This document shows, piece after piece, positions 1 to 64,000 of a stretch of 64,000 nt of DNA. The notes below the pieces were generated by a model. That model worked only from the letters and a program-made list of their open reading frames with translations, ran no database searches and was not told the origin of the DNA. A program made the translations under genes and the position numbers. The DNA lies in the sequence record LC667451.1. One strand, 5' to 3'. Numbering within the stretch: position 1 is the first letter of the stretch; the number at the start of each line of letters is the position of its first letter.

Positions 1-1596
1 GGTATCCAGTCGCGACGGGTCATCCTGCACCATCACGAGCGGACCATGATCCGTCAGCTTCTTATGGATGTCCGGACGATAGATAAAGTCCAGACGTGCT
101 TGAGCGAGAGCCATAACGTTATCGGCCAACTTGCTCTGGTACCGGCGAACCAGTTCCAGAACCGTGTCCGGTTCCGCGAGTTTAATCACAGCGAATGCAC
201 CGTCAGAGATTCGCTTACCCGGATGTTCTTCTTCCTTGCCGTTGCCGAGATAGTACACACCCGGAATGCAATACTCTTCACAGGTGTTGAAATACATCCG
301 CGGCATGGAAATAAACGGATGTCTTTCCGTGTCGTATTTCCAGTAGCCCTCGGCCTCATCCACAGTCAGATCCGAATAGGCCACAACTGCAGGACCATCC
401 GGATTGAACTGCCATGGCTTGCCGTAGAGCGCCTGCTGGGCCTTCATCACACCGATCGTTGCTGCCTGATCCGCCAACTCGTTGCCGAGATGGTCGTTGT
501 GACCCTTGATCCAGTCGACACGAACTATCACGCCCCGATTCACCAGCACATCACGAGCACTTACCAGCTTCTTCCAGTACTCGCTATTCTTGACCGGAAA
601 TCCGTCGACCTTGATCCAGTTGTTACGAATCCAAGTCGGGACATACTCAGCCAAGCCTTTGCAGACGTATTGGCTGTCCGCTCGAACCTGGACAACCTTG
701 ACGTCGAATTGCGCAGCATGTTCTAGTGCCGCGCTCGCAGCAACGAGCTCTGCGATGTTGTTCGTCACGGGTTCGGCAAACCAACCAAAACCATCGACGT
801 AATTGACCGGGGTCACTTCCAGATACTTCTTCTTGCCCAACGGATTGTCGAGCCAGTGCTGGAAGTCCTCAGGACCCCAGTCCTGATCCTTCTGTTTGTT
901 GTAGTCTGCCTTGGTGTGATACCCGTCGACAGTCAATACATGATCAGGGTTGCCGGAGCCCTTTTTCGGTTTGACAGCACGATAGAGGAAACCATGAATG
1001 CCCCAACCACCAGGGCCGGGATTGGGTCGCGCACCACCGTCGGTGTGGTAAACGATCCCTAGTGGGGCATCGGTGAGCAACTGCGGTTGCTTGCTGACTT
1101 TAGCGAGTTCACCTGGCACGGTGACCGCTTCTTCGTTACTGGACATACGCTGTAATCCTTTCTTTTCTAATCTTACCGAATCAGGCTTGTTCGGACTCGT
1201 CAGACTATCCGCCAGTGCGGTAGAATGTACTTTGCGAACCTGGTTGGCCCTGACCTCATTCAGTAGGTAAGGTTGATCGTGGTGCAGGTCAATGTATTCC
1301 TGCGCGACCTCCTTCGAGACTTGCTGAGGGAGGTTGATGTAGTAGAAATCAAAGGCTCGCTTACCTTCTTTAAATGCACGTTGCAAACCCTTGTTTTCGG
1401 CTACACCCCGTTTCAAAGCACGTAGGTGTTTAAGACGACCTCGGTACAGGTGCTTAGTCTGTCCGAAGAAGACTTCATCAGTCCCAGGGAAGTAAATCGC
1501 GTACACACCCGGCAAAGGAATCCGCTTGCGCAAATCTCCATGGGCATAAAGCGACAGATTGGATTGGAGCCAATCTCGTATCGATGAAGTAGTCAT
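1..1596 (-). CDS. rnhA: Ribonuclease HI with N-terminal degenerate GIY-YIG-like domain; 3' end runs off the window
   Basis: Not in the ORF track because it has no stop in the window; I translated it by hand and found an open frame from ATG 1596 to position 1. RNase H motifs: YHTDGGARPNPGPGGWG, TNNIAELVAA, ADSQYV, WIKGHNDHLGNELAD. An internal ATG at 1146 has an AAAGGA RBS. Confidence 0.9.
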   Translation of the reverse strand, partial: MTTSSIRDWLQSNLSLYAHGDLRKRIPLPGVYAIYFPGTDEVFFGQTKHLYRGRLKHLRALKRGVAENKGLQRAFKEGKRAFDFYYINLPQQVSKEVAQEYIDLHHDQPYLLNEVRANQVRKVHSTALADSLTSPNKPDSVRLEKKGLQRMSSNEEAVTVPGELAKVSKQPQLLTDAPLGIVYHTDGGARPNPGPGGWGIHGFLYRAVKPKKGSGNPDHVLTVDGYHTKADYNKQKDQDWGPEDFQHWLDNPLGKKKYLEVTPVNYVDGFGWFAEPVTNNIAELVAASAALEHAAQFDVKVVQVRADSQYVCKGLAEYVPTWIRNNWIKVDGFPVKNSEYWKKLVSARDVLVNRGVIVRVDWIKGHNDHLGNELADQAATIGVMKAQQALYGKPWQFNPDGPAVVAYSDLTVDEAEGYWKYDTERHPFISMPRMYFNTCEEYCIPGVYYLGNGKEEEHPGKRISDGAFAVIKLAEPDTVLELVRRYQSKLADNVMALAQARLDFIYRPDIHKKLTDHGPLVMVQDDPSRLDT

Positions 1597-1652
1597 GGTT
1601 AAGGGGCGGGCATGTTACAGAACATGACCCTACCCCGTCAAAAAAGCATTTT

Positions 1653-2108
1653 TTACTGCTGATGCTGCCTGACCCAGCGACTGCACTCGGTCATGTAGCG
1701 ACTGCGTTCAGCGTTCTTCTGATCCCGAACTTTGTTGCCGTAAGTGCGCAACTCATCAATGTGGTTGGTTAGCAACGTGATGAGGGCGTCCTTATCTTTC
1801 GGACTCAGCTGCTTCAGCTGATCTGAAGGCAACGCCGGGAGCTCGGGCACCGCCGCCAGTTTTCCCATCGGACACAAGAGTTGCCCCTTCTCATCTCGTG
1901 TCGCGACACCCGGATTGGGATTGACCGTTTCGATCACTTGCGGTTCGGGAGGCGGTGGATCGTCACCAAAGATGCGCTGAAAGAAACCCCGGTCATCTTT
2001 GGTACTCTTCACCTGTCCTTGTCGGTGCGTTTGCTGGTCGTACGTGTTAAAGCTGTTACACCCCGCGAGACCAATGGTCAGCACTATTGCGTATTTTAGG
2101 AATCTCAT
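1653..2108 (-). CDS. Lipoprotein, o-spanin-like candidate
   Basis: Signal peptide with lipobox (LTIGLAG-C), Pro-rich periplasmic part, directly downstream of a single-TM protein. Confidence 0.55.
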   Translation of the reverse strand: MRFLKYAIVLTIGLAGCNSFNTYDQQTHRQGQVKSTKDDRGFFQRIFGDDPPPPEPQVIETVNPNPGVATRDEKGQLLCPMGKLAAVPELPALPSDQLKQLSPKDKDALITLLTNHIDELRTYGNKVRDQKNAERSRYMTECSRWVRQHQQ

Positions 2109-2114
2109 GTTCTT

Positions 2115-2552
2115 CTACCGTTGGCGCCGCTCACGCTGAGCAATTTCGTTGAACCGCGTGAGGGTGGCGTCGTAACTGGACCACTGCTGCACCGTGGCCG
2201 CAGGGACTTCCGGCGCACTCGCCGGAGAGCGGTAGCCAGCGGGCAGTGAGTCAGCAACTTTTGCAGCTGCAATATCCGTCTTCACCTTGGTCGGAGGCGT
2301 GGGCGGTGCATCCTGCTTGGTGTCGTCCGACTTCTTCAAGTCGTCGTACCGGTGCTTCAGGTCTACGTAGTCTGTCGAAATGCGGACAATATTGGGGACC
2401 AGCCAAACGTTTAACATCACCGAGCCAATGATTCCCAGGATCACAAAGACTCGCCCTTTGTTTGTCTTGAGGGCTTCCCGGAGCGTCTTCTTCCCCAGAA
2501 AAAGCTCCTTGAGAAACGGCCACAAGAGCGTAACAGTTTTCCATGCCAGCAT
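2115..2552 (-). CDS. Single-pass membrane protein, i-spanin-like candidate
   Basis: Hydrophobic segment VFVILGIIGSVMLNVWLV followed by a coiled-coil and Pro/Ala-rich region; adjacent to the lipoprotein gene. Confidence 0.45.
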   Translation of the reverse strand: MLAWKTVTLLWPFLKELFLGKKTLREALKTNKGRVFVILGIIGSVMLNVWLVPNIVRISTDYVDLKHRYDDLKKSDDTKQDAPPTPPTKVKTDIAAAKVADSLPAGYRSPASAPEVPAATVQQWSSYDATLTRFNEIAQRERRQR

Positions 2553-2656
2553 GATTACCCCTATTGCTTCATTTTATGCTTAGTCTTATTCTAATAGATT
2601 TCCGACACAATGTCACGCACTGTGTCAACGACCTGTGATTTGCTGGAGAGACCTCG

Positions 2657-3970
2657 ATGTACACTCTGAAAGGTTTTGCGACGCATGGCCTGTTCGCAAA
2701 CAACACGCCGGGTACCACCAATCCGATTGGTGAGCTCTCGACGTTTTCACGCACGTACTCCCAGGATGTCGGGGAATACGTTGACCAAACCAATGCGTCT
2801 AATCTGACGCTGCTATCTTTCCTGAGTGCCACGGATGGTACGCCCCAAGTGGTCGATACCGATCTGGCGACTCGAGTGCTGAAGATCTGTGCCTGGTTCT
2901 ACAACCAGACCCTGCAAAATGCCGGTCAGCTGTACGCCGATCAGTTGCTTGCCGGGGCTCTCACGCAGTTCCAGACGATTGCCAACACGTTCCAATCGGG
3001 CGCGATGGTGACCGACGGAACTCACTGGGTGCCGGAGTGGGTGAGCTGGACGGACCTCGCCAATCCTGGTTCCTTCATCCGCATCTGGCTGGCAGATGGC
3101 AGCTTCCAGTCGCAGTATGACGAGTTCACGATCGTCATTGTGCCGCCGATTACCCCGCTCGACGACTTCTTCAAGGCAGCCTCCTCGGTGCTGGCTGAAG
3201 TGAACGCCGTGACCGTGCCGCAGCTGATGTTGAACATCAACACGGCGAAAGCAGGCAAGCCGGAGTCGGACCTCATCACGATGGTCTATGACTGGAACGA
3301 TCCGAACAACGCCAGCAATCTGATCCCGACGAACTGGACGATCATCCTTTACGGGATGGCGGGCGATAACGTTGACTCGATCAGTGATGCGCTCGAAGCC
3401 TACATCCTGGCTAATAGCTCGCACACCCGTGACGAATGGGTGACGATCTTCCCGGACATCTTCAAGCGCACGGAGTTTACGCTCGTCCCTTTGTGGCAAA
3501 ACGTCGCCATTGCAGGGCGCGCGAGCGGCTCCAGTGATGCGTCGACGGTATACAGCCCCATTGCGAACCTGTCGGCAACGCTTGCGCTGCTTCCCCAGTT
3601 CGCTAGTTATCCTTCTGCTCATATCAATGCTCACGCGAGCTTGATGAGCCACCCGTGGAAGTCGCTGCAGGTGGGGGTGGTCGGTTCGGATCAGAACCGC
3701 AATAGCTGGTTCGAACTGCAGCAAGTGTTCCCGGATCTGATCGATGTGTCCTCGACGTCGACCGACTTCGCCCGCATGAGCCAGGCGACGCAGACGTTCT
3801 TGCTGGCGCTTGCAGTGATGATCCAGACGGCTGAGACGATGACACAGTACTCGAGCATTCCGCTGGGCTACACCAAGCTCATGCGTAACGGCATCCTGTA
3901 CATCGTCTACAACTACGACACGATCGACTATCTGGTCGCTGCCAAGTCGAACTCGCAGTTCGCGTCGTAA
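2657..3970 (+). CDS. phiKZ-like virion structural protein
   Basis: 437-aa ORF with RBS (GGAGAG); N-terminus MYTLKGF...IGELS resembles conserved phiKZ-family structural proteins as I recall them; strong phage codon bias. Confidence 0.55.
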   Translation: MYTLKGFATHGLFANNTPGTTNPIGELSTFSRTYSQDVGEYVDQTNASNLTLLSFLSATDGTPQVVDTDLATRVLKICAWFYNQTLQNAGQLYADQLLAGALTQFQTIANTFQSGAMVTDGTHWVPEWVSWTDLANPGSFIRIWLADGSFQSQYDEFTIVIVPPITPLDDFFKAASSVLAEVNAVTVPQLMLNINTAKAGKPESDLITMVYDWNDPNNASNLIPTNWTIILYGMAGDNVDSISDALEAYILANSSHTRDEWVTIFPDIFKRTEFTLVPLWQNVAIAGRASGSSDASTVYSPIANLSATLALLPQFASYPSAHINAHASLMSHPWKSLQVGVVGSDQNRNSWFELQQVFPDLIDVSSTSTDFARMSQATQTFLLALAVMIQTAETMTQYSSIPLGYTKLMRNGILYIVYNYDTIDYLVAAKSNSQFAS

Positions 3971-3982
3971 TAGGAGCACCCC

Positions 3983-5263
3983 ATGGCCGTTATTACAACC
4001 AGTCTGGTTCCAGACGTCGGCAACAGTGGTGTCTGGAGCCTGACCGCTCCGTACGATGCGTTGATCAATGCAACGGCGTCGTACAAATGTCTGGAAGTCC
4101 GGCAGCTGCAAGGGATTATTGCGGCAGGGGGTGATCCTTACTCCCTGTACTACGTTCCGCAAGAAGGCGACACGCCGGGTTCGCTTAAGGATCAGTACGC
4201 CTCCGATCTGAGTAACGGTGCCTGTATCGTCACCTTGCAATCGAGCTCTGGCTCGGTGGTGTATGTGCCGACGACTTTCATCGCCAGCTTTCCGGCCGGT
4301 GGCGGGATTGCCTATCATGCTCTGATGCTGGCAGTCGACATCGGTGTGTTGCCCGAGTATGTGGATCTCACGTTCTTAAAGCAGCAGATGGCGAACCTGG
4401 TGAAGACCACCGTCGGCTTGCCGAGCGTGGCGATTACGACGGTGGTGGTCTCACCCACGACGAATCTGTCGTTGGACGATCACAACCGTGCTGAAGCGGC
4501 ACGCAAAGCCAACATCACCAACACGGTGACGCCCGAAGCTCAGGTCATCGCGCTGACCAAGCAACTGCAAAGTGTGCAGCAGGCGTATGCGACGCTGGAG
4601 CAGTTTGTTCAGGACAACATCGACAAGCTGAGCGGCACCACACCTCCGGCTAATCCGTCAGATCAACTGGATGCCAGTCTGGTTCCGGCTGGGATCACGC
4701 TGTCCAATGGGAACCTCACGGCGACCAGTACGGCAGCGGGTTGGGAGTCGGTACGCGGTACGGTGGAACACACAGCAGGAAAGTACTATGCAGAAGCCAC
4801 CATCGGCACGCTGGTTGGTTCGGTTGCCTTCGGTATCTGTAACGCCAATCAACTCACCTCCAGTGAGGTGGGGGGTGACACCAATGGCATCTCGATCCAG
4901 ACCTTGCCCGGTGGGGCGGATGCGGGGGTACGCTACAACGGTGCGATTGCACTGGACCTGGGTGTTTCTCCGGCAGCAGGCCAAACCGTCGGCATCGCGA
5001 TCGACCTGAACGCCAAGCTCGCCTGGTTCTACAACCCGGCAACGCAGAAGTGGAACGGCGACGTGATTGCCAACCAGAATCCAGCAACCGGCGTGGGTGG
5101 CTTGCCGTTGGCCTCGATCGCTGTGGCTGCGGGCGCTCCTCAAGCAGTGTATCTGGGTGTCTCGGTAGATGCTGTAACGGACGCGCTGACGATCAATGCC
5201 GGAGCATCGGCGTGGGCCAATGCGCTGCCGTCAGGTTTCAACCCGTGGAACACGGCCTCGTAA
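3983..5263 (+). CDS. Virion protein with C-terminal SPRY/B30.2 (concanavalin-like) domain
   Basis: C-terminal ~200 aa show the SPRY pattern ITLSNGNLTA...GKYYAE...VGIAIDLNAKLAWF...NPATG...INAG...LPSGFNPW; AGGAG RBS. Confidence 0.75.
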   Translation: MAVITTSLVPDVGNSGVWSLTAPYDALINATASYKCLEVRQLQGIIAAGGDPYSLYYVPQEGDTPGSLKDQYASDLSNGACIVTLQSSSGSVVYVPTTFIASFPAGGGIAYHALMLAVDIGVLPEYVDLTFLKQQMANLVKTTVGLPSVAITTVVVSPTTNLSLDDHNRAEAARKANITNTVTPEAQVIALTKQLQSVQQAYATLEQFVQDNIDKLSGTTPPANPSDQLDASLVPAGITLSNGNLTATSTAAGWESVRGTVEHTAGKYYAEATIGTLVGSVAFGICNANQLTSSEVGGDTNGISIQTLPGGADAGVRYNGAIALDLGVSPAAGQTVGIAIDLNAKLAWFYNPATQKWNGDVIANQNPATGVGGLPLASIAVAAGAPQAVYLGVSVDAVTDALTINAGASAWANALPSGFNPWNTAS

Positions 5264-5269
5264 CGAGGG

Positions 5270-5314
5270 CATAGGGGGAGGCTGAGCCTCCCCCAGTATG
5301 TCCCTACTTTTTTT
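5270..5314. terminator. Intrinsic terminator between convergent genes (CATA-stem-TATG)
   Basis: GGGGGAGGCT-G-AGCCTCCCCC stem flanked by GGGCATA/TATGTCCC, followed by T7. Confidence 0.8.
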
Positions 5315-6335
5315 AGTTGTACTTGAGGTTCGGTGCAGTGATCGATTCGGTTGCCTCGATCGTAACCGCCGTGACATTACCCTTGATGTCCAGATCACCC
5401 AGGAGCTCGGCTTCACCCTTGATGCTGATCTTACCCGTGCCATCATTACCCGGCGCAGTGGTCAAGTCACCATTCAGGCCGATGTTGCCTTCATGGATCG
5501 TATCGCCGTTGTGGGTGGTGGTTGCCGTGACGGTCTCCGTCGTCGCCTTCATGGTGCGGCTGGTAGTCTGCTCACTGATGGATTCCGTGGCTTCGATGGA
5601 CCAGGCCTTGGTCTTCCAGTCGATCGAGTCTGCAGCGTAGCCTGTCATGGCTTTCTTGGTGAGGTCCAGGAACGAGCCATCGCCATTCTGGATACGCCAC
5701 TGATTCTGGGTAGAGTCCAGCAGCAACGAATTGTCCAGATCGTCCTTAACCGAGAAGATCCCATTACCTGGATCAATCAGCACTTGATACGAGACCTTCT
5801 CCCCGTTGGCCTTGCCTGTGCTGGTCGAAAGCGTAATGGTCTTCTTGTGTGAACTGAACTCGATGAAGTACGTGTTGGTCATGTCACACGCCTTGTCCTC
5901 GATCACTTCTCCACTGATGGCCCAGACCACGGTTTCCAGACGACGGAACTTCAAGTCATTGCGGGCCGTATTCCAGTAGAACTTGTCCACGTCCCCAAAG
6001 CGATACACCACCACCTCTTCACCCCGCCGTACATTGGGCGGTGTCATACGGTTGGGTTGCCCCAGCGGTAGCCATGTTGCACGGATGGTGCCTGACGAAG
6101 TCATCTGTGTCTGGTACTGAGCCCCTGAGAGGTCTGTACCTTGCGCGGTATCCGTCTGAGCGTTGGTGGTGGTTTCCCCGTCAACCATTGGCGTGTGTTC
6201 GAGCGGCGTGATTTCCAGTTCGAACGAATTGAGTGCCAAGTTCTCCGCAGCTGTCCCGTAGGTGTAGACTTGCAGCTTACTCATCGCTGCTTCGGGTGAG
6301 CTATGCCCCTGAAGAGCTTTAACAAGTTCTTCCAT
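5313..6335 (-). CDS. Baseplate central spike / puncturing protein (gpV/gp5-like)
   Basis: OB-fold-like N-terminus (ATWLPLGQPNRMTPPNVRRGEEVVVYRFGD) followed by beta-strand-rich repeats (HNGDTIHEGNIGLNGDL, IKGEAELLGDLDIKGNVTA); next to SbcC. Confidence 0.6.
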   Translation of the reverse strand: MEELVKALQGHSSPEAAMSKLQVYTYGTAAENLALNSFELEITPLEHTPMVDGETTTNAQTDTAQGTDLSGAQYQTQMTSSGTIRATWLPLGQPNRMTPPNVRRGEEVVVYRFGDVDKFYWNTARNDLKFRRLETVVWAISGEVIEDKACDMTNTYFIEFSSHKKTITLSTSTGKANGEKVSYQVLIDPGNGIFSVKDDLDNSLLLDSTQNQWRIQNGDGSFLDLTKKAMTGYAADSIDWKTKAWSIEATESISEQTTSRTMKATTETVTATTTHNGDTIHEGNIGLNGDLTTAPGNDGTGKISIKGEAELLGDLDIKGNVTAVTIEATESITAPNLKYN

Positions 6336-6409
6336 TTTACAGTCCTGGTAAAAAACACACGGCTAATCCATCGTCTGACGACAGATTACGCTGTGGAAAT
6401 CGAGTAGAA

Positions 6410-8896
6410 ATGCTAATAACTTTGCTTGAGCTGGTGGGTTACAAACGCCTCGCCCTGAATGGGCGAACGCATATTACCATCCGGCCTACCGAACGCATCC
6501 AACTCATTCTCGGCACGAACGGCAGCGGCAAATCCTCTTTGATGAAGGAGTTGACGCCCCTTCCTGCTGAGCCGAAAGAATACAGTAAAGATGGCTCGAA
6601 AACCATAACGATTACTCACCGCGGCAGCAGTTACGTTTTGAAAAGCTGGTTCAGCGAAGGCAACAAGCACAGCTTTATCAAGAACGGTGTGGAACAAAAC
6701 GATGGTCACACCATCACGGTTCAGCGCAAGCTGGTCCAAACCGAATTCGGTATTACCGATGACATTCACGAGTTGCTGCGCAACCTGGTGAAGTTCCACT
6801 CGATGGGACCGACGGATCGTCGTAAGTGGTTCACGATGCTCTCCGACGTGGACTACACCTATGCGATCGGCGTGTACATGCGACTGAAGGAAGCCGCCAG
6901 TGGTTCGACCCACGCGCTCAAGCTGGCGAAGAACAAGCTGGTCTCCGAGACAGCCAAGATTGCCACTGAAGAAGAAGAGCGCAAGCTCGCTATAGAAGTG
7001 GAGCAGCTGTATGGCGAGATCGAAAAGCTGCAACGTCAGCGCGCACCCATCCCGCGTCCCGCCACGTCGTTTATGACGGAACAGGAAGAGTTGCTCGATG
7101 AGCTCTACAGCATCTCGCAGAACCTGTTGCGACACCGGGCGGCCTTCTTTGGCTGGAAGGGTTATGATTCGGTGGAGCAGATCACCGAAGACATTGACCT
7201 GACCAAGCAGGACATTGCGGCCACGCAAGCGCTCCTCGCCAAGTCCGTGGAAGAACACGGTAAGCTCACGGAAAAGCATGAGCTCCTGAAGAAGACCGGC
7301 GCACAGGGTGTCGATGCGCTGTTGCGGCGACTGCATGTCGCTCAAGAGAAACGCAACGAAGTCCTGGGTCAGCGTACGTTGAACCTGGAGGGCTTCCATC
7401 CGGTCAATGCGAACAATGCCTTGGAGTCGATCTTCGAGTTGCTGTTCGCTACCTTCTCGGCGATTCCGCAGAACGATGATCGACGCTTCAGTCAGGCGAA
7501 GAACAACGAGACCAAGGCCAAGATTCTCGAGCGCAAAGACGTGATCCTCCAGAAGCAAAAGGAGATCAACTTCTTTAGCGGCAAGAAGCAACACATGGAG
7601 TCGCACAAGGACGACGGCAATGTCGAGTGTCCGAACTGTCATCACCTGTGGAAGATCGGCTACGATCCGGAAGTGATCAAGAAGTACGAGACGGCCATTA
7701 CCGAGCACACCGACGAGATTGCGAAGATCCAGACTGAGATCAAGCTGCTCGAAGAAGATGTGGAAGGGTTCAATCAGTACGTGAACCTGTACATGGACTT
7801 CAGTCGCTGCGTGAAGAACTGGCCTGCGTTGCAACCGTTCTGGGATTACCTGCTCAATGAAGAGATGGTGGTTCGAGCACCGCGCATCGCTTTGATGAAG
7901 CTGGATCTGCTCAAGAAAGATCTGCTGCTGGAACTGGAAGCCTACAAGCACGAAGGGGAAATCAGCGAGATCAAGGAACTCATCAAACAGGCGGAACAGC
8001 TGGGTGATGCGAACCTGAACGAAGTCACCGAACGACTGGTGGAAGTCACCAAGACGGTGGAAGACCTGACCGTCAAGCTGCAGCGCCTGAACTCCTATCT
8101 GAATTCGAAGATTGCCTATCGCCGTCAGATGTCGGACGTGCAGGAAACCGGCAAGAAGATCGAAGCGATGATCGACAAAGCCGAGACGTGTACGAAAGAG
8201 TTGGTGAAGGTGATTCGTCTCGAAGCCATTCAGAACTGCATCAACGCCTTGCAGCTGAGCCTAGCGCGTAAGAGCGAAGCCTTGCAGGAGATGAAGCTTC
8301 AGAAGGGCATCGTCAACGAGTTGGAAAATACCATTCGCCAATATGCGTTGCGTGAGCAGACGCTAAAGCTGATGGTCAAGGAGATGTCACCGACCGACGG
8401 CTTGATTGCGGAAGGGCTATTGGGCTTCATTCGTCGTTTCGTGAAGCAGATGAACCTGCTCATCAAGAAGATCTGGGCGTATCCGCTGGAGATCCAGCCG
8501 TGCGGAGTGGCAACGGATCGTGGCGCGGAGTTGGACTACAAGTTCCCGCTGATGGTGCAGTCGCGTGCTAACATTGTCGACGATGTCAAGAACGGCAGTA
8601 GTGGCATGCAGGAAGTCGTCGACCTGGCTTTTAAGGTCGTCGGTATGAAGTACCTCGGTCTGGGTGAAGCCCCGCTGATTCTGGATGAGTTCGGTGCGAG
8701 CTTTGATTTGGAGCATCGCACGACGGCTTCGGCCTGTATCAAGAACCTGATGGATACGCAGAACTTCTCGCAGCTGTACATGATCTCACACTACGAAAGT
8801 GGTTACGGTTCATTCACGAATGCGCAGACCTGCGTGCTGGATGCCAAGAACATTACGGTGCCAGCGAAATACAACGAGCATGTCACGATTTACTAA
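6410..8896 (+). CDS. sbcC: SbcC/Rad50-like SMC ATPase
   Basis: Walker A GTNGSGKS, long coiled coils with CPNC zinc hook, signature SSGMQ, Walker B LILDE, D-loop FD, H-loop MISH. Confidence 0.93.
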   Translation: MLITLLELVGYKRLALNGRTHITIRPTERIQLILGTNGSGKSSLMKELTPLPAEPKEYSKDGSKTITITHRGSSYVLKSWFSEGNKHSFIKNGVEQNDGHTITVQRKLVQTEFGITDDIHELLRNLVKFHSMGPTDRRKWFTMLSDVDYTYAIGVYMRLKEAASGSTHALKLAKNKLVSETAKIATEEEERKLAIEVEQLYGEIEKLQRQRAPIPRPATSFMTEQEELLDELYSISQNLLRHRAAFFGWKGYDSVEQITEDIDLTKQDIAATQALLAKSVEEHGKLTEKHELLKKTGAQGVDALLRRLHVAQEKRNEVLGQRTLNLEGFHPVNANNALESIFELLFATFSAIPQNDDRRFSQAKNNETKAKILERKDVILQKQKEINFFSGKKQHMESHKDDGNVECPNCHHLWKIGYDPEVIKKYETAITEHTDEIAKIQTEIKLLEEDVEGFNQYVNLYMDFSRCVKNWPALQPFWDYLLNEEMVVRAPRIALMKLDLLKKDLLLELEAYKHEGEISEIKELIKQAEQLGDANLNEVTERLVEVTKTVEDLTVKLQRLNSYLNSKIAYRRQMSDVQETGKKIEAMIDKAETCTKELVKVIRLEAIQNCINALQLSLARKSEALQEMKLQKGIVNELENTIRQYALREQTLKLMVKEMSPTDGLIAEGLLGFIRRFVKQMNLLIKKIWAYPLEIQPCGVATDRGAELDYKFPLMVQSRANIVDDVKNGSSGMQEVVDLAFKVVGMKYLGLGEAPLILDEFGASFDLEHRTTASACIKNLMDTQNFSQLYMISHYESGYGSFTNAQTCVLDAKNITVPAKYNEHVTIY

Positions 8897-8918
8897 TTCT
8901 TAAAAGGAAAGAAGGACC

Positions 8919-9848
8919 ATGAGTCACGAGCATCAAGAAGTCGATCCGGCAGAAGCGACCCTCGACCCGCTGGCACTGCTCAAGCATCGTTTGGGTAAGC
9001 AACAAGCCGCGCTGCACAACCTGCTGCATCTCACGGAGAACCTGGTGGGGGCCGTGATGGCCGACATCTCGTACTCGCTGTCGGTGATCGAAGCAATCGA
9101 AGCGCATCTGCCTGCCGAAAAGCGCGCGGCCGCACAAGCTGGTGTTCCGGCACGTTCGGCACCTACGGTGGCGAATGCCGCCAGCACGCCGGGCAACCAC
9201 GTGAACCCGACGAACCTGCCGCCCAAGCGACTGTCGCCGATCCAGCAGGCTGCGGAAAGCGCACAAGCTGCGATGAGCGATACGCTCGCTGCCCTGAAGT
9301 CGCACGAAACGGGAGTTCCGGCGGGTCGCCCGCAAGCGCCGATTTCGGCTTCGGGTGCGCATCGCAAGCCGACGGTGGAAGGCAGCGCGGCGGCAGGTCC
9401 GACGCCGGTTGCGGCAGCCACCCCGGCGAATGAAGTCGACTACTTCGGCCACTTCTTCGGCACCGGTTCGATCTTCGCGAAGTTCCTCTCGCCGACGGTG
9501 TTCACCACCGGCCGCGGTTTCGTGGCTCCGGAATACGCGGGCCTGAAGCAGTACACGCAAGACGTCACCACGCTCTCGCCGCGTGACCTGGAAGTCAACC
9601 AGTGGCCCAACGGCTTCTACCGTGACGAGACCTCGCGTCTGGGTCAACTGTTCCTGCGTAACAGCAAGGCACAAGTGATCGTCACCAACCTGCCGCATGG
9701 CGATGGTCCGATCTATGTGTCGTTCGCACCGTTCGAACAACGCGTCGACATCCGTACGCTCTCGCAGGATCAACTCGCAATGGTCTGGGGCATGGCTCAC
9801 GCCCAGTTCCTCGCCTTCGTTCGTGCTGCTGGCGATACGCCCGCTTAA
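8919..9848 (+). CDS. Hypothetical protein with Ala/Pro-rich linker
   Basis: 309-aa ORF with AAGGA RBS and typical codon usage; no recognisable motif. Confidence 0.7.
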   Translation: MSHEHQEVDPAEATLDPLALLKHRLGKQQAALHNLLHLTENLVGAVMADISYSLSVIEAIEAHLPAEKRAAAQAGVPARSAPTVANAASTPGNHVNPTNLPPKRLSPIQQAAESAQAAMSDTLAALKSHETGVPAGRPQAPISASGAHRKPTVEGSAAAGPTPVAAATPANEVDYFGHFFGTGSIFAKFLSPTVFTTGRGFVAPEYAGLKQYTQDVTTLSPRDLEVNQWPNGFYRDETSRLGQLFLRNSKAQVIVTNLPHGDGPIYVSFAPFEQRVDIRTLSQDQLAMVWGMAHAQFLAFVRAAGDTPA

Positions 9849-9866
9849 GTCGTCACGCTTCGGCGT

Positions 9867-9913
9867 CATAACCCCCAACCCGCCCGATGTCTTGGGTAGG
9901 TTGGGGGTTTATG
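9867..9913. terminator. Stem-loop between convergent genes (CATA-stem-TATG)
   Basis: ACCCCCAACC...GGTTGGGGGT arms flanked by CATA and TATGCCG. Confidence 0.7.
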
Positions 9914-9916
9914 CCG

Positions 9917-11185
9917 TTAAGGCGTGGTGTTGCTATCGAAGTCCGTGCCGATCTTCAAGAAGTAGGCACGGCTGTGACGCACAACGTCTTGCGACTGTCG
10001 TGCATTGTTGACCATGACGGCATTCTTCAGATCGATCGTGTCGTAGGTACGATTGTTGTACTTGTTATCGTACACCGTGATCGCCCATTGCTTGTCCTCC
10101 TCGACCGACCAGTAATCCGCCACCTTGCCAAGACCGGTGATGAGCGGATACTTTGGCTCCACGAATGAGGTCAGCTTGTTGACGATATTACCCACGCGCG
10201 GATACTCGTAATCGAGGAACACTTCCGAGTTGTCCAGGATCACGAAGAACGACTGGCTCATGGTCGCATAAGCCACCAGATTCGCATCGGACAAGAAGTC
10301 CGCGACGACAATCAGACTCTCGTCATTCGGGTCCTTCTGGTAAGGCAGCGCCGAGAAGTCCAGATAAGGCAGCGACTCATGGAAGCGTTCGATCACGGGC
10401 AGATTGTTGAAATCGATCCGCACGGTTTGTGTCCCGACTCGCGACATGGTCTTACCGTCGAGCACCGACAAATAACCACCCAACGAGAGGAGGACGGTCT
10501 TGTTGGTAATGTCCTGACCGAGGTTGATGTGCATCTGGTTGCGGTAGAGCTGATCGCTCGACTGCTTGTAGATCATCGCCTCAGTGATCGGGACATACGT
10601 GAGCGTGCCGAGGTTCTGGAAGTTCAGCAAGCCAATCAGATTTTGATGGCACTTGAAGTTACTCAGCATGCCATCGACCACATAGCCACCGGTCGGCGTG
10701 GCATCGATGCGATGGAAGAAGCCGTTGATCGTTACCATCATCGACTTGTACCAGAGATCGAAGTCAATCGACTTGCCCTGGTTATCCACCTTGGTCAGAT
10801 ACAACCAGGTCTTATCCGCCAACGGCAACTGTGCGTCAGGTGCGGCCGTCGCATTGATGGGTTGGACCTTGTAGCCTGCGCGGCGTGCGTCCTTATATTC
10901 GGCGTAGCGGGCGCTGAGCGTCGGGATTGTGGTCGACGTCGGCAGAACCGTATCGCTGTTCTCCGTGAGGAACTCATTGAAGGTAATCGAGAGTCCGCCG
11001 TCCGTAGCTTGGATCTGCGAGAGATCCAGACTCACCTGTCCGTCGACGAATGGGTTGGTGAGGACTGCGTAGACCTTCACGTACGTCGCGTAGATCTGAT
11101 ACAGGGGCATATCGCCGATGTCGACGTCCACCCAACGACCTTGACTGGCGAACGATTTACCGATGGCTGAAACTAGCGTGTACAT
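9917..11185 (-). CDS. phiKZ-like virion structural protein (tail/baseplate region)
   Basis: 422-aa ORF with GGAG RBS among tail genes; beta-rich composition. Confidence 0.5.
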   Translation of the reverse strand: MYTLVSAIGKSFASQGRWVDVDIGDMPLYQIYATYVKVYAVLTNPFVDGQVSLDLSQIQATDGGLSITFNEFLTENSDTVLPTSTTIPTLSARYAEYKDARRAGYKVQPINATAAPDAQLPLADKTWLYLTKVDNQGKSIDFDLWYKSMMVTINGFFHRIDATPTGGYVVDGMLSNFKCHQNLIGLLNFQNLGTLTYVPITEAMIYKQSSDQLYRNQMHINLGQDITNKTVLLSLGGYLSVLDGKTMSRVGTQTVRIDFNNLPVIERFHESLPYLDFSALPYQKDPNDESLIVVADFLSDANLVAYATMSQSFFVILDNSEVFLDYEYPRVGNIVNKLTSFVEPKYPLITGLGKVADYWSVEEDKQWAITVYDNKYNNRTYDTIDLKNAVMVNNARQSQDVVRHSRAYFLKIGTDFDSNTTP

Positions 11186-11295
11186 GCCGTGGCTCCGGGA
11201 AAAGTCTTTCTGAATACTATGATTGTAGCTTGTTGTAGTCTTGGAATACAGACTAAAACCTATAGAATATCGCCTTCACCCGCTGGGAGATAAGA

Positions 11296-13131
11296 ATGGC
11301 ATTGAATTTGAATGACCTGGCCTACCCGTTCGACCCCACGGGTTCGCTGGCGTCAAACCTCATCACCGGGGAGCAGCAGATCCTCACGGCGGTGAACTGG
11401 ACCGACTACCAATTCATCGTGCCACGCTGGGCGCCGTTCTTCTACGACTCTCTGGTGGTGACGTTCACAGACACACAAGGCAATACGCGCACACTGGTCG
11501 AAGGGGAAGACTACTACGCGTGTTTCGAGTTCATCTCGGCCTCCCGTGCCTGTGCCAAGCCGATCTGGGGCGGCGTGCAGTTTATCAATCCGCTCCTGTC
11601 GGGCGTGATCAAGCTGCAATATCAAACCCTCGGTGGTATCTGGACGCTCGACACGACGACGATTTCGGCCCTGTTGGCTGACCGTCTGGCGAACCCGCGG
11701 ATTACCGCGTGGGAACAAGTGGTGGATCAACCGGTAATGTTCCCGGTGATCGATCACGAATGGGATCTCGTGGATCTCGTGGGTGCCTCGGACATCGTGG
11801 CAGCCCTGGGTGGCATTGAAGACATGCTGCGTCAGACTGGCTCAACCGGCCTGGCGGCTCACTTGGCGGATTTCACGAATCCGCACCGCGTGACTGCGAC
11901 GCAAGTGGGGTTGGGTTTGGTGCAGAACTTCGGTATTGCCCAATCGGCAGATCTGAGCTCAGGCACGAGCAATAGCGTCTACATGACGCCTGCTGGTGTC
12001 ACCACCATGATGAATGCAGGACCGACTGCAGCCATCAATGCTCACGCAGCACGCACCGACAACCCGCACGCCACCACCGCACACGAAGTCGGCACCTATA
12101 CGCAAGCGGAAATCGATCAGTTGCTCGCGGGCTATACGCCCTCGGGCGGTGCTGCCGCGAATGCCCTGTTGTTCAACGGCATGGATGCACCAACCTATCG
12201 TGACTGGGCACTGTCGACGGGTGTCGCTTCCAACTCGCTGGAGTTCGGCGGCCAAACGCCTGCGGCTTTCACGGCCTCAGTGTTGGGTGGTACGGCCGCT
12301 AACGCGAACGAACTGGGCGGTCGCACTTACGCTCAAGTGATTTCGGATGCGCTCTCGGGCAAGGCTGCCGATACGTTCGAATTCAACGGCATGGACGCAC
12401 CGACCTACGCAGCATGGGTGCTGGCCAATGGGACGGCCTCGAACACGAGTAAGTTCAACAACATGACGCCTGCGGATTTCGCATCATGGGTGTTGAACAA
12501 CAATGGTCCGGCTGCAGATTCGACCTTGCTTGATGGTTACACGCTTCAGCAGGTGATCGCCCAGGCATCGTCAGGCGCGGGTACGAACTTCGCCCCGCAA
12601 TTGCTGGTCAACCCGACCAGTGGCGAAACGGCTGGCTCGACCTACTGGACGGAAATCGGCCAGATCCCGCTGCCCTCGGAAAGTGATCCGGAACTCAGTC
12701 AGTACAACGACACGAACTGGATCGTTTCGGGTGGGGACTCGAACAATCAACTGACGTCGGGTCTGTACCTGATGAACGTGAATGTCCGTGGGCCGTCGAA
12801 TGCACAAGTGACGCTGTCGATCACGAACTACCTGGTCACTGATCCGGGCGAGCAATTCGGTTACACGATCGAGAACGTGACGGTCAACGGAACGCCCGTG
12901 CCGACGATTCGCTTGTGGCTCAAGCGCGGTGCGAACCTGAACGCTTTGTCGATCACGCGCCTGTCGCAAGACTCGGGCAAGATCACAGGTACGGCAAGCG
13001 TCGCTGTCGCGCCCACAGGCATCGTCTACGCTACGACGGATCGCTTTGCCCTCGAGTCGGAAGTGACGTCGGCCATTCAAACGCTGACGACCGCTTTCAA
13101 CGCGCTCGCTACGCAGATCAGCAGCAGCTAA
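11296..13131 (+). CDS. Tail fibre / baseplate-attached fibre protein
   Basis: N-terminus YPFDPTG paralogous to the next gene; HLADFTNPHRVT and TDNPHATT fibre motifs; six ~23-aa A(A/S)N/D..F/L.G repeats. Confidence 0.75.
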   Translation: MALNLNDLAYPFDPTGSLASNLITGEQQILTAVNWTDYQFIVPRWAPFFYDSLVVTFTDTQGNTRTLVEGEDYYACFEFISASRACAKPIWGGVQFINPLLSGVIKLQYQTLGGIWTLDTTTISALLADRLANPRITAWEQVVDQPVMFPVIDHEWDLVDLVGASDIVAALGGIEDMLRQTGSTGLAAHLADFTNPHRVTATQVGLGLVQNFGIAQSADLSSGTSNSVYMTPAGVTTMMNAGPTAAINAHAARTDNPHATTAHEVGTYTQAEIDQLLAGYTPSGGAAANALLFNGMDAPTYRDWALSTGVASNSLEFGGQTPAAFTASVLGGTAANANELGGRTYAQVISDALSGKAADTFEFNGMDAPTYAAWVLANGTASNTSKFNNMTPADFASWVLNNNGPAADSTLLDGYTLQQVIAQASSGAGTNFAPQLLVNPTSGETAGSTYWTEIGQIPLPSESDPELSQYNDTNWIVSGGDSNNQLTSGLYLMNVNVRGPSNAQVTLSITNYLVTDPGEQFGYTIENVTVNGTPVPTIRLWLKRGANLNALSITRLSQDSGKITGTASVAVAPTGIVYATTDRFALESEVTSAIQTLTTAFNALATQISSS

Positions 13132-13146
13132 GCCACGCGACCATGG

Positions 13147-13179
13147 ACGCCTCCGGCGGGGACTACCCGTTGGAGGCGT
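13147..13179 (+). terminator. Intergenic stem-loop between fibre genes
   Basis: ACGCCTCCGGCGGG-GACTA-CCCGTTGGAGGCGT (with G-U pairs), followed by a short T run. Confidence 0.55.
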
Positions 13180-13232
13180 TTGTGTCGTCAGTACAACAGA
13201 ATACCGACCTCAGTGTGAGGAGTTAGTAACAA

Positions 13233-14714
13233 ATGTCGACGCCACTTGTCATTCGCTACCCGCTCGATCCGACGGGTACGAGCACCAACAACTTGGTGAC
13301 GGGGGAAATCCAGAACCTGACGGCTAACCGAAATGTCCGCGCGATTGCGCCGATGTACGGTGCGTTCTATACGGACAGCCTGATCGTAACGGACACCGCC
13401 ACCAATCAGCCACTCACGCCGGGCACCCAGTACTACGCTGCCGAGATGTACGAGTTGCCCACGGCCCGTTACGGTAAGCAAATCTGTGCGGTCATTCTGA
13501 TTACGGACCCGACCGTCAGCAATCAGGTCTCGCTGCAGTATCAGGCCCTGGGTGGCCCGTACAGCACGAGCGCACAAGCGATCATCCAGCAGATCAGCAA
13601 CCTGCAACTGGACACGCGTCCGGTAGCGTGGGGCGACATCCTGGATCGGCCGAGCGAATTCCCACCTGCTTTCCACTTGCACGACATCGGCGACGTGTAT
13701 GGCTTCGAGTATCTCGTTCATGCGATCGATCGCGTGCGGGACGCCATCGAAGTGGGCGATACGGCACAGTACGACCAGATCTACGCCTACATCGACCACG
13801 TCCAGCAAACGCTGCAAGCCGAGATCGATTCAGGCAACGCAGGTCTCGCTGCTCACTTGGCGGATTTCACGAATCCGCACCGTGTCACCGCTGCTCAGCT
13901 GAGCGTGTACACGAAGGCGCAGTCCGATGCGATCACCACGCCGATCAACACCACGTTGACCAACCACGTGGCTAACAAGAGCAATCCTCACCAAGTGACG
14001 GTGGCTCAGTTGAACACGTATGATGGTCCGACGATCGATTCGAAGATCGCGACTGCTGTCGCCGCGGTCCGAATTCCGTTTACGCCGGTTCAGCAGGGCG
14101 GCGGTGCCAACCAAGGCACCAACAAAATCTATCTGGGTTGGGACGGCGCCCGCTTGCGTCTGCAGGTGGATTCGAGCGACCTCGGCGGGATGGTCACGTA
14201 CAACGAAATGCTCAGTAACGTGAACAACCTGCAGAACCAGATCAATGCGCGTGTGGTGATCGGTAACCCGATTGCTTACACCAACATTGGTCAGTCGGTG
14301 TCCTTCGGCGACGTCACGGCGACGGGCACGCTTTATTCGTATCACGACGTCTGGGCCTTCTGGTCCGATGAACGTCTAAAGACGAACATCCAGCAGATCG
14401 AAAATCCGCTCGAGAAGATCCGCCAGATCATGGGTGTCATCTATACCCACAACGAACTGGCTGCTCAGCTGACGGGTTGCGATACCAGTGTCGAGCACAT
14501 GGGTTTGCTGGCGCAGCAGATCTTCGCGATTGCGCCGCAGCTGGTGGGTCCGGCTCCGTTTGACGTCGATCCGATCACGGGTGGTTCGATTTCGGGCGAG
14601 CACTACATCACGATCAAGTACGACAAGCTCGTGGCGTTGCTCGTGGAAGGCATCAAGGCCCTGGATAAGCAAACGCAGGATCACGAACAGCGTCTGCTCC
14701 AGCTGGAGGGCTAA
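13233..14714 (+). CDS. Tail fibre with C-terminal peptidase S74 intramolecular chaperone
   Basis: YPLDPTG N-terminus, NPH.VT repeats, C-terminal WSDERLKTNI...GLLAQQ...KYDKLVALLVEGIKAL coiled coil. Confidence 0.9.
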   Translation: MSTPLVIRYPLDPTGTSTNNLVTGEIQNLTANRNVRAIAPMYGAFYTDSLIVTDTATNQPLTPGTQYYAAEMYELPTARYGKQICAVILITDPTVSNQVSLQYQALGGPYSTSAQAIIQQISNLQLDTRPVAWGDILDRPSEFPPAFHLHDIGDVYGFEYLVHAIDRVRDAIEVGDTAQYDQIYAYIDHVQQTLQAEIDSGNAGLAAHLADFTNPHRVTAAQLSVYTKAQSDAITTPINTTLTNHVANKSNPHQVTVAQLNTYDGPTIDSKIATAVAAVRIPFTPVQQGGGANQGTNKIYLGWDGARLRLQVDSSDLGGMVTYNEMLSNVNNLQNQINARVVIGNPIAYTNIGQSVSFGDVTATGTLYSYHDVWAFWSDERLKTNIQQIENPLEKIRQIMGVIYTHNELAAQLTGCDTSVEHMGLLAQQIFAIAPQLVGPAPFDVDPITGGSISGEHYITIKYDKLVALLVEGIKALDKQTQDHEQRLLQLEG

Positions 14715-14717
14715 GCC

Positions 14718-15227
14718 ATGACCATGCAATCGAGTGGTCCGATCTCCATGCTTCAGGCAATGGGCGAGTGTAACATCGGTCAGCAAAGATGGGACGCTGG
14801 CGATGGCACGCTTTCGCAACTGGCTGGCGTGGGATCGGGTCAAACGTACGCATGGAGCTACTGGTACGGGAAGTCGAATCTGCCGACGTACAACAACGCA
14901 CTGTTCGCACAGTACGCGATGTACATCGACCGAAACGGCTATATCAGCATCAACTTCCGTACTGGTGATTCGAATGCGTACGGCTTTAACGGGGACCATG
15001 GCCCGCACTTGGAATGGTACCATCCGCAGATGGCACCGATCGATCGGATCGCTCAGTATCGTAATGTTTCGTGTACCCCGCAGAAGTATTCGGGGCGCTC
15101 CAACGTGACGCTGCAACAGGCACCGAACGCGAGCAACGACTTCACCTGCATCATCTACAACGACGACAATCCTTGGGGTGGTGCATCTGACGTCGGGGTC
15201 AACGTCCTTATCACGGCTATTCCGTAA
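14718..15227 (+). CDS. Small fibre-associated protein, putative distal adhesin
   Basis: Begins 3 nt after the S74 fibre gene; N-terminal M..SSGPISM...LAG...YGKS segment of the type seen in fibre-tip proteins; aromatic-rich C-terminal domain. Confidence 0.5.
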   Translation: MTMQSSGPISMLQAMGECNIGQQRWDAGDGTLSQLAGVGSGQTYAWSYWYGKSNLPTYNNALFAQYAMYIDRNGYISINFRTGDSNAYGFNGDHGPHLEWYHPQMAPIDRIAQYRNVSCTPQKYSGRSNVTLQQAPNASNDFTCIIYNDDNPWGGASDVGVNVLITAIP

Positions 15228-15236
15228 AGGGGAGAC

Positions 15237-15746
15237 GTGATGAGCCTCGATCTGAATAAACCCGCCACGCAGATCATCATCGATCTGATCTGGCGCAGCA
15301 ATGGTATTTCGTTCGAGTACGACACACTGGACTTTGGTGTGCCCAAGGCAATCGACAACCCACCGCCTTGGGCTGCCAACACTGTGGTGGAGATCACCGA
15401 CAATCTGATGGAGTCTGATCTATACTCAGGCTCAACCAAGATTGCGTATCGGCGTCTGCCCTTAAGTGAGTTGGTGCCGTATTCGACTGATCCGATTCCT
15501 CTGCCCGCGTTTCCGTTTCAAACAACGGACGTGCTGGCAGCGATCAACGCTGCGTACCAGATCCAGTTGCAGCCGAGTGATGTGGTGAACGAAACCTACC
15601 AGAGTCTGGAGGGACCGTTTACTGTTGTCGCGGCTGACACTGCGCTATGTTACATCGGTAGTTTGACACCGAATATCCTCGTGGGATTGGATGAAGTGGT
15701 CCCGCAACCGAACCTCGGTGGCTTCACACCGTACGAACCGTCTTAA
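15237..15746 (+). CDS. phiKZ-like small virion protein
   Basis: Motif ..NT.V......YSGS..I.YRRL.L recurrent in phiKZ-family tail-associated proteins as I recall them; likely start at 15240. Confidence 0.5.
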   Translation: MMSLDLNKPATQIIIDLIWRSNGISFEYDTLDFGVPKAIDNPPPWAANTVVEITDNLMESDLYSGSTKIAYRRLPLSELVPYSTDPIPLPAFPFQTTDVLAAINAAYQIQLQPSDVVNETYQSLEGPFTVVAADTALCYIGSLTPNILVGLDEVVPQPNLGGFTPYEPS

Positions 15747-15752
15747 ACGCGT

Positions 15753-15804
15753 CATAGAGGCCTTTCCCGCCCTTCGTTTCCGAGGGGTAGGGAAAGGCCC
15801 TATG
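15753..15804. terminator. Stem-loop between convergent genes (CATA-stem-TATG)
   Basis: GGCCTTTCCC.CCCTTCG-TTTC-CGAGGG..GGGAAAGGCC flanked by CATA/TATG. Confidence 0.7.
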
Positions 15805-15840
15805 TCGTTCTATGAAGCCCGTACAGAGGCTCTCAGAGCG

Positions 15841-17805
15841 TTACTGCTGTGCTTGCTCGTCTTCTTTGGGACGCTGATCCTGGTTTTCAGCAGGCAACTC
15901 GTCCGGTGCCGCCTTTTCAGGGGTAGCAGCGGCTGCTGCGTCTTCACCATTTACTTCAGCGTTATCCGTGCCTTCAGCATTGGCACCTTCGGCCTGGGCT
16001 TGATCACCCCCCGTCACGCCAGCTTCGCCATCAGCGGTCGTCTCAGGCAATGTACCATCACCCATGTCGTCGTCTGTGCCAGTCGTGCCTGCACCGTCTG
16101 CCAGATCACCACCGAGGCCGTCACCCGTACCCATGCCGTTGTCATCCGGATTGGTACCATCCGTTGCCCCTGTGACATCACCACCATTGGCGGTTTCTTC
16201 ACCGGCCGCGGCCTGGTCTTCCTCACCCGGCGGCGTCGCCACCGACGGATCACCGTGCGGGTTGTCAATCAGGTCCACGGGTACCTTACCCCCTTCAGTC
16301 GGATCGGGCTCACCTTGACTTGCGGCTTCGGCTTGCTTTTCCTTCTGAATCTGGTCAACCTTCAGCTGCGTTTGGTCCTGCACCTGCTTTTGCTGGGCCT
16401 CTTGCTGCTCCTGGTTTTCCTCGTGTTCCTGCTCGGCTTGCGACTCGTCGTTCTCGCCGGTTTCCCCTTCAGCCGGACCCGTAGCGTCTACCGTATCGTC
16501 GCTGGACGGTTCCGGATTAGCGGGATCGCTAGGCTGATCGTTATCCGTCGGAGGTGACTGCTCACCTTGTTGCGGTTGAGCATTCTGATCCTCAGGCGTG
16601 CCTTGCTGGGGATTGGTAGCGAGACCAGGGTCTTGCTTGTTGTCCGCAGCTTGCTCGGGGGTGGTCGCGCCGTCGCCATTCGGTTCAGCACCGTTGGGTT
16701 CGTCCGGAATCGCGTTGCCGTGATCGTCGGTCGGATTCTCCGCTTCGCCTTGCCCCTGATCCGATTGCGGCGGCAGGTTCAGGTTCTCTGGCGTGCCTTC
16801 GGTCAGTGCCTGGTTGAGCTTCTCGTGTTCGGGTTGCTCGTCCGGCGTGGCACTTGACGATTGTGCAGCAGGCGTTTCCGAGGCGGACTGGGCAGGCGGC
16901 TCATCGCTATTGGTTTTCACCAGCGATGGCTTACCCAGGTCCGGACTGGCAGCACCCGGATCATTGGGCAGAGCAGCTTGTTCAGACGTATTGATTCCGT
17001 CGTTCTCTTGCTGCTGGCTACCGACTGCCGGTTCCGTCGAGGGTTTCTGCAAGAACTCGTTCTTGAGCAGGAAGAACTGGTCGTACAGGGCACGCACCTG
17101 GTTCTCCTCATTGCCACCGACCGGACGGCCAAAGCCTTCGGGCAGAATCACATCCGTGAGAGCGATCGGGAATTCGGGAATCGGTTGGGTCCGGTCCTTC
17201 ACTTCCAGGTCGATCTTGCACCATTCGTGATAGCCGCCTTCGGGCTTGGGGAACATGTCAACTTCCCACTTCAGGTCCGTACCGATGATCGGGAACACAA
17301 AGCGCACCTTGCGCATGCCCTGACCACCGAGGAATTTGAAAATGGTGAACTCGTCCTTGTTCGACGGCAGGGGCAGCTCGATCTTGTCGCCCTGGTCGTT
17401 CATCTTGACCTTGGAAGTGCGTACGTACGTCGCTTCTTCTTCCTTACCGTCCTGCCAGGTCTTGCGCACGCGCATTGACCCATCACCGGCGTTCTGGTCG
17501 GTCTTCGGCACACGGATTTCCCACTGCTCCTGGTTCTCCTTAGAAGCAGCGCGTTCCAGTTCCGACGGGCTCACGACCTTGGCGTAGATCGTGTGCTCGA
17601 TTTCCTTCACCGGCTGGCCATTGGCGATCTCTTCCATCACCAGATACGGCCGAGCAATCGGGTTGTGTTCGATCACCACAGGCGGAGTCGGATACAGATG
17701 CCCGAACTCCTTGCGGAAGGACATGATCAACGCGTCTTCAGGTGACGGCTTATTCACGTCCACGAATGCATTCTCGAGGGCCAGTCGCATCAATTGACGG
17801 CGCAT
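15841..17805 (-). CDS. CYTH (triphosphate tunnel metalloenzyme)-like domain plus ~400-aa acidic disordered tail; probable head protein
   Basis: CYTH-like motifs EIE, MRVRK, Y..T.K, KIE, RKVR, WEVDMF, IDLEV; N-terminal ALE protease motif; D/E/Q/P/G/A-rich C-terminus. Confidence 0.65.
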   Translation of the reverse strand: MRRQLMRLALENAFVDVNKPSPEDALIMSFRKEFGHLYPTPPVVIEHNPIARPYLVMEEIANGQPVKEIEHTIYAKVVSPSELERAASKENQEQWEIRVPKTDQNAGDGSMRVRKTWQDGKEEEATYVRTSKVKMNDQGDKIELPLPSNKDEFTIFKFLGGQGMRKVRFVFPIIGTDLKWEVDMFPKPEGGYHEWCKIDLEVKDRTQPIPEFPIALTDVILPEGFGRPVGGNEENQVRALYDQFFLLKNEFLQKPSTEPAVGSQQQENDGINTSEQAALPNDPGAASPDLGKPSLVKTNSDEPPAQSASETPAAQSSSATPDEQPEHEKLNQALTEGTPENLNLPPQSDQGQGEAENPTDDHGNAIPDEPNGAEPNGDGATTPEQAADNKQDPGLATNPQQGTPEDQNAQPQQGEQSPPTDNDQPSDPANPEPSSDDTVDATGPAEGETGENDESQAEQEHEENQEQQEAQQKQVQDQTQLKVDQIQKEKQAEAASQGEPDPTEGGKVPVDLIDNPHGDPSVATPPGEEDQAAAGEETANGGDVTGATDGTNPDDNGMGTGDGLGGDLADGAGTTGTDDDMGDGTLPETTADGEAGVTGGDQAQAEGANAEGTDNAEVNGEDAAAAATPEKAAPDELPAENQDQRPKEDEQAQQ

Positions 17806-17829
17806 GTTTGTTCACTCCACGTTATTACT

Positions 17830-18333
17830 TCACTCTCCGCCACCCACAAGCACGCTAAGAATTTCCTTAGCGGTATGCCAGAGGACGGACATGGCGGGAT
17901 TATCGGTTGCGTGACCTTCACGCCAAGCGACCATCGCGGTAGCACCCACGACAATCAGCACGACAGCTGCGGCGATGATGAACGAACCTTTGATCAGCCA
18001 GATCTTCAGACGCTGCAGATCTCGCGTCTCAATCTCCGACTCCTCTTCTTTCAGTTCCTTGACTTCCTTGGCCGTCTCACGGTCCTTGGGCAAGTCATCA
18101 CAGCGTTGCAAGTAACGGTACAGTAACCAGACCTGGTCTTCCGGGTCCATCATGTCGATGGCGTCCTTCAGTTCCTTGCCAGTCGAAGTGGGCTCGATAG
18201 TGGGGAGTTCGGCGACGCGAGCGCTCTTCTCGTTGTATTCATCCACCAGGTCATCGAGCGGCAGACGACCTGGTTTGTGATCCGAAACTGCTCGTGTGTC
18301 GCTAATCCCCTTAAGGACGCGCTGCACTAGCAT
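17830..18333 (-). CDS. Membrane protein with C-terminal TM helix (possible lysis accessory)
   Basis: Hydrophobic FIIAAAVVLIVVGATAMVAW; ATG 18333 has an AGGGGG RBS (track start 18369); overlaps the o-spanin stop. Confidence 0.55.
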   Translation of the reverse strand: MLVQRVLKGISDTRAVSDHKPGRLPLDDLVDEYNEKSARVAELPTIEPTSTGKELKDAIDMMDPEDQVWLLYRYLQRCDDLPKDRETAKEVKELKEEESEIETRDLQRLKIWLIKGSFIIAAAVVLIVVGATAMVAWREGHATDNPAMSVLWHTAKEILSVLVGGGE

Positions 18334-18646
18334 TGCTTGCCCCCTGTGGTGAGGTGGCAAACACTGCATTGTTCTGCTGCTTCCAGTCTTCCAGGGAACC
18401 CAGACGACGGTTAGCAGTCGCGACGTTTGCGGTCTGCGTATCGAACTTGCTTTCCCACGCGTTGCTGCGATCCTTCCAACTCAGCGTGTTGTAGCTCGAC
18501 TGGTCAGGAGGAGCTTCGACCGGGGCCTTCGTGAGCAACGCATCGGGCGGGCCGATGTAGTTGTTCTTGATGTCCGGTACGCATTGCTGAGCACCACACC
18601 CCGCTAACACTGTGGCGATCGCAGCCGCCATCAGAATCTTCTTCAT
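18311..18646 (-). CDS. o-spanin (Rz1-like lipoprotein)
   Basis: MKK signal peptide, lipobox VLAG-C, Pro-rich (YIGPPDALLTKAPVEAPP); follows a TM/coiled-coil gene. Confidence 0.7.
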   Translation of the reverse strand: MKKILMAAAIATVLAGCGAQQCVPDIKNNYIGPPDALLTKAPVEAPPDQSSYNTLSWKDRSNAWESKFDTQTANVATANRRLGSLEDWKQQNNAVFATSPQGASNASAARP

Positions 18647-18661
18647 GGTCTTTCCTTCGCT

Positions 18662-19198
18662 TTATTGTGCTTTGGGCACCGAAGCGCACTTCGGGTCAGC
18701 ACCGCCAACGGCATCGCAGTACTTCATCCAGCTACCGGTAAGCTGAACTGCGCTGATTTCCGCATCTTTGCCGGTGGGTACGACGTCACCCGCTTGATCT
18801 GCCGACACGGTGGCAGGAGCAGGGGCTACGGGTTTCGTAGCGACAGCCGTGCCGCTCGCCGGAGTCGGTGCGATCACCGAGGTCGGTCCATTGGCGTACT
18901 TGCTGTTGATCTGCGAGGTCTGGTCAGCGACCCATGCGTCAATCTTTGAAGTGGTAGCTTGCGCTGCCTGATCAGCCTGAACCGCTGATGCCACTACCGT
19001 ATCCGTGACGGCTGCCGATGAGGCTTGCGTCTGGATCGTGTTGTGCTGGTCCGCGATCACTTGTGTTTGCTGACCCAGTTGTGTCTGGTCGGCCAGATGA
19101 GCTTTGTACTCATGCCAACCAAACCACCCAACCAGCGCTAACACGGCAATGACCGCCGACGCAATGGCTGCTTTTACCCCGAGCGAAATCTCATTCAT
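18662..19198 (-). CDS. i-spanin (Rz-like)
   Basis: N-terminal TM (AIASAVIAVLALVGWFGW), Gln/Ala-rich coiled coil, two C-terminal Cys; upstream of the lipoprotein gene. Confidence 0.65.
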   Translation of the reverse strand: MNEISLGVKAAIASAVIAVLALVGWFGWHEYKAHLADQTQLGQQTQVIADQHNTIQTQASSAAVTDTVVASAVQADQAAQATTSKIDAWVADQTSQINSKYANGPTSVIAPTPASGTAVATKPVAPAPATVSADQAGDVVPTGKDAEISAVQLTGSWMKYCDAVGGADPKCASVPKAQ

Positions 19199-19776
19199 CT
19201 GTGCTGCTCCCGTAAGATCTTCAAACGGCAGTACGCCACAGCTAACGCGTCCACCGAGTGTTCATCCAGCAATGCAATAGGCGTTGGTCCGTTGTAGTTC
19301 AAATCAGGTAGCGCCATCAATGCTGCTTTGACTTCATCTTTCTTCGCATGGGAACTGGCCCCAACAGACTTCTTCACAGTCGGTGGATCAATCATGAAGA
19401 GGTCAAGCCAGCAGTCATAACGCCATAGGGCACTCCGGATCGCATCGACAGTTTCTGTCAATGCGCCGTATGCCTGAGGTCGAAATTGACTGTAAAACGG
19501 AGATTCAGAAGCCACCAAATTGGGCTGGTAATAGCGGAACACCTGAACCAGGTTATCCTCGTGGGCTCGAATCCGTGCCGCCCGTGCCCCATGGACGCCA
19601 CCGAACCATCCTTCACTGTCCGCCAGTTTCGAACCGACGAAGGTAAACGCAGTGGACTCGACAATCTGCAAAGTCACCACGTCTACCTTCAAAGCTCCGA
19701 AACCCAAGGTCTCGGAGCCCGGATCGATACCAGCGATGCATCCCACAGGGGATGCACCTTCCGGTATTACTAACAT
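19195..19776 (-). CDS. ruvC: RuvC-like Holliday junction resolvase
   Basis: GIDPGSETLG, VASE, PPTVKKSVG..HAKKDEV, HSVDALAVA: the RuvC acidic tetrad layout. Confidence 0.88.
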   Translation of the reverse strand: MLVIPEGASPVGCIAGIDPGSETLGFGALKVDVVTLQIVESTAFTFVGSKLADSEGWFGGVHGARAARIRAHEDNLVQVFRYYQPNLVASESPFYSQFRPQAYGALTETVDAIRSALWRYDCWLDLFMIDPPTVKKSVGASSHAKKDEVKAALMALPDLNYNGPTPIALLDEHSVDALAVAYCRLKILREQHR

Positions 19777-19778
19777 GC

Positions 19779-20660
19779 TTAGCTGCCCGTCGTCATGCCT
19801 GTGGTCGCACCTGAACCAGCGGCGAGTTTGTAGAGCGGCTCGACCGCGCCGCAGTCGACGATGTTGTCCACCCCGTCCTGGCTGAAGTTCAGCGCGTAGA
19901 ACGTGTTGATGAACGAATCGACTTGTGCGGCGATCACTTCGTTGAAGTTAAACGTCGTCGAGCCGGACCCGCCAGCTGCGATCACCTTGTCACACCCGGA
20001 CACCAGTGCGATTTCGGAAACGATAGCAGCGTTCGGATCACCATAGATGATATTCGCGACGTTCAAAATCTCCGCGACGTCTTCTGCGGTCAACGTAATG
20101 GGCACCGGCGCGGAGGCCATTACGTAGTCGCCCGTCACCACGTTCACACCCGTCGTCGACAGCGTTTGCGGCGTCGGGTTCAGGTTGGCCGTGGTTGGCA
20201 CAAACGGCGTGGTGGTCACTGAGCCGTCCGAGGCCACCGTCTTGTACTGCATCGAAGCAGCCACGTTGGTGAAGTCGATCCGTTTCAGGTAGTACGCGAT
20301 GTAGTTGATACCGTTGTGCACTTCGGCCACTCGCAGACCGTACTGCGCGCGCTGGGTCGCCGTCAGGTCGTTGGCGGGTTCACGCAGCACGAACGGCAGA
20401 TGGTTGAACAGCGCCGCATCCGTCGTCATGTGCTGAATCGGTTCCGGAATGTACAAACCATTCGTCACCGACAGCTTGTGGCCGCCGTTACCGATGGCGA
20501 AATACCGGCAATTGGGGAGTACGCCTGCGTTGGGTGGAACCCCTGCTTGCACGCCAAATTTCTCATTCAACGTGCTATTGGCAGCCAGGGCAAACGGCAA
20601 GCCCAGAAGCTGGCACGATTGCAGATAACTGCCGTAGACTGTGCGGACAATATTATCCAT
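19779..20660 (-). CDS. phiKZ-like virion (baseplate) protein
   Basis: TLNEKF..., YFAIGNGGH, HLPFVLRE motifs; co-oriented with the large structural gene next to the portal. Confidence 0.6.
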   Translation of the reverse strand: MDNIVRTVYGSYLQSCQLLGLPFALAANSTLNEKFGVQAGVPPNAGVLPNCRYFAIGNGGHKLSVTNGLYIPEPIQHMTTDAALFNHLPFVLREPANDLTATQRAQYGLRVAEVHNGINYIAYYLKRIDFTNVAASMQYKTVASDGSVTTTPFVPTTANLNPTPQTLSTTGVNVVTGDYVMASAPVPITLTAEDVAEILNVANIIYGDPNAAIVSEIALVSGCDKVIAAGGSGSTTFNFNEVIAAQVDSFINTFYALNFSQDGVDNIVDCGAVEPLYKLAAGSGATTGMTTGS

Positions 20661-20707
20661 TTAAGAGCTCTTCCGAAGGAAATCGTTTTTAATCACACTA
20701 TTGGCGA

Positions 20708-23011
20708 TTACGAGTTGGGCACGTACACGAGGCCAGTAAGCTGCGTGAACATGAGGACTGTCGACAATTCAACCGATCCCGGCACGTTAGGTTGGAAGTC
20801 ACTTCCCCAGATGTCGGTGATCTGCTGCTGTTCCGCAGGCGGCAACCCCAACCAGGTACACAACCCTGGTACCGGAATCGCACCCAGTGGATTGGGTAGA
20901 TCGCACGTACAGTCTTCCAGTCGGAATCGCACCCGTCCGGCATTAAAGAAACTATGCTGGAGGTTACTACTCGTTTCATGGAAGAGTTTGCGCAACCGCC
21001 ACTTGGTGTGCGAATGCAGCGAGACGTGTTGATCGTGCAGCGGCGTGTACTTCGTGACCTTGTTGTCCTCACTGTTCTTAAAGTGAGGATGCTGATCCAG
21101 TGCGCGAATGCCCAGGTTGGTAGCTTCGTCGTGATTCGACTGATGGGCATTCTGGTTATCTCCGACCCGGATCGCTGCCCAGTCACTCGGAACAATCGTC
21201 GAATCGTTGATCTCCTGCATGAACTGGATGGAGTAGCTTGAAAGCTGCTGCATCATCCCGATCATGGCTTTCTGGATGTTCGCGACACTCGGCGTGGTGA
21301 TGAGATCCTGCCCCGTTGCTTTCGCAACGATCTCATTGTACAACTCACCCCATTGTGTCTCGGTCCACGCTGCAACGTCCAGGTTGCGTGAAGCAAACCA
21401 GTTCGTGTAGTTATCCCCGGCGTCGGCCACCGCACACAGGTTGTCGCTCCACAGCAGATTCGTGGCATTCTTCACGTAGCCACGCGTCTCCATGTGTTCT
21501 TGCAGCGACACCATGCCGTCTTGCTCATTGGCTGCCGTGTAGATGTCTGCGCACAGATTGTAAAACGCTTCGGTCGAGAGAAACGTTGACGGCGGCTGAA
21601 TCACCGGCATCAGGTCGTGAATCTCCTGAAGCGTTTCGATGTCGACCTTCGTCATGTCACACAGCGCCGACATGTCCTGCACACTCGGCACCGGCAGTCT
21701 CGGCACCCGTTTGGCATACATCAACGGAATCTGGTCCAGCGTGATTCCGATCGAGGCGTTCAGTGCATACCACGCCAGCGCAAACGCGTCTTTCACGAAC
21801 ATCGGCACAGTCTCGCCAGTGGCCGGATTCGTGAACTGGATAGCAGCGTCGTAGTAGCCCAAACTACTCAACCACAGCCAGTTATTGATGAGCGTTTCAT
21901 CCAGCGGATAGCGTACGCTGCCCGTGTAATCGACCATGGACGATTCGAGCGCCTTGGTCGACAACTTGTTGTACAGCGAGTTCTCCATCTTCTCCTGAAT
22001 CTCAGGTTCGAACTCGCTTTGGAACGTTTCATTGTCTCGAGCCAGCGGCCACTCTTTCTGCAACATCTGATCCAGCGTGATCTGGTTGATGTTGTCGGTG
22101 TTGTAGCCGAGGTTGACCGGATCACGGGTGAACGTAATGGTCGGATAACTCTGCGCAGGCAGCTGTGACACGTCGTGCTTCATCGTGTACTTAGCCAGCG
22201 GCAGGTTCCGCTCGGTCATGATATGGTCCACGAGCCAATCGAAGATCTCCGACTGCCCGGCGTTACGCTCCAGGTAGTTGATGTTCCGATATAGCTCAAG
22301 ACTTTGCTTGGTCGTCAGCTGATCCAGGTAGACGTCCAGCAGGCCATGACTGAGCAGGTACTGACGCACGTGAAAGCTGTGCGCTTCATTCGTCTTACAG
22401 GCTTCCAGGCGCAGGCTCAGGATCACCTGGGGCAACATGGCGTACATGATCCCCATGGTGAAGGGCACGTACATGTTGTCCGAGACCGTGTAGGCACGGT
22501 TCACCCAGCGCTGCTTGAACCCGTTCACCCAGCGTTGCAGCTTGTCGATAAAGCTGTACTCGTTGAACTCCACGAGTGTGCTCGGATACGTCAGAATCTG
22601 ACCATCGGCCGCAGCAATCGCAGCGTTGATGTCGACCGGATTCAAGATCCCGTTAATCAACGTTACCTGCAATGGATACTGCGCCACCAGCGCCAGATAG
22701 TCACGCTCACCGAACTGATACGCCTTAGCGGTCGCCCGGTGCAGCTTCAGATTTGCAACGGTAAACTCGATGGTTTCCAGTGTGTCCATCGAGACGACAT
22801 ACATCGGTGTATCGGCAGCATGATACTGGCCCGCTAAATTCATATAGTAGCGCCAGCTTGTCGGGTCGGTGGAATCCACCGGAATCCCTAGGCTGGTACT
22901 GACATAATTGTTGATCGCATCGGCCGTGTCCGACGACTTGATAACAATGTAGCGGGCCAGATCGAGCACGCTGTTCGTATAAACCGCGTACTGATTCGAA
23001 GTCGTGGCCAT
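20708..23011 (-). CDS. phiKZ-like large virion (baseplate wedge-type) protein
   Basis: 767 aa; SWRYYMNLAGQYH and LEACKTNEAHSFH motifs; divergent from the portal candidate, as in phiKZ/SPN3US-type layouts as I recall them. Confidence 0.6.
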   Translation of the reverse strand: MATTSNQYAVYTNSVLDLARYIVIKSSDTADAINNYVSTSLGIPVDSTDPTSWRYYMNLAGQYHAADTPMYVVSMDTLETIEFTVANLKLHRATAKAYQFGERDYLALVAQYPLQVTLINGILNPVDINAAIAAADGQILTYPSTLVEFNEYSFIDKLQRWVNGFKQRWVNRAYTVSDNMYVPFTMGIMYAMLPQVILSLRLEACKTNEAHSFHVRQYLLSHGLLDVYLDQLTTKQSLELYRNINYLERNAGQSEIFDWLVDHIMTERNLPLAKYTMKHDVSQLPAQSYPTITFTRDPVNLGYNTDNINQITLDQMLQKEWPLARDNETFQSEFEPEIQEKMENSLYNKLSTKALESSMVDYTGSVRYPLDETLINNWLWLSSLGYYDAAIQFTNPATGETVPMFVKDAFALAWYALNASIGITLDQIPLMYAKRVPRLPVPSVQDMSALCDMTKVDIETLQEIHDLMPVIQPPSTFLSTEAFYNLCADIYTAANEQDGMVSLQEHMETRGYVKNATNLLWSDNLCAVADAGDNYTNWFASRNLDVAAWTETQWGELYNEIVAKATGQDLITTPSVANIQKAMIGMMQQLSSYSIQFMQEINDSTIVPSDWAAIRVGDNQNAHQSNHDEATNLGIRALDQHPHFKNSEDNKVTKYTPLHDQHVSLHSHTKWRLRKLFHETSSNLQHSFFNAGRVRFRLEDCTCDLPNPLGAIPVPGLCTWLGLPPAEQQQITDIWGSDFQPNVPGSVELSTVLMFTQLTGLVYVPNS

Positions 23012-23077
23012 GCGGCACCCCTATTTATTACACATGCCCTCGCTGTTTCAAAGGGCTCTCCATTCGTTGAGGTTCAA

Positions 23078-25930
23078 ATGTCCAAAGCGCTGAAGGAAGC
23101 CATCGCGCTTGCTGGCAGTGGTAAACGCTATTCGGCAATGTCCCTGGTCCGCTCGGACCCCGGCATGGCCGCCACTGTCAGTAAGTTGGTGCATGGCAAG
23201 ACGCCTCCCCGATACGACAGCACCGGGAACATGACGACGGACAATCCGTCGATCCAGGCGTTGAAGAACGTTTCGGACAATACGGTTCAGAACATCTCCG
23301 ATGCTCAGACCGTCATGCAGACGCTTCCGGAGCTCGAACTGGCCGCACAGATTCTCGTTTCTTCGGTGCTTTCACCGAAGGACATGATGACTGTGGAGCT
23401 AGTCTATAAAGCCCCGGAGAACTTGGTCACACCGGAAGTGAACACGGCAATGACCAATCGTGTTCGCGTCCATTTTGAACAGAACTATAAAATAAAGCAG
23501 GTCTTGCCTCGGCTGCTGCGTGACGTTCTGTTCGAGACGGGAAGCTATCCGGTTGCGGTGATTCCCGAGAACGCGATTGACGATGTGATCAATGGTCAGC
23601 GCAAGGTGACGATGGAGTCACTGGCCGATCACTTCGATCGCGAAGGCAAGATCAAGCCGCTTGGTTTGCTCGGTCCGGTGATCAAGAACAAGCCTCGTGA
23701 AGAACGTAAGGGCTCGTCGATTTCGTTCGAATCGATGCAAGATTATCGGTTCGATACTGCGTACGATACCCAGATGGGTCTGCAACTGGCCTTCGAAGGT
23801 CAGGGTCAGGAAACCTTCACGACGGTGACGGACAACTACTCGTTGCTCAAGATCCCGCAGGTCAACCAGAAGATTCGTGAACAACGGATCATGGACTTGA
23901 TGGGTTCACGCGGCATGCGTGCAATGGAAGCCTACGGGGCGGATAGCGCCGGAACGACCATGACGCACGAGGTGGGTGGCGGGACGATTCGCAAGGAGAA
24001 GATCAACGATCGGGAACTCTCGAACCTGATCTATCGGGATCGTAACTATCAGTACAAGCCTATCACGACGCTCAAGACGCAAGAGCAGTTGAATCGTCGT
24101 GCCGTGGGTAGTCCGTTGATCATGCACCTGCCGTCGGAAGCGGTGATTCCGGTGTTCGTACCAGGTAACATCGAGCAACACGTGGGCTTCTTCATCCTGA
24201 TCGATGAGGACGGTCACCCGATCCAGCGGATTGCAGACGTCGATTACTACCAGCAGTTGAACGCTCGGATGAACTCCGGTGGTTCGTTCCCTTCGGCGAT
24301 GTTGCAGAAGGTCAAGGCGAACATGCAGGGGTTCGACAACACCAACAACGCGCACCTGGATTACTCGGCACGCGTCTATGGTGAAATGATCGAGCAGGAT
24401 CTGTTGGCCCGTCTGCGTAATGGCGTCTATGGCAACGGCGTGGCCCTGGCCAAGCGTGAAGAAGTGTATCGCATCATGTTTGCGCGCGCCCTGGCCAAGC
24501 AGCACACGCAGCTGCTCTTCATGCCGATCGAATTCATGACGTACTTCGCGCTGCGCTATAACGGCGACGGCATGGGTAAGTCGATGCTCGACGACCTGAA
24601 GATCATCAACTCGCTGCGCTCGATGCTCTTGTTCGCCAACGTGATGGCGGCGGTCAAGAACTCGATGGGTCGCACGGAAGTCAAGATCAAGATGGACGAG
24701 CACGATCCTGACCCGCAGAAGACCTTTGAGCGCGTGGTGCACGAAATTCTGCGTAGCCGTCAACAAGCGTTCCCGGTGGGGACCAACTCGCCGATGGACA
24801 TCGTGGACTGGGTGCAGCGCGCGGGCTTTGAGTTCGTGCCGGAAGGCCATCCGGGCTTGCCGGACATGACGGTGGAGTTTGGTGAGAAGAACACCAACTA
24901 CGCGAAGGTCGACAACGAGTTGGATGACGATCTGCGCAAGCGCTCGATCATGGGCCTGGGCCTCACGCCCCAGTCTGTGGACGCCGCGTTTGAAGCCGAG
25001 TTCGCCACTTCGGTCCTGACGAACAACATCCTGCTCTCCAAGCGGGTGATGAACATTCAGGACGTGATCGAGCCGCAGCTGGCTGACCACATTCGCAAGG
25101 TGATGATGAATGACGAAGAGCTCATCCGAGATCTGCGTGCCATTCTCGAAGCCAATGCGGACAAGGTGATCGAACGCCTGAAGGCCCGCGACGAAGCCCA
25201 CAAGGACGACCCGACGTACAAGACCAACCTCGGCAGCCAGCCGAAGCAACTGGTAATCCAGCAACTGCTGTACGATTTCGTGATGGGCATGGAAGTCACA
25301 TTGCCCAAGCCGAATTCGGTCACGCTGGAGAACCAAGTTGCCGCCCTCGACACGTACACCAAGACGGTCGATGCGGCGTTGGATGCGTACATCTCGTCGA
25401 ACTGGTTCACGGCTGACGTGGGTGGCGATGCGAGCAACTACATCAGTACCATCAAGGAAGTGGCGAAGGCTCACTTTATCCGGAAGTGGCTGGGTGAGAA
25501 CGGTGTCATGCCGGAACTCGCTGAGCTCACGACGCTGGATGACGATGGCCGTCCGTTGCTCAACCTCTGGGATTCGTTCCAGGATCACATTGGTAACGTC
25601 ACGAAGGTGTTGGACCACTTCATGAACGGGATCAAGCCGATCAAGGATGCATCGAACCTGAACGAGAAGAAGCGTCAGGAGAGCGATACGTCGACTGGTG
25701 GTGCTGGGGGTGGTATGGGTATGGGTGGTGATGCCGGAGCCGCTGGCGGTGGTCTGGGCGGCGGTGGCGACGACTTTGGGATGGGAGACTTTGGGGGTGG
25801 TGGATTCGGTGACTTTGGTGACACCGGAGGGGGTGGCGAAGCCGGTGGCGCAAGCCCTGGTGACGAGTCACCGCTGAACCCCGAGGATGACGATCCCGAA
25901 AACATGGGTGCAGCTGCTTCACCGGTCTAA
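23078..25930 (+). CDS. Portal protein (phiKZ gp129 / SPN3US gp81 type)
   Basis: 950 aa; ELAAQILVSSVLSPKDM motif; synteny with the MCP-RNAP block; Gly/Asp-rich C-terminal tail. Confidence 0.65.
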   Translation: MSKALKEAIALAGSGKRYSAMSLVRSDPGMAATVSKLVHGKTPPRYDSTGNMTTDNPSIQALKNVSDNTVQNISDAQTVMQTLPELELAAQILVSSVLSPKDMMTVELVYKAPENLVTPEVNTAMTNRVRVHFEQNYKIKQVLPRLLRDVLFETGSYPVAVIPENAIDDVINGQRKVTMESLADHFDREGKIKPLGLLGPVIKNKPREERKGSSISFESMQDYRFDTAYDTQMGLQLAFEGQGQETFTTVTDNYSLLKIPQVNQKIREQRIMDLMGSRGMRAMEAYGADSAGTTMTHEVGGGTIRKEKINDRELSNLIYRDRNYQYKPITTLKTQEQLNRRAVGSPLIMHLPSEAVIPVFVPGNIEQHVGFFILIDEDGHPIQRIADVDYYQQLNARMNSGGSFPSAMLQKVKANMQGFDNTNNAHLDYSARVYGEMIEQDLLARLRNGVYGNGVALAKREEVYRIMFARALAKQHTQLLFMPIEFMTYFALRYNGDGMGKSMLDDLKIINSLRSMLLFANVMAAVKNSMGRTEVKIKMDEHDPDPQKTFERVVHEILRSRQQAFPVGTNSPMDIVDWVQRAGFEFVPEGHPGLPDMTVEFGEKNTNYAKVDNELDDDLRKRSIMGLGLTPQSVDAAFEAEFATSVLTNNILLSKRVMNIQDVIEPQLADHIRKVMMNDEELIRDLRAILEANADKVIERLKARDEAHKDDPTYKTNLGSQPKQLVIQQLLYDFVMGMEVTLPKPNSVTLENQVAALDTYTKTVDAALDAYISSNWFTADVGGDASNYISTIKEVAKAHFIRKWLGENGVMPELAELTTLDDDGRPLLNLWDSFQDHIGNVTKVLDHFMNGIKPIKDASNLNEKKRQESDTSTGGAGGGMGMGGDAGAAGGGLGGGGDDFGMGDFGGGGFGDFGDTGGGGEAGGASPGDESPLNPEDDDPENMGAAASPV

Positions 25931-25937
25931 ATAGACC

Positions 25938-25992
25938 AAAAAAAAAAGACGGTCATAAGGCGAGGACCCTAGGGTCCTCGCTCTATGCCGTC
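25938..25992. terminator. Bidirectional terminator with perfect 20-bp palindrome
   Basis: A10, then GACGG-T-CATA-AGG-CGAGGACCCT|AGGGTCCTCG-CTC-TATG-CCGTC; between convergent genes. Confidence 0.85.
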
Positions 25993-26027
25993 AAAGTACT
26001 ACAGCCATGGTAACTCTTGCAGGAAGA

Positions 26028-27896
26028 TTACTCTTCCGATTGCGGCGGCCAGAAGGGGGTGCCGTTCGCGTTGCCGTCGAACACCTTGCCCAGATTCGCT
26101 GCGGCGGTGCTTACTGCCTTGGAGATCTGCGAAGCCGAGCCACCCTCCGACGGATTCAAACGCGACTTGCCCGACGCATTCGGATCATTTGGATAGGCAG
26201 CTACATCTTCCGGCGTCGTGGCCTTGATGACTGGGTCCGTGGGATGGTCAGGGCGTTCCATGAATCCTGCGTCGTCGATCTGATAGATCGCCGAACGCAT
26301 GCCCCGTGGCGTCGGTGCGAAGACATTCAACACTTCGTCATTGGCCCCGCGCACAATCCGTGAGTCCGGATTCTGGGCTGCCTCGAAGAAGCGATCAACG
26401 AGCTTCTGCAACTCCACCATCTCCTCCTGTGTCCTCCAGCGAATGCCGCATTTCCTGTCGAAGATCAAGTCCGCCGGAAGGTCCGAATAATCCAGCGCCA
26501 TATGCTCGCCCAAGGACTTGGTCTTGATGTATGGCTGAGCACGCAAGAGCATCTGGTCGCGCGTTTCACCCGTCAACGGATGGATCTGCTGCTGGTAGAT
26601 CAGAGGTGACAGATCACCGTTGTGGTCGCCGTTGTCTTCACCGAGCATCGACGCATAGACGTTTGTAGGCATTTCGAATGCCTTATGGCCATCGGTGAGG
26701 CTACGAACAACGTAACCGCGCGCAGCATCCCTGATACGCGCGTGGGCTGCACGATCAAACAACGGTGTCGACGCAGTTTGATGTGCGGTGTCAGCTGTTC
26801 GATTCAGGTGCTGCATCGACGATACATGAGCGCCCGAAATACTGGCGTTCTTGATCTTGATCAAGACGAAGATGAGCGGATCATAGTCCTGACACGCCTT
26901 CTTCATCACGTGGTGATCTTCCGGCGTCACGCTTTCGCCGTCGATACGCGCCATCGTCACCAGCGCCCAGCACTGAGAGACGTTCTCGGGTTCGTGCTTA
27001 GCCCGTATTTCGTCGTACCAATCACCGTCCTTCTCGCGATTGATCGGCAGCAGATGAATCCGGTGTTCCTTCCAGAGCTCCTCGTAACCGCGGTTGAGCA
27101 TCAGGTGTTGGAACAACAGACTCGGGTCCAGCGAGCCTAACAGGCCTGCTACTGGGCTGGTTTGCTGGAACACGATTGGCGCCTGCAGGCGGCTCGGCGG
27201 TGCTACGTACTTCATCTGATCCGCCACGCGCTGCTTGCGGGCCGCGCGACCTTCGACAACGCCTTCATTGACCGACTCGTAACCCATGGCGAATCGAGCA
27301 GTCTCGACCTGCTCGACCGTCGGTTTGGTGAACAGGAAACTGCGACCCAGGCGCTCCTTCACGAGTTCGTTCAGACGCACGAGCACGGTGTACTCTTCCG
27401 GATAAATCGACACCATGTCGAGCAGTCGGGCTTCGACTTGTTCCGGCAGATGGCGAACCAGTTTGTACAGATCATGCGTTCCCGTGGGAATAAACTGGCT
27501 GCGTACTCGGTTGCGCATCTCGAAACCGATTTGCGAGGACGGCAACGAGAAACTTACGGCGTCTGACCGTGTGTCGTGATCGAGCTCAGGTAGAGCATCC
27601 CAGACCGGCATGTCATTCGGACGCAGCGCCGTATCCATGATGAACGGACGCGATACATGGCGCTCGACGAACACGATCTTCTCGAAGCAACTCGGGGCTT
27701 CCTCGTTCAGCTTCTTCAGGCGGTCGATTGCGTCCTGCCCGTGCAGATAAAGAGCGCTGGGTTGATCTGTGAGCGTGATCACACCTTCGATCCCATTCAT
27801 CTTGAGGAATTCCGCAAAGGCATTCATCAAGGTGGTCTTGCCCATGTTACCATGCCCGTCAATTGTGACGCGCAGTCCTGGATTCTTTTTGTCCAT
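26028..27896 (-). CDS. Hypothetical protein with N-terminal P-loop-like module
   Basis: ATG 27896 has an AAGGAG RBS (the track's 28178 start overlaps the upstream gene); RVTIDGHGNMGKTT is Walker-A-like. Confidence 0.7.
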   Translation of the reverse strand: MDKKNPGLRVTIDGHGNMGKTTLMNAFAEFLKMNGIEGVITLTDQPSALYLHGQDAIDRLKKLNEEAPSCFEKIVFVERHVSRPFIMDTALRPNDMPVWDALPELDHDTRSDAVSFSLPSSQIGFEMRNRVRSQFIPTGTHDLYKLVRHLPEQVEARLLDMVSIYPEEYTVLVRLNELVKERLGRSFLFTKPTVEQVETARFAMGYESVNEGVVEGRAARKQRVADQMKYVAPPSRLQAPIVFQQTSPVAGLLGSLDPSLLFQHLMLNRGYEELWKEHRIHLLPINREKDGDWYDEIRAKHEPENVSQCWALVTMARIDGESVTPEDHHVMKKACQDYDPLIFVLIKIKNASISGAHVSSMQHLNRTADTAHQTASTPLFDRAAHARIRDAARGYVVRSLTDGHKAFEMPTNVYASMLGEDNGDHNGDLSPLIYQQQIHPLTGETRDQMLLRAQPYIKTKSLGEHMALDYSDLPADLIFDRKCGIRWRTQEEMVELQKLVDRFFEAAQNPDSRIVRGANDEVLNVFAPTPRGMRSAIYQIDDAGFMERPDHPTDPVIKATTPEDVAAYPNDPNASGKSRLNPSEGGSASQISKAVSTAAANLGKVFDGNANGTPFWPPQSEE

Positions 27897-27942
27897 CACT
27901 TGCTCCTTGTAACGCGGGTGGAGTAATCCACCCGCACCTGCG

Positions 27943-28431
27943 TTAGAACTTATCGATCTTCGTGATGGCCAGCCCGTTGGTATCGAAAAACTCCTGGGCT
28001 TGTTCCACGAACTTGTCGACCAGCGGCTGGATGCGAGGCTGTGCTGCTTGCCAGGCCTTCTCACGCAACTGCTCGAAGGTGTCGCCTTCCTCGCCGATCC
28101 CTTGCAGCAGAATCGCTGGTTTGCCCGCCAGCTTGTCGATATTGCTGAAGTCCACCTCGGGCGTCTCATTGTTGACACGACTGAGGATCGTCACCGGGGT
28201 TTCCGCAATACCGGGATTGAGGTTATGCATCGCCTGCAAGATGCTTTCCTCTTGCTCCTGAACCGTCGACACAGTCCACGAACGGGCTTCCGGCTCATCG
28301 ACTAGCACGTGGGCATGCATCACGCGCTCAAAGCCGTAGTTACTGCGCAGGCCTTCCGCAATGGCCTTGCCAACGAGATTCGCTTTATGCGGATCGGTTG
28401 ACTCCACCAGAATGTTGACGGGTGCTTCCAT
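27943..28431 (-). CDS. Accessory protein, paralog family member
   Basis: GGAGG RBS; shares the GF..V and SIL.AM...NP motifs with its neighbours. Confidence 0.75.
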   Translation of the reverse strand: MEAPVNILVESTDPHKANLVGKAIAEGLRSNYGFERVMHAHVLVDEPEARSWTVSTVQEQEESILQAMHNLNPGIAETPVTILSRVNNETPEVDFSNIDKLAGKPAILLQGIGEEGDTFEQLREKAWQAAQPRIQPLVDKFVEQAQEFFDTNGLAITKIDKF

Positions 28432-28452
28432 ACTTCCTCCTCTCAGACTGCC

Positions 28453-28830
28453 TTAATCGTCCGCCACGATCGCAGCAATGTGGGCCGACTCTTCCGGTGG
28501 CAGATCGTCTTCATCTTCCTCCGGTTCCGCCAGGCAACAGCTGACCACTTCGATGCGCTGTTGCCAAATGCTCGGTGTTGCATCGGCGATCGCTTCGAGC
28601 ATGGTCTTACCCTGCTCCCAGTCGGTCTGATCTTCGAGCTTTTCGTTGACGTTAGTGTTGTCGTTGTGCTTGACCGTGATATTGCCAAAGCCGACGTCCT
28701 GCACCGCCTGACCGATCACACGACCCAGCGCCCTGGCCACCTCGTTGTTGTCCGACTCCACGATGATGGTAGCCAACGGTTCGTTTTCACCTGCCAGATC
28801 CCGCAACAATGCTTCGCCTTCCAAACTCAT
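28453..28830 (-). CDS. Accessory protein, paralog family member
   Basis: ATG 28830 has an AAGGAG RBS; GFGNI and TMLEAI...TP motifs. Confidence 0.75.
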   Translation of the reverse strand: MSLEGEALLRDLAGENEPLATIIVESDNNEVARALGRVIGQAVQDVGFGNITVKHNDNTNVNEKLEDQTDWEQGKTMLEAIADATPSIWQQRIEVVSCCLAEPEEDEDDLPPEESAHIAAIVADD

Positions 28831-28860
28831 GTCCTTCTCCTTGTTTCTGTTGTAAAGAGG

Positions 28861-28886
28861 CATAGCCGCCCTGCCGAAGCAGGGCG
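28861..28886 (-). terminator. Hairpin + TATGCC element
   Basis: On the minus strand CGCCCTGC-TTCG-GCAGGGCG followed by GCTATGCC. Confidence 0.6.
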
Positions 28887-28905
28887 AGCAGACGGCGAGC
28901 GCCGC

Positions 28906-29253
28906 TTAGAAACGCGTGATAGCGTCGACGTCTTCCGTGGCGTCTTCGAGCAGATCGTTGATGAAATCCGCGTGAGCGCCTTCACCGTTCAGTGCGAGCA
29001 CGGTGACCGGCGCCGAGAACAGCGTCGGGTTCAGTGCTTTCATCGAGCCGAGCAGCGATTCTGCGTTTTCGGGCGTGACATCGACACGGCTGGGATCGTC
29101 GCTCTTGTCGACGATGACCGAGACGTTTTCGAAGCCCGCGTCTTTGAGGCCTTTGGCGACGGCCACCGACAGAGCCTGACGTTGCGAGAGGTTGTCAGCG
29201 GCGATGATGACGCCAGCCGATTGGTTCGGGTTGTTTTCGAGTGCTTCGCTCAT
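28906..29253 (-). CDS. Accessory protein, paralog family member
   Basis: GFENV and SLLGSMKALNP motifs; AAGGA RBS. Confidence 0.75.
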   Translation of the reverse strand: MSEALENNPNQSAGVIIAADNLSQRQALSVAVAKGLKDAGFENVSVIVDKSDDPSRVDVTPENAESLLGSMKALNPTLFSAPVTVLALNGEGAHADFINDLLEDATEDVDAITRF

Positions 29254-29282
29254 GGTTCCTTCCTACTACGTGGGTTATTGAT

Positions 29283-29756
29283 CTAAACTGCTTCCTGCTC
29301 TTCATTGCCCACGAACGTACCAGCTGCCTTCTCCTCACTGATCAGTTCGATGGTAGCAGGGCTAACTTCGCCCTGCCGCGCAATGTCGAGCACGGCGGCT
29401 TTCCAACCCGGCGAGTACTCCGGGCGGTCGTCCGCGGGTTCCACCATATCCGGTCGATCCTTCATCAGCGACACGTGGACGATCTTCTCGCCATCGATGA
29501 TGTCGCTGAACGGCATCGCCAGAATACTGACCGGCCGTGCAAATACAGCCGGATTGGCTTCCTTCATTGCGTCGAGCAACGACGGCATCACTTCCGCGTC
29601 GATGGTGTTGCTCGTTTGATCGTCACGGGTCGCAAGACCCACATCGACGTTCGTGAAACCCACTTCCGTCAGACGGTTGGAGATCAAGCTCGCAACCAGT
29701 TGCCGGGTCTCCGCGCCTTGGGCTTCGACGGTGATGTTGATGTCTTCGGGAGTCAT
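29283..29756 (-). CDS. Accessory protein, paralog family member
   Basis: GFTNV and SLLDAMKEANP motifs; GAGG RBS. Confidence 0.75.
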   Translation of the reverse strand: MTPEDINITVEAQGAETRQLVASLISNRLTEVGFTNVDVGLATRDDQTSNTIDAEVMPSLLDAMKEANPAVFARPVSILAMPFSDIIDGEKIVHVSLMKDRPDMVEPADDRPEYSPGWKAAVLDIARQGEVSPATIELISEEKAAGTFVGNEEQEAV

Positions 29757-29827
29757 CTTTCCTCGCTGGGTTCATAAGACGGAGAGCGCCGGAGCACTCT
29801 CCATCTGATGGTTCGGGGTCGTAAGTT

Positions 29828-30229
29828 TTACTTCGAGAGCGCCTGCGGCATGAGATGCGTCCAGACTGTATTGGCGGCGATCACCACTTCTTCGAGCAAG
29901 GCCTCGACAAAGAGCTCTTCCACGCGACCGTCCTTGTGTAGCCACAGATCGTAGCGCACTTCGTCGTCCGTCTTCTGGTACTCACTCATCGTCACATAGG
30001 GGACTTTCTCACCCATGCGAGTCAGATCCAGGAAACAGAACTGGGTATGCGCCATTTCATCCGGGGTTTCACACACATGCATTGTTTTCAGCTGGACGTT
30101 CGGGAACTCCGAACGAACGGCTAACAGCTTAGCCTGAAGAATTCCCATGATCGCGTAGCCGAACGGATTCGGCACGTTATCAGCCATCGGAACAGTTACG
30201 GGAAGGACAGGGTTCTTACGGGCGCTCAT
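29828..30229 (-). CDS. Hypothetical protein
   Basis: 133 aa, AAGGAG RBS, co-oriented operon context. Confidence 0.65.
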   Translation of the reverse strand: MSARKNPVLPVTVPMADNVPNPFGYAIMGILQAKLLAVRSEFPNVQLKTMHVCETPDEMAHTQFCFLDLTRMGEKVPYVTMSEYQKTDDEVRYDLWLHKDGRVEELFVEALLEEVVIAANTVWTHLMPQALSK

Positions 30230-30261
30230 GCGTCACTTACTCCTTTCAGGGTGGTCTCTGA

Positions 30262-31407
30262 CTAACCCTCGGCTTCGACTTGATGGCCCGAATGCGTCGG
30301 GATCGTGTCGGGCAAGGTGTTCGTCAAATAATACTCTTCCCCATCCAGCAGAAACTGCGCAATCGCTTCGACCCAACGGCCGGGCTGATCTGGTGCGATG
30401 TTTTCCCATGCCCCACGCACGTACCAGCGCTTGACGGTTTCGTTTTGCGCATCGCGCACGTCCGCCGTCCAGGTCGTACCGTAGACGTGAAAGCGGATGT
30501 TGCATTCGCCCGGTGGCAGTTCGAACCCTTCTTCGATCGTTACGTACCATTCCGGCTCTGATTCACGGTCCGGTTGTAGATACAGCTTGGTACTGCCGAC
30601 CTGGTTCACCGAAGGTTCCGTGACTTCAGCCGCGTAACCCACCGACGGGACGGACAGCAAGTAACTGCGCACTAGCAGGGCCACACCACGGCCGATCGGA
30701 TTCGGATCGCCCAGTTCGTACTGATACGTCTTGGCTTCGTCCGTCTGCAGCCAGTTCGCATCGACGTAGAACCCGACGGCTTCCGTTTCACCCAACCAAC
30801 GTTCCAGAATGGTCAGTTCCGGGTCTGCCGCGGGGTCGAGCGCCCTGCCCTGACTGTCCATGATCGAATCCACCCGCAGTTGGGAATCGAACACGCTGAC
30901 ACGACCATCGGCGAGATTGATACTGCCCGAAATGCCCAGTTCAAAACGCACGTACAGATCCTTGCGGACGATGTACTCCAACCCTGCCACGCCCGCGCGT
31001 TCTTCCGGTGTTGTCCAGGTGACGAGTTCCACCATCCCAACCACTAGAGGAATTGACTTCTTGATGATCGTGACGAGGTGGGGTTTGTTGGCGCTGCCGG
31101 GACGGAAGTACGATTCCTCCACGTTCAGGCCGATGTTGGTGTTGACTACCTTCCCCAGTCCCTTGAAGACCAGTGAGATGGTTTCCAGACGTGCGCGTTC
31201 CGGATCGATCGTCCACTTCGAGTCGATCACGTTTTCTTCCAACAGCAGATCGGTCTTGGCCATTTCCAGGAATGGAATGCCTTTACCAAACACCAGCGGA
31301 GCCGACAGAACCGAGCGACCCGCCGTCACCGTTTCGTTCTCCACTGCACCCGGTACTTTGGTGAAGTACTGGGCATTCTCCAAGCTGTATTGCGGTACGA
31401 TTTTCAT
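30262..31407 (-). CDS. Protein whose N-terminal ~218 aa are homologous to the major capsid protein insertion region
   Basis: KIVPQYSLENAQYF aligns with MCP KIIPVYRPEAAANF; TDLLLEENVIDSKWTIDP with TDALLETGMLDSTDAIDP; GFYVDAN with GYDLDAR. Confidence 0.8.
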   Translation of the reverse strand: MKIVPQYSLENAQYFTKVPGAVENETVTAGRSVLSAPLVFGKGIPFLEMAKTDLLLEENVIDSKWTIDPERARLETISLVFKGLGKVVNTNIGLNVEESYFRPGSANKPHLVTIIKKSIPLVVGMVELVTWTTPEERAGVAGLEYIVRKDLYVRFELGISGSINLADGRVSVFDSQLRVDSIMDSQGRALDPAADPELTILERWLGETEAVGFYVDANWLQTDEAKTYQYELGDPNPIGRGVALLVRSYLLSVPSVGYAAEVTEPSVNQVGSTKLYLQPDRESEPEWYVTIEEGFELPPGECNIRFHVYGTTWTADVRDAQNETVKRWYVRGAWENIAPDQPGRWVEAIAQFLLDGEEYYLTNTLPDTIPTHSGHQVEAEG

Positions 31408-31429
31408 GGTTCCTTGTTTCCGTTGTCAC

Positions 31430-31876
31430 TTAGAAGCGAATCACGACGTTACCACCGACGACCTCGATGGTTTTGAGCGGCTCATTCGCTGCTGTGCGTT
31501 GAGCGCGCTCCCAGGCAGCCCGTGTTTCTTCTGGGTCCGGCATGTTCTGGTAGGCCTCGACCTCGTCCGGATATTTTATCAGGCCGTTGTTGGTATCGTA
31601 AATGCGATCCACCGTCTCGACCGTGATATCCATGTCGAAGAAACCCGGATTGCTTTCTTTCATCGCATCGAGTATCGACTTGACTTCCGGCGCCGGAGTG
31701 CTACTGTAGGCATTGGCCGCGTAGTCCAGATTCCGAAAGCCCGCGCCTTCCAGCGCATTGAAAATCACGTCCTGCAAGACAGCACGATCGTCGTCTTTGC
31801 CACCGCTAATCGTGACGCACATGCGATTGTCGTGTACCGCTATGGCATCGACAAACTTATTGACCTTGAGATCCAT
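31430..31876 (-). CDS. Accessory protein, paralog family member
   Basis: GAGGAGG RBS; GFRNL and SILDAMKESNP motifs. Confidence 0.75.
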   Translation of the reverse strand: MDLKVNKFVDAIAVHDNRMCVTISGGKDDDRAVLQDVIFNALEGAGFRNLDYAANAYSSTPAPEVKSILDAMKESNPGFFDMDITVETVDRIYDTNNGLIKYPDEVEAYQNMPDPEETRAAWERAQRTAANEPLKTIEVVGGNVVIRF

Positions 31877-31900
31877 GTTGCCTCCTCAGGCATATGCGGG

Positions 31901-31935
31901 CATAAAAAAAGAAGGCCTGGGAATTACCCCAGGCC
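31901..31935 (-). terminator. Intrinsic terminator
   Basis: GGCCTGGG/CCCAGGCC stem followed on the minus strand by a T run ending in TATGCC. Confidence 0.75.
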
Positions 31936-31949
31936 CCTCGTGGGACGCT

Positions 31950-34013
31950 TTACTTCACCTTACGGATCAGAAATACATCCTGTCCAATCAACCCTTGCGT
32001 GACTTCCAGCAGATGGTCGTCAGCAGTGCGGATCAGATGACGATGGAACAACTCGCCTTCCGTCGCTTCGAAGATGCTACGCGCCAGTTCGTACAACTCC
32101 GGCAGATCGCTCGTGATCATCGAGGCAATCTTGTCCGCCGGATCGAGTTCCAGTTCGAGCTCGACTGCCGCCACATTCAGATACGTGAGCGTGAAGTTGG
32201 CGACGAGATACGTAATCTTCGGCCCCTTGTCCTTCGCGTATTCACGATCCATCAGCAGATTGTCGGTGAGCAGCACCTCTTCTTCTTCCGTGACGAACTC
32301 GGCAAACGCCGCCCGAATATTCTTCACCTGGTTGCCCAGGAAAGCATTCGAGAACGCATCGCCGTAGAACTTCTCGATCGCTCCAGCCACTTCCTCGGCG
32401 TCCTCGACGAACGACGTGATGCGGATGTCCGGAATCGACAGGTTCTGGCTCAACACGCGATTCACCACATCGGTCATGCGCTGGTTGATGGCCTTGTAGA
32501 GCGGCACCGACATCGCGCCTTCCACCGAGAGCATCATCTCGCGCAGTTCCGAGTACGACTTGGCTTCCGCGAACGACTGCAGTGCGCCGCGCTCGTCCGT
32601 CGCAGCGACGAACGGTTCGGCCACTTGCGCCCGGATGCGGAACACATCCGGCACTTGCGAGTCCTTCACCGTTGCCATGCACTTCAGCGTACCCTGCAGC
32701 CATGCCAGGGTTTCCGACGTTTCCAGCACCCATGCATCCTCGATCACCTGCACCAGCGGACGCTTCGGCGGCTCTTCCCCAGCTTCGCCATCGCCCACTT
32801 GCGTCGTCAGTTCCTTCACGCCAGCCTTCACGCGTTTAAGCGATTCGGCGGACTTGGTGGTGTCGACGTTCTTCGGAATACTACCGAAGGTGGTGGGGAG
32901 GCGATGCTTTTCACGGTCCATGGGGGATTCCGTCCTTTCTTTCACAAGCTGGATGACAGCGCCGTCGGGCTGCTGTTGCAGATACATCAGTTGCGTGCGC
33001 GGGTTGTAGGCCAGCGAATACGGCTGGGACAACGACGGCCGCCACTTCAGTTTGGTGGAATCGACATGCTCCGGCTCGTTTTGCACCGGTTTCGTTTCCA
33101 CCTGCTGCAGTGGGGTTGCTGGCACGGTCATCTTGTCGACCTTCTCCGACGGGGCGTTCTTCGGTACCCATGACGAATTCGGGTCCGGCTTGATAGCTGA
33201 CGGCGCATCACCACGAGTCGCGAAACGGTCCGTGTTGAAACGATCCGAACTGCTACCTTCGCTCGAGCCCGCGCCACCACCTGCGCTGAACAGACCCGTG
33301 TTCCCGGTATTCATCCCCGTGAACTGACGCGGTGCTTGACGATTGCCACCGCCGCCCCACGCGCCGCCTTGGTTGCCCATCCCCCAACGACCGCTTTGCT
33401 GCTGACCACCAGCATTCCAACCACCGCCCTGGTTACCACCCCAGCGATTGCCTTGCTGTGCCCAGCCGCCGCCTTGATTCCCACCGCCGAAACCGCCTTG
33501 CATCATCTGCGCATAGACGTTGGACGCCTTGAACTGCGGAATCTCGTTCTGCAATTCCTGCCATATCCGACCAAGATTCTCGACCGTTTGCTGGGCCTGA
33601 ACCGGCGTATCGCTTTGCAGTTGCGGATACTGCAGGATTTGCACCGCGACGAACATTTCCACCATCTTCGGCACGAGCGCTTGTGCTGCTTGCTCCGGAT
33701 TCTGGAACTTGCGATCTGCCAGCGCGAGACAGACCCAATCCGTGACACCCATCACGAGTCCGGCGAAGATCTCGTTCTGGAAGCCATTGCGCGACACCAG
33801 GTTGTAGACGAACATCCGCGGCGGATGACGCGGCGCATTGTCCTGGATATCCATCGCAATTGCGGCAGAGATAACAGGGATCAGATCCCCCATGAACCCT
33901 GGCGCATTGAACTGCGGCACGGTCGGAGGATTGTTGAGCGAGATGCCCTGCAATGGCTGCCTTTCCGCGTTGTACGGGTCTGCAGGCAGCTGACCACCTT
34001 GTAAATTCACCAT
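31950..34013 (-). CDS. Conserved phiKZ-like protein downstream of the nvRNAP subunit, with Gly/Gln/Trp low-complexity linker
   Basis: 687 aa, AAGGA RBS; syntenic position after the RNAP subunit; no catalytic motif recognised. Confidence 0.7.
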   Translation of the reverse strand: MVNLQGGQLPADPYNAERQPLQGISLNNPPTVPQFNAPGFMGDLIPVISAAIAMDIQDNAPRHPPRMFVYNLVSRNGFQNEIFAGLVMGVTDWVCLALADRKFQNPEQAAQALVPKMVEMFVAVQILQYPQLQSDTPVQAQQTVENLGRIWQELQNEIPQFKASNVYAQMMQGGFGGGNQGGGWAQQGNRWGGNQGGGWNAGGQQQSGRWGMGNQGGAWGGGGNRQAPRQFTGMNTGNTGLFSAGGGAGSSEGSSSDRFNTDRFATRGDAPSAIKPDPNSSWVPKNAPSEKVDKMTVPATPLQQVETKPVQNEPEHVDSTKLKWRPSLSQPYSLAYNPRTQLMYLQQQPDGAVIQLVKERTESPMDREKHRLPTTFGSIPKNVDTTKSAESLKRVKAGVKELTTQVGDGEAGEEPPKRPLVQVIEDAWVLETSETLAWLQGTLKCMATVKDSQVPDVFRIRAQVAEPFVAATDERGALQSFAEAKSYSELREMMLSVEGAMSVPLYKAINQRMTDVVNRVLSQNLSIPDIRITSFVEDAEEVAGAIEKFYGDAFSNAFLGNQVKNIRAAFAEFVTEEEEVLLTDNLLMDREYAKDKGPKITYLVANFTLTYLNVAAVELELELDPADKIASMITSDLPELYELARSIFEATEGELFHRHLIRTADDHLLEVTQGLIGQDVFLIRKVK

Positions 34014-34107
34014 GGCGTTGATTCCTTGTTTTTCCTCCGCGAGCGTCCCCGCGGAGTTAGTTTGAAAGATTATAGCTTTTTGAGATTGGCTTGGCCAGCC
34101 AGAGGTC

Positions 34108-35778
34108 CTACTGCTTCAACTTCTGCTGCGTGCTGTCCAGCAACTCAATGAGCCCAGGATCGCGCAACACCACGCCCTTCGCATCGGTGTGCAGATGCGG
34201 ATTCAGACGTGCGTGCCCGGAAGGATCACTCTTTGGCAAGTTCGCATAACCTCCAACCTCGCACACCGAAATGTGGATCTGCTTGGTCGGGTCGCTGATC
34301 GCCGCGTTATCCTTCCGCCCCGTTTGGCGGCTGGAGCTCGTTTGTGGCACCAACTGAGCGGTCGTCTTGAACGCCTTGTTGTCGCCGGGACACGAAATAG
34401 TCGAAACCTCACCGTGCTTCTTGGTGATCGAGTACACCAGACCGGTCCGGAGAGTCTGGTTCATCATGGTCGTGATTTCTTTCGCGTTCAGTTCCTTCTT
34501 CGAAGCGGCCTTCAGCTTGAAGTAGAACTTGTTGATCTGCTTGGTGATTTCATCCAGCACGTAATAGAGGACAGACAACTCCTTGTCGTACATGCTCGAG
34601 ACCTGATCCTGAGCCGCCAGAATCCAGTCCTGGAAGTTCTCGAGAACAATACCGAACAGCTGGTAGATGTCCTCCACCGGCATGCCGATGTCTTTGAACT
34701 TGATCTTCATCACCTCATCGATGTACTCATCCAGACTGCGAATGTGCTCAGCGATGTCGTCCTCGAGCTTACCCTCGTTGATATTGCTCGAGAACAGCAG
34801 ATGCCCCATCAGAATCATCCACAGCGCCTTTTCCCGCGGCTTGGGCTCAGCCAGCGTGCCGATGTACTTCGGCAGGACACGATTCGGGAAGTGGTCGACG
34901 ATATAGAAGAACCCACACACCAGGTTTTTGACCTGTTGCGTGTATTCACTCCGACGGATAGCCAGACGAATCGTCGTGGGCGTGTAGGATTTCAGCGTGT
35001 ACGTCCGAGCCGGCCGCGTATGGGTGTTGGTTTTGACGATCACCCACTCGCTCGGCGGATACTCCGCTTCACTGATGGTGCTCGCATCCCCTACCACCGG
35101 TACCGTGCCTGCAAACTTCTGGAACATTTCGGCGAATCCATACTTACACAGCAAGTAGTGGACGAGCGTCGTGTTCGCCTTGATCACCGGCTTGAGCTTT
35201 TGCATCTTCTGGTTCTTGTTGTACACCAAGGACCAGGCCACGTGAACGGTCTCACGGAAATCACGCCCCGTAACATCGTTCGCGAGGAAATGCTGCTGCT
35301 CGCGCTGGAAGGTCAACTTTGCTCGGATGAGCTTCACGAAGATGGAAGACTCCCCCTTCGAGATCACGCGGTCGGCCAGAATCGGCGAGATCACGAAACG
35401 CGATCCACCGAGGTAAATCACACCAGCGTCGGATACAAAAGGAAGATACATATACCGCTTGATCTCCTCGACCTTGCCGGTCTTGGGATCAGTGTGGCGG
35501 AAGATGTACTTCATCATGTAAATGTCCGACCTAGCCACGTCGAACATTCGCTTGTTGTTTTTCTTACGAGTTGCCTCGTCGAATTCTTCCTGCGGTGTGC
35601 ATCGTTCCCCCTTTACGTAAGTGAAGCCTTCGGGAAAACCCTTCGCCACAGCCCGAAACACGCTGTCCACCCACCCTTCACCATCTTGCATGTGTTTTTG
35701 GGCGAGTCCATTTGCGAGATCCGGATTGAGCTTCGGAGTATGTAAGTCATACAGCCGAGCGAGTTCACGATCTGACAT
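34108..35778 (-). CDS. Non-virion RNA polymerase beta-type subunit (phiKZ gp123-like)
   Basis: TPKLNPDLANGLA, YLPFVSDAG.I...GS.F.ISPILADRVIS and final H.S..EVG.Y..LPK..P.G...LNP motifs; two genes downstream of the MCP, as in phiKZ. Confidence 0.8.
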   Translation of the reverse strand: MSDRELARLYDLHTPKLNPDLANGLAQKHMQDGEGWVDSVFRAVAKGFPEGFTYVKGERCTPQEEFDEATRKKNNKRMFDVARSDIYMMKYIFRHTDPKTGKVEEIKRYMYLPFVSDAGVIYLGGSRFVISPILADRVISKGESSIFVKLIRAKLTFQREQQHFLANDVTGRDFRETVHVAWSLVYNKNQKMQKLKPVIKANTTLVHYLLCKYGFAEMFQKFAGTVPVVGDASTISEAEYPPSEWVIVKTNTHTRPARTYTLKSYTPTTIRLAIRRSEYTQQVKNLVCGFFYIVDHFPNRVLPKYIGTLAEPKPREKALWMILMGHLLFSSNINEGKLEDDIAEHIRSLDEYIDEVMKIKFKDIGMPVEDIYQLFGIVLENFQDWILAAQDQVSSMYDKELSVLYYVLDEITKQINKFYFKLKAASKKELNAKEITTMMNQTLRTGLVYSITKKHGEVSTISCPGDNKAFKTTAQLVPQTSSSRQTGRKDNAAISDPTKQIHISVCEVGGYANLPKSDPSGHARLNPHLHTDAKGVVLRDPGLIELLDSTQQKLKQ

Positions 35779-35825
35779 TGCTTGTGGTCTACTCTAAAAG
35801 TCCAGCATTTGTTCCTCATCTCCAA

Positions 35826-37001
35826 TCAACTGTTCGGCTTCATTAGCTTCATGATGATCGGGATGGCCGCCCCGATACCGACAATGATCGTCGGCAACAT
35901 TTTTACCATCTCACTGCGATCCTTTCTATCCAAGGACCTTTCCTCGTACTTGTCTTTCAGCCTGAGTCGTTCAAGCGCCAATAAATGCTCGGCCCTCGCC
36001 CGCTCCTCTTTCAGTTCCGCCTCGCGTCGGTCCCGAATGAGCTCGGCCTCCTTCGTCCGGGCTTCAGACAGTTTGAGGTCATGCTCTATCTCCGACATCT
36101 CTCGCGAGTGCCGGATCTTTTCCTGTTCCAACTCCCGCTTTAGATGGGTGGTCGCAAACTCAACGTCAGCCAACGCTCGCTTCTGCGCTTGACTGAGATC
36201 ACCCAGACTCCTGGCCTCCTCGAATGTCTTGAAGATGCCATACTTCTCGTGGTCTGGTGCGTCCAATGGAACCCGATTGACGGAGTAACTGCCGCTGAAG
36301 AGCTCGCCTTCATCGGGGTCACTACTGCCAATATAGATCCCATCTCGTCGTGTCACGTCTCGTTTCGTGCGAATCCGATACACTTGGTTCGCAATGTTGA
36401 CAAATCGATCACCGAACCGCCCGGTGTTGTCGACAATCTCCACGCAATAGCCGAAACTTTCCCCGCCTACCTTAACAGGAGTGTCCTCCATCATTTTGAT
36501 ATTTCGCCCTGCCTCGCTGTACGGATGCAACGGTACGAAGCTAGGGTTCAGCATTGACACCAGATAGTCAGTTTCGTGATGATACACGCTCTGACCATGT
36601 TGTCGCAGTTGATCCAAAGTGATGGGGTGGTCCAGTATTAAATTCGCTCGGGCATAAAGCCCGAACGTTTTGTCGGACTCAGCAAGCGCTGCCTTCAGCC
36701 TCTGCAGCACGATTGGTGAGCTGTCATCGACTACATCTAATACCGCCCTCACGTTTTCTTTTACTTCTGCCGCGATTTGAAACTCTTGGCGAATGATGAA
36801 GTCACGACTACGGAACGATTGTTTGGGCGGAATCGTCACCTTGAGGCCGGATCGCTGAACAACTGTGATCGCGTACGTAGTCGCATTGATGAAGCTTTGC
36901 CTACACGTGGCGAAGATCGGATCGCTCCAAGCCTCGCCCATTGCCGAGCCCAACGTCACATCTCCAAAGAACGTCGGACTGTTCGGTGGTGGATAAGACA
37001 T
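35826..37001 (-). CDS. Conserved phiKZ-like protein between MCP and nvRNAP subunit
   Basis: 391 aa with C-terminal charged coiled coil and hydrophobic tail; preceded by a TATATTAC promoter. Confidence 0.7.
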   Translation of the reverse strand: MSYPPPNSPTFFGDVTLGSAMGEAWSDPIFATCRQSFINATTYAITVVQRSGLKVTIPPKQSFRSRDFIIRQEFQIAAEVKENVRAVLDVVDDSSPIVLQRLKAALAESDKTFGLYARANLILDHPITLDQLRQHGQSVYHHETDYLVSMLNPSFVPLHPYSEAGRNIKMMEDTPVKVGGESFGYCVEIVDNTGRFGDRFVNIANQVYRIRTKRDVTRRDGIYIGSSDPDEGELFSGSYSVNRVPLDAPDHEKYGIFKTFEEARSLGDLSQAQKRALADVEFATTHLKRELEQEKIRHSREMSEIEHDLKLSEARTKEAELIRDRREAELKEERARAEHLLALERLRLKDKYEERSLDRKDRSEMVKMLPTIIVGIGAAIPIIMKLMKPNS

Positions 37002-37076
37002 ACTGGGACTCCAACTGCTAGTGTTAAGCCAGGTACTTCGTATCCTGACTGGCCTATTCGTGATGCTGCCAAGTTA

Positions 37077-37084
37077 GTAATATA
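37077..37084 (-). promoter_or_regulatory. phiKZ-type early promoter core TATATTAC
   Basis: Minus strand reads ATTCAAACA-TATATTAC, an exact match to the published phiKZ early motif; intergenic and upstream of the RNAP operon. Confidence 0.7.
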
Positions 37085-37111
37085 TGTTTGAATCTACTTT
37101 TGATACAAGGG

Positions 37112-37142
37112 CATAAACCGAGGCCTAGGCCTCGGCGCTATG
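37112..37142. terminator. CATA-palindrome-TATG element
   Basis: Perfect 18-bp palindrome CCGAGGCCT|AGGCCTCGG at 37118-37135. Confidence 0.65.
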
Positions 37143-37303
37143 ACGGCATAATCCGAAGAGCGGACGACACTGGTGAGGTGTCGTCCGTCTTACGTAGCAC
37201 TACAAGAAGTTCCGTTGCCGGTTCTCCTCAATAGATAACAGATTGAGGTAAGAATTTACACCCAGCAATTCTGACAGGGTACCCTCACCCTTTGACTTGA
37301 CGG

Positions 37304-37340
37304 CATAAAAGGCTCTTCCCAGGTCCCCCCAGGAAGAGCC
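37304..37340 (-). terminator. Terminator downstream of the MCP gene
   Basis: GGCTCTTCC/GGAAGAGCC stem followed on the minus strand by TTTTATGCCGTC. Confidence 0.7.
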
Positions 37341-37430
37341 TCCAGCCCCAACAGCTGCACCCTTGGCAACGGGTTAACCTGGATAGACTTTGAATCCATC
37401 CAGGTCAGTTACTTCTACCAAGCGGGTCCT

Positions 37431-39626
37431 TCAGACCGAGTGCATGTTGACCGGAACCTTCGCCGTCACCACGTTCTCGATGCCAGCGACATCGATCGAG
37501 CCCATGATCGGCAGGTTCACCACGTGCAGGAACGACGGCTGCACCGTGATTTCCTTGCTGTTCGCACCGTTGCGATGCAGCGGCAGGATCAGCGTGAGTT
37601 CCGGCTTCCACGCCATGTTGCCGAAGTGCATCGGGTTCGGCACGCCTTCCTTGCCTTCACCGAACTCGCCGAACGAGAAGCGGATCTTGCCACGCATGTT
37701 GATGTTCAGCGTCGAGACGATCTTGACGTTGAAGTCATTGCCCAGCGTGCGGAAGTCGCCCGTCACTTGCAGGTAACGTGCGATGACCGGATCGGTACCG
37801 ATGATCACGGTCGGCGTTGCAGCGACGCCACCAGCCAGCGCGTCAGCAGCGGCCTTGAAGCCCGAGTCGCGGTACATGCGGTAGACCATGTCGCGCAGGA
37901 TGTTCACCAGCGAGGCCTGGATGTCCGCAGCACGTTCGTGCGACTTGATCGAGTCGATCACCGCCGGAGCGTTGTAGTCCTGGTGCTCGTAGAACGGCGT
38001 CACGAGGAAGCGCGCCACGCCCAGGATTTCCGGATCGCCTTGATACAGACCGCCGTTCGACGTCACGAGTTCCTTCAGTGCGCCTTCGGCTTCGAGCAGC
38101 TTCGCAACTGCCGCGTTCGACGTACGGATGTGCGTCGCGGTGATCAGCGCAGCCAGGTCCGATGCGTCGTTCTGGTCACCCAGCGTCAGCGGACGCGGGA
38201 TCGTGATCGGCGACAGGAGCGGCACGCCGTAAACCATGTTGTAGAACGTCAGGTCGAGCAGCTGACCGCGTTCACGACGGTTCGTGTTCGTGCGACGTGC
38301 GTCGAGGTCGTAGCCGACGACAGAAGCGCCAGCCAGAGCCGTCGCGATCGTTGCGCCAGCGCCTGCGTCCGTCGGGACCAGGTTGCCGTCTTCGTCACGG
38401 ATTTCGTAGATCGACACCGCACCAGCCGACAATTGCGTGTCAGCGAGTTCGAGGTTGACCGTACCGAACACTTGCAGCGACAGCTTGACTTCGTAGTTGC
38501 CCGACACGATGCTGTCGAGAACCGTCGATGCCGTACCGTCAGCCTTCGTCGTGTTCTTGTTGATCACCAGCGCGTTGCTGATGAAGTTCAGCGACATCAG
38601 GCGGTAGTTGTTCTGCACCGAGTACGTGAAGGTACCCGATTGCATGTTCGCCACCGACTTGAACTTGATCACTTCGGCGCCGTTGCCCGAACCGACCTGG
38701 ATGTACAGCGCGCCCAGCTTGATAGCCGGGTCGATCGCGTCGGTCGAATCCAGCATGCCGGTTTCGAGCAGCGCGTCCGTTTGCGAGATGCCGAGCAGCG
38801 AGAACTGCTTGTTGATCGCCAGCGGGCCCGTCGCGACGGAGATGCCTTCGTGGTCGATCGTTTGCGTCGGCACCAGGCTCGGCGACACGAAGTTCGCAGC
38901 AGCTTCCGGACGATAGACCGGGATGATCTTCGACAGGTCGTTGCGCAGGATCGTCGGGTCGATCAGGGCCTGGATGATGTTCTTCTTGCCGAAGTTCTTG
39001 CTGACCGCGCCGTCGATGGTGCGGCGAACTTCGTCGTACACTTGCACGAGGCGGATCGAGACCGTGTAGCCGTACTGGTCCGGCGTCACGACGACGGTCG
39101 GGAAGAACGCTTCACCGAATTCGTCCTGGCGTGCAGCCTGGAGGTTGTAGGCGACCGAGTACACCGTCGCAGCCTTCGTTTCGCGCTCGTCGTAGGCTTC
39201 GAGAGCCTTCGATTGACGCTTGTCCATCGCACCGTTGCCGACTGCCGGGATGAAGGTGTAGCCTTCCATCGACATCTTGCGGCCGACCGGCGCCGACAGG
39301 AAGCCCTTCATGTCGCCCGCGACGATCGCAGCGACGAGACCAGCTTGCTTCTGCGCAGCCGTGTGCTTGCCAGCGACGAGACCGTCGTTCTGGTTCAGTT
39401 CCGACGCGTAGTTCGAGCTGATGCCTTCGAGGGCAGCCTTGAGGCCCTTGATCGAGGTGTCGAGTTCTTGCGTGGTCGTGGGATCGAGCGACTCCATCGA
39501 CACGACGGAAGTTGCCAGACGCTTTTCGACGGCGGGACCACGGTTGAAGTGGCTTTGAACCTTGGCGACGAGCGAGTTGATCGTACCGTCCTGACCACCG
39601 TTGCCGATTTGATACAGTTTGGACAT
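37431..39626 (-). CDS. Major capsid protein (phiKZ gp120-like)
   Basis: 731 aa with extreme codon bias; propeptide with SME/ALE sites, then ALEAYDE...YNLQAARQDEFGEAFFPTVVV; VIIGTDPVIARYL; flanked by DnaB and RNAP genes. Confidence 0.92.
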   Translation of the reverse strand: MSKLYQIGNGGQDGTINSLVAKVQSHFNRGPAVEKRLATSVVSMESLDPTTTQELDTSIKGLKAALEGISSNYASELNQNDGLVAGKHTAAQKQAGLVAAIVAGDMKGFLSAPVGRKMSMEGYTFIPAVGNGAMDKRQSKALEAYDERETKAATVYSVAYNLQAARQDEFGEAFFPTVVVTPDQYGYTVSIRLVQVYDEVRRTIDGAVSKNFGKKNIIQALIDPTILRNDLSKIIPVYRPEAAANFVSPSLVPTQTIDHEGISVATGPLAINKQFSLLGISQTDALLETGMLDSTDAIDPAIKLGALYIQVGSGNGAEVIKFKSVANMQSGTFTYSVQNNYRLMSLNFISNALVINKNTTKADGTASTVLDSIVSGNYEVKLSLQVFGTVNLELADTQLSAGAVSIYEIRDEDGNLVPTDAGAGATIATALAGASVVGYDLDARRTNTNRRERGQLLDLTFYNMVYGVPLLSPITIPRPLTLGDQNDASDLAALITATHIRTSNAAVAKLLEAEGALKELVTSNGGLYQGDPEILGVARFLVTPFYEHQDYNAPAVIDSIKSHERAADIQASLVNILRDMVYRMYRDSGFKAAADALAGGVAATPTVIIGTDPVIARYLQVTGDFRTLGNDFNVKIVSTLNINMRGKIRFSFGEFGEGKEGVPNPMHFGNMAWKPELTLILPLHRNGANSKEITVQPSFLHVVNLPIMGSIDVAGIENVVTAKVPVNMHSV

Positions 39627-39674
39627 TTTCTATCCCTTGAGTTTAAACGAAGTTGCTATTGGGGCTTGTGACGC

Positions 39675-40244
39675 TTATGCCGGAATTGCTACTTTCTTCT
39701 TGGAGAGCAGCTCCAGCCAGCGCCGATACCAAGGTGTTCGAGCCACCTCGTCGTGCGGTGCGTACACATACAATGCTTTCAGAATCGCCTCCACCGTAAG
39801 GAGATGAAGCTCTTCTGACGCCATCGCAGTATAGAAGCCCGGACTAATGACCATCGCGCCAACGGCAGGTGCTATGTCATAGTAATGAAAAGGTTCGCTG
39901 TACCGCTCGTTTCGACTGTCTTCGCCAAACAAGCGTTCTTTCGCGTCCTTGACGAACGACTCGTCGAACGTCAGCGGATTTACCGTGTTCGCCAGTAGAC
40001 TCTTTCCATCCTCCGTACGAAGTGATTCATGCCAAACCTGGTATAGATTCCAGGACCCTGCGTGTGTATCACCGCCTACAAGATTAGTAGCACTATCTTG
40101 CACAGCGGCAAATCCAGCCAGATCGGCCGGGGAGCAGAAACGTCGGATCTTTTCGAAATCCAGCGTGTCTGCCAGGTTCATCTTGTTACGATGAACCGTA
40201 TCGGCGATCCAGAAGGGGATCACCACAATCTTCTTCTCTGCCAC
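39675..40244 (-). CDS. Small conserved gene upstream of the MCP (phiKZ gp119 position)
   Basis: GTG 40244 has a GGAG RBS (track start 40379 less likely); syntenic position. Confidence 0.6.
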   Translation of the reverse strand: MAEKKIVVIPFWIADTVHRNKMNLADTLDFEKIRRFCSPADLAGFAAVQDSATNLVGGDTHAGSWNLYQVWHESLRTEDGKSLLANTVNPLTFDESFVKDAKERLFGEDSRNERYSEPFHYYDIAPAVGAMVISPGFYTAMASEELHLLTVEAILKALYVYAPHDEVARTPWYRRWLELLSKKKVAIPA

Positions 40245-40458
40245 GGTATCCACTCCCGGTATGGGTGTCAGTGTTAATTTTGTTGCCGTTCGCCTAGAGT
40301 ATGTACAGGGGACAAAAAGAGCCCCGCGAACAACAGGCATACGCAAGAATCCATTGCTCGAGATCAGTCGTTCTTCCACAACATAATCATTTTCATAGAG
40401 ATGAAGTGTGTAGTACGGGGGTAGATCTTGAGAACAACATCAATCAACCGCTGCAGAA

Positions 40459-42012
40459 ATGAATAACCGACTTCTTTTGGTGAACGCGATCACCCTGCTC
40501 TATCGTGAAAGTCAGCTGCCACCGACCATGGAACGTAGCCATAACCTGGTGCGTAACATCGTGTCGACGATCAAGCTACCTGAGCAGCAGTTGACCCTCG
40601 ACCCGGAAACGGAGATCCTGGCTGGCTTGAAGAGCACGGCCCTCGCCATGTGCGACACACCCTCGGATCACGTGTACGAGCCGATGGAAATCATGCAGCG
40701 CATGAAGGTGGTCTGCGGGGAAGACCAAGCGCTTTACGAAGCGTTCGAACAAGGTGTCACGGGTGAGCTCGTCGAGAACTCGCTGAAGCGCACTTGCTTG
40801 AACATTCGTCGCACGCTGCAGAATTACTTCCGGGAAGAAAAGGTCAAGGAGATCTTGCACAAGGCAGGCGTTGCGGTGAAGTTCAACCGCGAGTCGATCA
40901 CGGATATGAAACAGTTCGTGGCGGAAGTCTGTGCTGAGCTCGAACCGTACCAGCAGGACGCGGTGACCAAGGACCCGGCGATTGTGTCACACGTGTCGTT
41001 CAGCAACCTGGACTCGATGGCCGAAGTCTTCAAGGACATTCAGCAAGAGTCCAACGGCAACTCGATTCTGCGCACAGGCTGGCAAGGCATCAACCGGATG
41101 CTGCGCGGTGGCTTCCGTCGGGGTGAGCAGGTTGTCATCGGCGCGCTGCAACACAAGTACAAGACGGGCTTTACGCTGTCGATCTTCAAACACCTGGCAC
41201 TCTACAATGTGCCCGAGATGATCGACCCCACGAAGAAACCTCTGCTGTTGCGGATTTCGTTTGAAGACGACATCAACAACAACATGCGTTTCCTCTACAC
41301 GTCTCTGAAGGAAAACGAGACAGGCGTGGCAGTGACCGACAAGGAACTGGAAGGTGCAGATCCGCAGGAGATCGCTGCGTACGTGAAGGAGAAGATGGGC
41401 GTCAACGGCTATCATATCGAGATGCTGCGGGTGGACCCGACCAAGTGGTCGTACATGGACATCTGCAACAAGCTGATCGAGTTCGAAGCCGACGGTTACG
41501 AAATCCATGCGCTGATCGTCGACTACCTGTACATGGTGCCGACGACGGGTTGCTCGCAAGGTCCAGCCGGTCACGATGTGCGTGACATGTTCCGACGCAT
41601 GCGCAACTTCACGAACCCGCGCAAGATCACGTTCATCACGCCGCACCAGTTATCCACGGAAGCCAAGCAGTTGGTCCGGGATGGCAAGATGGACTTCGTG
41701 AAGGAAATCGCGAACAAGGGCTACTACGCAGGTTCGCGCCAAATTGACCAGGAAGTGGATTTGGAACTGTACATTCACATCGAGATTGTGAATGGTCAGT
41801 CATGGTTGACGGTGCAGCGTGGCAAGCACCGGATTGTGGGACAGACCCCGTTGGTGGATCAATACTGCGTACTACCGTTCCAACCGATCGGTGGCATTCT
41901 GGATGACATCAACGGACCGGATACGACTCGCCGCAAGGTGGGTGGTGGTCCGATCGGCAGCACTGACGAAACGCCTTGGTTCGCAGCACTCGACGATCCT
42001 CTCCAACTGTAA
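40459..42012 (+). CDS. dnaB: DnaB-like replicative helicase (phiKZ gp118-like)
   Basis: TGWQGINRMLRGGFRRGE, variant Walker A GALQHKYKT, LIVDYL, ITPHQLS, QRGKHR. Confidence 0.9.
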   Translation: MNNRLLLVNAITLLYRESQLPPTMERSHNLVRNIVSTIKLPEQQLTLDPETEILAGLKSTALAMCDTPSDHVYEPMEIMQRMKVVCGEDQALYEAFEQGVTGELVENSLKRTCLNIRRTLQNYFREEKVKEILHKAGVAVKFNRESITDMKQFVAEVCAELEPYQQDAVTKDPAIVSHVSFSNLDSMAEVFKDIQQESNGNSILRTGWQGINRMLRGGFRRGEQVVIGALQHKYKTGFTLSIFKHLALYNVPEMIDPTKKPLLLRISFEDDINNNMRFLYTSLKENETGVAVTDKELEGADPQEIAAYVKEKMGVNGYHIEMLRVDPTKWSYMDICNKLIEFEADGYEIHALIVDYLYMVPTTGCSQGPAGHDVRDMFRRMRNFTNPRKITFITPHQLSTEAKQLVRDGKMDFVKEIANKGYYAGSRQIDQEVDLELYIHIEIVNGQSWLTVQRGKHRIVGQTPLVDQYCVLPFQPIGGILDDINGPDTTRRKVGGGPIGSTDETPWFAALDDPLQL

Positions 42013-42157
42013 TTACCTTTCCCCTGTAGTGCCCGCTGGCGACGCTTGGGTCTGACCAACCCAGGTGTTGCTGGCCTTTATGCCGCACTTACTAATAAAG
42101 CGCCGAAATAGTTATGAATCCAATTTTGGCCCTTACTAATAAATCGCAGAGGACCCC

Positions 42158-44206
42158 ATGTTTTCAGGCCTGAAGCGTCTGATCGGCAAGATCGATGTCA
42201 CGCAAGACGCTAAGCTCATTCACGTCGAAGGTTTGCCCGCCGATGTGGTCGCTCGCGACATCGTCAAGATCTGGGCGACCAGCAAAATCACGAACTTCAT
42301 GTTCAGCCAGATGAACAAGTCGAGCGTGGCGTTTAATCCGTTCTTTGCACCGGACATCGCCTACACGCTCAAGACGATCCTGGCACAACGCAGTCGCAAC
42401 TATAACAATCGGGCGTTGCAAAAGGTCATCGACCTACTGTACCAGAATACCTGGCTCAAGGATACGATCAGCGAGGAACATCACGACATCCTCGACTTCG
42501 GTGCACTCAGCGAACTGAATCTGCAGCTGTTGCCGCACCAGCAGACGTTCCTGAACATCTACAACGAGATGGTTCCCAAGATGCGCCTTAAGGGCTACGT
42601 CTTGGCAGCATCGCCGGGTTCGGGCAAGACGATCAACTCAATCGCACTGGGTCTCACGCTCAATGCGGATGTCCAGATTTACATCGTGCCGAAGAACTCG
42701 ATCGACGAAGTCTGGAGCAAGACGCTGGGCACCATCTTCAACAAGCCGCAGGATCACTCGTTCTGGACCTCCGCTTCGGGTAAGCCACTCGAGTGGGGAC
42801 ATCGCCACTATGTGTTCCACTACGAACAACTGGCACGGGCTGTGGAGTTCTTCAAGGCCAATGCCAGCCGCATGCGTAAGCCTTACCTCGTCGTAGATGA
42901 GTCCCACAACCTGAATGACCTCGGCAGCCTGCGTACGGGGCTGTGGATCGATCTGTGCCGGGTTATGAACTGCCAGCACGTCCTGCCGATGTCGGGCACA
43001 CCGCTGAAAGCCATCGGTAACGAAGCCATTCCGATTCTGACGGTGCTGTGCAACGATTTCAATGACGATGCCCGTATGCGTTTTCAGGAGATCTTCGGTA
43101 AGAACTCCAGTCGTGCCAATGACATCTTGCGCAACCGGCTCGGCCTGATGATGTACAAGGTCGACGCGGTGAAAGACATGGAGCCCGATGAGCCGCGTCT
43201 GGACATCAAGATGCCCAACGGTGAAGCGTACACCCTGGAAGCCGTGAAAGATGTCATGCGTAAGTTCATCACCGAGCGCATGGCTTTCTACAAGGCCAAC
43301 TACAAGGAGTTCGAGAAGACCTACTTCTACGCCCTGAGCATCTTTCAGAAGACGCTGCACGGTGGTCAGGATGTGATCGCCTTCAAGAAGTATCAAGGCT
43401 ACATTTCGACCATTCGTCAAGGCTACGATCCCAAGACCATGAAGGACATGGTGGCATGGTGTAATCACTACGAGAAGTCCAGAATCGCGCCGACGCTTCC
43501 ACGGGAGTTGAAAGTGGCGTTTCTGGATGCACGGTCCGTGGTGAAGTACGTGGACCTGAAGGTGCAGGGTGAGGCCCTGGGTCGTGTGCTGGGTAAGCTG
43601 CGTGCGCAGTGTCACGTGGATATGGTGCCATACATCGGCTTGCCCAAGCTGATCGATGGCTCACTCTCCAAGACGGTGATTTTCACGTCTTACGTGCAAG
43701 TAGTCAAACGCACCGATGAGTACCTGCAAGCAGAAGGCTATCAACCGCTGCTGGTTTATGGCGACACCAACAAGGACCTGAAGTCGATCATTGGTCGCTT
43801 TGCCGAGGATGAGGACCTGAACCCACTCATCGCGACGTTCGACTCCCTGTCGACGGCAGTGCCGCTCATCATGGCTTCGACCTCCGTGTTCATGAACTCA
43901 CCCTTCCGGGATCATGAATACAAGCAGGCCCGTGCTCGTACGGCGCGTCTGGGTCAGAAGTACCCCTGCACGATCTGGAACGTGTTTCTGGATACGGATG
44001 GCAAGCCCAACATCAGCACCCGCTCGAACGACATCATGAACTGGTCGCGCGAGATGGTCGCCTCGATGATGGGCACCAAGACAGACGCGCTAGACATCTC
44101 GCTGGAAGCGTTCCAGGACGAGATCAAGGACCCCGAAGATCAAGCACCCGTCCGAGTTGACGGGTTTATCGCACAACCCAACTGGATGCAGTGGTCATCC
44201 CTTTAA
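42158..44206 (+). CDS. SF2 (SNF2/DEAD-like) helicase
   Basis: Motif I ASPGSGKT, motif II VVDESH, motif III SGTP, motif VI QARARTARLGQ. Confidence 0.9.
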   Translation: MFSGLKRLIGKIDVTQDAKLIHVEGLPADVVARDIVKIWATSKITNFMFSQMNKSSVAFNPFFAPDIAYTLKTILAQRSRNYNNRALQKVIDLLYQNTWLKDTISEEHHDILDFGALSELNLQLLPHQQTFLNIYNEMVPKMRLKGYVLAASPGSGKTINSIALGLTLNADVQIYIVPKNSIDEVWSKTLGTIFNKPQDHSFWTSASGKPLEWGHRHYVFHYEQLARAVEFFKANASRMRKPYLVVDESHNLNDLGSLRTGLWIDLCRVMNCQHVLPMSGTPLKAIGNEAIPILTVLCNDFNDDARMRFQEIFGKNSSRANDILRNRLGLMMYKVDAVKDMEPDEPRLDIKMPNGEAYTLEAVKDVMRKFITERMAFYKANYKEFEKTYFYALSIFQKTLHGGQDVIAFKKYQGYISTIRQGYDPKTMKDMVAWCNHYEKSRIAPTLPRELKVAFLDARSVVKYVDLKVQGEALGRVLGKLRAQCHVDMVPYIGLPKLIDGSLSKTVIFTSYVQVVKRTDEYLQAEGYQPLLVYGDTNKDLKSIIGRFAEDEDLNPLIATFDSLSTAVPLIMASTSVFMNSPFRDHEYKQARARTARLGQKYPCTIWNVFLDTDGKPNISTRSNDIMNWSREMVASMMGTKTDALDISLEAFQDEIKDPEDQAPVRVDGFIAQPNWMQWSSL

Positions 44207-44221
44207 TAACTGGAGTCTGTC

Positions 44222-46870
44222 TTGAAGAAGAAACTCGGACGATTGAGCCTGGAGTCGTTTGACCAGGCCCCGACTGGCAACGTCCAGCCCATGGCACAAC
44301 CGGAGACGCCTCCGCAGCCGCTCGTGCCCACGGCAGGCTACAGCGAGACCCCGTTCAGCGGGCAAGAGAACTACGCAGCCGAGGGATCGGAAGAAGCCGA
44401 AGCAACGGACCTGTGGAAGCGGATTAAACACGCTTTCGATGTCACGTCGACACACGACGAGCAAGAGATCCTCGAACTCAACGGTCCGGGATCACAGTCT
44501 GGTATTCGCGCACTCGAAACCTACTTCCATGCCAGCGTGCCGGAGCTGCTCGTTGAGCTGCTGAAGATCCATAACGGTCAGCGCGCCTGGTGGGAAGGTC
44601 AAGCGTCGGATGGTGCCGAATCCTTCATGCCGCACGTGGCGGTGTTGTTCTCGGCCGAGAACATGCTGAAGGTCTCCAAGGAGATGCTGGAGAACAAGGA
44701 CGAGTACGATGAATGGTACGGTCCGATCCAGAAGAACGATGACCGCATCAAGAATGTGCAGTGGTCCAAGGAATGGTTGGTGATCGCCGCCAATGAGGAC
44801 ACCAAGGGCGTGCACTACATCATCGATTTCGATCCGGCACCGAAGGGTAAACGCGGCCAGATCATCAAGGTCGACTTCGATGGCAACGAGCGCGTTCATC
44901 TGGGCGACAGCTTCGAATCGTGGTTCCGTGGCTTCGTGAATCGCTTGTCCCATCACAATCACGCGATGGAAAGCCTCATCAAGCCTGCGTATCCGCTGCG
45001 TAAGGCGCTCGAAGCCGAGGCGATGGTCGTGGACGTCGACGACCTGGACCAACTCGCTGTAGGGGCTAATAGCCTGTCCTCGTACCTGACGGAATCTGGC
45101 GTCGGTATGGCCATGGAGTCGGCCAAGAGCCCGAGTGACATCGCCAAAAGCAAGATGCACCTGCGCTTCAAGAAGCTCAAGGATGGTTTCGTCGATACGT
45201 TCCGCTCAGCGGCGGGCATGGCTTCGAAGTACGAACGCCAGCTCGACGAGCTGGAAGAAGAGCTGCTCAAGGGTCACGTGCATGGCCAGATCAAGGTCAA
45301 CATGTCGAGTCTGTGGCAGCACTTCTCCGACGAGAAGGGTCCGATCACGCACAACCTGCTCACCAAAGTGCGCGAAGACGTCGCTTACTCGACCTACATC
45401 CTGACGAGCTTCTCGGAGCAAGCCTACCAGCAACTCGAAGGCCTGTCGCGGGCTCTGCATACAGGTCAGGGCACCGACGACGAGCAGGCCAAGCGGACGG
45501 CACTGGATGTCGAGAAGCTCAAGGGTCCGGCTGAATACATGGATCAGAAGTGGATCTGTGCGGCGGGTGAACAACCGTATCTGTCAGTCACGGGTCTGTC
45601 GGCAGTACAAGGTCGTCATCCGCGCCCGGTGGGGATAGAAGGTGTCTCGCTGGATCGTCTGGCGCTGCTGGCTACGCCGTACCATCTGCGTGAGTACGGT
45701 TCGTTCCTGCACGGTCTGAAGAAGATGTTCGTCAACGACTCGAAGAAGGAAACGCATCTGGCGGCAGAAGACCTTGCCAAGCTGATCGTCATCGGTCGTG
45801 AGTACCTGGTGGCCGCCAAGTTGTATCTGGCGATCTACAACAAGGTCTGGCCGATCTTCCGTCGACTCGACGATAGCCTGGACATGATCTGGGATGACTT
45901 CGGCTTGACGGATTACGAGGTCAACATTGAAGGGGAAGCCGAAGACGGCAGCGACGATGTCAACATCCAGTGGCAGACCTCGGACACAGGCAATGTCAAG
46001 CGTCGTCTGGCGGTGTTCGACCAGCTGATGCAGGTGGTGCGCAACTTCTCGGACGCTGTCTTGCAACCGGGTGTGAACGAACTGGCACGGGCGCTGCGTG
46101 CGGCAAAGTTCCACGGCTATCTGGTCGCCGCTGGTATCAAGGCAGCAGAAGGCCATGGCCAGAACGCAGGTAATGTGGCGCAAGAACTGTTCGGCTTTGG
46201 CAAGAAGGAACAACCCAAGGCTGAATACAAAGCCCCACAACTGAAGGACATCCCGGCACCGGAATGGGACCCGCATCATCCGCCGTCAATCCAGCAGACC
46301 TGGCAAGCGCTCACGACGTTTCTGAAGCAAGAAGCGCCGGACCAGTTGAAGTACATGCGGCCGCTGCAAAACGACGCTGAACTGAAGAAGTTCATCGCGT
46401 TGGTGAAAGAAGAGTCGGGCCGTGAGTTCCCCAAGGAACTGATCGAGCTCTGGAAGCTGACGGACGGCTTCGAATCGTCATGGCAGAAGCCCGGCATGTT
46501 CGATCATGCAGACTTCCTGTCGGTGCACTGGGCCTACGACGCGTATCTCTCCAATCTGTCGATGATGGACGACGACTGGGCAGATTCGAGTTCGGACGTG
46601 GGTCAAGGTATCCAGGGTAAACGCTGGTGGGAGCCCTGGTGGATTCCGTTCACGGGTCACGGCAACGGCGACGCACTGTGCGTCGACATCCATCCGGGCG
46701 CCGGTGGTAAGCCGGGTCAAGTGATCTCCTGGTACCACGACTCGGATGATCGCATGGTGAAAGCTCCGAGTGTCGCGGCTTTCTTCGCGTTGTGCGTGCA
46801 TCGCACGATCTACAGCCACGGCCACAAGAAGGACTGGGACAGCAAGAACCCGCAGCAAGCCCAGAAGTAA
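44222..46870 (+). CDS. Head-protein paralog carrying two SMI1/KNR4 (SUKH) domains
   Basis: TTG start with GGAG RBS; SUKH motifs LNGPGSQSGIRALE..VPE..IHNGQ..WLVIA..IDFDPAPKGKRGQII..SFESW and FPKEL..TDG..WWIPFTGHGNGDALCVD..GQVISWYHD..APSV; central region homologous to 46945-48378. Confidence 0.85.
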   Translation: MKKKLGRLSLESFDQAPTGNVQPMAQPETPPQPLVPTAGYSETPFSGQENYAAEGSEEAEATDLWKRIKHAFDVTSTHDEQEILELNGPGSQSGIRALETYFHASVPELLVELLKIHNGQRAWWEGQASDGAESFMPHVAVLFSAENMLKVSKEMLENKDEYDEWYGPIQKNDDRIKNVQWSKEWLVIAANEDTKGVHYIIDFDPAPKGKRGQIIKVDFDGNERVHLGDSFESWFRGFVNRLSHHNHAMESLIKPAYPLRKALEAEAMVVDVDDLDQLAVGANSLSSYLTESGVGMAMESAKSPSDIAKSKMHLRFKKLKDGFVDTFRSAAGMASKYERQLDELEEELLKGHVHGQIKVNMSSLWQHFSDEKGPITHNLLTKVREDVAYSTYILTSFSEQAYQQLEGLSRALHTGQGTDDEQAKRTALDVEKLKGPAEYMDQKWICAAGEQPYLSVTGLSAVQGRHPRPVGIEGVSLDRLALLATPYHLREYGSFLHGLKKMFVNDSKKETHLAAEDLAKLIVIGREYLVAAKLYLAIYNKVWPIFRRLDDSLDMIWDDFGLTDYEVNIEGEAEDGSDDVNIQWQTSDTGNVKRRLAVFDQLMQVVRNFSDAVLQPGVNELARALRAAKFHGYLVAAGIKAAEGHGQNAGNVAQELFGFGKKEQPKAEYKAPQLKDIPAPEWDPHHPPSIQQTWQALTTFLKQEAPDQLKYMRPLQNDAELKKFIALVKEESGREFPKELIELWKLTDGFESSWQKPGMFDHADFLSVHWAYDAYLSNLSMMDDDWADSSSDVGQGIQGKRWWEPWWIPFTGHGNGDALCVDIHPGAGGKPGQVISWYHDSDDRMVKAPSVAAFFALCVHRTIYSHGHKKDWDSKNPQQAQK

Positions 46871-46944
46871 ACAGCAACGTTTGTCGGGGTGGAGAATATT
46901 CTATGGAATTCCACTCCGATTAATTCCTTTTCGAAAAGGTCATC

Positions 46945-48378
46945 ATGAAAAAGAGTCTGAACCGTATTGCGCTGGAAGCCGAGCGCGTTGAAGAAGTCCG
47001 CGCCGAAGGCGAGCGTACGGAAGAGCTGCGCCGTGTCGAAATGGCGGAGCCGGTCACCAACGAACCCGAACTGATCGACGTCGAGCGCGCGGCTGACGAC
47101 GCTGACGGCGAATACGAGATCGAGCAATCCGACGCGGTCGCTATCGAACAACTGTGCGCGTGGCGCGACCTGCTGGCTCACCAGATCCAGTCGAAGACCG
47201 TGTCGCTGGAATCGATCGCGATGGTCCAGATGGGCGTCCAGCAGATCTACGCGCGTCAAGGCGTGCGCATGCGCACGATCTCGCAAGAAAGCAACATGTC
47301 GGTCGAAGCCTACGGCAAGTACGTGATGGAAGGCATCTTCGGCGCGATCGGCAACTCGATCGTCCTGCCGTTCAAGCGCTGGAAGGACCGTCTCGGCGAT
47401 CTGTTCCGCACGCTCCCGTCGCAAGCCGAGAAGTATCGCAGCAAGCTGACCACGGCGCGCGAAGAACTGCACCAGAAGCCGTTCTCGGGCGCAGCCGAGA
47501 TCAACATGCACGAACTGTGGGGCTTCTTCACGACCGGCGAGGGTCAGGCTGTCAAGACGCTCGCGACGCTGCAGAAGGACCTGGCGATGGACAAGTACGT
47601 CCTCGTCGACTATCCGCAACAACTGGGCAAGCTGGTGCAACAAGCCGCGGGCATCATCGGCAACGGCGACTGGTCGACCGACGAAGGCGCGAAGCGTGCT
47701 GCACTCGAACTCGAAAAGCTGCCGCACCCGGCGGATCTGTTCAACAAGCAGTTCCTCTCGGAAGGCAAGAAGCCGTACCTCGGCGTGACCGGTCTGGATC
47801 TGCAAGTCGGCGCGAAGCGCAAGGTGCTGTCGATCGGCGGCGTGGCACTGCCCAAGCTGGCTGAACTCGCCTCGGCCAAGCGTGTCACGGAAACGGGTTC
47901 GCTGGGTCACGACGTCGCCAACCTGGCAGGCAAGATCGGCGGCAAGATTGTCGGTAATGCGGTCAACACCGCCTCGATCGTGCTGTCGAAGAACGTGAAG
48001 ATGTCGCAGCAAGACCTCGACAAGCTCATCACGTTCGGCGAAGAGTACGTCAACAACGTCGACGCTTACCTGAAGGGCGCTTCGCAACTGAACGGCGCGT
48101 TCGAAGCCCTGGACGCAGCGATCGAGAAGCACTCGCATGGCAAGTACGAAGCAGGCGCTGGCGCGGTGCTGCAACAAGCCGCAGGCTACGCTGACCAACT
48201 CGTGCAAGCCTGGGGTAACCCGGCCGTGCGTGAAGTGCGTCGTGCTTTGCGCGGTGCGCGTTTCGTGGCGTACATGGCTCGTCGTGGTATCTTCCACGGC
48301 TCGAACAGCGGCCAGAGCGACCAGAAGACGCATGAAGGCACCGTCGGTGAACAAGGCGGCGAAGCAGCTGCAGCGTAA
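46945..48378 (+). CDS. Inner-head / ejection-type protein with protease-cleaved propeptide
   Basis: N-terminal IALE, acidic propeptide, further SLE/SQE/SVE sites; strong highly-expressed codon bias; TATG just upstream. Confidence 0.7.
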   Translation: MKKSLNRIALEAERVEEVRAEGERTEELRRVEMAEPVTNEPELIDVERAADDADGEYEIEQSDAVAIEQLCAWRDLLAHQIQSKTVSLESIAMVQMGVQQIYARQGVRMRTISQESNMSVEAYGKYVMEGIFGAIGNSIVLPFKRWKDRLGDLFRTLPSQAEKYRSKLTTAREELHQKPFSGAAEINMHELWGFFTTGEGQAVKTLATLQKDLAMDKYVLVDYPQQLGKLVQQAAGIIGNGDWSTDEGAKRAALELEKLPHPADLFNKQFLSEGKKPYLGVTGLDLQVGAKRKVLSIGGVALPKLAELASAKRVTETGSLGHDVANLAGKIGGKIVGNAVNTASIVLSKNVKMSQQDLDKLITFGEEYVNNVDAYLKGASQLNGAFEALDAAIEKHSHGKYEAGAGAVLQQAAGYADQLVQAWGNPAVREVRRALRGARFVAYMARRGIFHGSNSGQSDQKTHEGTVGEQGGEAAAA

Positions 48379-48394
48379 GCAGTAGGGACTTGAT

Positions 48395-48426
48395 GAGAGG
48401 CGGGCTTCGGTCCGCCTCTTATGCCG
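48395..48426 (+). terminator. Hairpin + TATGCC element
   Basis: GAGAGGCGG..TTCG..CCGCCTCT followed by TATGCCG. Confidence 0.65.
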
Positions 48427-48482
48427 CTTACCGACTAGCTGAATCTTATAGAACTTCCCTCAAATTCTTTATTGGTCCCACT

Positions 48483-49226
48483 ATGAGCCAAGCAGAACAG
48501 TTGACACAGTGGCTCGAGACTGTGTCCGAGAAAGTCCGCAAGAATGTGACGGTAGTAACGCCTGAAGAAGTCGGTCAGGACTACTTCCTGCACATGAGCA
48601 CGGACACGGGAATCAAGAAGTTCATCCCGGTTATCGGGCATCGTCAGGCTTATAGCGAGGACCGCACAGTTCCGCGCGTGACGGTCGCACCGACTCTGCT
48701 GGGATGCTTCATTGGTTACGCCAAAAGTGACCATGATTTCCAGAACCTCCCGCAAGTAAAGAAACCTGACGAGAAAGGTTATCGTGGCGGCTGGAAGATT
48801 TACGCCTTACCTTTCAAGGCAGCACTCAAGCCGTCGACGCGCATGGTGTACGATTCACGCGCAAGCGATGAGCACTGGTTGGTGTCGTATAACCGGGAAA
48901 CCAACGAGTATATCCCGGAAGCCGCGGGCAAGATGTTCTTCCGCTCCATTCGTCTGGTGTCTCGTTCGGGTAAGACACCTGAAGGCGAGATGGAGATGTA
49001 CGCGGAGATCACCAAACCCGACGGTATTCGCTTTAGCAAGAACCTGCGGCTGGATGCTGGTTATCATCGCATCACAGGGCCGCTGCAACAACACGTGAAG
49101 GACTGGGGTGATGACACGGGCTATACCTCCGTCCCGATCGATAAGACCGAGTACTTCTCGGCAAAGAACGCGTCAGCTGACCTGCTCAGCCTGACACCTG
49201 GCATTCCTCCCCATCTCCAATGGTAA
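48483..49226 (+). CDS. Conserved phiKZ-like protein, candidate ADP-ribosyltransferase-like fold
   Basis: Likely start ATG 48483 (track start 48390 overlaps the terminator); FLHMS, PRVTVAPT, WKIY and DEHWL segments. Confidence 0.5.
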   Translation: MSQAEQLTQWLETVSEKVRKNVTVVTPEEVGQDYFLHMSTDTGIKKFIPVIGHRQAYSEDRTVPRVTVAPTLLGCFIGYAKSDHDFQNLPQVKKPDEKGYRGGWKIYALPFKAALKPSTRMVYDSRASDEHWLVSYNRETNEYIPEAAGKMFFRSIRLVSRSGKTPEGEMEMYAEITKPDGIRFSKNLRLDAGYHRITGPLQQHVKDWGDDTGYTSVPIDKTEYFSAKNASADLLSLTPGIPPHLQW

Positions 49227-49230
49227 GAAC

Positions 49231-50517
49231 ATGAAAGCATTCAATTGGCGAAGCGCCCTCGCTCTCGAAGAATTCCCGCCGCCCGGTGGCGGTACGTGGA
49301 GCCAGACGCAAGCTGAGATTGACGCAGCGAAGAAGCGTCCGACTGAAGACCAGGATCTCGAGGACACGGCTAAGCCGACTGAGCAGGCCGGACAGATCGA
49401 CGGTGATACCACGACGCTCTCGGGTCAAGCCAAACGTGGCCAGAATCCGGTGCCGGACAAGGAAGATACCCGCGGGGGTGGTGAGCCGAAGATCAACAGC
49501 GCGCCGGTGGATCTGGCGGATGTGGTGCTGACGGAGCAGGATCAGCGCAGCTACCAGCCGCTCGTCTCGGACAAGGCCAGCAAGGACGCGATCAACGAGC
49601 AGAACCTGGCGCAAGAAGGCCTGGTGGAGCGGATCAAGGATGCGTTCTCGGGTGCCGAACACGGCATCATGGAAGTGCGTGTGAAGGCTGAGGAAAACCT
49701 GGCCACAATCGAATCCATGAAGACCAAGCTTCAGGTCCGCAAGGGTGAAGTCCACGAGAAGGCAGAACCGATTCGTCTGTCAGCCTTCGCTACCTGGATT
49801 GCACTCGATGGCAAGATCATCGACGATGAAGCCACGCTGCTCAAGGAACTGGGTCGTCTGAAAGAGTTCGCGGACTGGATCACGACCGACTACAGCAATG
49901 CGCTCTTCGCAGCCTATGAACATATGGCGACGCAAGTGCTCAAGCTCGGCGAGTCGGATCTGGACAAGGCTACGGCCAACTTCGCTACGGTGCTCGAGCA
50001 GTTCAAGCCGAAGAACACCGAGAAGTTCCTGACCCTCAAGGAATCGACCACCGAGAAGGGCCAGACCTACACGGACATGAAGTCGCCGATGTTCCTGGGT
50101 TCGTGGCACCTGAACGCGCTGGAGCAACCCGCGAGCAACACCGCCAAGGGCCACACGGTCAGCTTCTCGTGGCACAAGGACGCGGACAAGGTCAAGAAGG
50201 GTGATTTCAAGCCGCTGCCCAAGGCAGCCATGGGCAAGGTGCTGGAAGTCCTGAATGCGATCTCGCAAGTGATGGCCAGCCACAAGCCGGACCACAAGAA
50301 GTACATCCGCTTCCTGGATGCGCTGGACGAGTTCGCGTATCGCTATCGCTACTTCAACGAACTCTCGCGTGAAGACAAGCAGAAGGTCACGAGCATCTAT
50401 TCGGGCGTGAAGATCGTCGCTGGTGCCGACCGTCTGTGGTTTGCTGATCGCGCCGTCAATCATACGGTCAAGGCCGTGCTGCTGTACATCGAGAAGTCGA
50501 TGCGCCGCATCAAGTAA
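49231..50517 (+). CDS. Inner-head / ejection-type protein
   Basis: N-terminal ALALEE, acidic propeptide ending at AQE-GLVERIK, a pattern typical of phiKZ-family processed head proteins. Confidence 0.7.
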   Translation: MKAFNWRSALALEEFPPPGGGTWSQTQAEIDAAKKRPTEDQDLEDTAKPTEQAGQIDGDTTTLSGQAKRGQNPVPDKEDTRGGGEPKINSAPVDLADVVLTEQDQRSYQPLVSDKASKDAINEQNLAQEGLVERIKDAFSGAEHGIMEVRVKAEENLATIESMKTKLQVRKGEVHEKAEPIRLSAFATWIALDGKIIDDEATLLKELGRLKEFADWITTDYSNALFAAYEHMATQVLKLGESDLDKATANFATVLEQFKPKNTEKFLTLKESTTEKGQTYTDMKSPMFLGSWHLNALEQPASNTAKGHTVSFSWHKDADKVKKGDFKPLPKAAMGKVLEVLNAISQVMASHKPDHKKYIRFLDALDEFAYRYRYFNELSREDKQKVTSIYSGVKIVAGADRLWFADRAVNHTVKAVLLYIEKSMRRIK

Positions 50518-50528
50518 AGGAGTGTCTC

Positions 50529-51920
50529 GTGGAAGAAGAAGTCATTGAAGCCACGGTAGAAACCCCGGCTCAGCCGGAGGTGCCGACCGAAACGGTGGTG
50601 CTCACCGAGGACGTGGAATGCGCGCGCATGAACCGTCAGTTGGAAAAGCTGGAAGACCTGCGCGGTCGCTTGACCGAGAACAAGCAGCTGACCAGTGAAG
50701 TCGCACTGGAACACCAAGCCCTGACGGGGACTGACTCGTTGGTGGATGCGTACTTCAGCACGGCTGCCAAGCAAAAGAAGTACCAGATCGCCTCTGAAAG
50801 CCTGCTACAGACCACGGTCACGCTCCTGAAGAAGGCGAAGGACCTGCTCTGGAACATGATCGTCAAAGTCTTCAACTGGTTCCAGAAGCTCTTCATGGAC
50901 AAGAAGCCGCTGACGGAAGCGGCAGTCGAAGCCGAGCACGCGAAGTTCAAGGAGTACGTCGGTCCGGTCGAACGTGCTGAGCGGGTACCGAGTTCACGCA
51001 CCGCCATCATCGCTGCAGTGCGGGAATCGGGTCTGGACGACAAGTACGTCGGCCAACTCACACCCGAGGAAATGGACATCTACAACGAAGGTCGTTTCCA
51101 TCAAGCGATGCAGAAGGTGATCCCGACGCTCAAGGGCTTCGACGTGTACGACGTCGTGACGGCGCTGGAAGCTTGGCACAAGAAGGCATTGAAGGACGCT
51201 GAGATCTTCGATCAGGAAAACGGTCAGTTGGCCGAAGAAGTGGTCGAGCGTAAGCTGGAAGTCTGGAAGAAGGACACCCAGCGTGCCCTGGACTCAGCAA
51301 CCCAGATGTCCAAGTCGATCATGGAAGTGCGTCTGCAAGCCTACCAGATCGCCGTGGAAGAGCGCCGTAAGCTCAAGGTTGATCCCCACTTCCATCTGGG
51401 TACGGACCTCTCAGGCATCATGCATCGCGGCCTGCGCATCTTCGATCAGTCCGGCTACAAGCAAGTCGGCGACGGTATGCGTGACGTACACGCTGGGCTC
51501 ACCAAGACCGTCAAGCAGTTGCAAACGCTGCGTCAGAACGCAGAAGTCGAACTCCAGCAGATCCAGATGGGTGGTGGCAACAGCGTGATGCCGGGTGTGC
51601 CGGGCGCACGTAAGCCCGCGATGGAGTTTGTGGAAGCGAGCTTCATGAAGGAAGTGAACCGCATCATCTCGACGCTGCATCAGTGCGTCCAGTCGGTGCA
51701 GTTGCTGAACAACTACTTCTCCTTCGTGGTGTCGAGCACGCGTACGATCCTCAAATACGTGCAGGAGACGGCCGTAGAGGCGATGAAGTTCGGTGGCGAT
51801 GTCAAGAGCTTGAATGACGTTGCGCGCCGCGCTGAGGCCGGTGCAATCCAACCTACGGAGACGGACCTCCAGAACAATCTGGGATCTGCCTACGATACCA
51901 AGGCTGGTGACGGTAGCTAA
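50529..51920 (+). CDS. Inner-head / ejection-type protein
   Basis: GTG start with AAGGAG RBS; VALE and ASE sites followed by the amphipathic LKKAKDLLWNMIVKVFNWFQKLF helix. Confidence 0.65.
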   Translation: MEEEVIEATVETPAQPEVPTETVVLTEDVECARMNRQLEKLEDLRGRLTENKQLTSEVALEHQALTGTDSLVDAYFSTAAKQKKYQIASESLLQTTVTLLKKAKDLLWNMIVKVFNWFQKLFMDKKPLTEAAVEAEHAKFKEYVGPVERAERVPSSRTAIIAAVRESGLDDKYVGQLTPEEMDIYNEGRFHQAMQKVIPTLKGFDVYDVVTALEAWHKKALKDAEIFDQENGQLAEEVVERKLEVWKKDTQRALDSATQMSKSIMEVRLQAYQIAVEERRKLKVDPHFHLGTDLSGIMHRGLRIFDQSGYKQVGDGMRDVHAGLTKTVKQLQTLRQNAEVELQQIQMGGGNSVMPGVPGARKPAMEFVEASFMKEVNRIISTLHQCVQSVQLLNNYFSFVVSSTRTILKYVQETAVEAMKFGGDVKSLNDVARRAEAGAIQPTETDLQNNLGSAYDTKAGDGS

Positions 51921-51931
51921 CGTTTCGGCGT

Positions 51932-51964
51932 CATAGAGCCAGGGGAAATCCCCTGGCTCCTATG
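51932..51964. terminator. CATA-stem-TATG element between convergent genes
   Basis: GAGCCAGGGG-AAAT-CCCCTGGCTC. Confidence 0.8.
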
Positions 51965-51970
51965 CCCTCG

Positions 51971-52321
51971 TTAATGAGGATTGAGTGAACTGATTTCCAC
52001 CACGAGTTCTTTGGTGTTGGCGAAGTTGAAGGCTGAATCCAGAACGATATGTTGATACAGACAGTCCGGGTCCAAGCCATCGGAGATCAGGATGTCGACT
52101 CGTCCCTGTTTGCCTGGAATGTTGACGGGGTCCGCTGCATAGGGCAGGGTGGTCGGGCGCACCAGCACGATCTTCACGACGATCGGGAAGGTGTAGGCGA
52201 TCAGTGCCAGGATCGAATAGGCAAGTGCGCTGCTCTGGCAATTCGCCAGTAGCCAAGTACGCAGACCATCGAGATCAGTGAGCGATTCGGGGACGGTGAT
52301 CGGAGTGGGATTCGTTGCCAT
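51971..52321 (-). CDS. Small hypothetical protein
   Basis: AAGGA RBS before ATG 52321; resembles one module of the 54454-56919 protein. Confidence 0.6.
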   Translation of the reverse strand: MATNPTPITVPESLTDLDGLRTWLLANCQSSALAYSILALIAYTFPIVVKIVLVRPTTLPYAADPVNIPGKQGRVDILISDGLDPDCLYQHIVLDSAFNFANTKELVVEISSLNPH

Positions 52322-52359
52322 GAGCATCCTTGTAGTGGGTATTCCTCATGGGATAAACC

Positions 52360-52410
52360 AAAAAAAAAGAGGGCTGATACAGGCGGACCCGAAGGTCCGC
52401 CCATATGCCC
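52360..52410 (-). terminator. Intrinsic terminator
   Basis: GGCGGACC-TTCG-GGTCCGCC on the minus strand with a downstream T9. Confidence 0.75.
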
Positions 52411-52417
52411 TACCGGC

Positions 52418-54004
52418 TTAGCCGTAGATGATCTGCTGCAAATGTGTGACGCCTGATTGCGAGACGACACGCATTAGCAGTCCTTGGTGCGGTTGGAAGT
52501 CAAACTGATACAGCAAGTTGCCGTGCTGTGTCTGGTTGATCTGCTCACGCAAGACAAACATGCGCGCAATCACATCACGCACCGTCGTCTTCTGCGGCAT
52601 GCGCTCCACCAGCGCACTCAGCACGCGATCGTAGCTTTCCAGTGAAAAGGCCGATAGACTGGCACATTCACCGAATTGCTGCGTCATGCCCGTGCCCAAC
52701 GGTTGCTGCGGAGCGAACTGCTGGGTATGCATGCCGCCAACCCAGCGACCACCGGCCATCGCACCCCAGCCGACGGATGGCATGTGGCGAGCGCGTGCGC
52801 GATGTGCTCGGCGCTCCACCTGACCCAATGTTTCGCCGTCAAAGAAGACTGCGTCGATTGTCTCCACATAGTCCACACGTTCCAGACCGCCTGTGCGACT
52901 GAGACCATTGACTGGTGCCAGCCAGGTCGTGCGCATCTGGATACGCCCCACGTATTGAGTGCCCGTGAAGAGATCCAGATGAACCATGCCGTGTGCGTTC
53001 GGACCACCAATCAAATTCGGCGCGTAAAGACGCTGCATCCGATAACGCATCGCTTCGACGGTAGCACCCGGATTGCGATCCATCGCCACCAGTTCCTGTG
53101 TGAGCGAACTGAGCAACTGACTGGCTTGCGAGGTGATGTGGAAACGCAGCACGTCTTGGAGGCTTTCACCATTGGAGGCGATGTTTTCCGCTATATCGTC
53201 ACAGGTCATGTAGTGGTAGACCCCTGCGCGAAACGACATCACCTGCTGTTCCGGCTCGTCGTTCTTGGGTCGGGCGAGCGAGACCATACGCTCGGCCCAG
53301 TTAGGACCCGAAGCCTTCCAGCCTGTCTTCAGATGAAGCCGTCCGGCACGCGCCCACACGCCTTTGTCAGCCACCACCACGTCGATAAGCAGCAAACCGC
53401 TCTGATCATCGAACTTGTTCTTCAAGGGCGTGGTGACGCGCGACACATTGAACAAACGACTCGCCTTCAGTTGCTGCCGGTCCGCACCATGGGCAATCGG
53501 ATAATCGTCGATCATCGTATCGATTATGCTGAACAGCCCCGTGTAGTCCGTGTCGCTGAAGCCGATCAGGCGCAGGAAATTCATGAAACGACGTTCGTCC
53601 AGATACATCGGCGGGGCGATCATCAGGTGGTCAGCGGGGCGAATTGCTTCTTCACCCGGCAACCACGTCGTGATCGACTTGATGTATTCGTAGAGGACGC
53701 CTTCTTCCTCGCGCATACCGAGCGAGAAGATCAAGACATTCTCGTTCTTGGAGATCAGTTTCAGGATGTCCTCACGACCTTCCATGCGAACCAGCACGAG
53801 ACCGGTTTCGTCCGCACTGATACCCTCTTCCGTCACAAAGGTCAGGAAGAGCTTGAGGTCATCGCGCGATTCCTGCGATTCCTTGGTGGCTTCATCTGCG
53901 CGCACACCCAAGCCGCGATGGGCCAGTATCAAGGCTTCGATCACTGCCGGAATCACGCGACCATTCGGGACTTCGATGCGGACGATCTTTTGTTCATTGC
54001 TCAT
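52418..54004 (-). CDS. Hypothetical multi-module accessory protein
   Basis: 528 aa, AGGAG RBS; no known motif. Confidence 0.7.
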   Translation of the reverse strand: MSNEQKIVRIEVPNGRVIPAVIEALILAHRGLGVRADEATKESQESRDDLKLFLTFVTEEGISADETGLVLVRMEGREDILKLISKNENVLIFSLGMREEEGVLYEYIKSITTWLPGEEAIRPADHLMIAPPMYLDERRFMNFLRLIGFSDTDYTGLFSIIDTMIDDYPIAHGADRQQLKASRLFNVSRVTTPLKNKFDDQSGLLLIDVVVADKGVWARAGRLHLKTGWKASGPNWAERMVSLARPKNDEPEQQVMSFRAGVYHYMTCDDIAENIASNGESLQDVLRFHITSQASQLLSSLTQELVAMDRNPGATVEAMRYRMQRLYAPNLIGGPNAHGMVHLDLFTGTQYVGRIQMRTTWLAPVNGLSRTGGLERVDYVETIDAVFFDGETLGQVERRAHRARARHMPSVGWGAMAGGRWVGGMHTQQFAPQQPLGTGMTQQFGECASLSAFSLESYDRVLSALVERMPQKTTVRDVIARMFVLREQINQTQHGNLLYQFDFQPHQGLLMRVVSQSGVTHLQQIIYG

Positions 54005-54068
54005 TGTAATTCTCCTGTAGTCTTGGGGTGGTGAGCAGGATCGTAATCCTGCTGCGACGATGTTCTAG

Positions 54069-54380
54069 TTATGCGAGTTGTTCGAGCAAGCTGTGGGGAA
54101 GCTTGAGCAGATCCAGGCCGCGCTTAAGGACCTTCTCAGTCATCTCCGGTCGCGCCAGTTCACGCATGAGGTTGCCACGAATGGCCATCTCCTCCCACTT
54201 ACCGTGCGGCTGGCGGTGGGTCTTGATGTAGTCGTCGAGCAGGCTGTTGAACTTGGCCTCGTTGACCTTGTGTTCAGCCAGCAGGCGACGGAAGAACTGC
54301 GCACGCTTGGCTTCCACCGTGGGTATTTCCAGAGGGCGGTCGATGTTCTTCAGGATGTCGATCAGACGTTCGCGACTCAT
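54069..54380 (-). CDS. Small phiKZ-family hypothetical protein
   Basis: RGNL..EL....MT.KV...GL motif that I recall from phiKZ-like phages; AAGGAG RBS. Confidence 0.65.
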   Translation of the reverse strand: MSRERLIDILKNIDRPLEIPTVEAKRAQFFRRLLAEHKVNEAKFNSLLDDYIKTHRQPHGKWEEMAIRGNLMRELARPEMTEKVLKRGLDLLKLPHSLLEQLA

Positions 54381-54453
54381 TGTTACTCTCCTTGTTTACT
54401 ACGATGGGAAAAGGGAACAGGACCACTTCCGCAAGCAGCCCTGTTTGCAACAA

Positions 54454-56919
54454 TTACAGCTTCAGACCGAAGTGCAGCAGGCTGCCGTCGGCTTCCTTGA
54501 TGTCGATCACCAGTTCGACATCGTCCGTGAAGACGAATTCGAACTCAGCAGGCGTCATCGTGTCGCCGATACTGCGCGTGACACACTCCATGAAGTCGTG
54601 CAGACGTTGCGACTTCGCTTCCGACAGCAACGGCAACACACCCTGGATCGTACCCATGAAGAACTGGTACGAGCCCGTTTTGAACGTCGTCGGCGTGACG
54701 TGTTTGACAATACCGTCGACGCCGTGTTGATGGTCGTCATCGACCGCTGGACCACTCGTCGTTGCTTTGATCGCCTGCAGGGTTTCCACGCGCGCCTGTT
54801 CACGCGCTTCCTTCGTGCGCTTGTCCAGTTCTTCTTCCGCCTGGCAGACCACCCCTTGGATCATTTCGACGTTGCGATTCATGAAGTGGTCCGACGTCAG
54901 ACCGGTAATCAGATCGAACGTCAAGAGCGGCGTTTCCTCGTCGATGGCCAGATACGTGTCGAACACCTTGACCGTGATCTTGCCTGCGTCGAGTTTGCCG
55001 CTGGCACGCAGCACCGGATTCGCCACACGCACGAGCTTCATGTGCAGGTTCGGACCGACTTCCTTGCCGTACAGGCGCTTGATGATACCGCGCACCGAGG
55101 CCTGATACTTCAGCAGGTTGTCCGCACCGATCTTGTCGAACGCCTTGAACAGATCCGCCATCGCGATAAACCCGTACGGCTGATCCGCATCGAAACTCAC
55201 CGACGTCGTGCCGCGCGTATCCGGATGGATGTACGTGTCGATGAGTTCCATCGGCGTTTGCGACGCGCCACGAGCAGGCGGCAGCTGCACTGCGCGGGTC
55301 GTGAAGTTGAACAGACCGATCTGGCGGTACTCACCAGGGCGGCTCGGCACATCTTCCACGACCGACACGTCCAGGTAGCCGACGATGCCGTCGTCAGTGG
55401 CGTTGCTCGAGATCACACGGGCGAGATCAGCATGCAACGGAATCGTGGCGAAATACCGTACGCGCGCCGGATCACCTTGCGTCGCCGGGGATGAGAAGAT
55501 CAGCTGCTCGATGCGCTCCGGCGAATCCAGATGCTCCTTGTTGGTGGAGTTCTGAACGAACATGTTGAGCAGCCCGACCTTGTCCATCATGCCCGAGTGC
55601 GTCGAGAGCTTACGCACGTAGCCGTCGCTCTTGCGAGCATTGCCGTTGGTCGCAAAGAGCGACATGCGGATCTGATCGCGCGGAGGACGCATCGGTTGGG
55701 TCGGTTCGCCTTCCTTGGCTTCCGGCGCAGCCTGCTGCTCGCCGCTCGGTTTCTTGCCTTCCTGGTCAGCGAGCAACTGCTTCGTTGCGCCTTCCGGCCA
55801 GCCGACGATGGCTTCGTACCAGCCCATATCGCCGAACTTCTTCTGGCCACCCAGGATGAACGAGATGTCCATGTTGGTGAACTTGCCGTCCTTGCCGCAT
55901 TCGAAGACGATTTCACCGTACGCATCTTCGCCCTTGGTGAGCGCATCGAGCGACGGGTGATTGACGTCCTTGAAGCGGAAGCTGTCGAACATGTTTTCCA
56001 CGTCGAGGTTGAACATGTGTTTGTCGAAGTCGTCGACGATGGTTTCCGGCATGTTGGCCTTCAGGAACTCGATGAACTCCGTGTATTTCAGCACCTTGTC
56101 GAGCGGCTCGTACATGCGCAGGTAGTCCAGACCCTTGCCGACGCTGACCATGTTGGTGTTTTCTGCTTGTTGAACTTGCATGTTACGTGCCTCCTCAGGC
56201 TTGATGAATGCATCTTCGTTGAATTCAAAATCGAGCAGACCGCCCACCAGGATTTCCTGGTTATAGCGTTCGTGCTTTTCCGTGTGCAGCTTCATCGTCG
56301 CCAACCGGTCTCCATCCGGCGGCAAGACGATATCAATCTTGATCTGCCCGTCGTCCATGGCGGTAGCCGAACGACGATAGTTGCCCTGACGAAAGCGCAG
56401 GGGTAGGTTGGTTAGATTGCGGCCGATCAGGTATGCTTCGATCTCGCGCCGCAGGAATTCACCCGTGTGCAGATCACCGGAGAGGTTGAGCCACAGACGG
56501 AACTCATCCCAGTCCAAGCCCCCACCTCCTTCCTCAATCGGATCGACGCCAATGCCGCGAAGCTTCTCCGTGCTAAGCTTCGGGCCAGTCTGAATCAGTC
56601 GACCCGCGATGATGTACTCCGTCATGTTGCCATCGGGAATCGCGGTCAGCAAAGCAATCCTGCCCATCGGGGACGGTGCCATGTCGCGACTAACCGTCAT
56701 GATCTTCAGACCACGGTGATGTTGCGTCGCGGCGTACTGATCTTCGACCTCCGCCCTGACGAATGCGGGATTGACCTTGGTTTCGATACACAGGGCAGCA
56801 ATCGTCTCCATGATTGCCTGCACTGTTTGAGCATGGCCCAGATACGTGTTCTGCTTGAGCCACGCAGTGATGCTATTGCCCTGGTAGAAACTCATTTTTT
56901 CCTTGTTTTCCGTACTCAT
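54454..56919 (-). CDS. Large hypothetical protein with internally repeated modules
   Basis: 821 aa, AAGGA RBS, typical codon usage. Confidence 0.75.
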   Translation of the reverse strand: MSTENKEKMSFYQGNSITAWLKQNTYLGHAQTVQAIMETIAALCIETKVNPAFVRAEVEDQYAATQHHRGLKIMTVSRDMAPSPMGRIALLTAIPDGNMTEYIIAGRLIQTGPKLSTEKLRGIGVDPIEEGGGGLDWDEFRLWLNLSGDLHTGEFLRREIEAYLIGRNLTNLPLRFRQGNYRRSATAMDDGQIKIDIVLPPDGDRLATMKLHTEKHERYNQEILVGGLLDFEFNEDAFIKPEEARNMQVQQAENTNMVSVGKGLDYLRMYEPLDKVLKYTEFIEFLKANMPETIVDDFDKHMFNLDVENMFDSFRFKDVNHPSLDALTKGEDAYGEIVFECGKDGKFTNMDISFILGGQKKFGDMGWYEAIVGWPEGATKQLLADQEGKKPSGEQQAAPEAKEGEPTQPMRPPRDQIRMSLFATNGNARKSDGYVRKLSTHSGMMDKVGLLNMFVQNSTNKEHLDSPERIEQLIFSSPATQGDPARVRYFATIPLHADLARVISSNATDDGIVGYLDVSVVEDVPSRPGEYRQIGLFNFTTRAVQLPPARGASQTPMELIDTYIHPDTRGTTSVSFDADQPYGFIAMADLFKAFDKIGADNLLKYQASVRGIIKRLYGKEVGPNLHMKLVRVANPVLRASGKLDAGKITVKVFDTYLAIDEETPLLTFDLITGLTSDHFMNRNVEMIQGVVCQAEEELDKRTKEAREQARVETLQAIKATTSGPAVDDDHQHGVDGIVKHVTPTTFKTGSYQFFMGTIQGVLPLLSEAKSQRLHDFMECVTRSIGDTMTPAEFEFVFTDDVELVIDIKEADGSLLHFGLKL

Positions 56920-56928
56920 TTCGTTTCC

Positions 56929-57294
56929 TTATTTCAGTTCTTGTTTGGTGATCAGATTGACGATCGAGTCGATCTTCTCCGCACTCGGTCCCAGATAGGG
57001 CATGACATCCCACACCCGAGTCTTGATCTCGTAACTCAGTTCCACCTTCTCACGATCCCGATAAAGCAGGCTGATCGCCACAATGTCCAGCCGATACGTG
57101 CGAGGTGCCGTGCGCGTAATGATGGCTTTCCAGTTGCTGCGATCCAGATAGATCGGTCTGCTAATCAGGACGTGCCGAATCTCCGACTCCAACATGATCC
57201 ACGAGAAGTGTGGCATGTCGGTTTTCTTCATTACGAAGCTAGACAGCGAGCCCGAGCCTTCCAGGGGGAATTCTTCTCGATCGCCTTTGATCAT
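56929..57294 (-). CDS. Hypothetical protein
   Basis: 121 aa, GAGG RBS, operon context. Confidence 0.6.
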   Translation of the reverse strand: MIKGDREEFPLEGSGSLSSFVMKKTDMPHFSWIMLESEIRHVLISRPIYLDRSNWKAIITRTAPRTYRLDIVAISLLYRDREKVELSYEIKTRVWDVMPYLGPSAEKIDSIVNLITKQELK

Positions 57295-57315
57295 TTCGTC
57301 CTCACTTGTAACTGA

Positions 57316-58386
57316 TCAGTAAAAGCCAGCCTTCTTGCCGTAACGGTTGACGGTTTGCTGTTCAGCCACCACCTTGGACAAGACTTCAGCCAGCGGCCAC
57401 GAATCCTTCGCATTCCAGTCCTTCTGCTCCACACCAGCGTCGTGCGCAGCTGTGGCTGCTTCGTCACGCGTCAAATTGCGGAACGGCAGGATGTCAAAGC
57501 AGCGACCTTGCCGCAACAAGGCCGGGTCAATACGGTCGATACTCGGCAGGTTCGTCGAGAAGACGATCTTCTTGCCTTCGTGTTTGACCACGCCTTCCGA
57601 GGCATTCAGAATCGGCGCCATCAGCAAGTTGCCGTCCTCGCGGCTCTTGAGATAGTTGTCGATGTCTTCGTACGCCAGAATGCGTGCGATGCTGCTGCGA
57701 TAGAAGCGACTGATCAGGTTCGGCGACTCGACCACCTTCTTGCTGTACGCCAGATAGGTGTCGTAGTTGCCCGAGACGATCAGCGAACGCAGGAACGTGC
57801 TCTTGCCCACACCCGGCGGCCCAAACAGCACCAGAATCGATTCGCCCGATTCCATATAGGCCTTGAAGTATTCTTCCAGCGGCACATCCAGCCACGGATA
57901 GAACGACTGCTTGGCAATCATCGCGCCTTCGTTAGGCATGTACTTCTGCGAGAACACGATGTCGCCACGATCCGTGAGATCGTAAGCCGTTTGCACCAGC
58001 GTACCGAGCGTGCTGAAGGCTTCATCGATGTACTCGATGATCTTGTCGACTTCCTGGTTGTTGCCATACGCTCGCGCATCGATCGTAGCGTCAGTGATGC
58101 TGAAGAGCACCATTGATTCGACGAAGGTATTGTTATTGTCCTTCAGCCCGACCCATTCGGAACCCGCCTTGAAGGTGTAGTAGCCCTGACCGTCCAAGAA
58201 TTCGATAATCTTGTTGCGGGCTTTCGTGTAGCCTTCAATCGCGCGTGTGCGCGTACGGCGAATCGACGACTTGCCTGCCTTAAGCCGCGTGATTGCGGCG
58301 ATCAGTGTAAGAGCCTGGACGGTATCGCTCGGGCGGACATTGTCCTTGACGAGGGATTCCAGATCGATGTATTCGAATTGTGCCAT
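57316..58386 (-). CDS. AAA+ ATPase (BCS1-like)
   Basis: LFGPPGVGKST, Walker B ILAYEDID, LNASEG, FSTN, IDPALLRQGRCFD. Confidence 0.88.
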   Translation of the reverse strand: MAQFEYIDLESLVKDNVRPSDTVQALTLIAAITRLKAGKSSIRRTRTRAIEGYTKARNKIIEFLDGQGYYTFKAGSEWVGLKDNNNTFVESMVLFSITDATIDARAYGNNQEVDKIIEYIDEAFSTLGTLVQTAYDLTDRGDIVFSQKYMPNEGAMIAKQSFYPWLDVPLEEYFKAYMESGESILVLFGPPGVGKSTFLRSLIVSGNYDTYLAYSKKVVESPNLISRFYRSSIARILAYEDIDNYLKSREDGNLLMAPILNASEGVVKHEGKKIVFSTNLPSIDRIDPALLRQGRCFDILPFRNLTRDEAATAAHDAGVEQKDWNAKDSWPLAEVLSKVVAEQQTVNRYGKKAGFY

Positions 58387-58417
58387 GATTCCACCAGTTG
58401 TAAGAGGGTTGTAAGGT

Positions 58418-58455
58418 CATAGAGCGAAGAGAGGGTAGACACCCATCTCTTCGCT
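58418..58455 (-). terminator. Hairpin + TATG element
   Basis: AGCGAAGAG/CTCTTCGCT arms; TATGACC follows on the minus strand. Confidence 0.55.
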
Positions 58456-58468
58456 TCTAGCCCCGGTT

Positions 58469-60346
58469 TTACTGCTGTGCTGCGTCGCTCACCTTGCACT
58501 GGTACGTCAGGACAGGCACGTTGCTGCCATCCGCCAGGATGATGATGTACGCGTTGTTATCGCCACGCAGAAGGGAGAGGTCCTCTTCCGTGCGCGCGCC
58601 AGTCAAGCTGGCTTCGTAGCTCCATCCAGCGACGTTCAACAGACCGCCTGCGAAGATGAAGTTTTGGGCTGCGTCGAGCGACATCAGATCGAGATTGCTG
58701 AGGTTGCCCTCGTTGCGGAAACGATCCATGACGTGCTTGAGCATGGCCTGATCGCTGCCCGACAGCTTGAACTCGCTGATCTTGGTCGCTTGGTCCAACG
58801 CTTCCTTGAGCTTGCCCATCGACACCGGCTTCGGATGTTTTTCCAGCACACTGTCCGGATCGGCAGGTGTACTGCGCACTTCTTCCCATACCGGTGCGAG
58901 TTCTGCATTCGCGCCTTCGCCGCTGACGAGCTCGCCATTGACGACATCCGAAGAGACGCGGCGCGTATTCAGTGCCAATGCAGGCTGCTTCGGGCTGTCT
59001 TCGGCAATCTTGAGCATCAGGTTGCCTTGATGACCGACGTCGTCCAGCCAGATCGTGAAAAGGATGCCGGGTTCCGAACCATCGCGCTTGTTGAAGTGGG
59101 CTTCCACCGCGACCTTCTTTTCCTTGTTCGGGATGCGGTACATGTAGAACACGACGTCCGGTTCTTCGATTCCATGCAGAATCAGCGCTTGCTTCGGATC
59201 GCCGATTGCTTCGCGGAATGCCAGTGAGTCGTTGTGGTCCGACACGTGATCGACGAACGTGACCAGCGAATCGACTTGCTTGAACGGCACGCGCTTGTCC
59301 GAGTTCAGTTCCAGCAGGATCTGGTCGAACGCATCGAGCATGCGCGACGTGGTCATGCCACCTTGCTGACGCGGCGTGATCGCGATACCACCGTCACCGT
59401 CGGTGAAGATCATTTGCAGCTGCGGGGCACGCTCGCCGAATTCCAGATCGCCGCGATCGAGCAAGATCGTGATGATGCCCGGACCTTCGTGAATCGAGAA
59501 GCGCGGCGTCTTGTCCGTTTGCTTCTTGTGCGTGTTCAGCGCCAGGTGCTTGGACCAGGACGTCAGGTTGTCGTCGATGAACTTCTCGACGTTGATCAGG
59601 TCGGCCGGATCGGCCGTTTCTTGCAGCAGCATGGAGAGGTCGTGACGACCGTAGTACGTGGTCGGTTTCTTGCCGTCCGATTCCTGCTCGGCTGCCGGTG
59701 CTGCTTGTTGTTCGCTCACTTCGGGCTCCTTGTTTTGATCGTTGATGGGAAATGCACTGCATAGAAGCGCTGCCCAGTCAGGACTGATGCGCGCCTCTTC
59801 GTTGTAGAAGTCATCCGAGGTAATACCCATTGCCCCGAAGTCCATCTCGTCGGCCCGAACACGCTTGAAGTGCCCGACATGCATGCGGAAACCAAACGTG
59901 TGGATGATGCCGTTGTTGAACTTGCTCATGTCCAACCCTTCCTGATCGGCAGTCCGGACAATCCAACTCGAAAGCTCCGCCGCTTTCTTTTTGTCCAGGA
60001 CTGGATCGAGAATTGCCGTGAAGGAGACGAACCGCTCACGGATCGACAGCTGATCGTTCCCGTACACATCCTGGAAGCGCACGCGCCACCGAAGACGATT
60101 CATCAGGGAATAATCATAACCCGGCCCTTCCAGGTAGCCGAGTTCGATCAAGTCCATGTGGTGCTTCAGGATCTCGTCGAACGTGTCCCGATCCTTGTCG
60201 AAGTACGCGTAATCGTGCAGCCAATTACGAATGTCTCCGAACATGTTCATGAACACATGGCCATCCATCAACCTGAATTCGACGGGTATGTCGACCGGCG
60301 GGATCAAGACCAACGGCTTGATCTTGTCGTAGTCTTCTGCTTGCAC
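58469..60346 (-). CDS. Hypothetical protein
   Basis: 625 aa, AAGGAG RBS; no known motif. Confidence 0.7.
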   Translation of the reverse strand: MQAEDYDKIKPLVLIPPVDIPVEFRLMDGHVFMNMFGDIRNWLHDYAYFDKDRDTFDEILKHHMDLIELGYLEGPGYDYSLMNRLRWRVRFQDVYGNDQLSIRERFVSFTAILDPVLDKKKAAELSSWIVRTADQEGLDMSKFNNGIIHTFGFRMHVGHFKRVRADEMDFGAMGITSDDFYNEEARISPDWAALLCSAFPINDQNKEPEVSEQQAAPAAEQESDGKKPTTYYGRHDLSMLLQETADPADLINVEKFIDDNLTSWSKHLALNTHKKQTDKTPRFSIHEGPGIITILLDRGDLEFGERAPQLQMIFTDGDGGIAITPRQQGGMTTSRMLDAFDQILLELNSDKRVPFKQVDSLVTFVDHVSDHNDSLAFREAIGDPKQALILHGIEEPDVVFYMYRIPNKEKKVAVEAHFNKRDGSEPGILFTIWLDDVGHQGNLMLKIAEDSPKQPALALNTRRVSSDVVNGELVSGEGANAELAPVWEEVRSTPADPDSVLEKHPKPVSMGKLKEALDQATKISEFKLSGSDQAMLKHVMDRFRNEGNLSNLDLMSLDAAQNFIFAGGLLNVAGWSYEASLTGARTEEDLSLLRGDNNAYIIILADGSNVPVLTYQCKVSDAAQQ

Positions 60347-60358
60347 ACACTCTCCTTG

Positions 60359-60952
60359 TTATTGGGCAAACGCTGTAATTGCGCTGTGACGCTGGAAGTC
60401 ACGGAACGCCACCACAGTGATTCCCTCATCGTTCAACTCCAGGTCGAACGTGAAAGTTGCGGGATGCTTGCGATGCATTGTCTCGAAATAATCGAGATGA
60501 TGGGCGAGCAACTCGTTGCGCTCGTCGTTGAGCGAGATCTGGCGGATCGAGAGCGCCGTCTTCAGTTCGGGCAACGTGAAGCTGGCATTCAGATGCTCGA
60601 TCTTCGCCTGACGCGCTTGCGTCGTCTTACGGATCACAAGACGTTCAAACTTGCAGCCATCGACCTTAGCCCACTTCAGATGGACCGTACCCATTTGCGT
60701 GTTGGGCGTACCGGGTGCCATCACGTAGAGTTCGATCTTGTGGCTGCTGCCTTCGACGCCACCAAAGGCAAAGCGCGGTGTAACAATGCGTTCTTGCGGA
60801 TTGCGTTCTTGATAGGCATTCATCACCTTGTTCACTTCAGCGATGATGTCATTCGCCATTTCTTCGGTGGCATGATCCACCAGATGGGAACGCAGTTCGA
60901 AAGTCCCCACGAACAGCTTTGCACTGATTGCCTTGGTTGCGACGACGCTCAT
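60359..60952 (-). CDS. Hypothetical early protein
   Basis: AAAGG RBS; first gene after the TATATTAC promoter at 61016-61023. Confidence 0.7.
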   Translation of the reverse strand: MSVVATKAISAKLFVGTFELRSHLVDHATEEMANDIIAEVNKVMNAYQERNPQERIVTPRFAFGGVEGSSHKIELYVMAPGTPNTQMGTVHLKWAKVDGCKFERLVIRKTTQARQAKIEHLNASFTLPELKTALSIRQISLNDERNELLAHHLDYFETMHRKHPATFTFDLELNDEGITVVAFRDFQRHSAITAFAQ

Positions 60953-61015
60953 GATAGTTACCTTTATTGTCAGAATTGGTCCACTAGATAAGGTTCTCTT
61001 ATCTAATTCTGACTG

Positions 61016-61023
61016 GTAATATA
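61016..61023 (-). promoter_or_regulatory. phiKZ-type early promoter core TATATTAC
   Basis: Exact motif on the minus strand, intergenic, 64 nt upstream of the 60952 start. Confidence 0.65.
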
Positions 61024-61042
61024 GGTCTCAATCTGGTTTGAA

Positions 61043-61456
61043 TCACGACGAAAGCACGGCTGCCACGATACAGGCGACGAAGCCCAGAAAAATGATCGCG
61101 ATGATGTGGTTATCGTCTTTCGGTGACGGGTCGGTATAACACGACACGGCAGTTTCCGAGGCATTCGCCTGTACTTCACTGGCCACACCGTTGGGACAGA
61201 CGATGTGAGAATTCGATCCGTGTGGAATCACGACGAAAGGATTGGTGCGACGTGGAGCCGATTCGTGATTTCCCGTGCTCTCGCTCTCATGCATGCTCAC
61301 ACTTTCATGTGCCGCACTATGTCCTTCTCCGCCAGCATGGCCTGACGCATGGCCGCCACTGCTGTGTCCACCGCCTCCGCCATGACCACCGCCACCCCAG
61401 GCATACGCGCCTGCGCAAACCATCATGGTCGCTACCGCTACCCCAAGCTTCTTCAT
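61043..61456 (-). CDS. Secreted/membrane-anchored Gly-His-rich small protein
   Basis: MKK signal peptide ending AYA, then GGGGHGGGGGH..., and a C-terminal TM (IIAIIFLGFVACIVAAVL); start 61456 has an AAGG RBS. Confidence 0.7.
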   Translation of the reverse strand: MKKLGVAVATMMVCAGAYAWGGGGHGGGGGHSSGGHASGHAGGEGHSAAHESVSMHESESTGNHESAPRRTNPFVVIPHGSNSHIVCPNGVASEVQANASETAVSCYTDPSPKDDNHIIAIIFLGFVACIVAAVLSS

Positions 61457-61503
61457 TGTTTTGCCTTTATAGTTGCACATCTACAGTATCAGGTGGTTAC
61501 GTC

Positions 61504-61548
61504 AAAAAAAGAAATGAGGGCATAGTGGGGAGGGCCGAAGCCCTCCCC
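61504..61548 (-). terminator. Intrinsic terminator with TATGCC
   Basis: GGGGAGGGC-TTCG-GCCCTCCCC, then ACTATGCCC and T7 on the minus strand. Confidence 0.8.
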
Positions 61549-61701
61549 GACCGCCTCTTGCGAGACTTCCCAGTGCCGATAGGCTGATGAGCCGGGCAGC
61601 CCATGTTACGCGCCTCGAGCAGGTACCGATTCCCGCATCGCCGCTACTGCCTTACTTGCGATTTTTGATGAGGTGATTTGATTACGAAGCGCGGAACCCT
61701 G

Positions 61702-62016
61702 TCATGCGTACTTCTTCAGCAATTTCCAAACCACGAGCCACTTACCCGAGCGATACAGGTAGTAGGCCACAGCAGCGAGCCACAGCCACAGCGGCAATGC
61801 CGTCAGGAAGTACAGGGCGACCACGACCGCGATGATAACGACTTTCGTCGTGATGATCGTCGGGGCGAGACCGAACCTGGCCACGACCTTTTGCATGAAC
61901 TCGGACGCGCTGTCCATGCTCTTGCTCCAGATCACGTACTGCCCTAAGGCATCGCTGAACTGCAACGCCACGAGGGCGATCAGGACGAAGAGTCCCAGGT
62001 GCGCGATGGTCAACAT
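61702..62016 (-). CDS. Small multi-pass membrane protein
   Basis: Three hydrophobic segments; ATG 62016 has an AAAGGA RBS. Confidence 0.7.
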   Translation of the reverse strand: MLTIAHLGLFVLIALVALQFSDALGQYVIWSKSMDSASEFMQKVVARFGLAPTIITTKVVIIAVVVALYFLTALPLWLWLAAVAYYLYRSGKWLVVWKLLKKYA

Positions 62017-62070
62017 GATGTTTCCTTTCAGGAGAGTTGTACAACACAAGATAACTCTCCTGAAGATTCA

Positions 62071-62292
62071 TCAGCTGGCCAACTTGTGACGCTCGAAACC
62101 GACGAAGGTTGCGTGGCCGTTTGCTTCCAGCCACTTGTTCAGTTCGTCCAGTTCTTCGTGCCATTCCTTGGGGATTTCCTTGTCCGCATCGAAGTAGCGG
62201 CTCATGGCTGCCGTGATTTCACGAGCCCGTTCTTCCGCCACGATAAAGCGCGGACGCAGTCCCAACGGCGGCTTCACATTTTCATTTGCCAC
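62071..62292 (-). CDS. Small conserved phage hypothetical protein
   Basis: GTG 62292 with GGAG RBS; KPPLGL.P....R..EI..A..RY.....IP.EW.EEL motif that I recall from many phages. Confidence 0.65.
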   Translation of the reverse strand: MANENVKPPLGLRPRFIVAEERAREITAAMSRYFDADKEIPKEWHEELDELNKWLEANGHATFVGFERHKLAS

Positions 62293-62389
62293 AAACGTCT
62301 CCAAAGAGGTTGATACAGACGACACAGTCGCCCTCGGCGGTGTGCCAGCGAACACACCGACACACCTGACAGTACTTGTGACCCATCGC

Positions 62390-63247
62390 TTACTTGAACG
62401 TGAGGTTGATGAGCTTCACGCCGACGTCTGCGCCACGCGGCGGCATGAAGAACGGGAACTGCGCAGCGATGCCTTCGTCCAGCGCGTTGATGAGCAGACG
62501 CTTGCCGAAGATACCCGTGAGCGATTCCGGAAAGAGCGAATGGAAGAACGTGAACGCATAGTCCTGGCCCTGGAACACGAACTCGCCCTGCACCGTCGAC
62601 GCGCCATTGGCTTTTCCGTAACGTTCGTTGGGGTCGAAGTCCACCGCATACGGCATCGGCACGAAGTTGTGTGTTGCGTGCTGCTTAGCCACCGCATAGA
62701 AGCGCAGGCCGCCGTCGAGCAACAGATCGAAGCGGAAGCGACCTGCCTTCGTGTCCGGACGCTCGAGCGTGATCGAACTACCGTTACGCACATGCCAGCC
62801 GCCATGTACCGGCATCTCCTTCTGATTGGCGACCGCGAGTACCGCGTACGCGTTGTAGCTGCGCAGTTCCGCCTGATCCGGAGTCCACTCGCGACGAACC
62901 GCCGGATTGCTGAGCGTGCTGCGATCGTAGTTCTGCAGGAAGTTCGTCGGGACCAGACGATACGGTGCCGTGCCGTCGTCTTCGATGATGGTTTCCAGTA
63001 CGTCACGCGTCACCGAGTGCAGCAATGTCGGATCGTGCTTGTCCTGGTCGTACGTCGAGTCGTGGATACGCAGGAAGATCGTGCCGCGTTCGTGCGAACC
63101 CATGCTGGCGATTTCGAGACGGTAGTTCGGCAGCTTGGCGGCTTCCGTGATGTCAGCGAGCGGCCCGCACACTTCGATCTTGAAGAGTCCCAGATCGAAC
63201 ATCGGCGTTTCGGGTTGCGACAGGACTTGGTTGATGATCTTTGCCAT
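62390..63247 (-). CDS. Hypothetical protein
   Basis: 285 aa, AAGGA RBS. Confidence 0.7.
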   Translation of the reverse strand: MAKIINQVLSQPETPMFDLGLFKIEVCGPLADITEAAKLPNYRLEIASMGSHERGTIFLRIHDSTYDQDKHDPTLLHSVTRDVLETIIEDDGTAPYRLVPTNFLQNYDRSTLSNPAVRREWTPDQAELRSYNAYAVLAVANQKEMPVHGGWHVRNGSSITLERPDTKAGRFRFDLLLDGGLRFYAVAKQHATHNFVPMPYAVDFDPNERYGKANGASTVQGEFVFQGQDYAFTFFHSLFPESLTGIFGKRLLINALDEGIAAQFPFFMPPRGADVGVKLINLTFK

Positions 63248-63294
63248 GATAGTGGTTTCCTTGTTTCAGTTGTAAGTGAGTTTTACTGCTGGTT

Positions 63295-63999
63295 TTACTT
63301 CGAGATGCCTTCCCAGTCCAGCATGAAGTCATCAGGTCCGACTGCGCCACGCAGGTCGCCCGCATAGCGACGCAGGTGTTCATCGACGATGCGCTGCAGC
63401 GCTGCACCGTCGTAATACGTCGGCAGCTGATCACCCAACACGTTGTGAGAGATCTGGAAACGATACGACGCATCGCGCAGGCGCGTAGTGCCGTACAGGC
63501 GACCTTCCGGGATCTGCTTACCTTCGCCCAGCGGTTCCATCTTGAACGCGAAACCATGGCCCATGTAGCTTTCGATACGGTAACGACGACCCGGTGCCGT
63601 TTCGTAGCATTCGACTTTGCAGTACGGTTTCGAGTCGTCCTTGAAACGACGACGCAGACTATCGATGATCGACTTGGCGTAGCTTTGCGCATCGCTCAGA
63701 TCACGGGTGTGGAAGAGCGCCATCGTGAAGAGACTCAGTTCCTCACGGGCAAACACCAGTCGGCAATCGAGTTGCCTTTCGGCTTGCGTACGCAGCGTAT
63801 CCAGCCAGCTGGCCAAACGATCTTCCATCACGCCCCAGTTGACCGACGGATTAGCGAGCCCATCCGGATAACGCAGCCAGACGTTGATTTCTTCACCCGT
63901 GACCGCATTGCAAAACTTGAAGCCGTAGTCCGGCGCCGACGTAATTTCCGTGAGCGGTTGGAACTCGTAACCGGTACGCGCTTTGCTATAGTCGATCAC
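63295..63999 (-). CDS. Hypothetical protein; 5' end probably beyond the window
   Basis: Open frame reaches the window edge; typical codon usage. Confidence 0.6.
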   Translation of the reverse strand: MIDYSKARTGYEFQPLTEITSAPDYGFKFCNAVTGEEINVWLRYPDGLANPSVNWGVMEDRLASWLDTLRTQAERQLDCRLVFAREELSLFTMALFHTRDLSDAQSYAKSIIDSLRRRFKDDSKPYCKVECYETAPGRRYRIESYMGHGFAFKMEPLGEGKQIPEGRLYGTTRLRDASYRFQISHNVLGDQLPTYYDGAALQRIVDEHLRRYAGDLRGAVGPDDFMLDWEGISK

Positions 64000-64000
64000 A

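Follow-up and report, generated by a model that had tools for sequence, protein, structure and literature searches.

A free-standing homologue of the capsid I domain in a clade-specific gene island of the phiKZ-like jumbo phage FLC9

Can the domain that holds the capsomers of a jumbo phage together exist as a protein of its own, and what might such a protein do? This question is raised by a gene of Burkholderia phage FLC9, a phiKZ-like jumbo phage with the host B. glumae and a genome of 321,833 bp (322 kb), in whose record annotation every gene is labelled "hypothetical". The window analyzed here is a stretch of 64,000 nucleotides corresponding to bases 62001–126000 of record LC667451.1. Within it, the gene FLC9_gp87 (BDD79606.1) occupies positions 30262..31407 on the minus strand, stop codon included, as established from the open reading frame list, the translation, and the match to the record (92262–93407), and encodes a "hypothetical protein" of 381 aa with an ATG start. 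It lies on the same strand as gp92 (37431..39626, minus strand; 731 aa) and 6 kb downstream of it. This gp92 is the major capsid protein (MCP), of the phiKZ type and with an HK97 fold: the Pfam family PF25620, "PhiKZ_MCP", covers it end to end (E 4.9e-195), and it matches the MCP chains 11bt, 36za, 8y6v, and 8bfl in the Protein Data Bank (PDB), where the capsid proteins of Goslar, phiKZ, and phiKp24 have been solved. Our analysis shows gp87 to be a genuine accessory protein of the FLC9 clade that has the look of an expressed gene product and consists of two independently folding halves.

The capsids of jumbo phages are built from one HK97-fold protein, in which a large insertion (I) domain replaces the covalent cross-links that join capsomers in HK97. 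In the phiKZ capsid protein gp120, the prohead protease removes a propeptide by cutting after residue 163; the mature protein then comprises an N-arm (residues 164–204), the I domain (248–472) with its flanking I-domain linkers (205–247 and 473–484), and the P and A domains and C-arm in the remainder (PMC11297242). The I domain elaborates the HK97 E-loop and sits on the capsid exterior, where I–I dimers across the quasi-two-fold axes hold capsomers together and I domains also pack on neighboring subunits (PMC11297242). The arrangement in Goslar is the same (10.64898/2026.04.21.720040). In solved capsids, the known activities of the I domain are only contacts with capsid protein, namely I–I pairing and contacts with the P domain and I-domain linkers of a neighbor. 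No mature part of the FLC9 MCP varies more than the I domain (82% identity, versus 95% for the P/A/C part), in keeping with an exposed surface where add-ons could arise.

The N-terminal half of gp87 (residues 2–218; 30754..31404, minus strand) is a paralogue of this domain, and its homology to the MCP is far beyond chance. In a single pairwise BLASTP comparison, gp87 residues 2–217 align colinearly with MCP residues 233–443 (E 3e-10); the alignment spans 218 columns, contains 9 gaps, and shows 27% identity. PF25620 matches gp87 residues 2–218 and scores 58 bits where the gathering cut-off is 27 bits (E 6.7e-16; model positions 146–361 of 635), and PHROG 3231, "major head protein", matches at E 3.2e-14. 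When a profile of the N-terminal family was compared with a profile of 35 MCP sequences using hhalign, the two aligned with a probability of 99.7% (E 4e-25) over MCP residues 232–444, which we take as the counterpart in the FLC9 MCP (38295..38933, minus strand) in agreement with the BLASTP alignment and with the published domain definition (PMC11297242). A PDB sequence search with gp87 alone recovered phiKZ gp120 (residues 271–467, E 2e-5), and a search with the gp87 family profile returned MCP chains only, among them phiKZ gp120 (262–469, E 4e-18).

The predicted structure leads to the same assignment. An AlphaFold2 (AF2) model of gp87 computed from 8 aligned rows reached a mean pLDDT of 79.5 (3 sequences gave 46.7) and contains two confident domains; values in the N-terminal domain are mostly 80–92, with a dip to 67–79 at residues 91–150. 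Foldseek matched this model to the MCPs of phiKZ (8y6v, E 1.9e-13, 226 columns, rmsd 3.9 Å) and phiKp24 (8bfl, E 2.8e-12). Thus, gp87 contains a complete I domain, similar in fold to that of the phiKZ-type MCPs (phiKZ gp120, 8Y6V; Goslar gp41; phiKp24, 8BFL) and homologous to it over the whole domain in both sequence and fold, but as a free N-terminal domain of a separate polypeptide rather than as an E-loop insertion. Because the matched segment coincides with the I domain as seen by cryo-EM, without the linkers, the boundaries in gp87 are true domain boundaries. The remainder of the HK97 fold is missing: the protein opens directly with the beginning of the I domain, residue 2 aligning to MCP residue 233, and it has no N-terminal extension that could correspond to a propeptide, and no N-arm, P domain, A domain, or C-arm. 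Lacking the N-arm and the P and A domains, gp87 cannot serve as a lattice subunit.

The I-like half is about equally distant (25–30% identity) from many MCPs, that of FLC9 included, so the duplication is either old or followed by fast evolution of the copy, and a donor lineage cannot be named. When the residues that form I–I salt bridges in phiKZ were mapped onto gp87 by hand from the alignment with gp120, only one of four was found to be kept; this carries no weight, because the residues given for this interface differ between the phiKZ and Goslar papers.

The C-terminal half is a lineage-specific alpha/beta domain of ~150–160 aa. It is separated from the I-like domain by an interdomain linker with pLDDT below 50 in the AF2 model (residues 223–234; 30706..30741, minus strand) and comprises residues 235–381 (30265..30705, minus strand), for which the model predicts one helix, a sheet of five strands, and two further helices (residues ~235–377). 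Families in Pfam, PHROG, NCBIfam, and PADLOC gave no match to this domain, and Foldseek searches of the PDB and BFVD returned no significant fold match attributable to it. Among 1.84 billion representatives, an exhaustive HMMER search revealed no protein that matches this domain by itself other than P0006, a 130-aa fragment of a family member. We also considered whether it could be a diverged remainder of the MCP, an idea suggested by a HMMER alignment of gp87 residues 344–379 with gp120 residues 669–704 (score −1). This was rejected: BLASTP of the C-terminal part against the MCP found no match, and the profile–profile comparison with hhalign gave a probability of 0.2%. Similarly, hhalign probabilities below 1% exclude that the domain is a copy of gp86 or of the small paralogous proteins encoded nearby.

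These results bear on an earlier note made from the DNA sequence alone, which had described residues 2–218 of gp87 as colinear with MCP residues ~233–444, the remainder of the HK97 fold and the propeptide as absent and replaced by an unrelated ~160-aa C-terminal domain, and the clean boundaries as those of a discrete folded domain. Colinearity is borne out by BLASTP, Pfam, hhalign, and Foldseek; the missing parts and the unrelatedness of the C-terminal half are confirmed; and the edges fall where both the cryo-EM I domain and a confident AF2 domain have theirs. Comparison with the phiKZ capsid by alignment and structure prediction, which had been set beforehand as the check, yielded a significant alignment and the same fold. 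The anatomy described here is therefore almost certainly right and, as far as we found in the literature, it has not been described before.

To define the gp87 family, we combined a word-indexed search of 5.8 billion proteins with an exhaustive search. About seven full-length members were identified, with lengths of 376–391 aa (P0001–P0005, P0040, and P0041), and all remaining matches were full-length MCPs, found via their I domain. The searches did not find gp87 in any other cultured phage. Six members (P0002, P0003, P0004, P0005, P0040, and P0041) retain both domains and the position between a JADA homologue and the portal gene, and all members with genomic context lie on contigs of up to 313–327 kb that share one gene order (L002–L007). 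This order begins with a DnaB-like helicase on the opposite strand, a 189-aa gene, the MCP, a 387–391-aa gene, and an nvRNAP subunit; a 686–699-aa gene and one or two small genes then precede the gp87 homologue, after which more small genes follow. The open reading frame is intact in ~7 relatives down to 35% identity, with length and syntenic position kept, and for this reason we count gp87 as a real gene.

In FLC9, annotation and comparison with relatives place gp87 in an island of eight genes, gp88–gp81 (26028..31876, minus strand), located between gp89 and the portal gene gp80 (match to PHIKZ129, E 4e-118). Upstream, gp90 is a homologue of an nvRNAP subunit (PHROG 2943), and gp89 is a homologue of JADA (PDB 9rp3, E 2.4e-14), an essential early protein that is sensed by Avs5 immunity and always follows an nvRNAP subunit gene (PMC12931631). 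The island is present and syntenic in L002–L007. At the same site, essentially no genes are present in Ralstonia phage RP12, and a single, unrelated gene is present in Xanthomonas phage RTH11; this syntenic 389-aa RTH11 gene was examined as a candidate gp87 orthologue and found to be unrelated on comparison. The absence from both phages indicates that gp87 belongs to a clade-specific island within an otherwise conserved block and is not a core virion gene, in line with the accessory region to which it had been assigned from the sequence. Like accessory capsid proteins, it is non-core and variable between related phages. Directly upstream of gp87, separated by a 22-nt gap, lies gp88 (31430..31876, minus strand; 148 aa), which according to annotation and hhalign belongs to a family of tandem paralogues encoded by gp88, gp85, gp84, gp83, and gp82. 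These small proteins have no known relatives, and a profile search of the PDB returned nothing.

The start of the island is marked by a putative transcription signal. Just after the gp89 stop codon, an element at 31899..31937 (minus strand) combines a GC-rich hairpin with an 11 bp stem (31912–31937), a T run, and the motif TTATGCC, 17–27 nt ahead of the gp88 start. Hairpin and motif are kept at the gp89/gp88 junction of the relatives L002, L003, L004, and L007, and TTATGCC occurs 10 times in the window versus 3.5 expected. The motif contains TATG, which is the core of phiKZ late promoters (PMC4666361), and the element was therefore considered as a late promoter of this style for gp88. This was rejected since the same hairpin and motif also stand behind gp67 (at 9909) and behind the portal gene (near 25984), both in convergent gaps in which no gene lies downstream; behind the MCP gene, they form three tandem copies. 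The convergent examples lead us to read the element as a 3′-end element, and the hairpin after gp89 would accordingly mark the boundary of a transcription unit. Together with the 22-nt gap, it suggests that gp88 and gp87 are set apart from the early nvRNAP–JADA unit and are probably co-transcribed.

Rates of divergence distinguish gp87 from its conserved surroundings. Between FLC9 and its counterparts in the metagenomic phage L004, identity is 93% for the nvRNAP subunit, 88% for the MCP, 83% for the portal protein, 70% for gp86, and 63% for the JADA homologue, and falls to 35% for gp87 and 32% for gp88. These two are the fastest-evolving genes of the region, with 30–50% identity where the MCP, nvRNAP subunit, and portal protein have 83–94%; for gp87, the range is 35–50% where the MCP has 88%. 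The I-like half of gp87 is 36% identical between FLC9 and L004. In closer pairs, it is less conserved than the C-terminal half (~50% versus 72–78% identity).

A survey for similar split-off domains, which had also been proposed as a check, showed that gp87 is not a unique case. With the I domain of the MCP as query, tblastn pointed to three places in FLC9, and a search of the whole genome with an I-domain HMM recovered the MCP, gp87, and gp132 only. A further weak tblastn match at window positions 57622–57801 lies within the AAA ATPase gene gp106 and was dismissed as chance. The third I-domain gene, FLC9_gp132, lies outside the window (record positions 136688–137440), within a long same-strand array of small genes. 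The encoded protein of 250 aa consists of little more than an I domain; it matches PF25620 at E 2.3e-14 and, in BLASTP, the MCP at E 1e-14. Its family has five members, each of 250 aa, and the search found no cultured-phage orthologue. Sequence comparison does not place gp87 and gp132 detectably closer to each other than either is to MCPs, and the two genes lie in different genomic settings. RTH11 contains a separate stand-alone copy, WJJ55076.1, which is encoded just downstream of the ribonucleotide reductase genes (nrdAB); this 179-aa protein is 27% identical to residues 262–458 of the RTH11 MCP (E 5e-15) and is weakly linked to gp132.

In addition, a fold search of BFVD revealed short, uncharacterized I-domain-like proteins of 137–315 aa in many chimalliviruses, such as A0A1Y0SWN0 of Phabio (315 aa, E 5.5e-13), A0A1L7N135 of RP12 (229 aa), and B3FIW9 of 201phi2-1 (188 aa), with further I-domain-like folds in pEt-SU, PhiEaH1, PhiPA3 (gp326), and FBKp24. 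Like gp87, all of these are free I-domain-like folds of phiKZ-like jumbo phages that are annotated as hypothetical or uncharacterized. They differ from gp87 in that most are shorter and consist of the I domain only; among the stand-alone I-domain proteins, a C-terminal domain of the gp87 type is found in the gp87 family only. PDB searches by sequence profile and Foldseek (entries to April 2026) returned no I-domain-like chain other than MCP; the PDB sequence copy includes the phiKZ and Goslar virion entries, which are the source of the MCP and portal matches. Our literature search, which included the BFVD accessions, found no paper describing stand-alone I-domain proteins and no FLC9 virion proteome or map.

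What, then, might gp87 do? The earlier note had suggested a capsid-domain decoy, an assembly chaperone or inhibitor, or a decoration protein, and the weighting of these roles is altered by the existence of other I-domain copies, the fast divergence of gp87, and the lack of I-like PDB chains other than MCP. Since the only known activities of the I domain are contacts with capsid protein, the most likely role of gp87 is to dock on capsid protein, and we put the probability that it acts by binding capsid protein through I-domain-type contacts at roughly 45%. About half of this falls to retention on virions and half to action at the assembly stage only. In the first case, gp87 would be a low-copy exterior add-on of the capsid or procapsid, located where the I domain of a hexon has no partner. 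One possible site is the portal vertex, which lacks a penton and where each of the five surrounding hexons would have an unpaired I domain, as we would expect from the pairing rule (PMC11297242; 10.64898/2026.04.21.720040). In the second case, the action of gp87 would be transient and confined to assembly. Either way, a second activity would fall to the conserved C-terminal domain.

Binding to capsid protein is supported by the homology and fold of the N-terminal half and its coincidence with the cryo-EM I domain, by the location of the gene between the capsid and portal genes, by its preservation as an intact two-domain protein in syntenic relatives, and by the variability of the MCP I domain noted above. 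Several observations speak against it. The I-like half has diverged to 36% identity where the MCP retains 88%, and its lower conservation in close pairs compared with the C-terminal half is the opposite of what a conserved anchor predicts. Moreover, no I-like accessory chain appears among the PDB matches, the I-only paralogues reside in non-structural arrays (gp132) or next to nrdAB (RTH11), and neither RP12 nor RTH11 has the island at this site. The fast divergence, the lack of an I-like accessory chain in the PDB, and the non-structural settings of the paralogues favor either an unrelated exaptation of the fold or a soluble mimic.

In the case of exaptation, the I domain would have been taken over as a general-purpose scaffold for binding, with gp87 now directed at a host or phage component other than capsid protein. 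The low identity to the MCP and the rapid divergence agree with this, as does the better conservation of the C-terminal domain in close pairs, and the varied I-domain-like proteins across diverse chimalliviruses suggest a versatile module. However, no search indicated an alternative ligand, and on grounds of parsimony a recently freed lattice-contact domain is expected to keep its partner. We consider this reading rather unlikely.

A soluble mimic is a somewhat weaker candidate, and in our view an unlikely one. Here, gp87, and with it I-only proteins such as gp132, would stay in the cell and titrate or mislead a host sensor or the capsid protein of a rival. This agrees with the position of gp87 and gp88 as the fastest-evolving genes of the region and the greater variability of the I-like half in close pairs, with the clade-specific island of tandemly duplicated small genes, and with the further I-only paralogues in non-structural arrays, as well as with the MCP being the sole I-like chain found in the PDB. 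The island also directly follows the homologue of JADA, an early protein sensed by Avs5; this adjacency is no evidence of function, however, PADLOC gives no match, and we found no report of a sensor that recognizes a phiKZ-type I domain. Given 27% identity to the I domain of its own MCP and a fold likeness that is clear by Foldseek, gp87 could mimic the fold, but not the sequence. A broader version, in which chimalliviruses keep fast-evolving soluble I-domain copies as capsid-surface mimics that divert immune sensors or the assembly of rival phages, with gp87 carrying an extra effector or anchoring domain, appears improbable. Finally, that gp87 is a decaying, functionless remnant of a duplicated capsid gene would agree with its match to just one part of the MCP family model, but has next to no chance of being true in view of the open reading frame kept intact in ~7 relatives, the conserved length and position, the clean domain boundaries, and the confidently folded and conserved C-terminal domain.

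Capsid-protein paralogues and accessory capsid proteins are both known kinds of proteins, to which gp87 is related. T4 gp24, the vertex paralogue of gp23, likewise stems from a duplicated capsid gene and has a specialized role in the capsid, but it retains a complete HK97 fold and takes its place in the lattice as a subunit, whereas gp87 keeps only the accessory domain. Compared with the resident MCP itself, gp87 evolves much faster and joins its I domain to an unrelated partner. Lambda gpD, T4 Soc and Hoc, and phage L Dec are exterior, non-lattice capsid binders, which are often dispensable and variable. Coat-protein I domains, such as that of P22, are viewed as built-in stabilizers, acting in cis in the way that decoration proteins act in trans. 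We know of no decoration protein that is derived from a domain of its own capsid protein; in contrast, gp87, known here from its sequence and a predicted model, does derive from such a domain. A third comparison is with satellite-encoded proteins that act on a helper phage and redirect capsid assembly: CpmB of SaPIs, which resembles the helper scaffold, and the external scaffolds Sid of P4 and TcaP of PLE. The likeness lies in engaging capsid protein via assembly surfaces, which for gp87 is a prediction; unlike these proteins, gp87 is phage-encoded, and nothing indicates size redirection or interference.

The occurrence of the I domain in separate, conserved, and rapidly diverging proteins characterizes it as an evolvable and portable module. 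If the copies bind capsid protein, they would be a novel type of accessory or assembly factor for the capsid, derived from the capsid protein itself, and might account for densities that are unassigned or asymmetric, for instance at the portal vertex. Should they be mimics instead, they would represent a new principle of immune evasion or of competition between phages. For annotation, a protein of 180–390 aa that matches PF25620 should not be named major capsid protein. At present, stand-alone I-domain proteins are either annotated as hypothetical or swept into the MCP Pfam family.

FLC9 encodes a second free-standing MCP I-domain protein, gp132 (250 aa; LC667451.1 136688-137440, minus strand; L010:10691-11440, an FLC9 stretch outside the window), which lacks an additional domain. 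It was recognized by PF25620 (E 2.3e-14) and by BLASTP comparison with the MCP (E 1e-14), and lies in a long run of small genes that are all encoded on the same strand. The gp132 family comprises five proteins, each 250 aa long. A separate stand-alone I-domain copy is present in Xanthomonas phage RTH11, where WJJ55076.1 (179 aa; OQ790161.1 142211-142750, plus strand; L019:36415-36954 in our RTH11 stretch) matches the phage's own MCP with 27% identity (E 5e-15) and is immediately preceded upstream by nrdA/nrdB. LucasX, a close relative of RTH11, has an I domain in a single place only. An I-domain-like fold is also found among short uncharacterised proteins in the predicted-structure database BFVD, from Phabio, RP12, 201phi2-1, pEt-SU, PhiEaH1, PhiPA3 (gp326), and FBKp24. 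A further candidate copy, inside gp106 (57316-58386, minus strand), was a weak tblastn match of the I domain that is due to chance, and the gene encodes an AAA-type ATPase (PF00004, E 1.8e-8).

Within the FLC9 MCP itself (37431-39626, minus strand), the mature part that varies most is the I domain: in a comparison with the MCP of a related metagenomic phage (L004:1191-3395), it is 82% identical, versus 95% for the P/A/C part, which fits its exposed location. Residues 261-335 of the MCP are also matched by PHROG 36436, a 229-position profile of unknown function.

The stretch that contains gp87 is bounded on one side by gp89 (687 aa; 31950-34013, minus strand), a homologue of JADA (PDB 9rp3, E 2.4e-14), an essential early protein that is sensed by Avs5 immunity (PMC12931631). 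Directly upstream of gp89 lies the nvRNAP subunit gene gp90 (34108-35778), in agreement with the arrangement reported in other chimalliviruses, in which the JADA gene directly follows that of an nvRNAP subunit (PMC12931631). On the other side lies the gene for the portal protein gp80 (950 aa; 23078-25930, plus strand), which matches phiKZ gp129 (chain 9xpe_M, E 4e-118) and the Goslar portal gp36. Between these two landmarks FLC9 carries eight genes, RTH11 one, and RP12 essentially none; the interval is a variable hot spot. Five of its genes, gp88 (31430-31876) and gp85, gp84, gp83, and gp82 (27943-29756), all on the minus strand, arose as tandem paralogues and encode a single family of small proteins (115-162 aa), for which Pfam, PHROG, and PDB searches returned no relatives. 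The family is multiplied in the related phage contigs L002-L004 as well, and gp88 and gp82 belong to the group of genes that evolve most rapidly in this region.

A recurrent element, a GC-rich hairpin followed immediately by (T)TTATGCC, is located 3' of genes in the window, where TTATGCC occurs 10 times versus 3.5 expected. On the minus strand it is found at 31899-31937 and, three times in tandem, 3' of the MCP gene (37110-37116, 37145-37151, and 37302-37308); plus-strand examples lie in two convergent gaps (9909-9915 and 25961-25990) and at 42078-42084 and 48419-48425. By its placement it resembles a 3'-end or terminator element specific to the phage, with the phiKZ late-promoter core TATG (PMC4666361) contained in it by coincidence.

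Follow-up and report, generated by a model that had tools for sequence, protein, structure and literature searches.

SUKH domains joined to a divergent phiKZ-type internal head protein core in Burkholderia phage FLC9

Here, we analyzed a window of 64,000 nucleotides from Burkholderia phage FLC9 (record LC667451.1), a giant phage, with a focus on the gene encoding FLC9_gp96 (BDD79615.1), an 882-aa protein labelled 'hypothetical protein' in the database. The gene starts with a TTG codon, with GGAG six bases 5' of it, and the residues encoded from this start are conserved among the homologues. The genes and signals of the locus that matter here are the following, in window coordinates:

37431-39626, minus strand: gp92, phiKZ-type major capsid protein (phrog_3231, E 1.5e-193)
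42158-44206, plus strand: gp95, SNF2-type helicase directly upstream of gp96 (Pfam ResIII, SNF2 and Helicase_C)
44212-44215, plus strand: Shine-Dalgarno-like GGAG, read from the sequence, 5' of the gp96 TTG
44222-46870, plus strand: gp96 precursor, comprising leader, propeptide with a first SUKH domain (SUKH1), PF12699-type core, linker and a second SUKH domain (SUKH2)
46945-48378, plus strand: gp97, PF12699-type paralogue lacking SUKH, with a leader of its own ending in A-L-E (aa 9-11)
49231-50517, plus strand: gp99, likely another head protein, judging from the M...A-L-E leader read at its N-terminus
50529-51920, plus strand: gp100, with a weak, sub-threshold match to PF12699 (E 0.0071)

The major capsid protein is 31% identical to phiKZ gp120 (E 8e-67) and is of the phiKZ type, and therefore FLC9 falls into the phiKZ-like lineage; by its sequence, it is a phiKZ-like jumbo phage. 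The capsid gene is located 4.6 kb upstream of gp96, which is directly preceded by two helicase genes. The nearer of these, gp95, is a homologue of phiKZ gp203 (37% identity, E 2.6e-141, tblastn to the gp203 locus), and FLC9 encodes a gp118-like helicase besides this gp203-like one. The annotation of phiKZ in AF399011 labels gp203 a 'structural protein'. Downstream, gp99 matches no Pfam or PHROG family, and the homologue of gp100 in L011 matches PF12699 at E 6.7e-4. The canonical PF12699 cluster of FLC9, gp332-334, adjoins the head-tail joining genes and lies apart from gp96 and gp97.

The gp96 precursor itself can be divided into the following parts:

44222-44254, plus strand: N-terminal leader (aa 1-11) ending in S-L-E, the predicted first cut of the prohead protease
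44255-44383, plus strand: conserved propeptide segment (aa 12-54, pLDDT < 50) ending in A-A-E (aa 52-54)
44387-44956, plus strand: SUKH1 module (aa 56-245; PF09346; pLDDT 70-89), a lineage-specific insertion in the propeptide
44957-45130, plus strand: disordered linker (aa 246-303) with candidate cuts at A-M-E 250, A-L-E 264 and A-M-E 299
45131-46150, plus strand: helical core (aa 304-643), paralogous to gp97 and divergent within PF12699, the superfamily of phiKZ internal head proteins
46151-46228, plus strand: disordered linker (aa 644-669; pLDDT < 50 at aa 644-666) with A-Q-E (aa 653-655) followed by LFGFGKK
46229-46849, plus strand: SUKH2 module (aa 670-876; PF09346; pLDDT 80-93), found in every gp96 homologue

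The identity of the two SUKH domains, which an earlier note made from the sequence alone had placed at about 44400-44950 and 46280-46810, is borne out by profile search and by structure prediction, and the positions agree with ours. The protein matches SMI1_KNR4 (PF09346, SUKH-1) twice, at aa 91-236 (46.4 bits, E 7.5e-12) and aa 725-856 (60.8 bits, E 2.7e-16), both above the Pfam gathering score of 25.4; the wider module limits given above were taken from the AlphaFold model and family HMMs. Both domains are predicted to adopt the SUKH alpha+beta fold, and in Foldseek comparisons the model matches Knr4 core structures (E 7e-9, TM 0.65-0.69 on the target) and further FBXO3, BF1740 (3d5p) and YobK (2prv). 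The PADLOC profile PDC-M40A fits both modules better than the general Pfam model does, over all of its 169 positions (E 2.2e-24 for SUKH1 and 1.4e-32 for SUKH2). PDC-M40 is a candidate defence system of PADLOC, a bacterial three-gene cassette (FAM_02470>>FAM_01369>>FAM_02062) found within BREX, DISARM and type I restriction loci, and the gp96 modules match the profile of its gene A only. No other ORF of FLC9 carries a SUKH domain.

Between the SUKH modules lies a segment that, as claimed previously, is homologous to the neighbouring gp97: aa 314-655 of gp96 and aa 141-461 of gp97 are 30% identical (BLASTP E 7e-35). That gp97 is a head protein had been assumed in the earlier note, and the assumption holds only by an indirect route. 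Neither the gp96 core nor gp97 matches PF12699 directly (no Pfam match at E <= 0.1 to 1), and neither protein has a direct PHROG match to head proteins. However, a profile built from gp97 and the gp96 core (A3) retrieved 157 clusters and matches P0089, P0095 and P0109, all of which pass the PF12699 gathering score, at E 1e-38 to 7.5e-23; of 100 retrieved members that were scanned, 47 match PF12699 at E <= 1e-3, none of these 47 with a second Pfam domain at the same threshold. Profile-profile alignment to canonical PF12699 members including FLC9 gp332-334 gave a probability of 99.9% (hhalign, E 2.6e-34, 389 columns), a value to be read with the fact that 3 of the 6 canonical-side sequences had themselves been retrieved by A3. 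The predicted structure of gp97 (pLDDT 74, pTM 0.69) matches 98 BFVD structures at E <= 1e-3 with TM 0.5-0.6, including virion structural proteins of 201phi2-1, Psa21, Noxifer and PhiEaH1, some of the matches being named 'Internal head protein'; the BFVD matches of gp96 are likewise jumbo-phage virion proteins, the best of which align to the core and not to the SUKH domains. Thus, through transitive links of profile, profile-profile alignment and fold, the gp96 core and gp97 are a divergent branch of PF12699, in the same superfamily as phiKZ gp93, gp94, gp95, gp162 and gp163 and SPN3US gp53 and gp54 ('paralog family A'). Compared with the canonical proteins, this branch is missed by the Pfam model and falls outside the canonical cluster, and gp96 differs in carrying folded SUKH modules.

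Like phiKZ and SPN3US, FLC9 encodes both an S80 protease and PF12699 proteins that occur in clusters of paralogues. The presence of a phiKZ-type prohead protease, which had been presupposed, is confirmed by gp36 (record positions 32360-33145), a Peptidase_S80 that matches PF20034 over the full model length (256.8 bits) and phiKZ gp175 at E 8.8e-43 (phmmer). Candidate cut sites for such an enzyme, of the form S/A/G-x-E, had been noted at the domain borders, and conservation, rather than number, supports them. Raw counts are unremarkable, with 26 motifs in gp96 and no enrichment in disordered regions: the low-confidence segments, 28% of the length, hold 9 of them. However, six motifs, with glutamates at aa 11, 54, 264, 299, 450 and 655, are kept in all 11 homologues compared (including every residue of A-A-E at aa 52-54, and both A653 and E655). 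All six are situated in segments predicted to be disordered (pLDDT < 50, a range that includes linker aa 245-277 and 284-310), and five of them either in the leader at the N-terminus or in one of the two linkers between domains. The motif at site 250 is present in 6 of 6 homologues with SUKH1, and the leader region (aa 1-55) has a mean pairwise identity of 71%. In the wider family, 109 of 143 members have [SAG]-x-E within the first 20 residues, compared with 40.5 expected from shuffles. Serine at P1' (sites 11, 250 and 299) and valine at P4 (site 655) fit the logo of the SPN3US protease (PMC10052503), and the short leader ending in S/A-x-E resembles that of phiKZ gp93, which is cleaved at SLE-13 (PMC5694885). 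One gp97-type relative with a C-terminal SUKH domain, P0019, has the same linker letters just before that domain.

The two SUKH modules have different histories. SUKH1 is present in 6 of the 11 gp96 homologues and cleanly absent from the other 5, in which the propeptide is about 110 aa long, comparable to the 125-137 aa in SPN3US gp53 and gp54 (PMC10052503). The earlier picture of a core symmetrically flanked by two equivalent modules has to be abandoned: judging from this distribution, the C-terminal SUKH is ancestral to the gp96 family, and the N-terminal one is an insertion into the propeptide within one sub-clade. Other branches of the carrier family have SUKH fusions too (P0019 and P0104); gp97 is a derived duplicate, which more distant relatives lack. 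Furthermore, the modules diverge faster than the protein that carries them. Mean pairwise identity is 46% for SUKH2 versus 65% for the core; FLC9 and P0002 are 93% identical in the core and 28% in SUKH1, and FLC9 and P0003, which carries a third SUKH, 78% in the core and 24% in SUKH2. At the DNA level, FLC9 and its closest relative are only 34-60% identical across SUKH1, as against 82-90% on both sides, and the genes flanking gp96 are 75-95% identical; the C-terminal half of gp99 is the only other stretch of low identity (62-69%). The SUKH modules are thus exchanged among close relatives, whereas the carrier remains about 90% identical, and the cargo behaves like a conflict module, with the carrier kept and the modules replaced.

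In this respect, gp96 resembles bacterial loci of SUKH-1 immunity proteins such as B. subtilis YobK, which share the Pfam family and fold of the gp96 modules and in which several divergent SUKH domains likewise occur together and diversify quickly (PMC3113570). By contrast with those loci, gp96 has neither an adjacent toxin gene nor a polymorphic-toxin locus, and its modules are fused to a head-protein precursor. Searches of the neighbouring genes gp97-gp100 against Pfam, PHROGs, NCBIfam, PADLOC and PDB sequences detected no toxin or nuclease domain, so that the genetic linkage to a toxin gene that marks a SUKH toxin-immunity pair was not found; nor did PADLOC identify a partner gene near gp96 or, in gp97-gp100, the other genes of PDC-M40 that would complete the three-gene cassette. 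The search found no close bacterial relative of either SUKH module that might point to a target, and outside the FLC9 phage clade, SUKH relatives have diverged so far that they share no 5-residue words with the modules.

We propose, with a probability of roughly 0.45, that gp96 is a precursor that matures into an internal head (ejection) protein of this phiKZ-like jumbo phage, its SUKH domains having been acquired as protein-binding cargo. The precursor would be made alongside the other head proteins and brought into the prohead by its PF12699-type core and N-terminal leader. There, gp36 would cleave behind those S/A/G-x-E motifs of the disordered leader and linkers that are conserved. The leader (aa 1-11) and fragments of the propeptide would be lost, leaving the core (aa 300-655, about 356 aa) and SUKH2 (aa 656-882, about 227 aa), free or still attached; SUKH1 (aa 55-250, about 196 aa) may be set free as well. 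The core would exit with the DNA, and with it whichever SUKH modules had stayed in the head. The delivered SUKH would bind a host protein ahead of any phage gene expression, the most likely targets being effectors, either toxins or nucleases, of a system for defence or toxin immunity. Packaging, cleavage and ejection of gp96, as well as the target of its SUKH modules, are what we infer from these comparisons, and the neutralization of host defence toxins, in particular, is extrapolated from the roles of SUKH domains elsewhere. Nevertheless, delivery of this kind is plausible, and experiments on phiKZ provide a precedent: its PF12699 proteins gp93, gp95 and gp97 are packed into the head, proteolysed and injected, and fluorescent proteins fused to their C-termini are packaged too and enter the cell; the inner-body proteins gp89 and gp162 are not ejected and remain in the head (bioRxiv 10.1101/2024.03.24.586471). 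The earlier idea of SUKH domains delivered by a head-targeted carrier is thus partly supported, namely, in the domains themselves, the PF12699 membership of the carrier, the S80 protease and the conserved disordered border sites, but not in the symmetric arrangement.

In SPN3US, nearly every cut by the protease takes off a propeptide at the N-terminus, and most of this material is cleared from the head; the sole C-terminal cut observed is in the protease itself (PMC10052503). A C-terminal module set free at A-Q-E 655 would therefore be without direct precedent. The counterpart of the SUKH1 region in SPN3US is normally cut up and mostly cleared (PMC10052503), and the fate of SUKH1 is therefore uncertain.

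The proposed working of gp96 is similar in outline to that of IPI* of phage T4, a small protein with an N-terminal prohead-targeting sequence; the prohead protease cleaves it behind a glutamate, and the trimmed protein is ejected with the DNA and can inhibit a host nuclease ahead of phage gene expression. The T4 prohead protease belongs to a MEROPS family different from S80, and IPI* is a single small domain, whereas gp96 combines SUKH modules with a structural carrier. [quoted passage not shown] These belong to a different SUKH group, occur in viruses of eukaryotes and have neither a head-protein carrier nor prohead-protease processing; the likeness to gp96 is drawn from published descriptions.

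A different kind of target is conceivable, if unlikely: the SUKH modules could be general adaptors for host takeover or for the early infection compartment, binding a non-defence host protein, such as a membrane or translocon component, as in the case of the SUKH protein Syd, or a metabolic enzyme, rather than a toxin. The SUKH scaffold does bind structurally diverse partners, including in the eukaryotic adaptors FBXO3 and Knr4 (PMC3113570), and injected PF12699 proteins of phiKZ associate with host membrane and metabolic proteins at the early infection vesicle (bioRxiv 10.1101/2024.03.24.586471). However, a conserved housekeeping target would favour a conserved module, whereas the SUKH domains are the fastest-diverging and most exchanged parts of gp96; they do not match the Syd family, and their best profile is PDC-M40A, from a cassette embedded among restriction and other defence loci.

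Alternatively, the SUKH modules might confer immunity to a toxic effector packaged in the phage's own virion, for instance, a nuclease, that would be kept inactive both in the producer cell and in the head, with no host target involved. Immunity to a cognate, usually genetically linked toxin is the canonical role of SUKH domains (PMC3113570), phiKZ-like heads hold many uncharacterised proteins (PMC10052503, PMC5694885), and gp98-gp100, to which our searches assigned no function, adjoin. We nevertheless regard this as quite improbable: apart from the failure to detect a toxin or nuclease domain in gp97-gp100, SUKH1 has been replaced relative to the closest phage amid well-conserved flanking genes, and a co-evolving partner should show a matching island of divergence, for which only the C-terminal half of gp99 would come into question.

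Still less probable is a role confined to head assembly, in which SUKH1, and possibly SUKH2, would act as a propeptide chaperone or scaffold-binding element and be degraded or expelled at maturation, without ever entering a host. SUKH1 does lie between cut sites, in the region that corresponds to the propeptide of relatives lacking it, homologous propeptides of SPN3US are cut at several sites and mostly cleared (PMC10052503), and SUKH1 contains 10 additional S/A/G-x-E motifs. These internal motifs, however, are conserved in at most 4 of 6 homologues and fall in confidently folded segments, and such a role predicts co-conservation with the carrier, yet SUKH1 is missing from five relatives and has been exchanged between near-identical carriers. 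Finally, it is very improbable that gp96 is no virion protein but an intracellular one, active in the cytoplasm once expressed and related to head proteins only through its helical domain: its position behind two helicase genes and far from gp332-334, and its lack of direct Pfam or PHROG matches to head proteins, would fit, but the conserved S-L-E leader is typical of protease-processed family members, the fold and profile links lead to proteome-verified virion proteins, the phiKZ homologue of the upstream helicase is itself labelled structural, and the major capsid gene is nearby.

If gp96 is indeed an ejected head protein with SUKH cargo, a broader, rather tentative scenario can be outlined for its phiKZ-like clade, with genomes of about 310-326 kb. 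Internal head proteins in this clade might serve as a chassis for exchangeable SUKH 'antidote' cassettes situated between prohead-protease sites, which would be swapped in the manner of polymorphic-toxin immunity genes and injected pre-made, disarming the toxin effectors of host defence cassettes, for example, of the PDC-M40 type, before the phage nucleus is built and phage genes are expressed.

Nucleus-forming jumbo phages are shielded from DNA-targeting defences after the phage nucleus has been built. Injected inner-body proteins have been described in such phages but, to our knowledge, almost none has an assigned activity. The natural fusion of a toxin-binding, immunity-type domain to a PF12699 carrier provides a concrete hypothesis for some of this injected cargo, and SUKH, as a recognisable domain on a family of injected proteins, makes it possible to search for a binding partner. 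Even if the SUKH modules turn out to be a feature of assembly only, gp96 would represent a clean case in which a domain has been inserted into a propeptide with protease sites on either side. The arrangement further points to a natural modularity of the PF12699 carrier, matching that of the engineered fluorescent fusions, and connects phage heads with the SUKH immunity repertoire and with the candidate defence cassette PDC-M40. Ultimately, the fusion of SUKH domains to a PF12699-type protein suggests that ready-made antidotes may be delivered at the first moment of infection.

The 882-aa protein gp96 of Burkholderia phage FLC9 carries one SUKH domain on either side of a segment homologous to the neighbouring protein gp97, and this architecture, which the earlier note had read from the sequence, leaves very little room for doubt. 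Two matches of Pfam SMI1_KNR4 to gp96, covering aa 91-236 and aa 725-856, exceed the threshold, and the middle segment aligns with gp97 at 30% identity (E 7e-35). The proposed check by HMM and structure bears out the domain assignment, the SUKH parts of an AlphaFold model (input alignment of 11 homologues; mean pLDDT 64) matching the Knr4/Smi1 core in Foldseek at E 7e-9, with TM 0.65-0.69 on target, and, further, FBXO3, Bacteroides BF1740, and B. subtilis YobK. No other ORF in FLC9 bears a SUKH domain. The start codon of gp96 is TTG, with GGAG six bases 5′ of the start.

Segments of gp96 in the AlphaFold model
aa 1-55: disordered N-terminus
aa 56-243: SUKH1, folded
~aa 245-310: disordered linker 1
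aa 304-643: long-helix core
aa 644-666: disordered linker 2
ending at aa 875: SUKH2, folded

The window corresponds exactly to positions 62001-126000 of LC667451.1 (321,833 bp; host B. glumae), a record in which all genes are annotated as "hypothetical protein"; in the literature, FLC9 figures only as a genetically distinct jumbo phage applied against rice seedling rot. Sequence comparison places FLC9, at some distance, in the phiKZ-like lineage. Its gp92 is a phiKZ-type major capsid protein (phrog_3231, E 1.5e-193; 31% identity to phiKZ gp120), gp94 and gp95 are homologous to phiKZ gp118 and gp203, respectively, and gp36, encoded outside the window, is a full-length Peptidase_S80 (PF20034, 256.8 bits) that matches the phiKZ prohead protease gp175 in phmmer (E 8.8e-43). 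A scan for sigma-70 promoters and terminators gave matches at chance level only, as would be expected of a phage relying on RNA polymerases of its own.

Structural and adjoining genes in the window
11296-13131 and 13233-14714, plus strand: adjacent paralogues with a common N-terminal virion/tail-protein domain (phrog_2163) and tail-fibre-like C-termini unlike each other
30262-31407, minus strand: 381-aa ORF, possibly a shortened or diverged paralogue of the true capsid gene, which lies 6 kb away; it matches the middle of phrog_3231 (positions 226-445 of the profile, E 5.5e-14)
37431-39626, minus strand: gp92, major capsid protein (phrog_3231, phiKZ gp120 identity)
42158-44206, plus strand: gp95, SNF2-type helicase, 37% identity to phiKZ gp203, separated from gp96 by a 15-base gap
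44222-46870, plus strand: gp96
46945-48378, plus strand: gp97

The phiKZ record labels gp203 'structural protein'; a virion-associated helicase gene lies directly upstream of gp96.

The claim that gp97 is a head protein held only by indirect routes. Neither the gp96 core nor gp97 has a direct match to a Pfam or PHROG head family; scans of both, and of gp99, against Pfam, PHROGs, NCBIfam, and PADLOC yielded nothing, gp98 matched a single unannotated PHROG (phrog_5043) in the same databases, and phmmer detected no match between FLC9 gp96-gp100 and phiKZ gp79-gp99 plus gp119. Four lines of sequence and model evidence nevertheless tie the core and gp97, indirectly, to PF12699 (phiKZ_IP), the family of internal head proteins comprising phiKZ gp93, gp94, gp95, gp162, and gp163 along with SPN3US gp53 and gp54, the latter two being ejection proteins that are abundant and cut by the protease (PMC5694885). 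The first is a search of 1.84 billion representative proteins, in which a profile built from the gp97 family and the gp96 core retrieved 157 clusters at E <= 1e-3, mostly of 400-500 aa; in the second, three retrieved members exceed the PF12699 gathering score, and 47 of the 100 members scanned match this family at E <= 1e-3 (best E 1.1e-20). In hhalign, the gp97/gp96-core alignment matches canonical PF12699 members with a probability of 99.9% (E 2.6e-34, 389 columns), half of the canonical set having come from the retrieval by the same profile. Predicted viral structures similar to the model of gp97 (pLDDT 74, pTM 0.69) number 98 at E <= 1e-3, and those with names include structural proteins of the virions of 201phi2-1, Psa21, Noxifer, and PhiEaH1 and "Internal head protein" entries. 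Apart from these four lines, a broad HMM of the carrier family (the wider family of the gp97/gp96 core) weakly matches phiKZ gp94, the sole phiKZ head protein it touches.

FLC9 also encodes canonical PF12699 proteins, gp332-334 (59-119 bits; record positions 264349-269403, or 42349-47403, minus strand, of locus L007), adjoining head-tail joining genes. The 762-aa gp334 has an N-terminal extension of ~350 aa that matches no family and would thus make it another carrier, with cargo of no recognised family. Sequence searches of the PDB with the core family and gp98-gp100 gave coiled-coil noise only, and Foldseek of the gp96 core (45131-46150) against the PDB only non-significant helical-bundle matches, among them alpha-helical pore formers of the ClyA, SmhA, and Hbl type at E 3-6, which are not evidence. 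Pore formers are of note here solely because, at an early stage of infection, inner-body proteins of phiKZ are associated with a lipid vesicle.

The prohead protease of phiKZ cuts after S/A/G-x-E and that of SPN3US after A-x-E, with a preference in SPN3US for valine at P4 and serine at P1′ (PMC10052503, PMC5694885). The earlier note had placed such motifs at the domain borders of gp96; they are indeed there, with no enrichment in the raw count, which is unremarkable (26, of which 9 fall in predicted disorder, itself 28% of the protein). Only six motifs, with E at aa 11, 54, 264, 299, 450, and 655, are invariant across the 11 homologues; each of them falls within a segment of pLDDT below 50, and five belong to the leader or to one of the two linkers between domains. 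A seventh motif, at aa 248-250, occurs in each of the six proteins with SUKH1. Serine occupies P1′ at sites 11, 250, and 299, and valine P4 at site 655. In the carrier family, a motif occurs inside the first 20 residues of 109 out of 143 full-length members (mean 40.5 and maximum 59 in 500 shuffles), echoing the cut of phiKZ gp93 after SLE-13 (PMC5694885), and a similar leader is found on FLC9 gp97, gp99, and gp332-334. We consider processing of gp96 fairly probable. Directly after the invariant A-Q-E lies LFGFGKK (46184-46204; gp96 aa 655-661). Most homologues of gp96 repeat these letters, as does P0019, a gp97-type relative, which is unusual for a linker; the protease, or something else, could recognise them.

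Homologues of gp96 comprise ten metagenomic proteins (43-73% identity) on contigs of up to 326 kb, and IMG/VR holds eight further loci. The leader, propeptide, core, linker, and C-terminal SUKH domain are present in every homologue, and SUKH2 is ancestral to the family. By contrast, SUKH1, present in 6 homologues and cleanly absent from 5, is an insertion, located directly after the invariant A-A-E (aa 52-54); three of the six proteins carrying it have additional A/S-x-E sites ahead of it. Relatives without SUKH1 have ~110 aa upstream of E299, resembling the 125-137-aa propeptides of SPN3US gp53 and gp54 (PMC10052503), so that SUKH1 lies inside a propeptide. The two domains of gp96 share 22% identity (E 2e-4), and derivation of SUKH1 by internal duplication of SUKH2 was rejected at this level of identity: SUKH1 variants are as divergent mutually as from SUKH2, and independent acquisition or exchange is therefore at least as likely.

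The phages without SUKH1 have no gp97 gene at all and, thus, gp97 is a duplicate restricted to an FLC9-like sub-clade. Two of these relatives carry an extra 185-aa ORF, matching no family, in the interval that separates the SNF2 helicase gene from the gp96 homologue (L011 6455-7012; L010 6683-7240). In P0019, the linker letters seen in gp96 are followed by a SUKH domain, and P0104, from a remote branch of the carrier family, bears a C-terminal SUKH_5 domain, an independent fusion. The 1058-aa homologue P0003 has its second SUKH domain replaced and a third SUKH-like segment at the C-terminus, with two Pfam SUKH matches; its gene (L012 9171-12347) is accompanied by an extra 241-aa ORF (L012 14713-15438) between the gp98 and gp99 homologues.

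Mean pairwise identity among the 11 homologues
Leader: 71%
Core: 65%
SUKH1: 44%
SUKH2: 46%

Compared with its closest relative, P0002, gp96 is 93% identical in the core, 72% in SUKH2, and 28% in SUKH1; compared with P0003, the values are 78%, 24%, and 59%, respectively. At the DNA level, identity between FLC9 and the P0002 contig is 90% in the leader, 82-89% in the core, and 84-92% in the gene that follows, against 34-60% in SUKH1 and 63-76% in SUKH2; modules are thus replaced on a chassis that stays stable. A second divergence island relative to this phage covers the C-terminal half of gp99 (49622-50461; 62-69% DNA identity in surroundings of ~80-90%), a protein with a head-protein-type leader and no family match.

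We propose that the gp96 precursor would enter the prohead via its PF12699-type core and leader, would be trimmed by gp36 at the conserved sites, and would yield products that exit the head with the DNA. In phiKZ, gp92, gp93, gp95, and gp97 (the latter distinct from FLC9 gp97) share PF12699, undergo proteolysis at packaging, and are injected alongside the genome; C-terminal mNeonGreen, sfCherry2, and FLAG fusions are packaged, and fluorescent fusions have been observed entering the cell, although some inner-body proteins are not ejected (bioRxiv 10.1101/2024.03.24.586471). The C-terminal SUKH2 resembles a natural counterpart of these engineered fusions. SUKH proteins confer immunity against nuclease and deaminase toxins, and those of animal DNA viruses are proposed to bind host antiviral proteins (PMC3113570). 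In view of these precedents, we rank first an inhibitor of a host toxin or defence effector; ejection of gp96 has slightly better than even odds, and defence as the target of the SUKH modules is a tentative assignment.

Both modules match end to end the PADLOC profile PDC-M40A (E 2.2e-24 and 1.4e-32), from a three-gene candidate defence cassette, experimentally untested, that was recognised because it sits within BREX, DISARM, or type I restriction loci (bioRxiv 10.1101/2024.01.29.577857) and on which the literature offered no text beyond a supplement row. That the modules are instead an adaptor for a non-defence host protein is unlikely, if the least so among the alternatives. SUKH2 alone had no scored match in 5.8 billion proteins, and protein and genome searches found no close bacterial relative of it, so that the target cannot be guessed from gene neighbourhoods; the alignment of SUKH domains is too divergent for a pattern scan. 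Two 23%-identity matches of SUKH2 in Caldimonas polysaccharide-synthesis loci lack a SUKH Pfam match and were treated as chance. Somewhat less likely still is immunity to a phage effector packaged alongside: Pfam, PHROGs, and NCBIfam detected neither a toxin nor a nuclease domain near gp96, and gp97-gp100 match no PADLOC profile; the C-terminal half of gp99 is a candidate first place for a partner co-varying with the SUKH modules. A role limited to assembly is improbable: module replacement of this kind would be expected of a conflict interface and not of an assembly domain. Cuts in SPN3US substrates all remove N-terminal propeptides, which are mostly cleared (PMC10052503), and SUKH1 may therefore be lost, the predicted cut at A-Q-E 655 being, for the same reason, without direct precedent. 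That gp96 is a non-virion protein is highly improbable beside the links of its core to PF12699, and we regard it as probably part of the virion.

The literature searched, a comparative review covering 224 jumbo phages included, gives no account of SUKH/KNR4 domains in head proteins of jumbo phages, and when gp96 was compared by tblastn with 50,697 phage genomes on deposit, the sole match was FLC9 itself, which thus appears to be the only deposited phage with such a protein. Each ingredient is already known by itself: internal proteins that are injected, processing by prohead proteases, immunity through SUKH proteins, and the use of these proteins by viruses. Taking the whole chain together, with a probability of roughly 45%, gp96 would serve as a ready-made inhibitor of a toxin or defence effector of the host.
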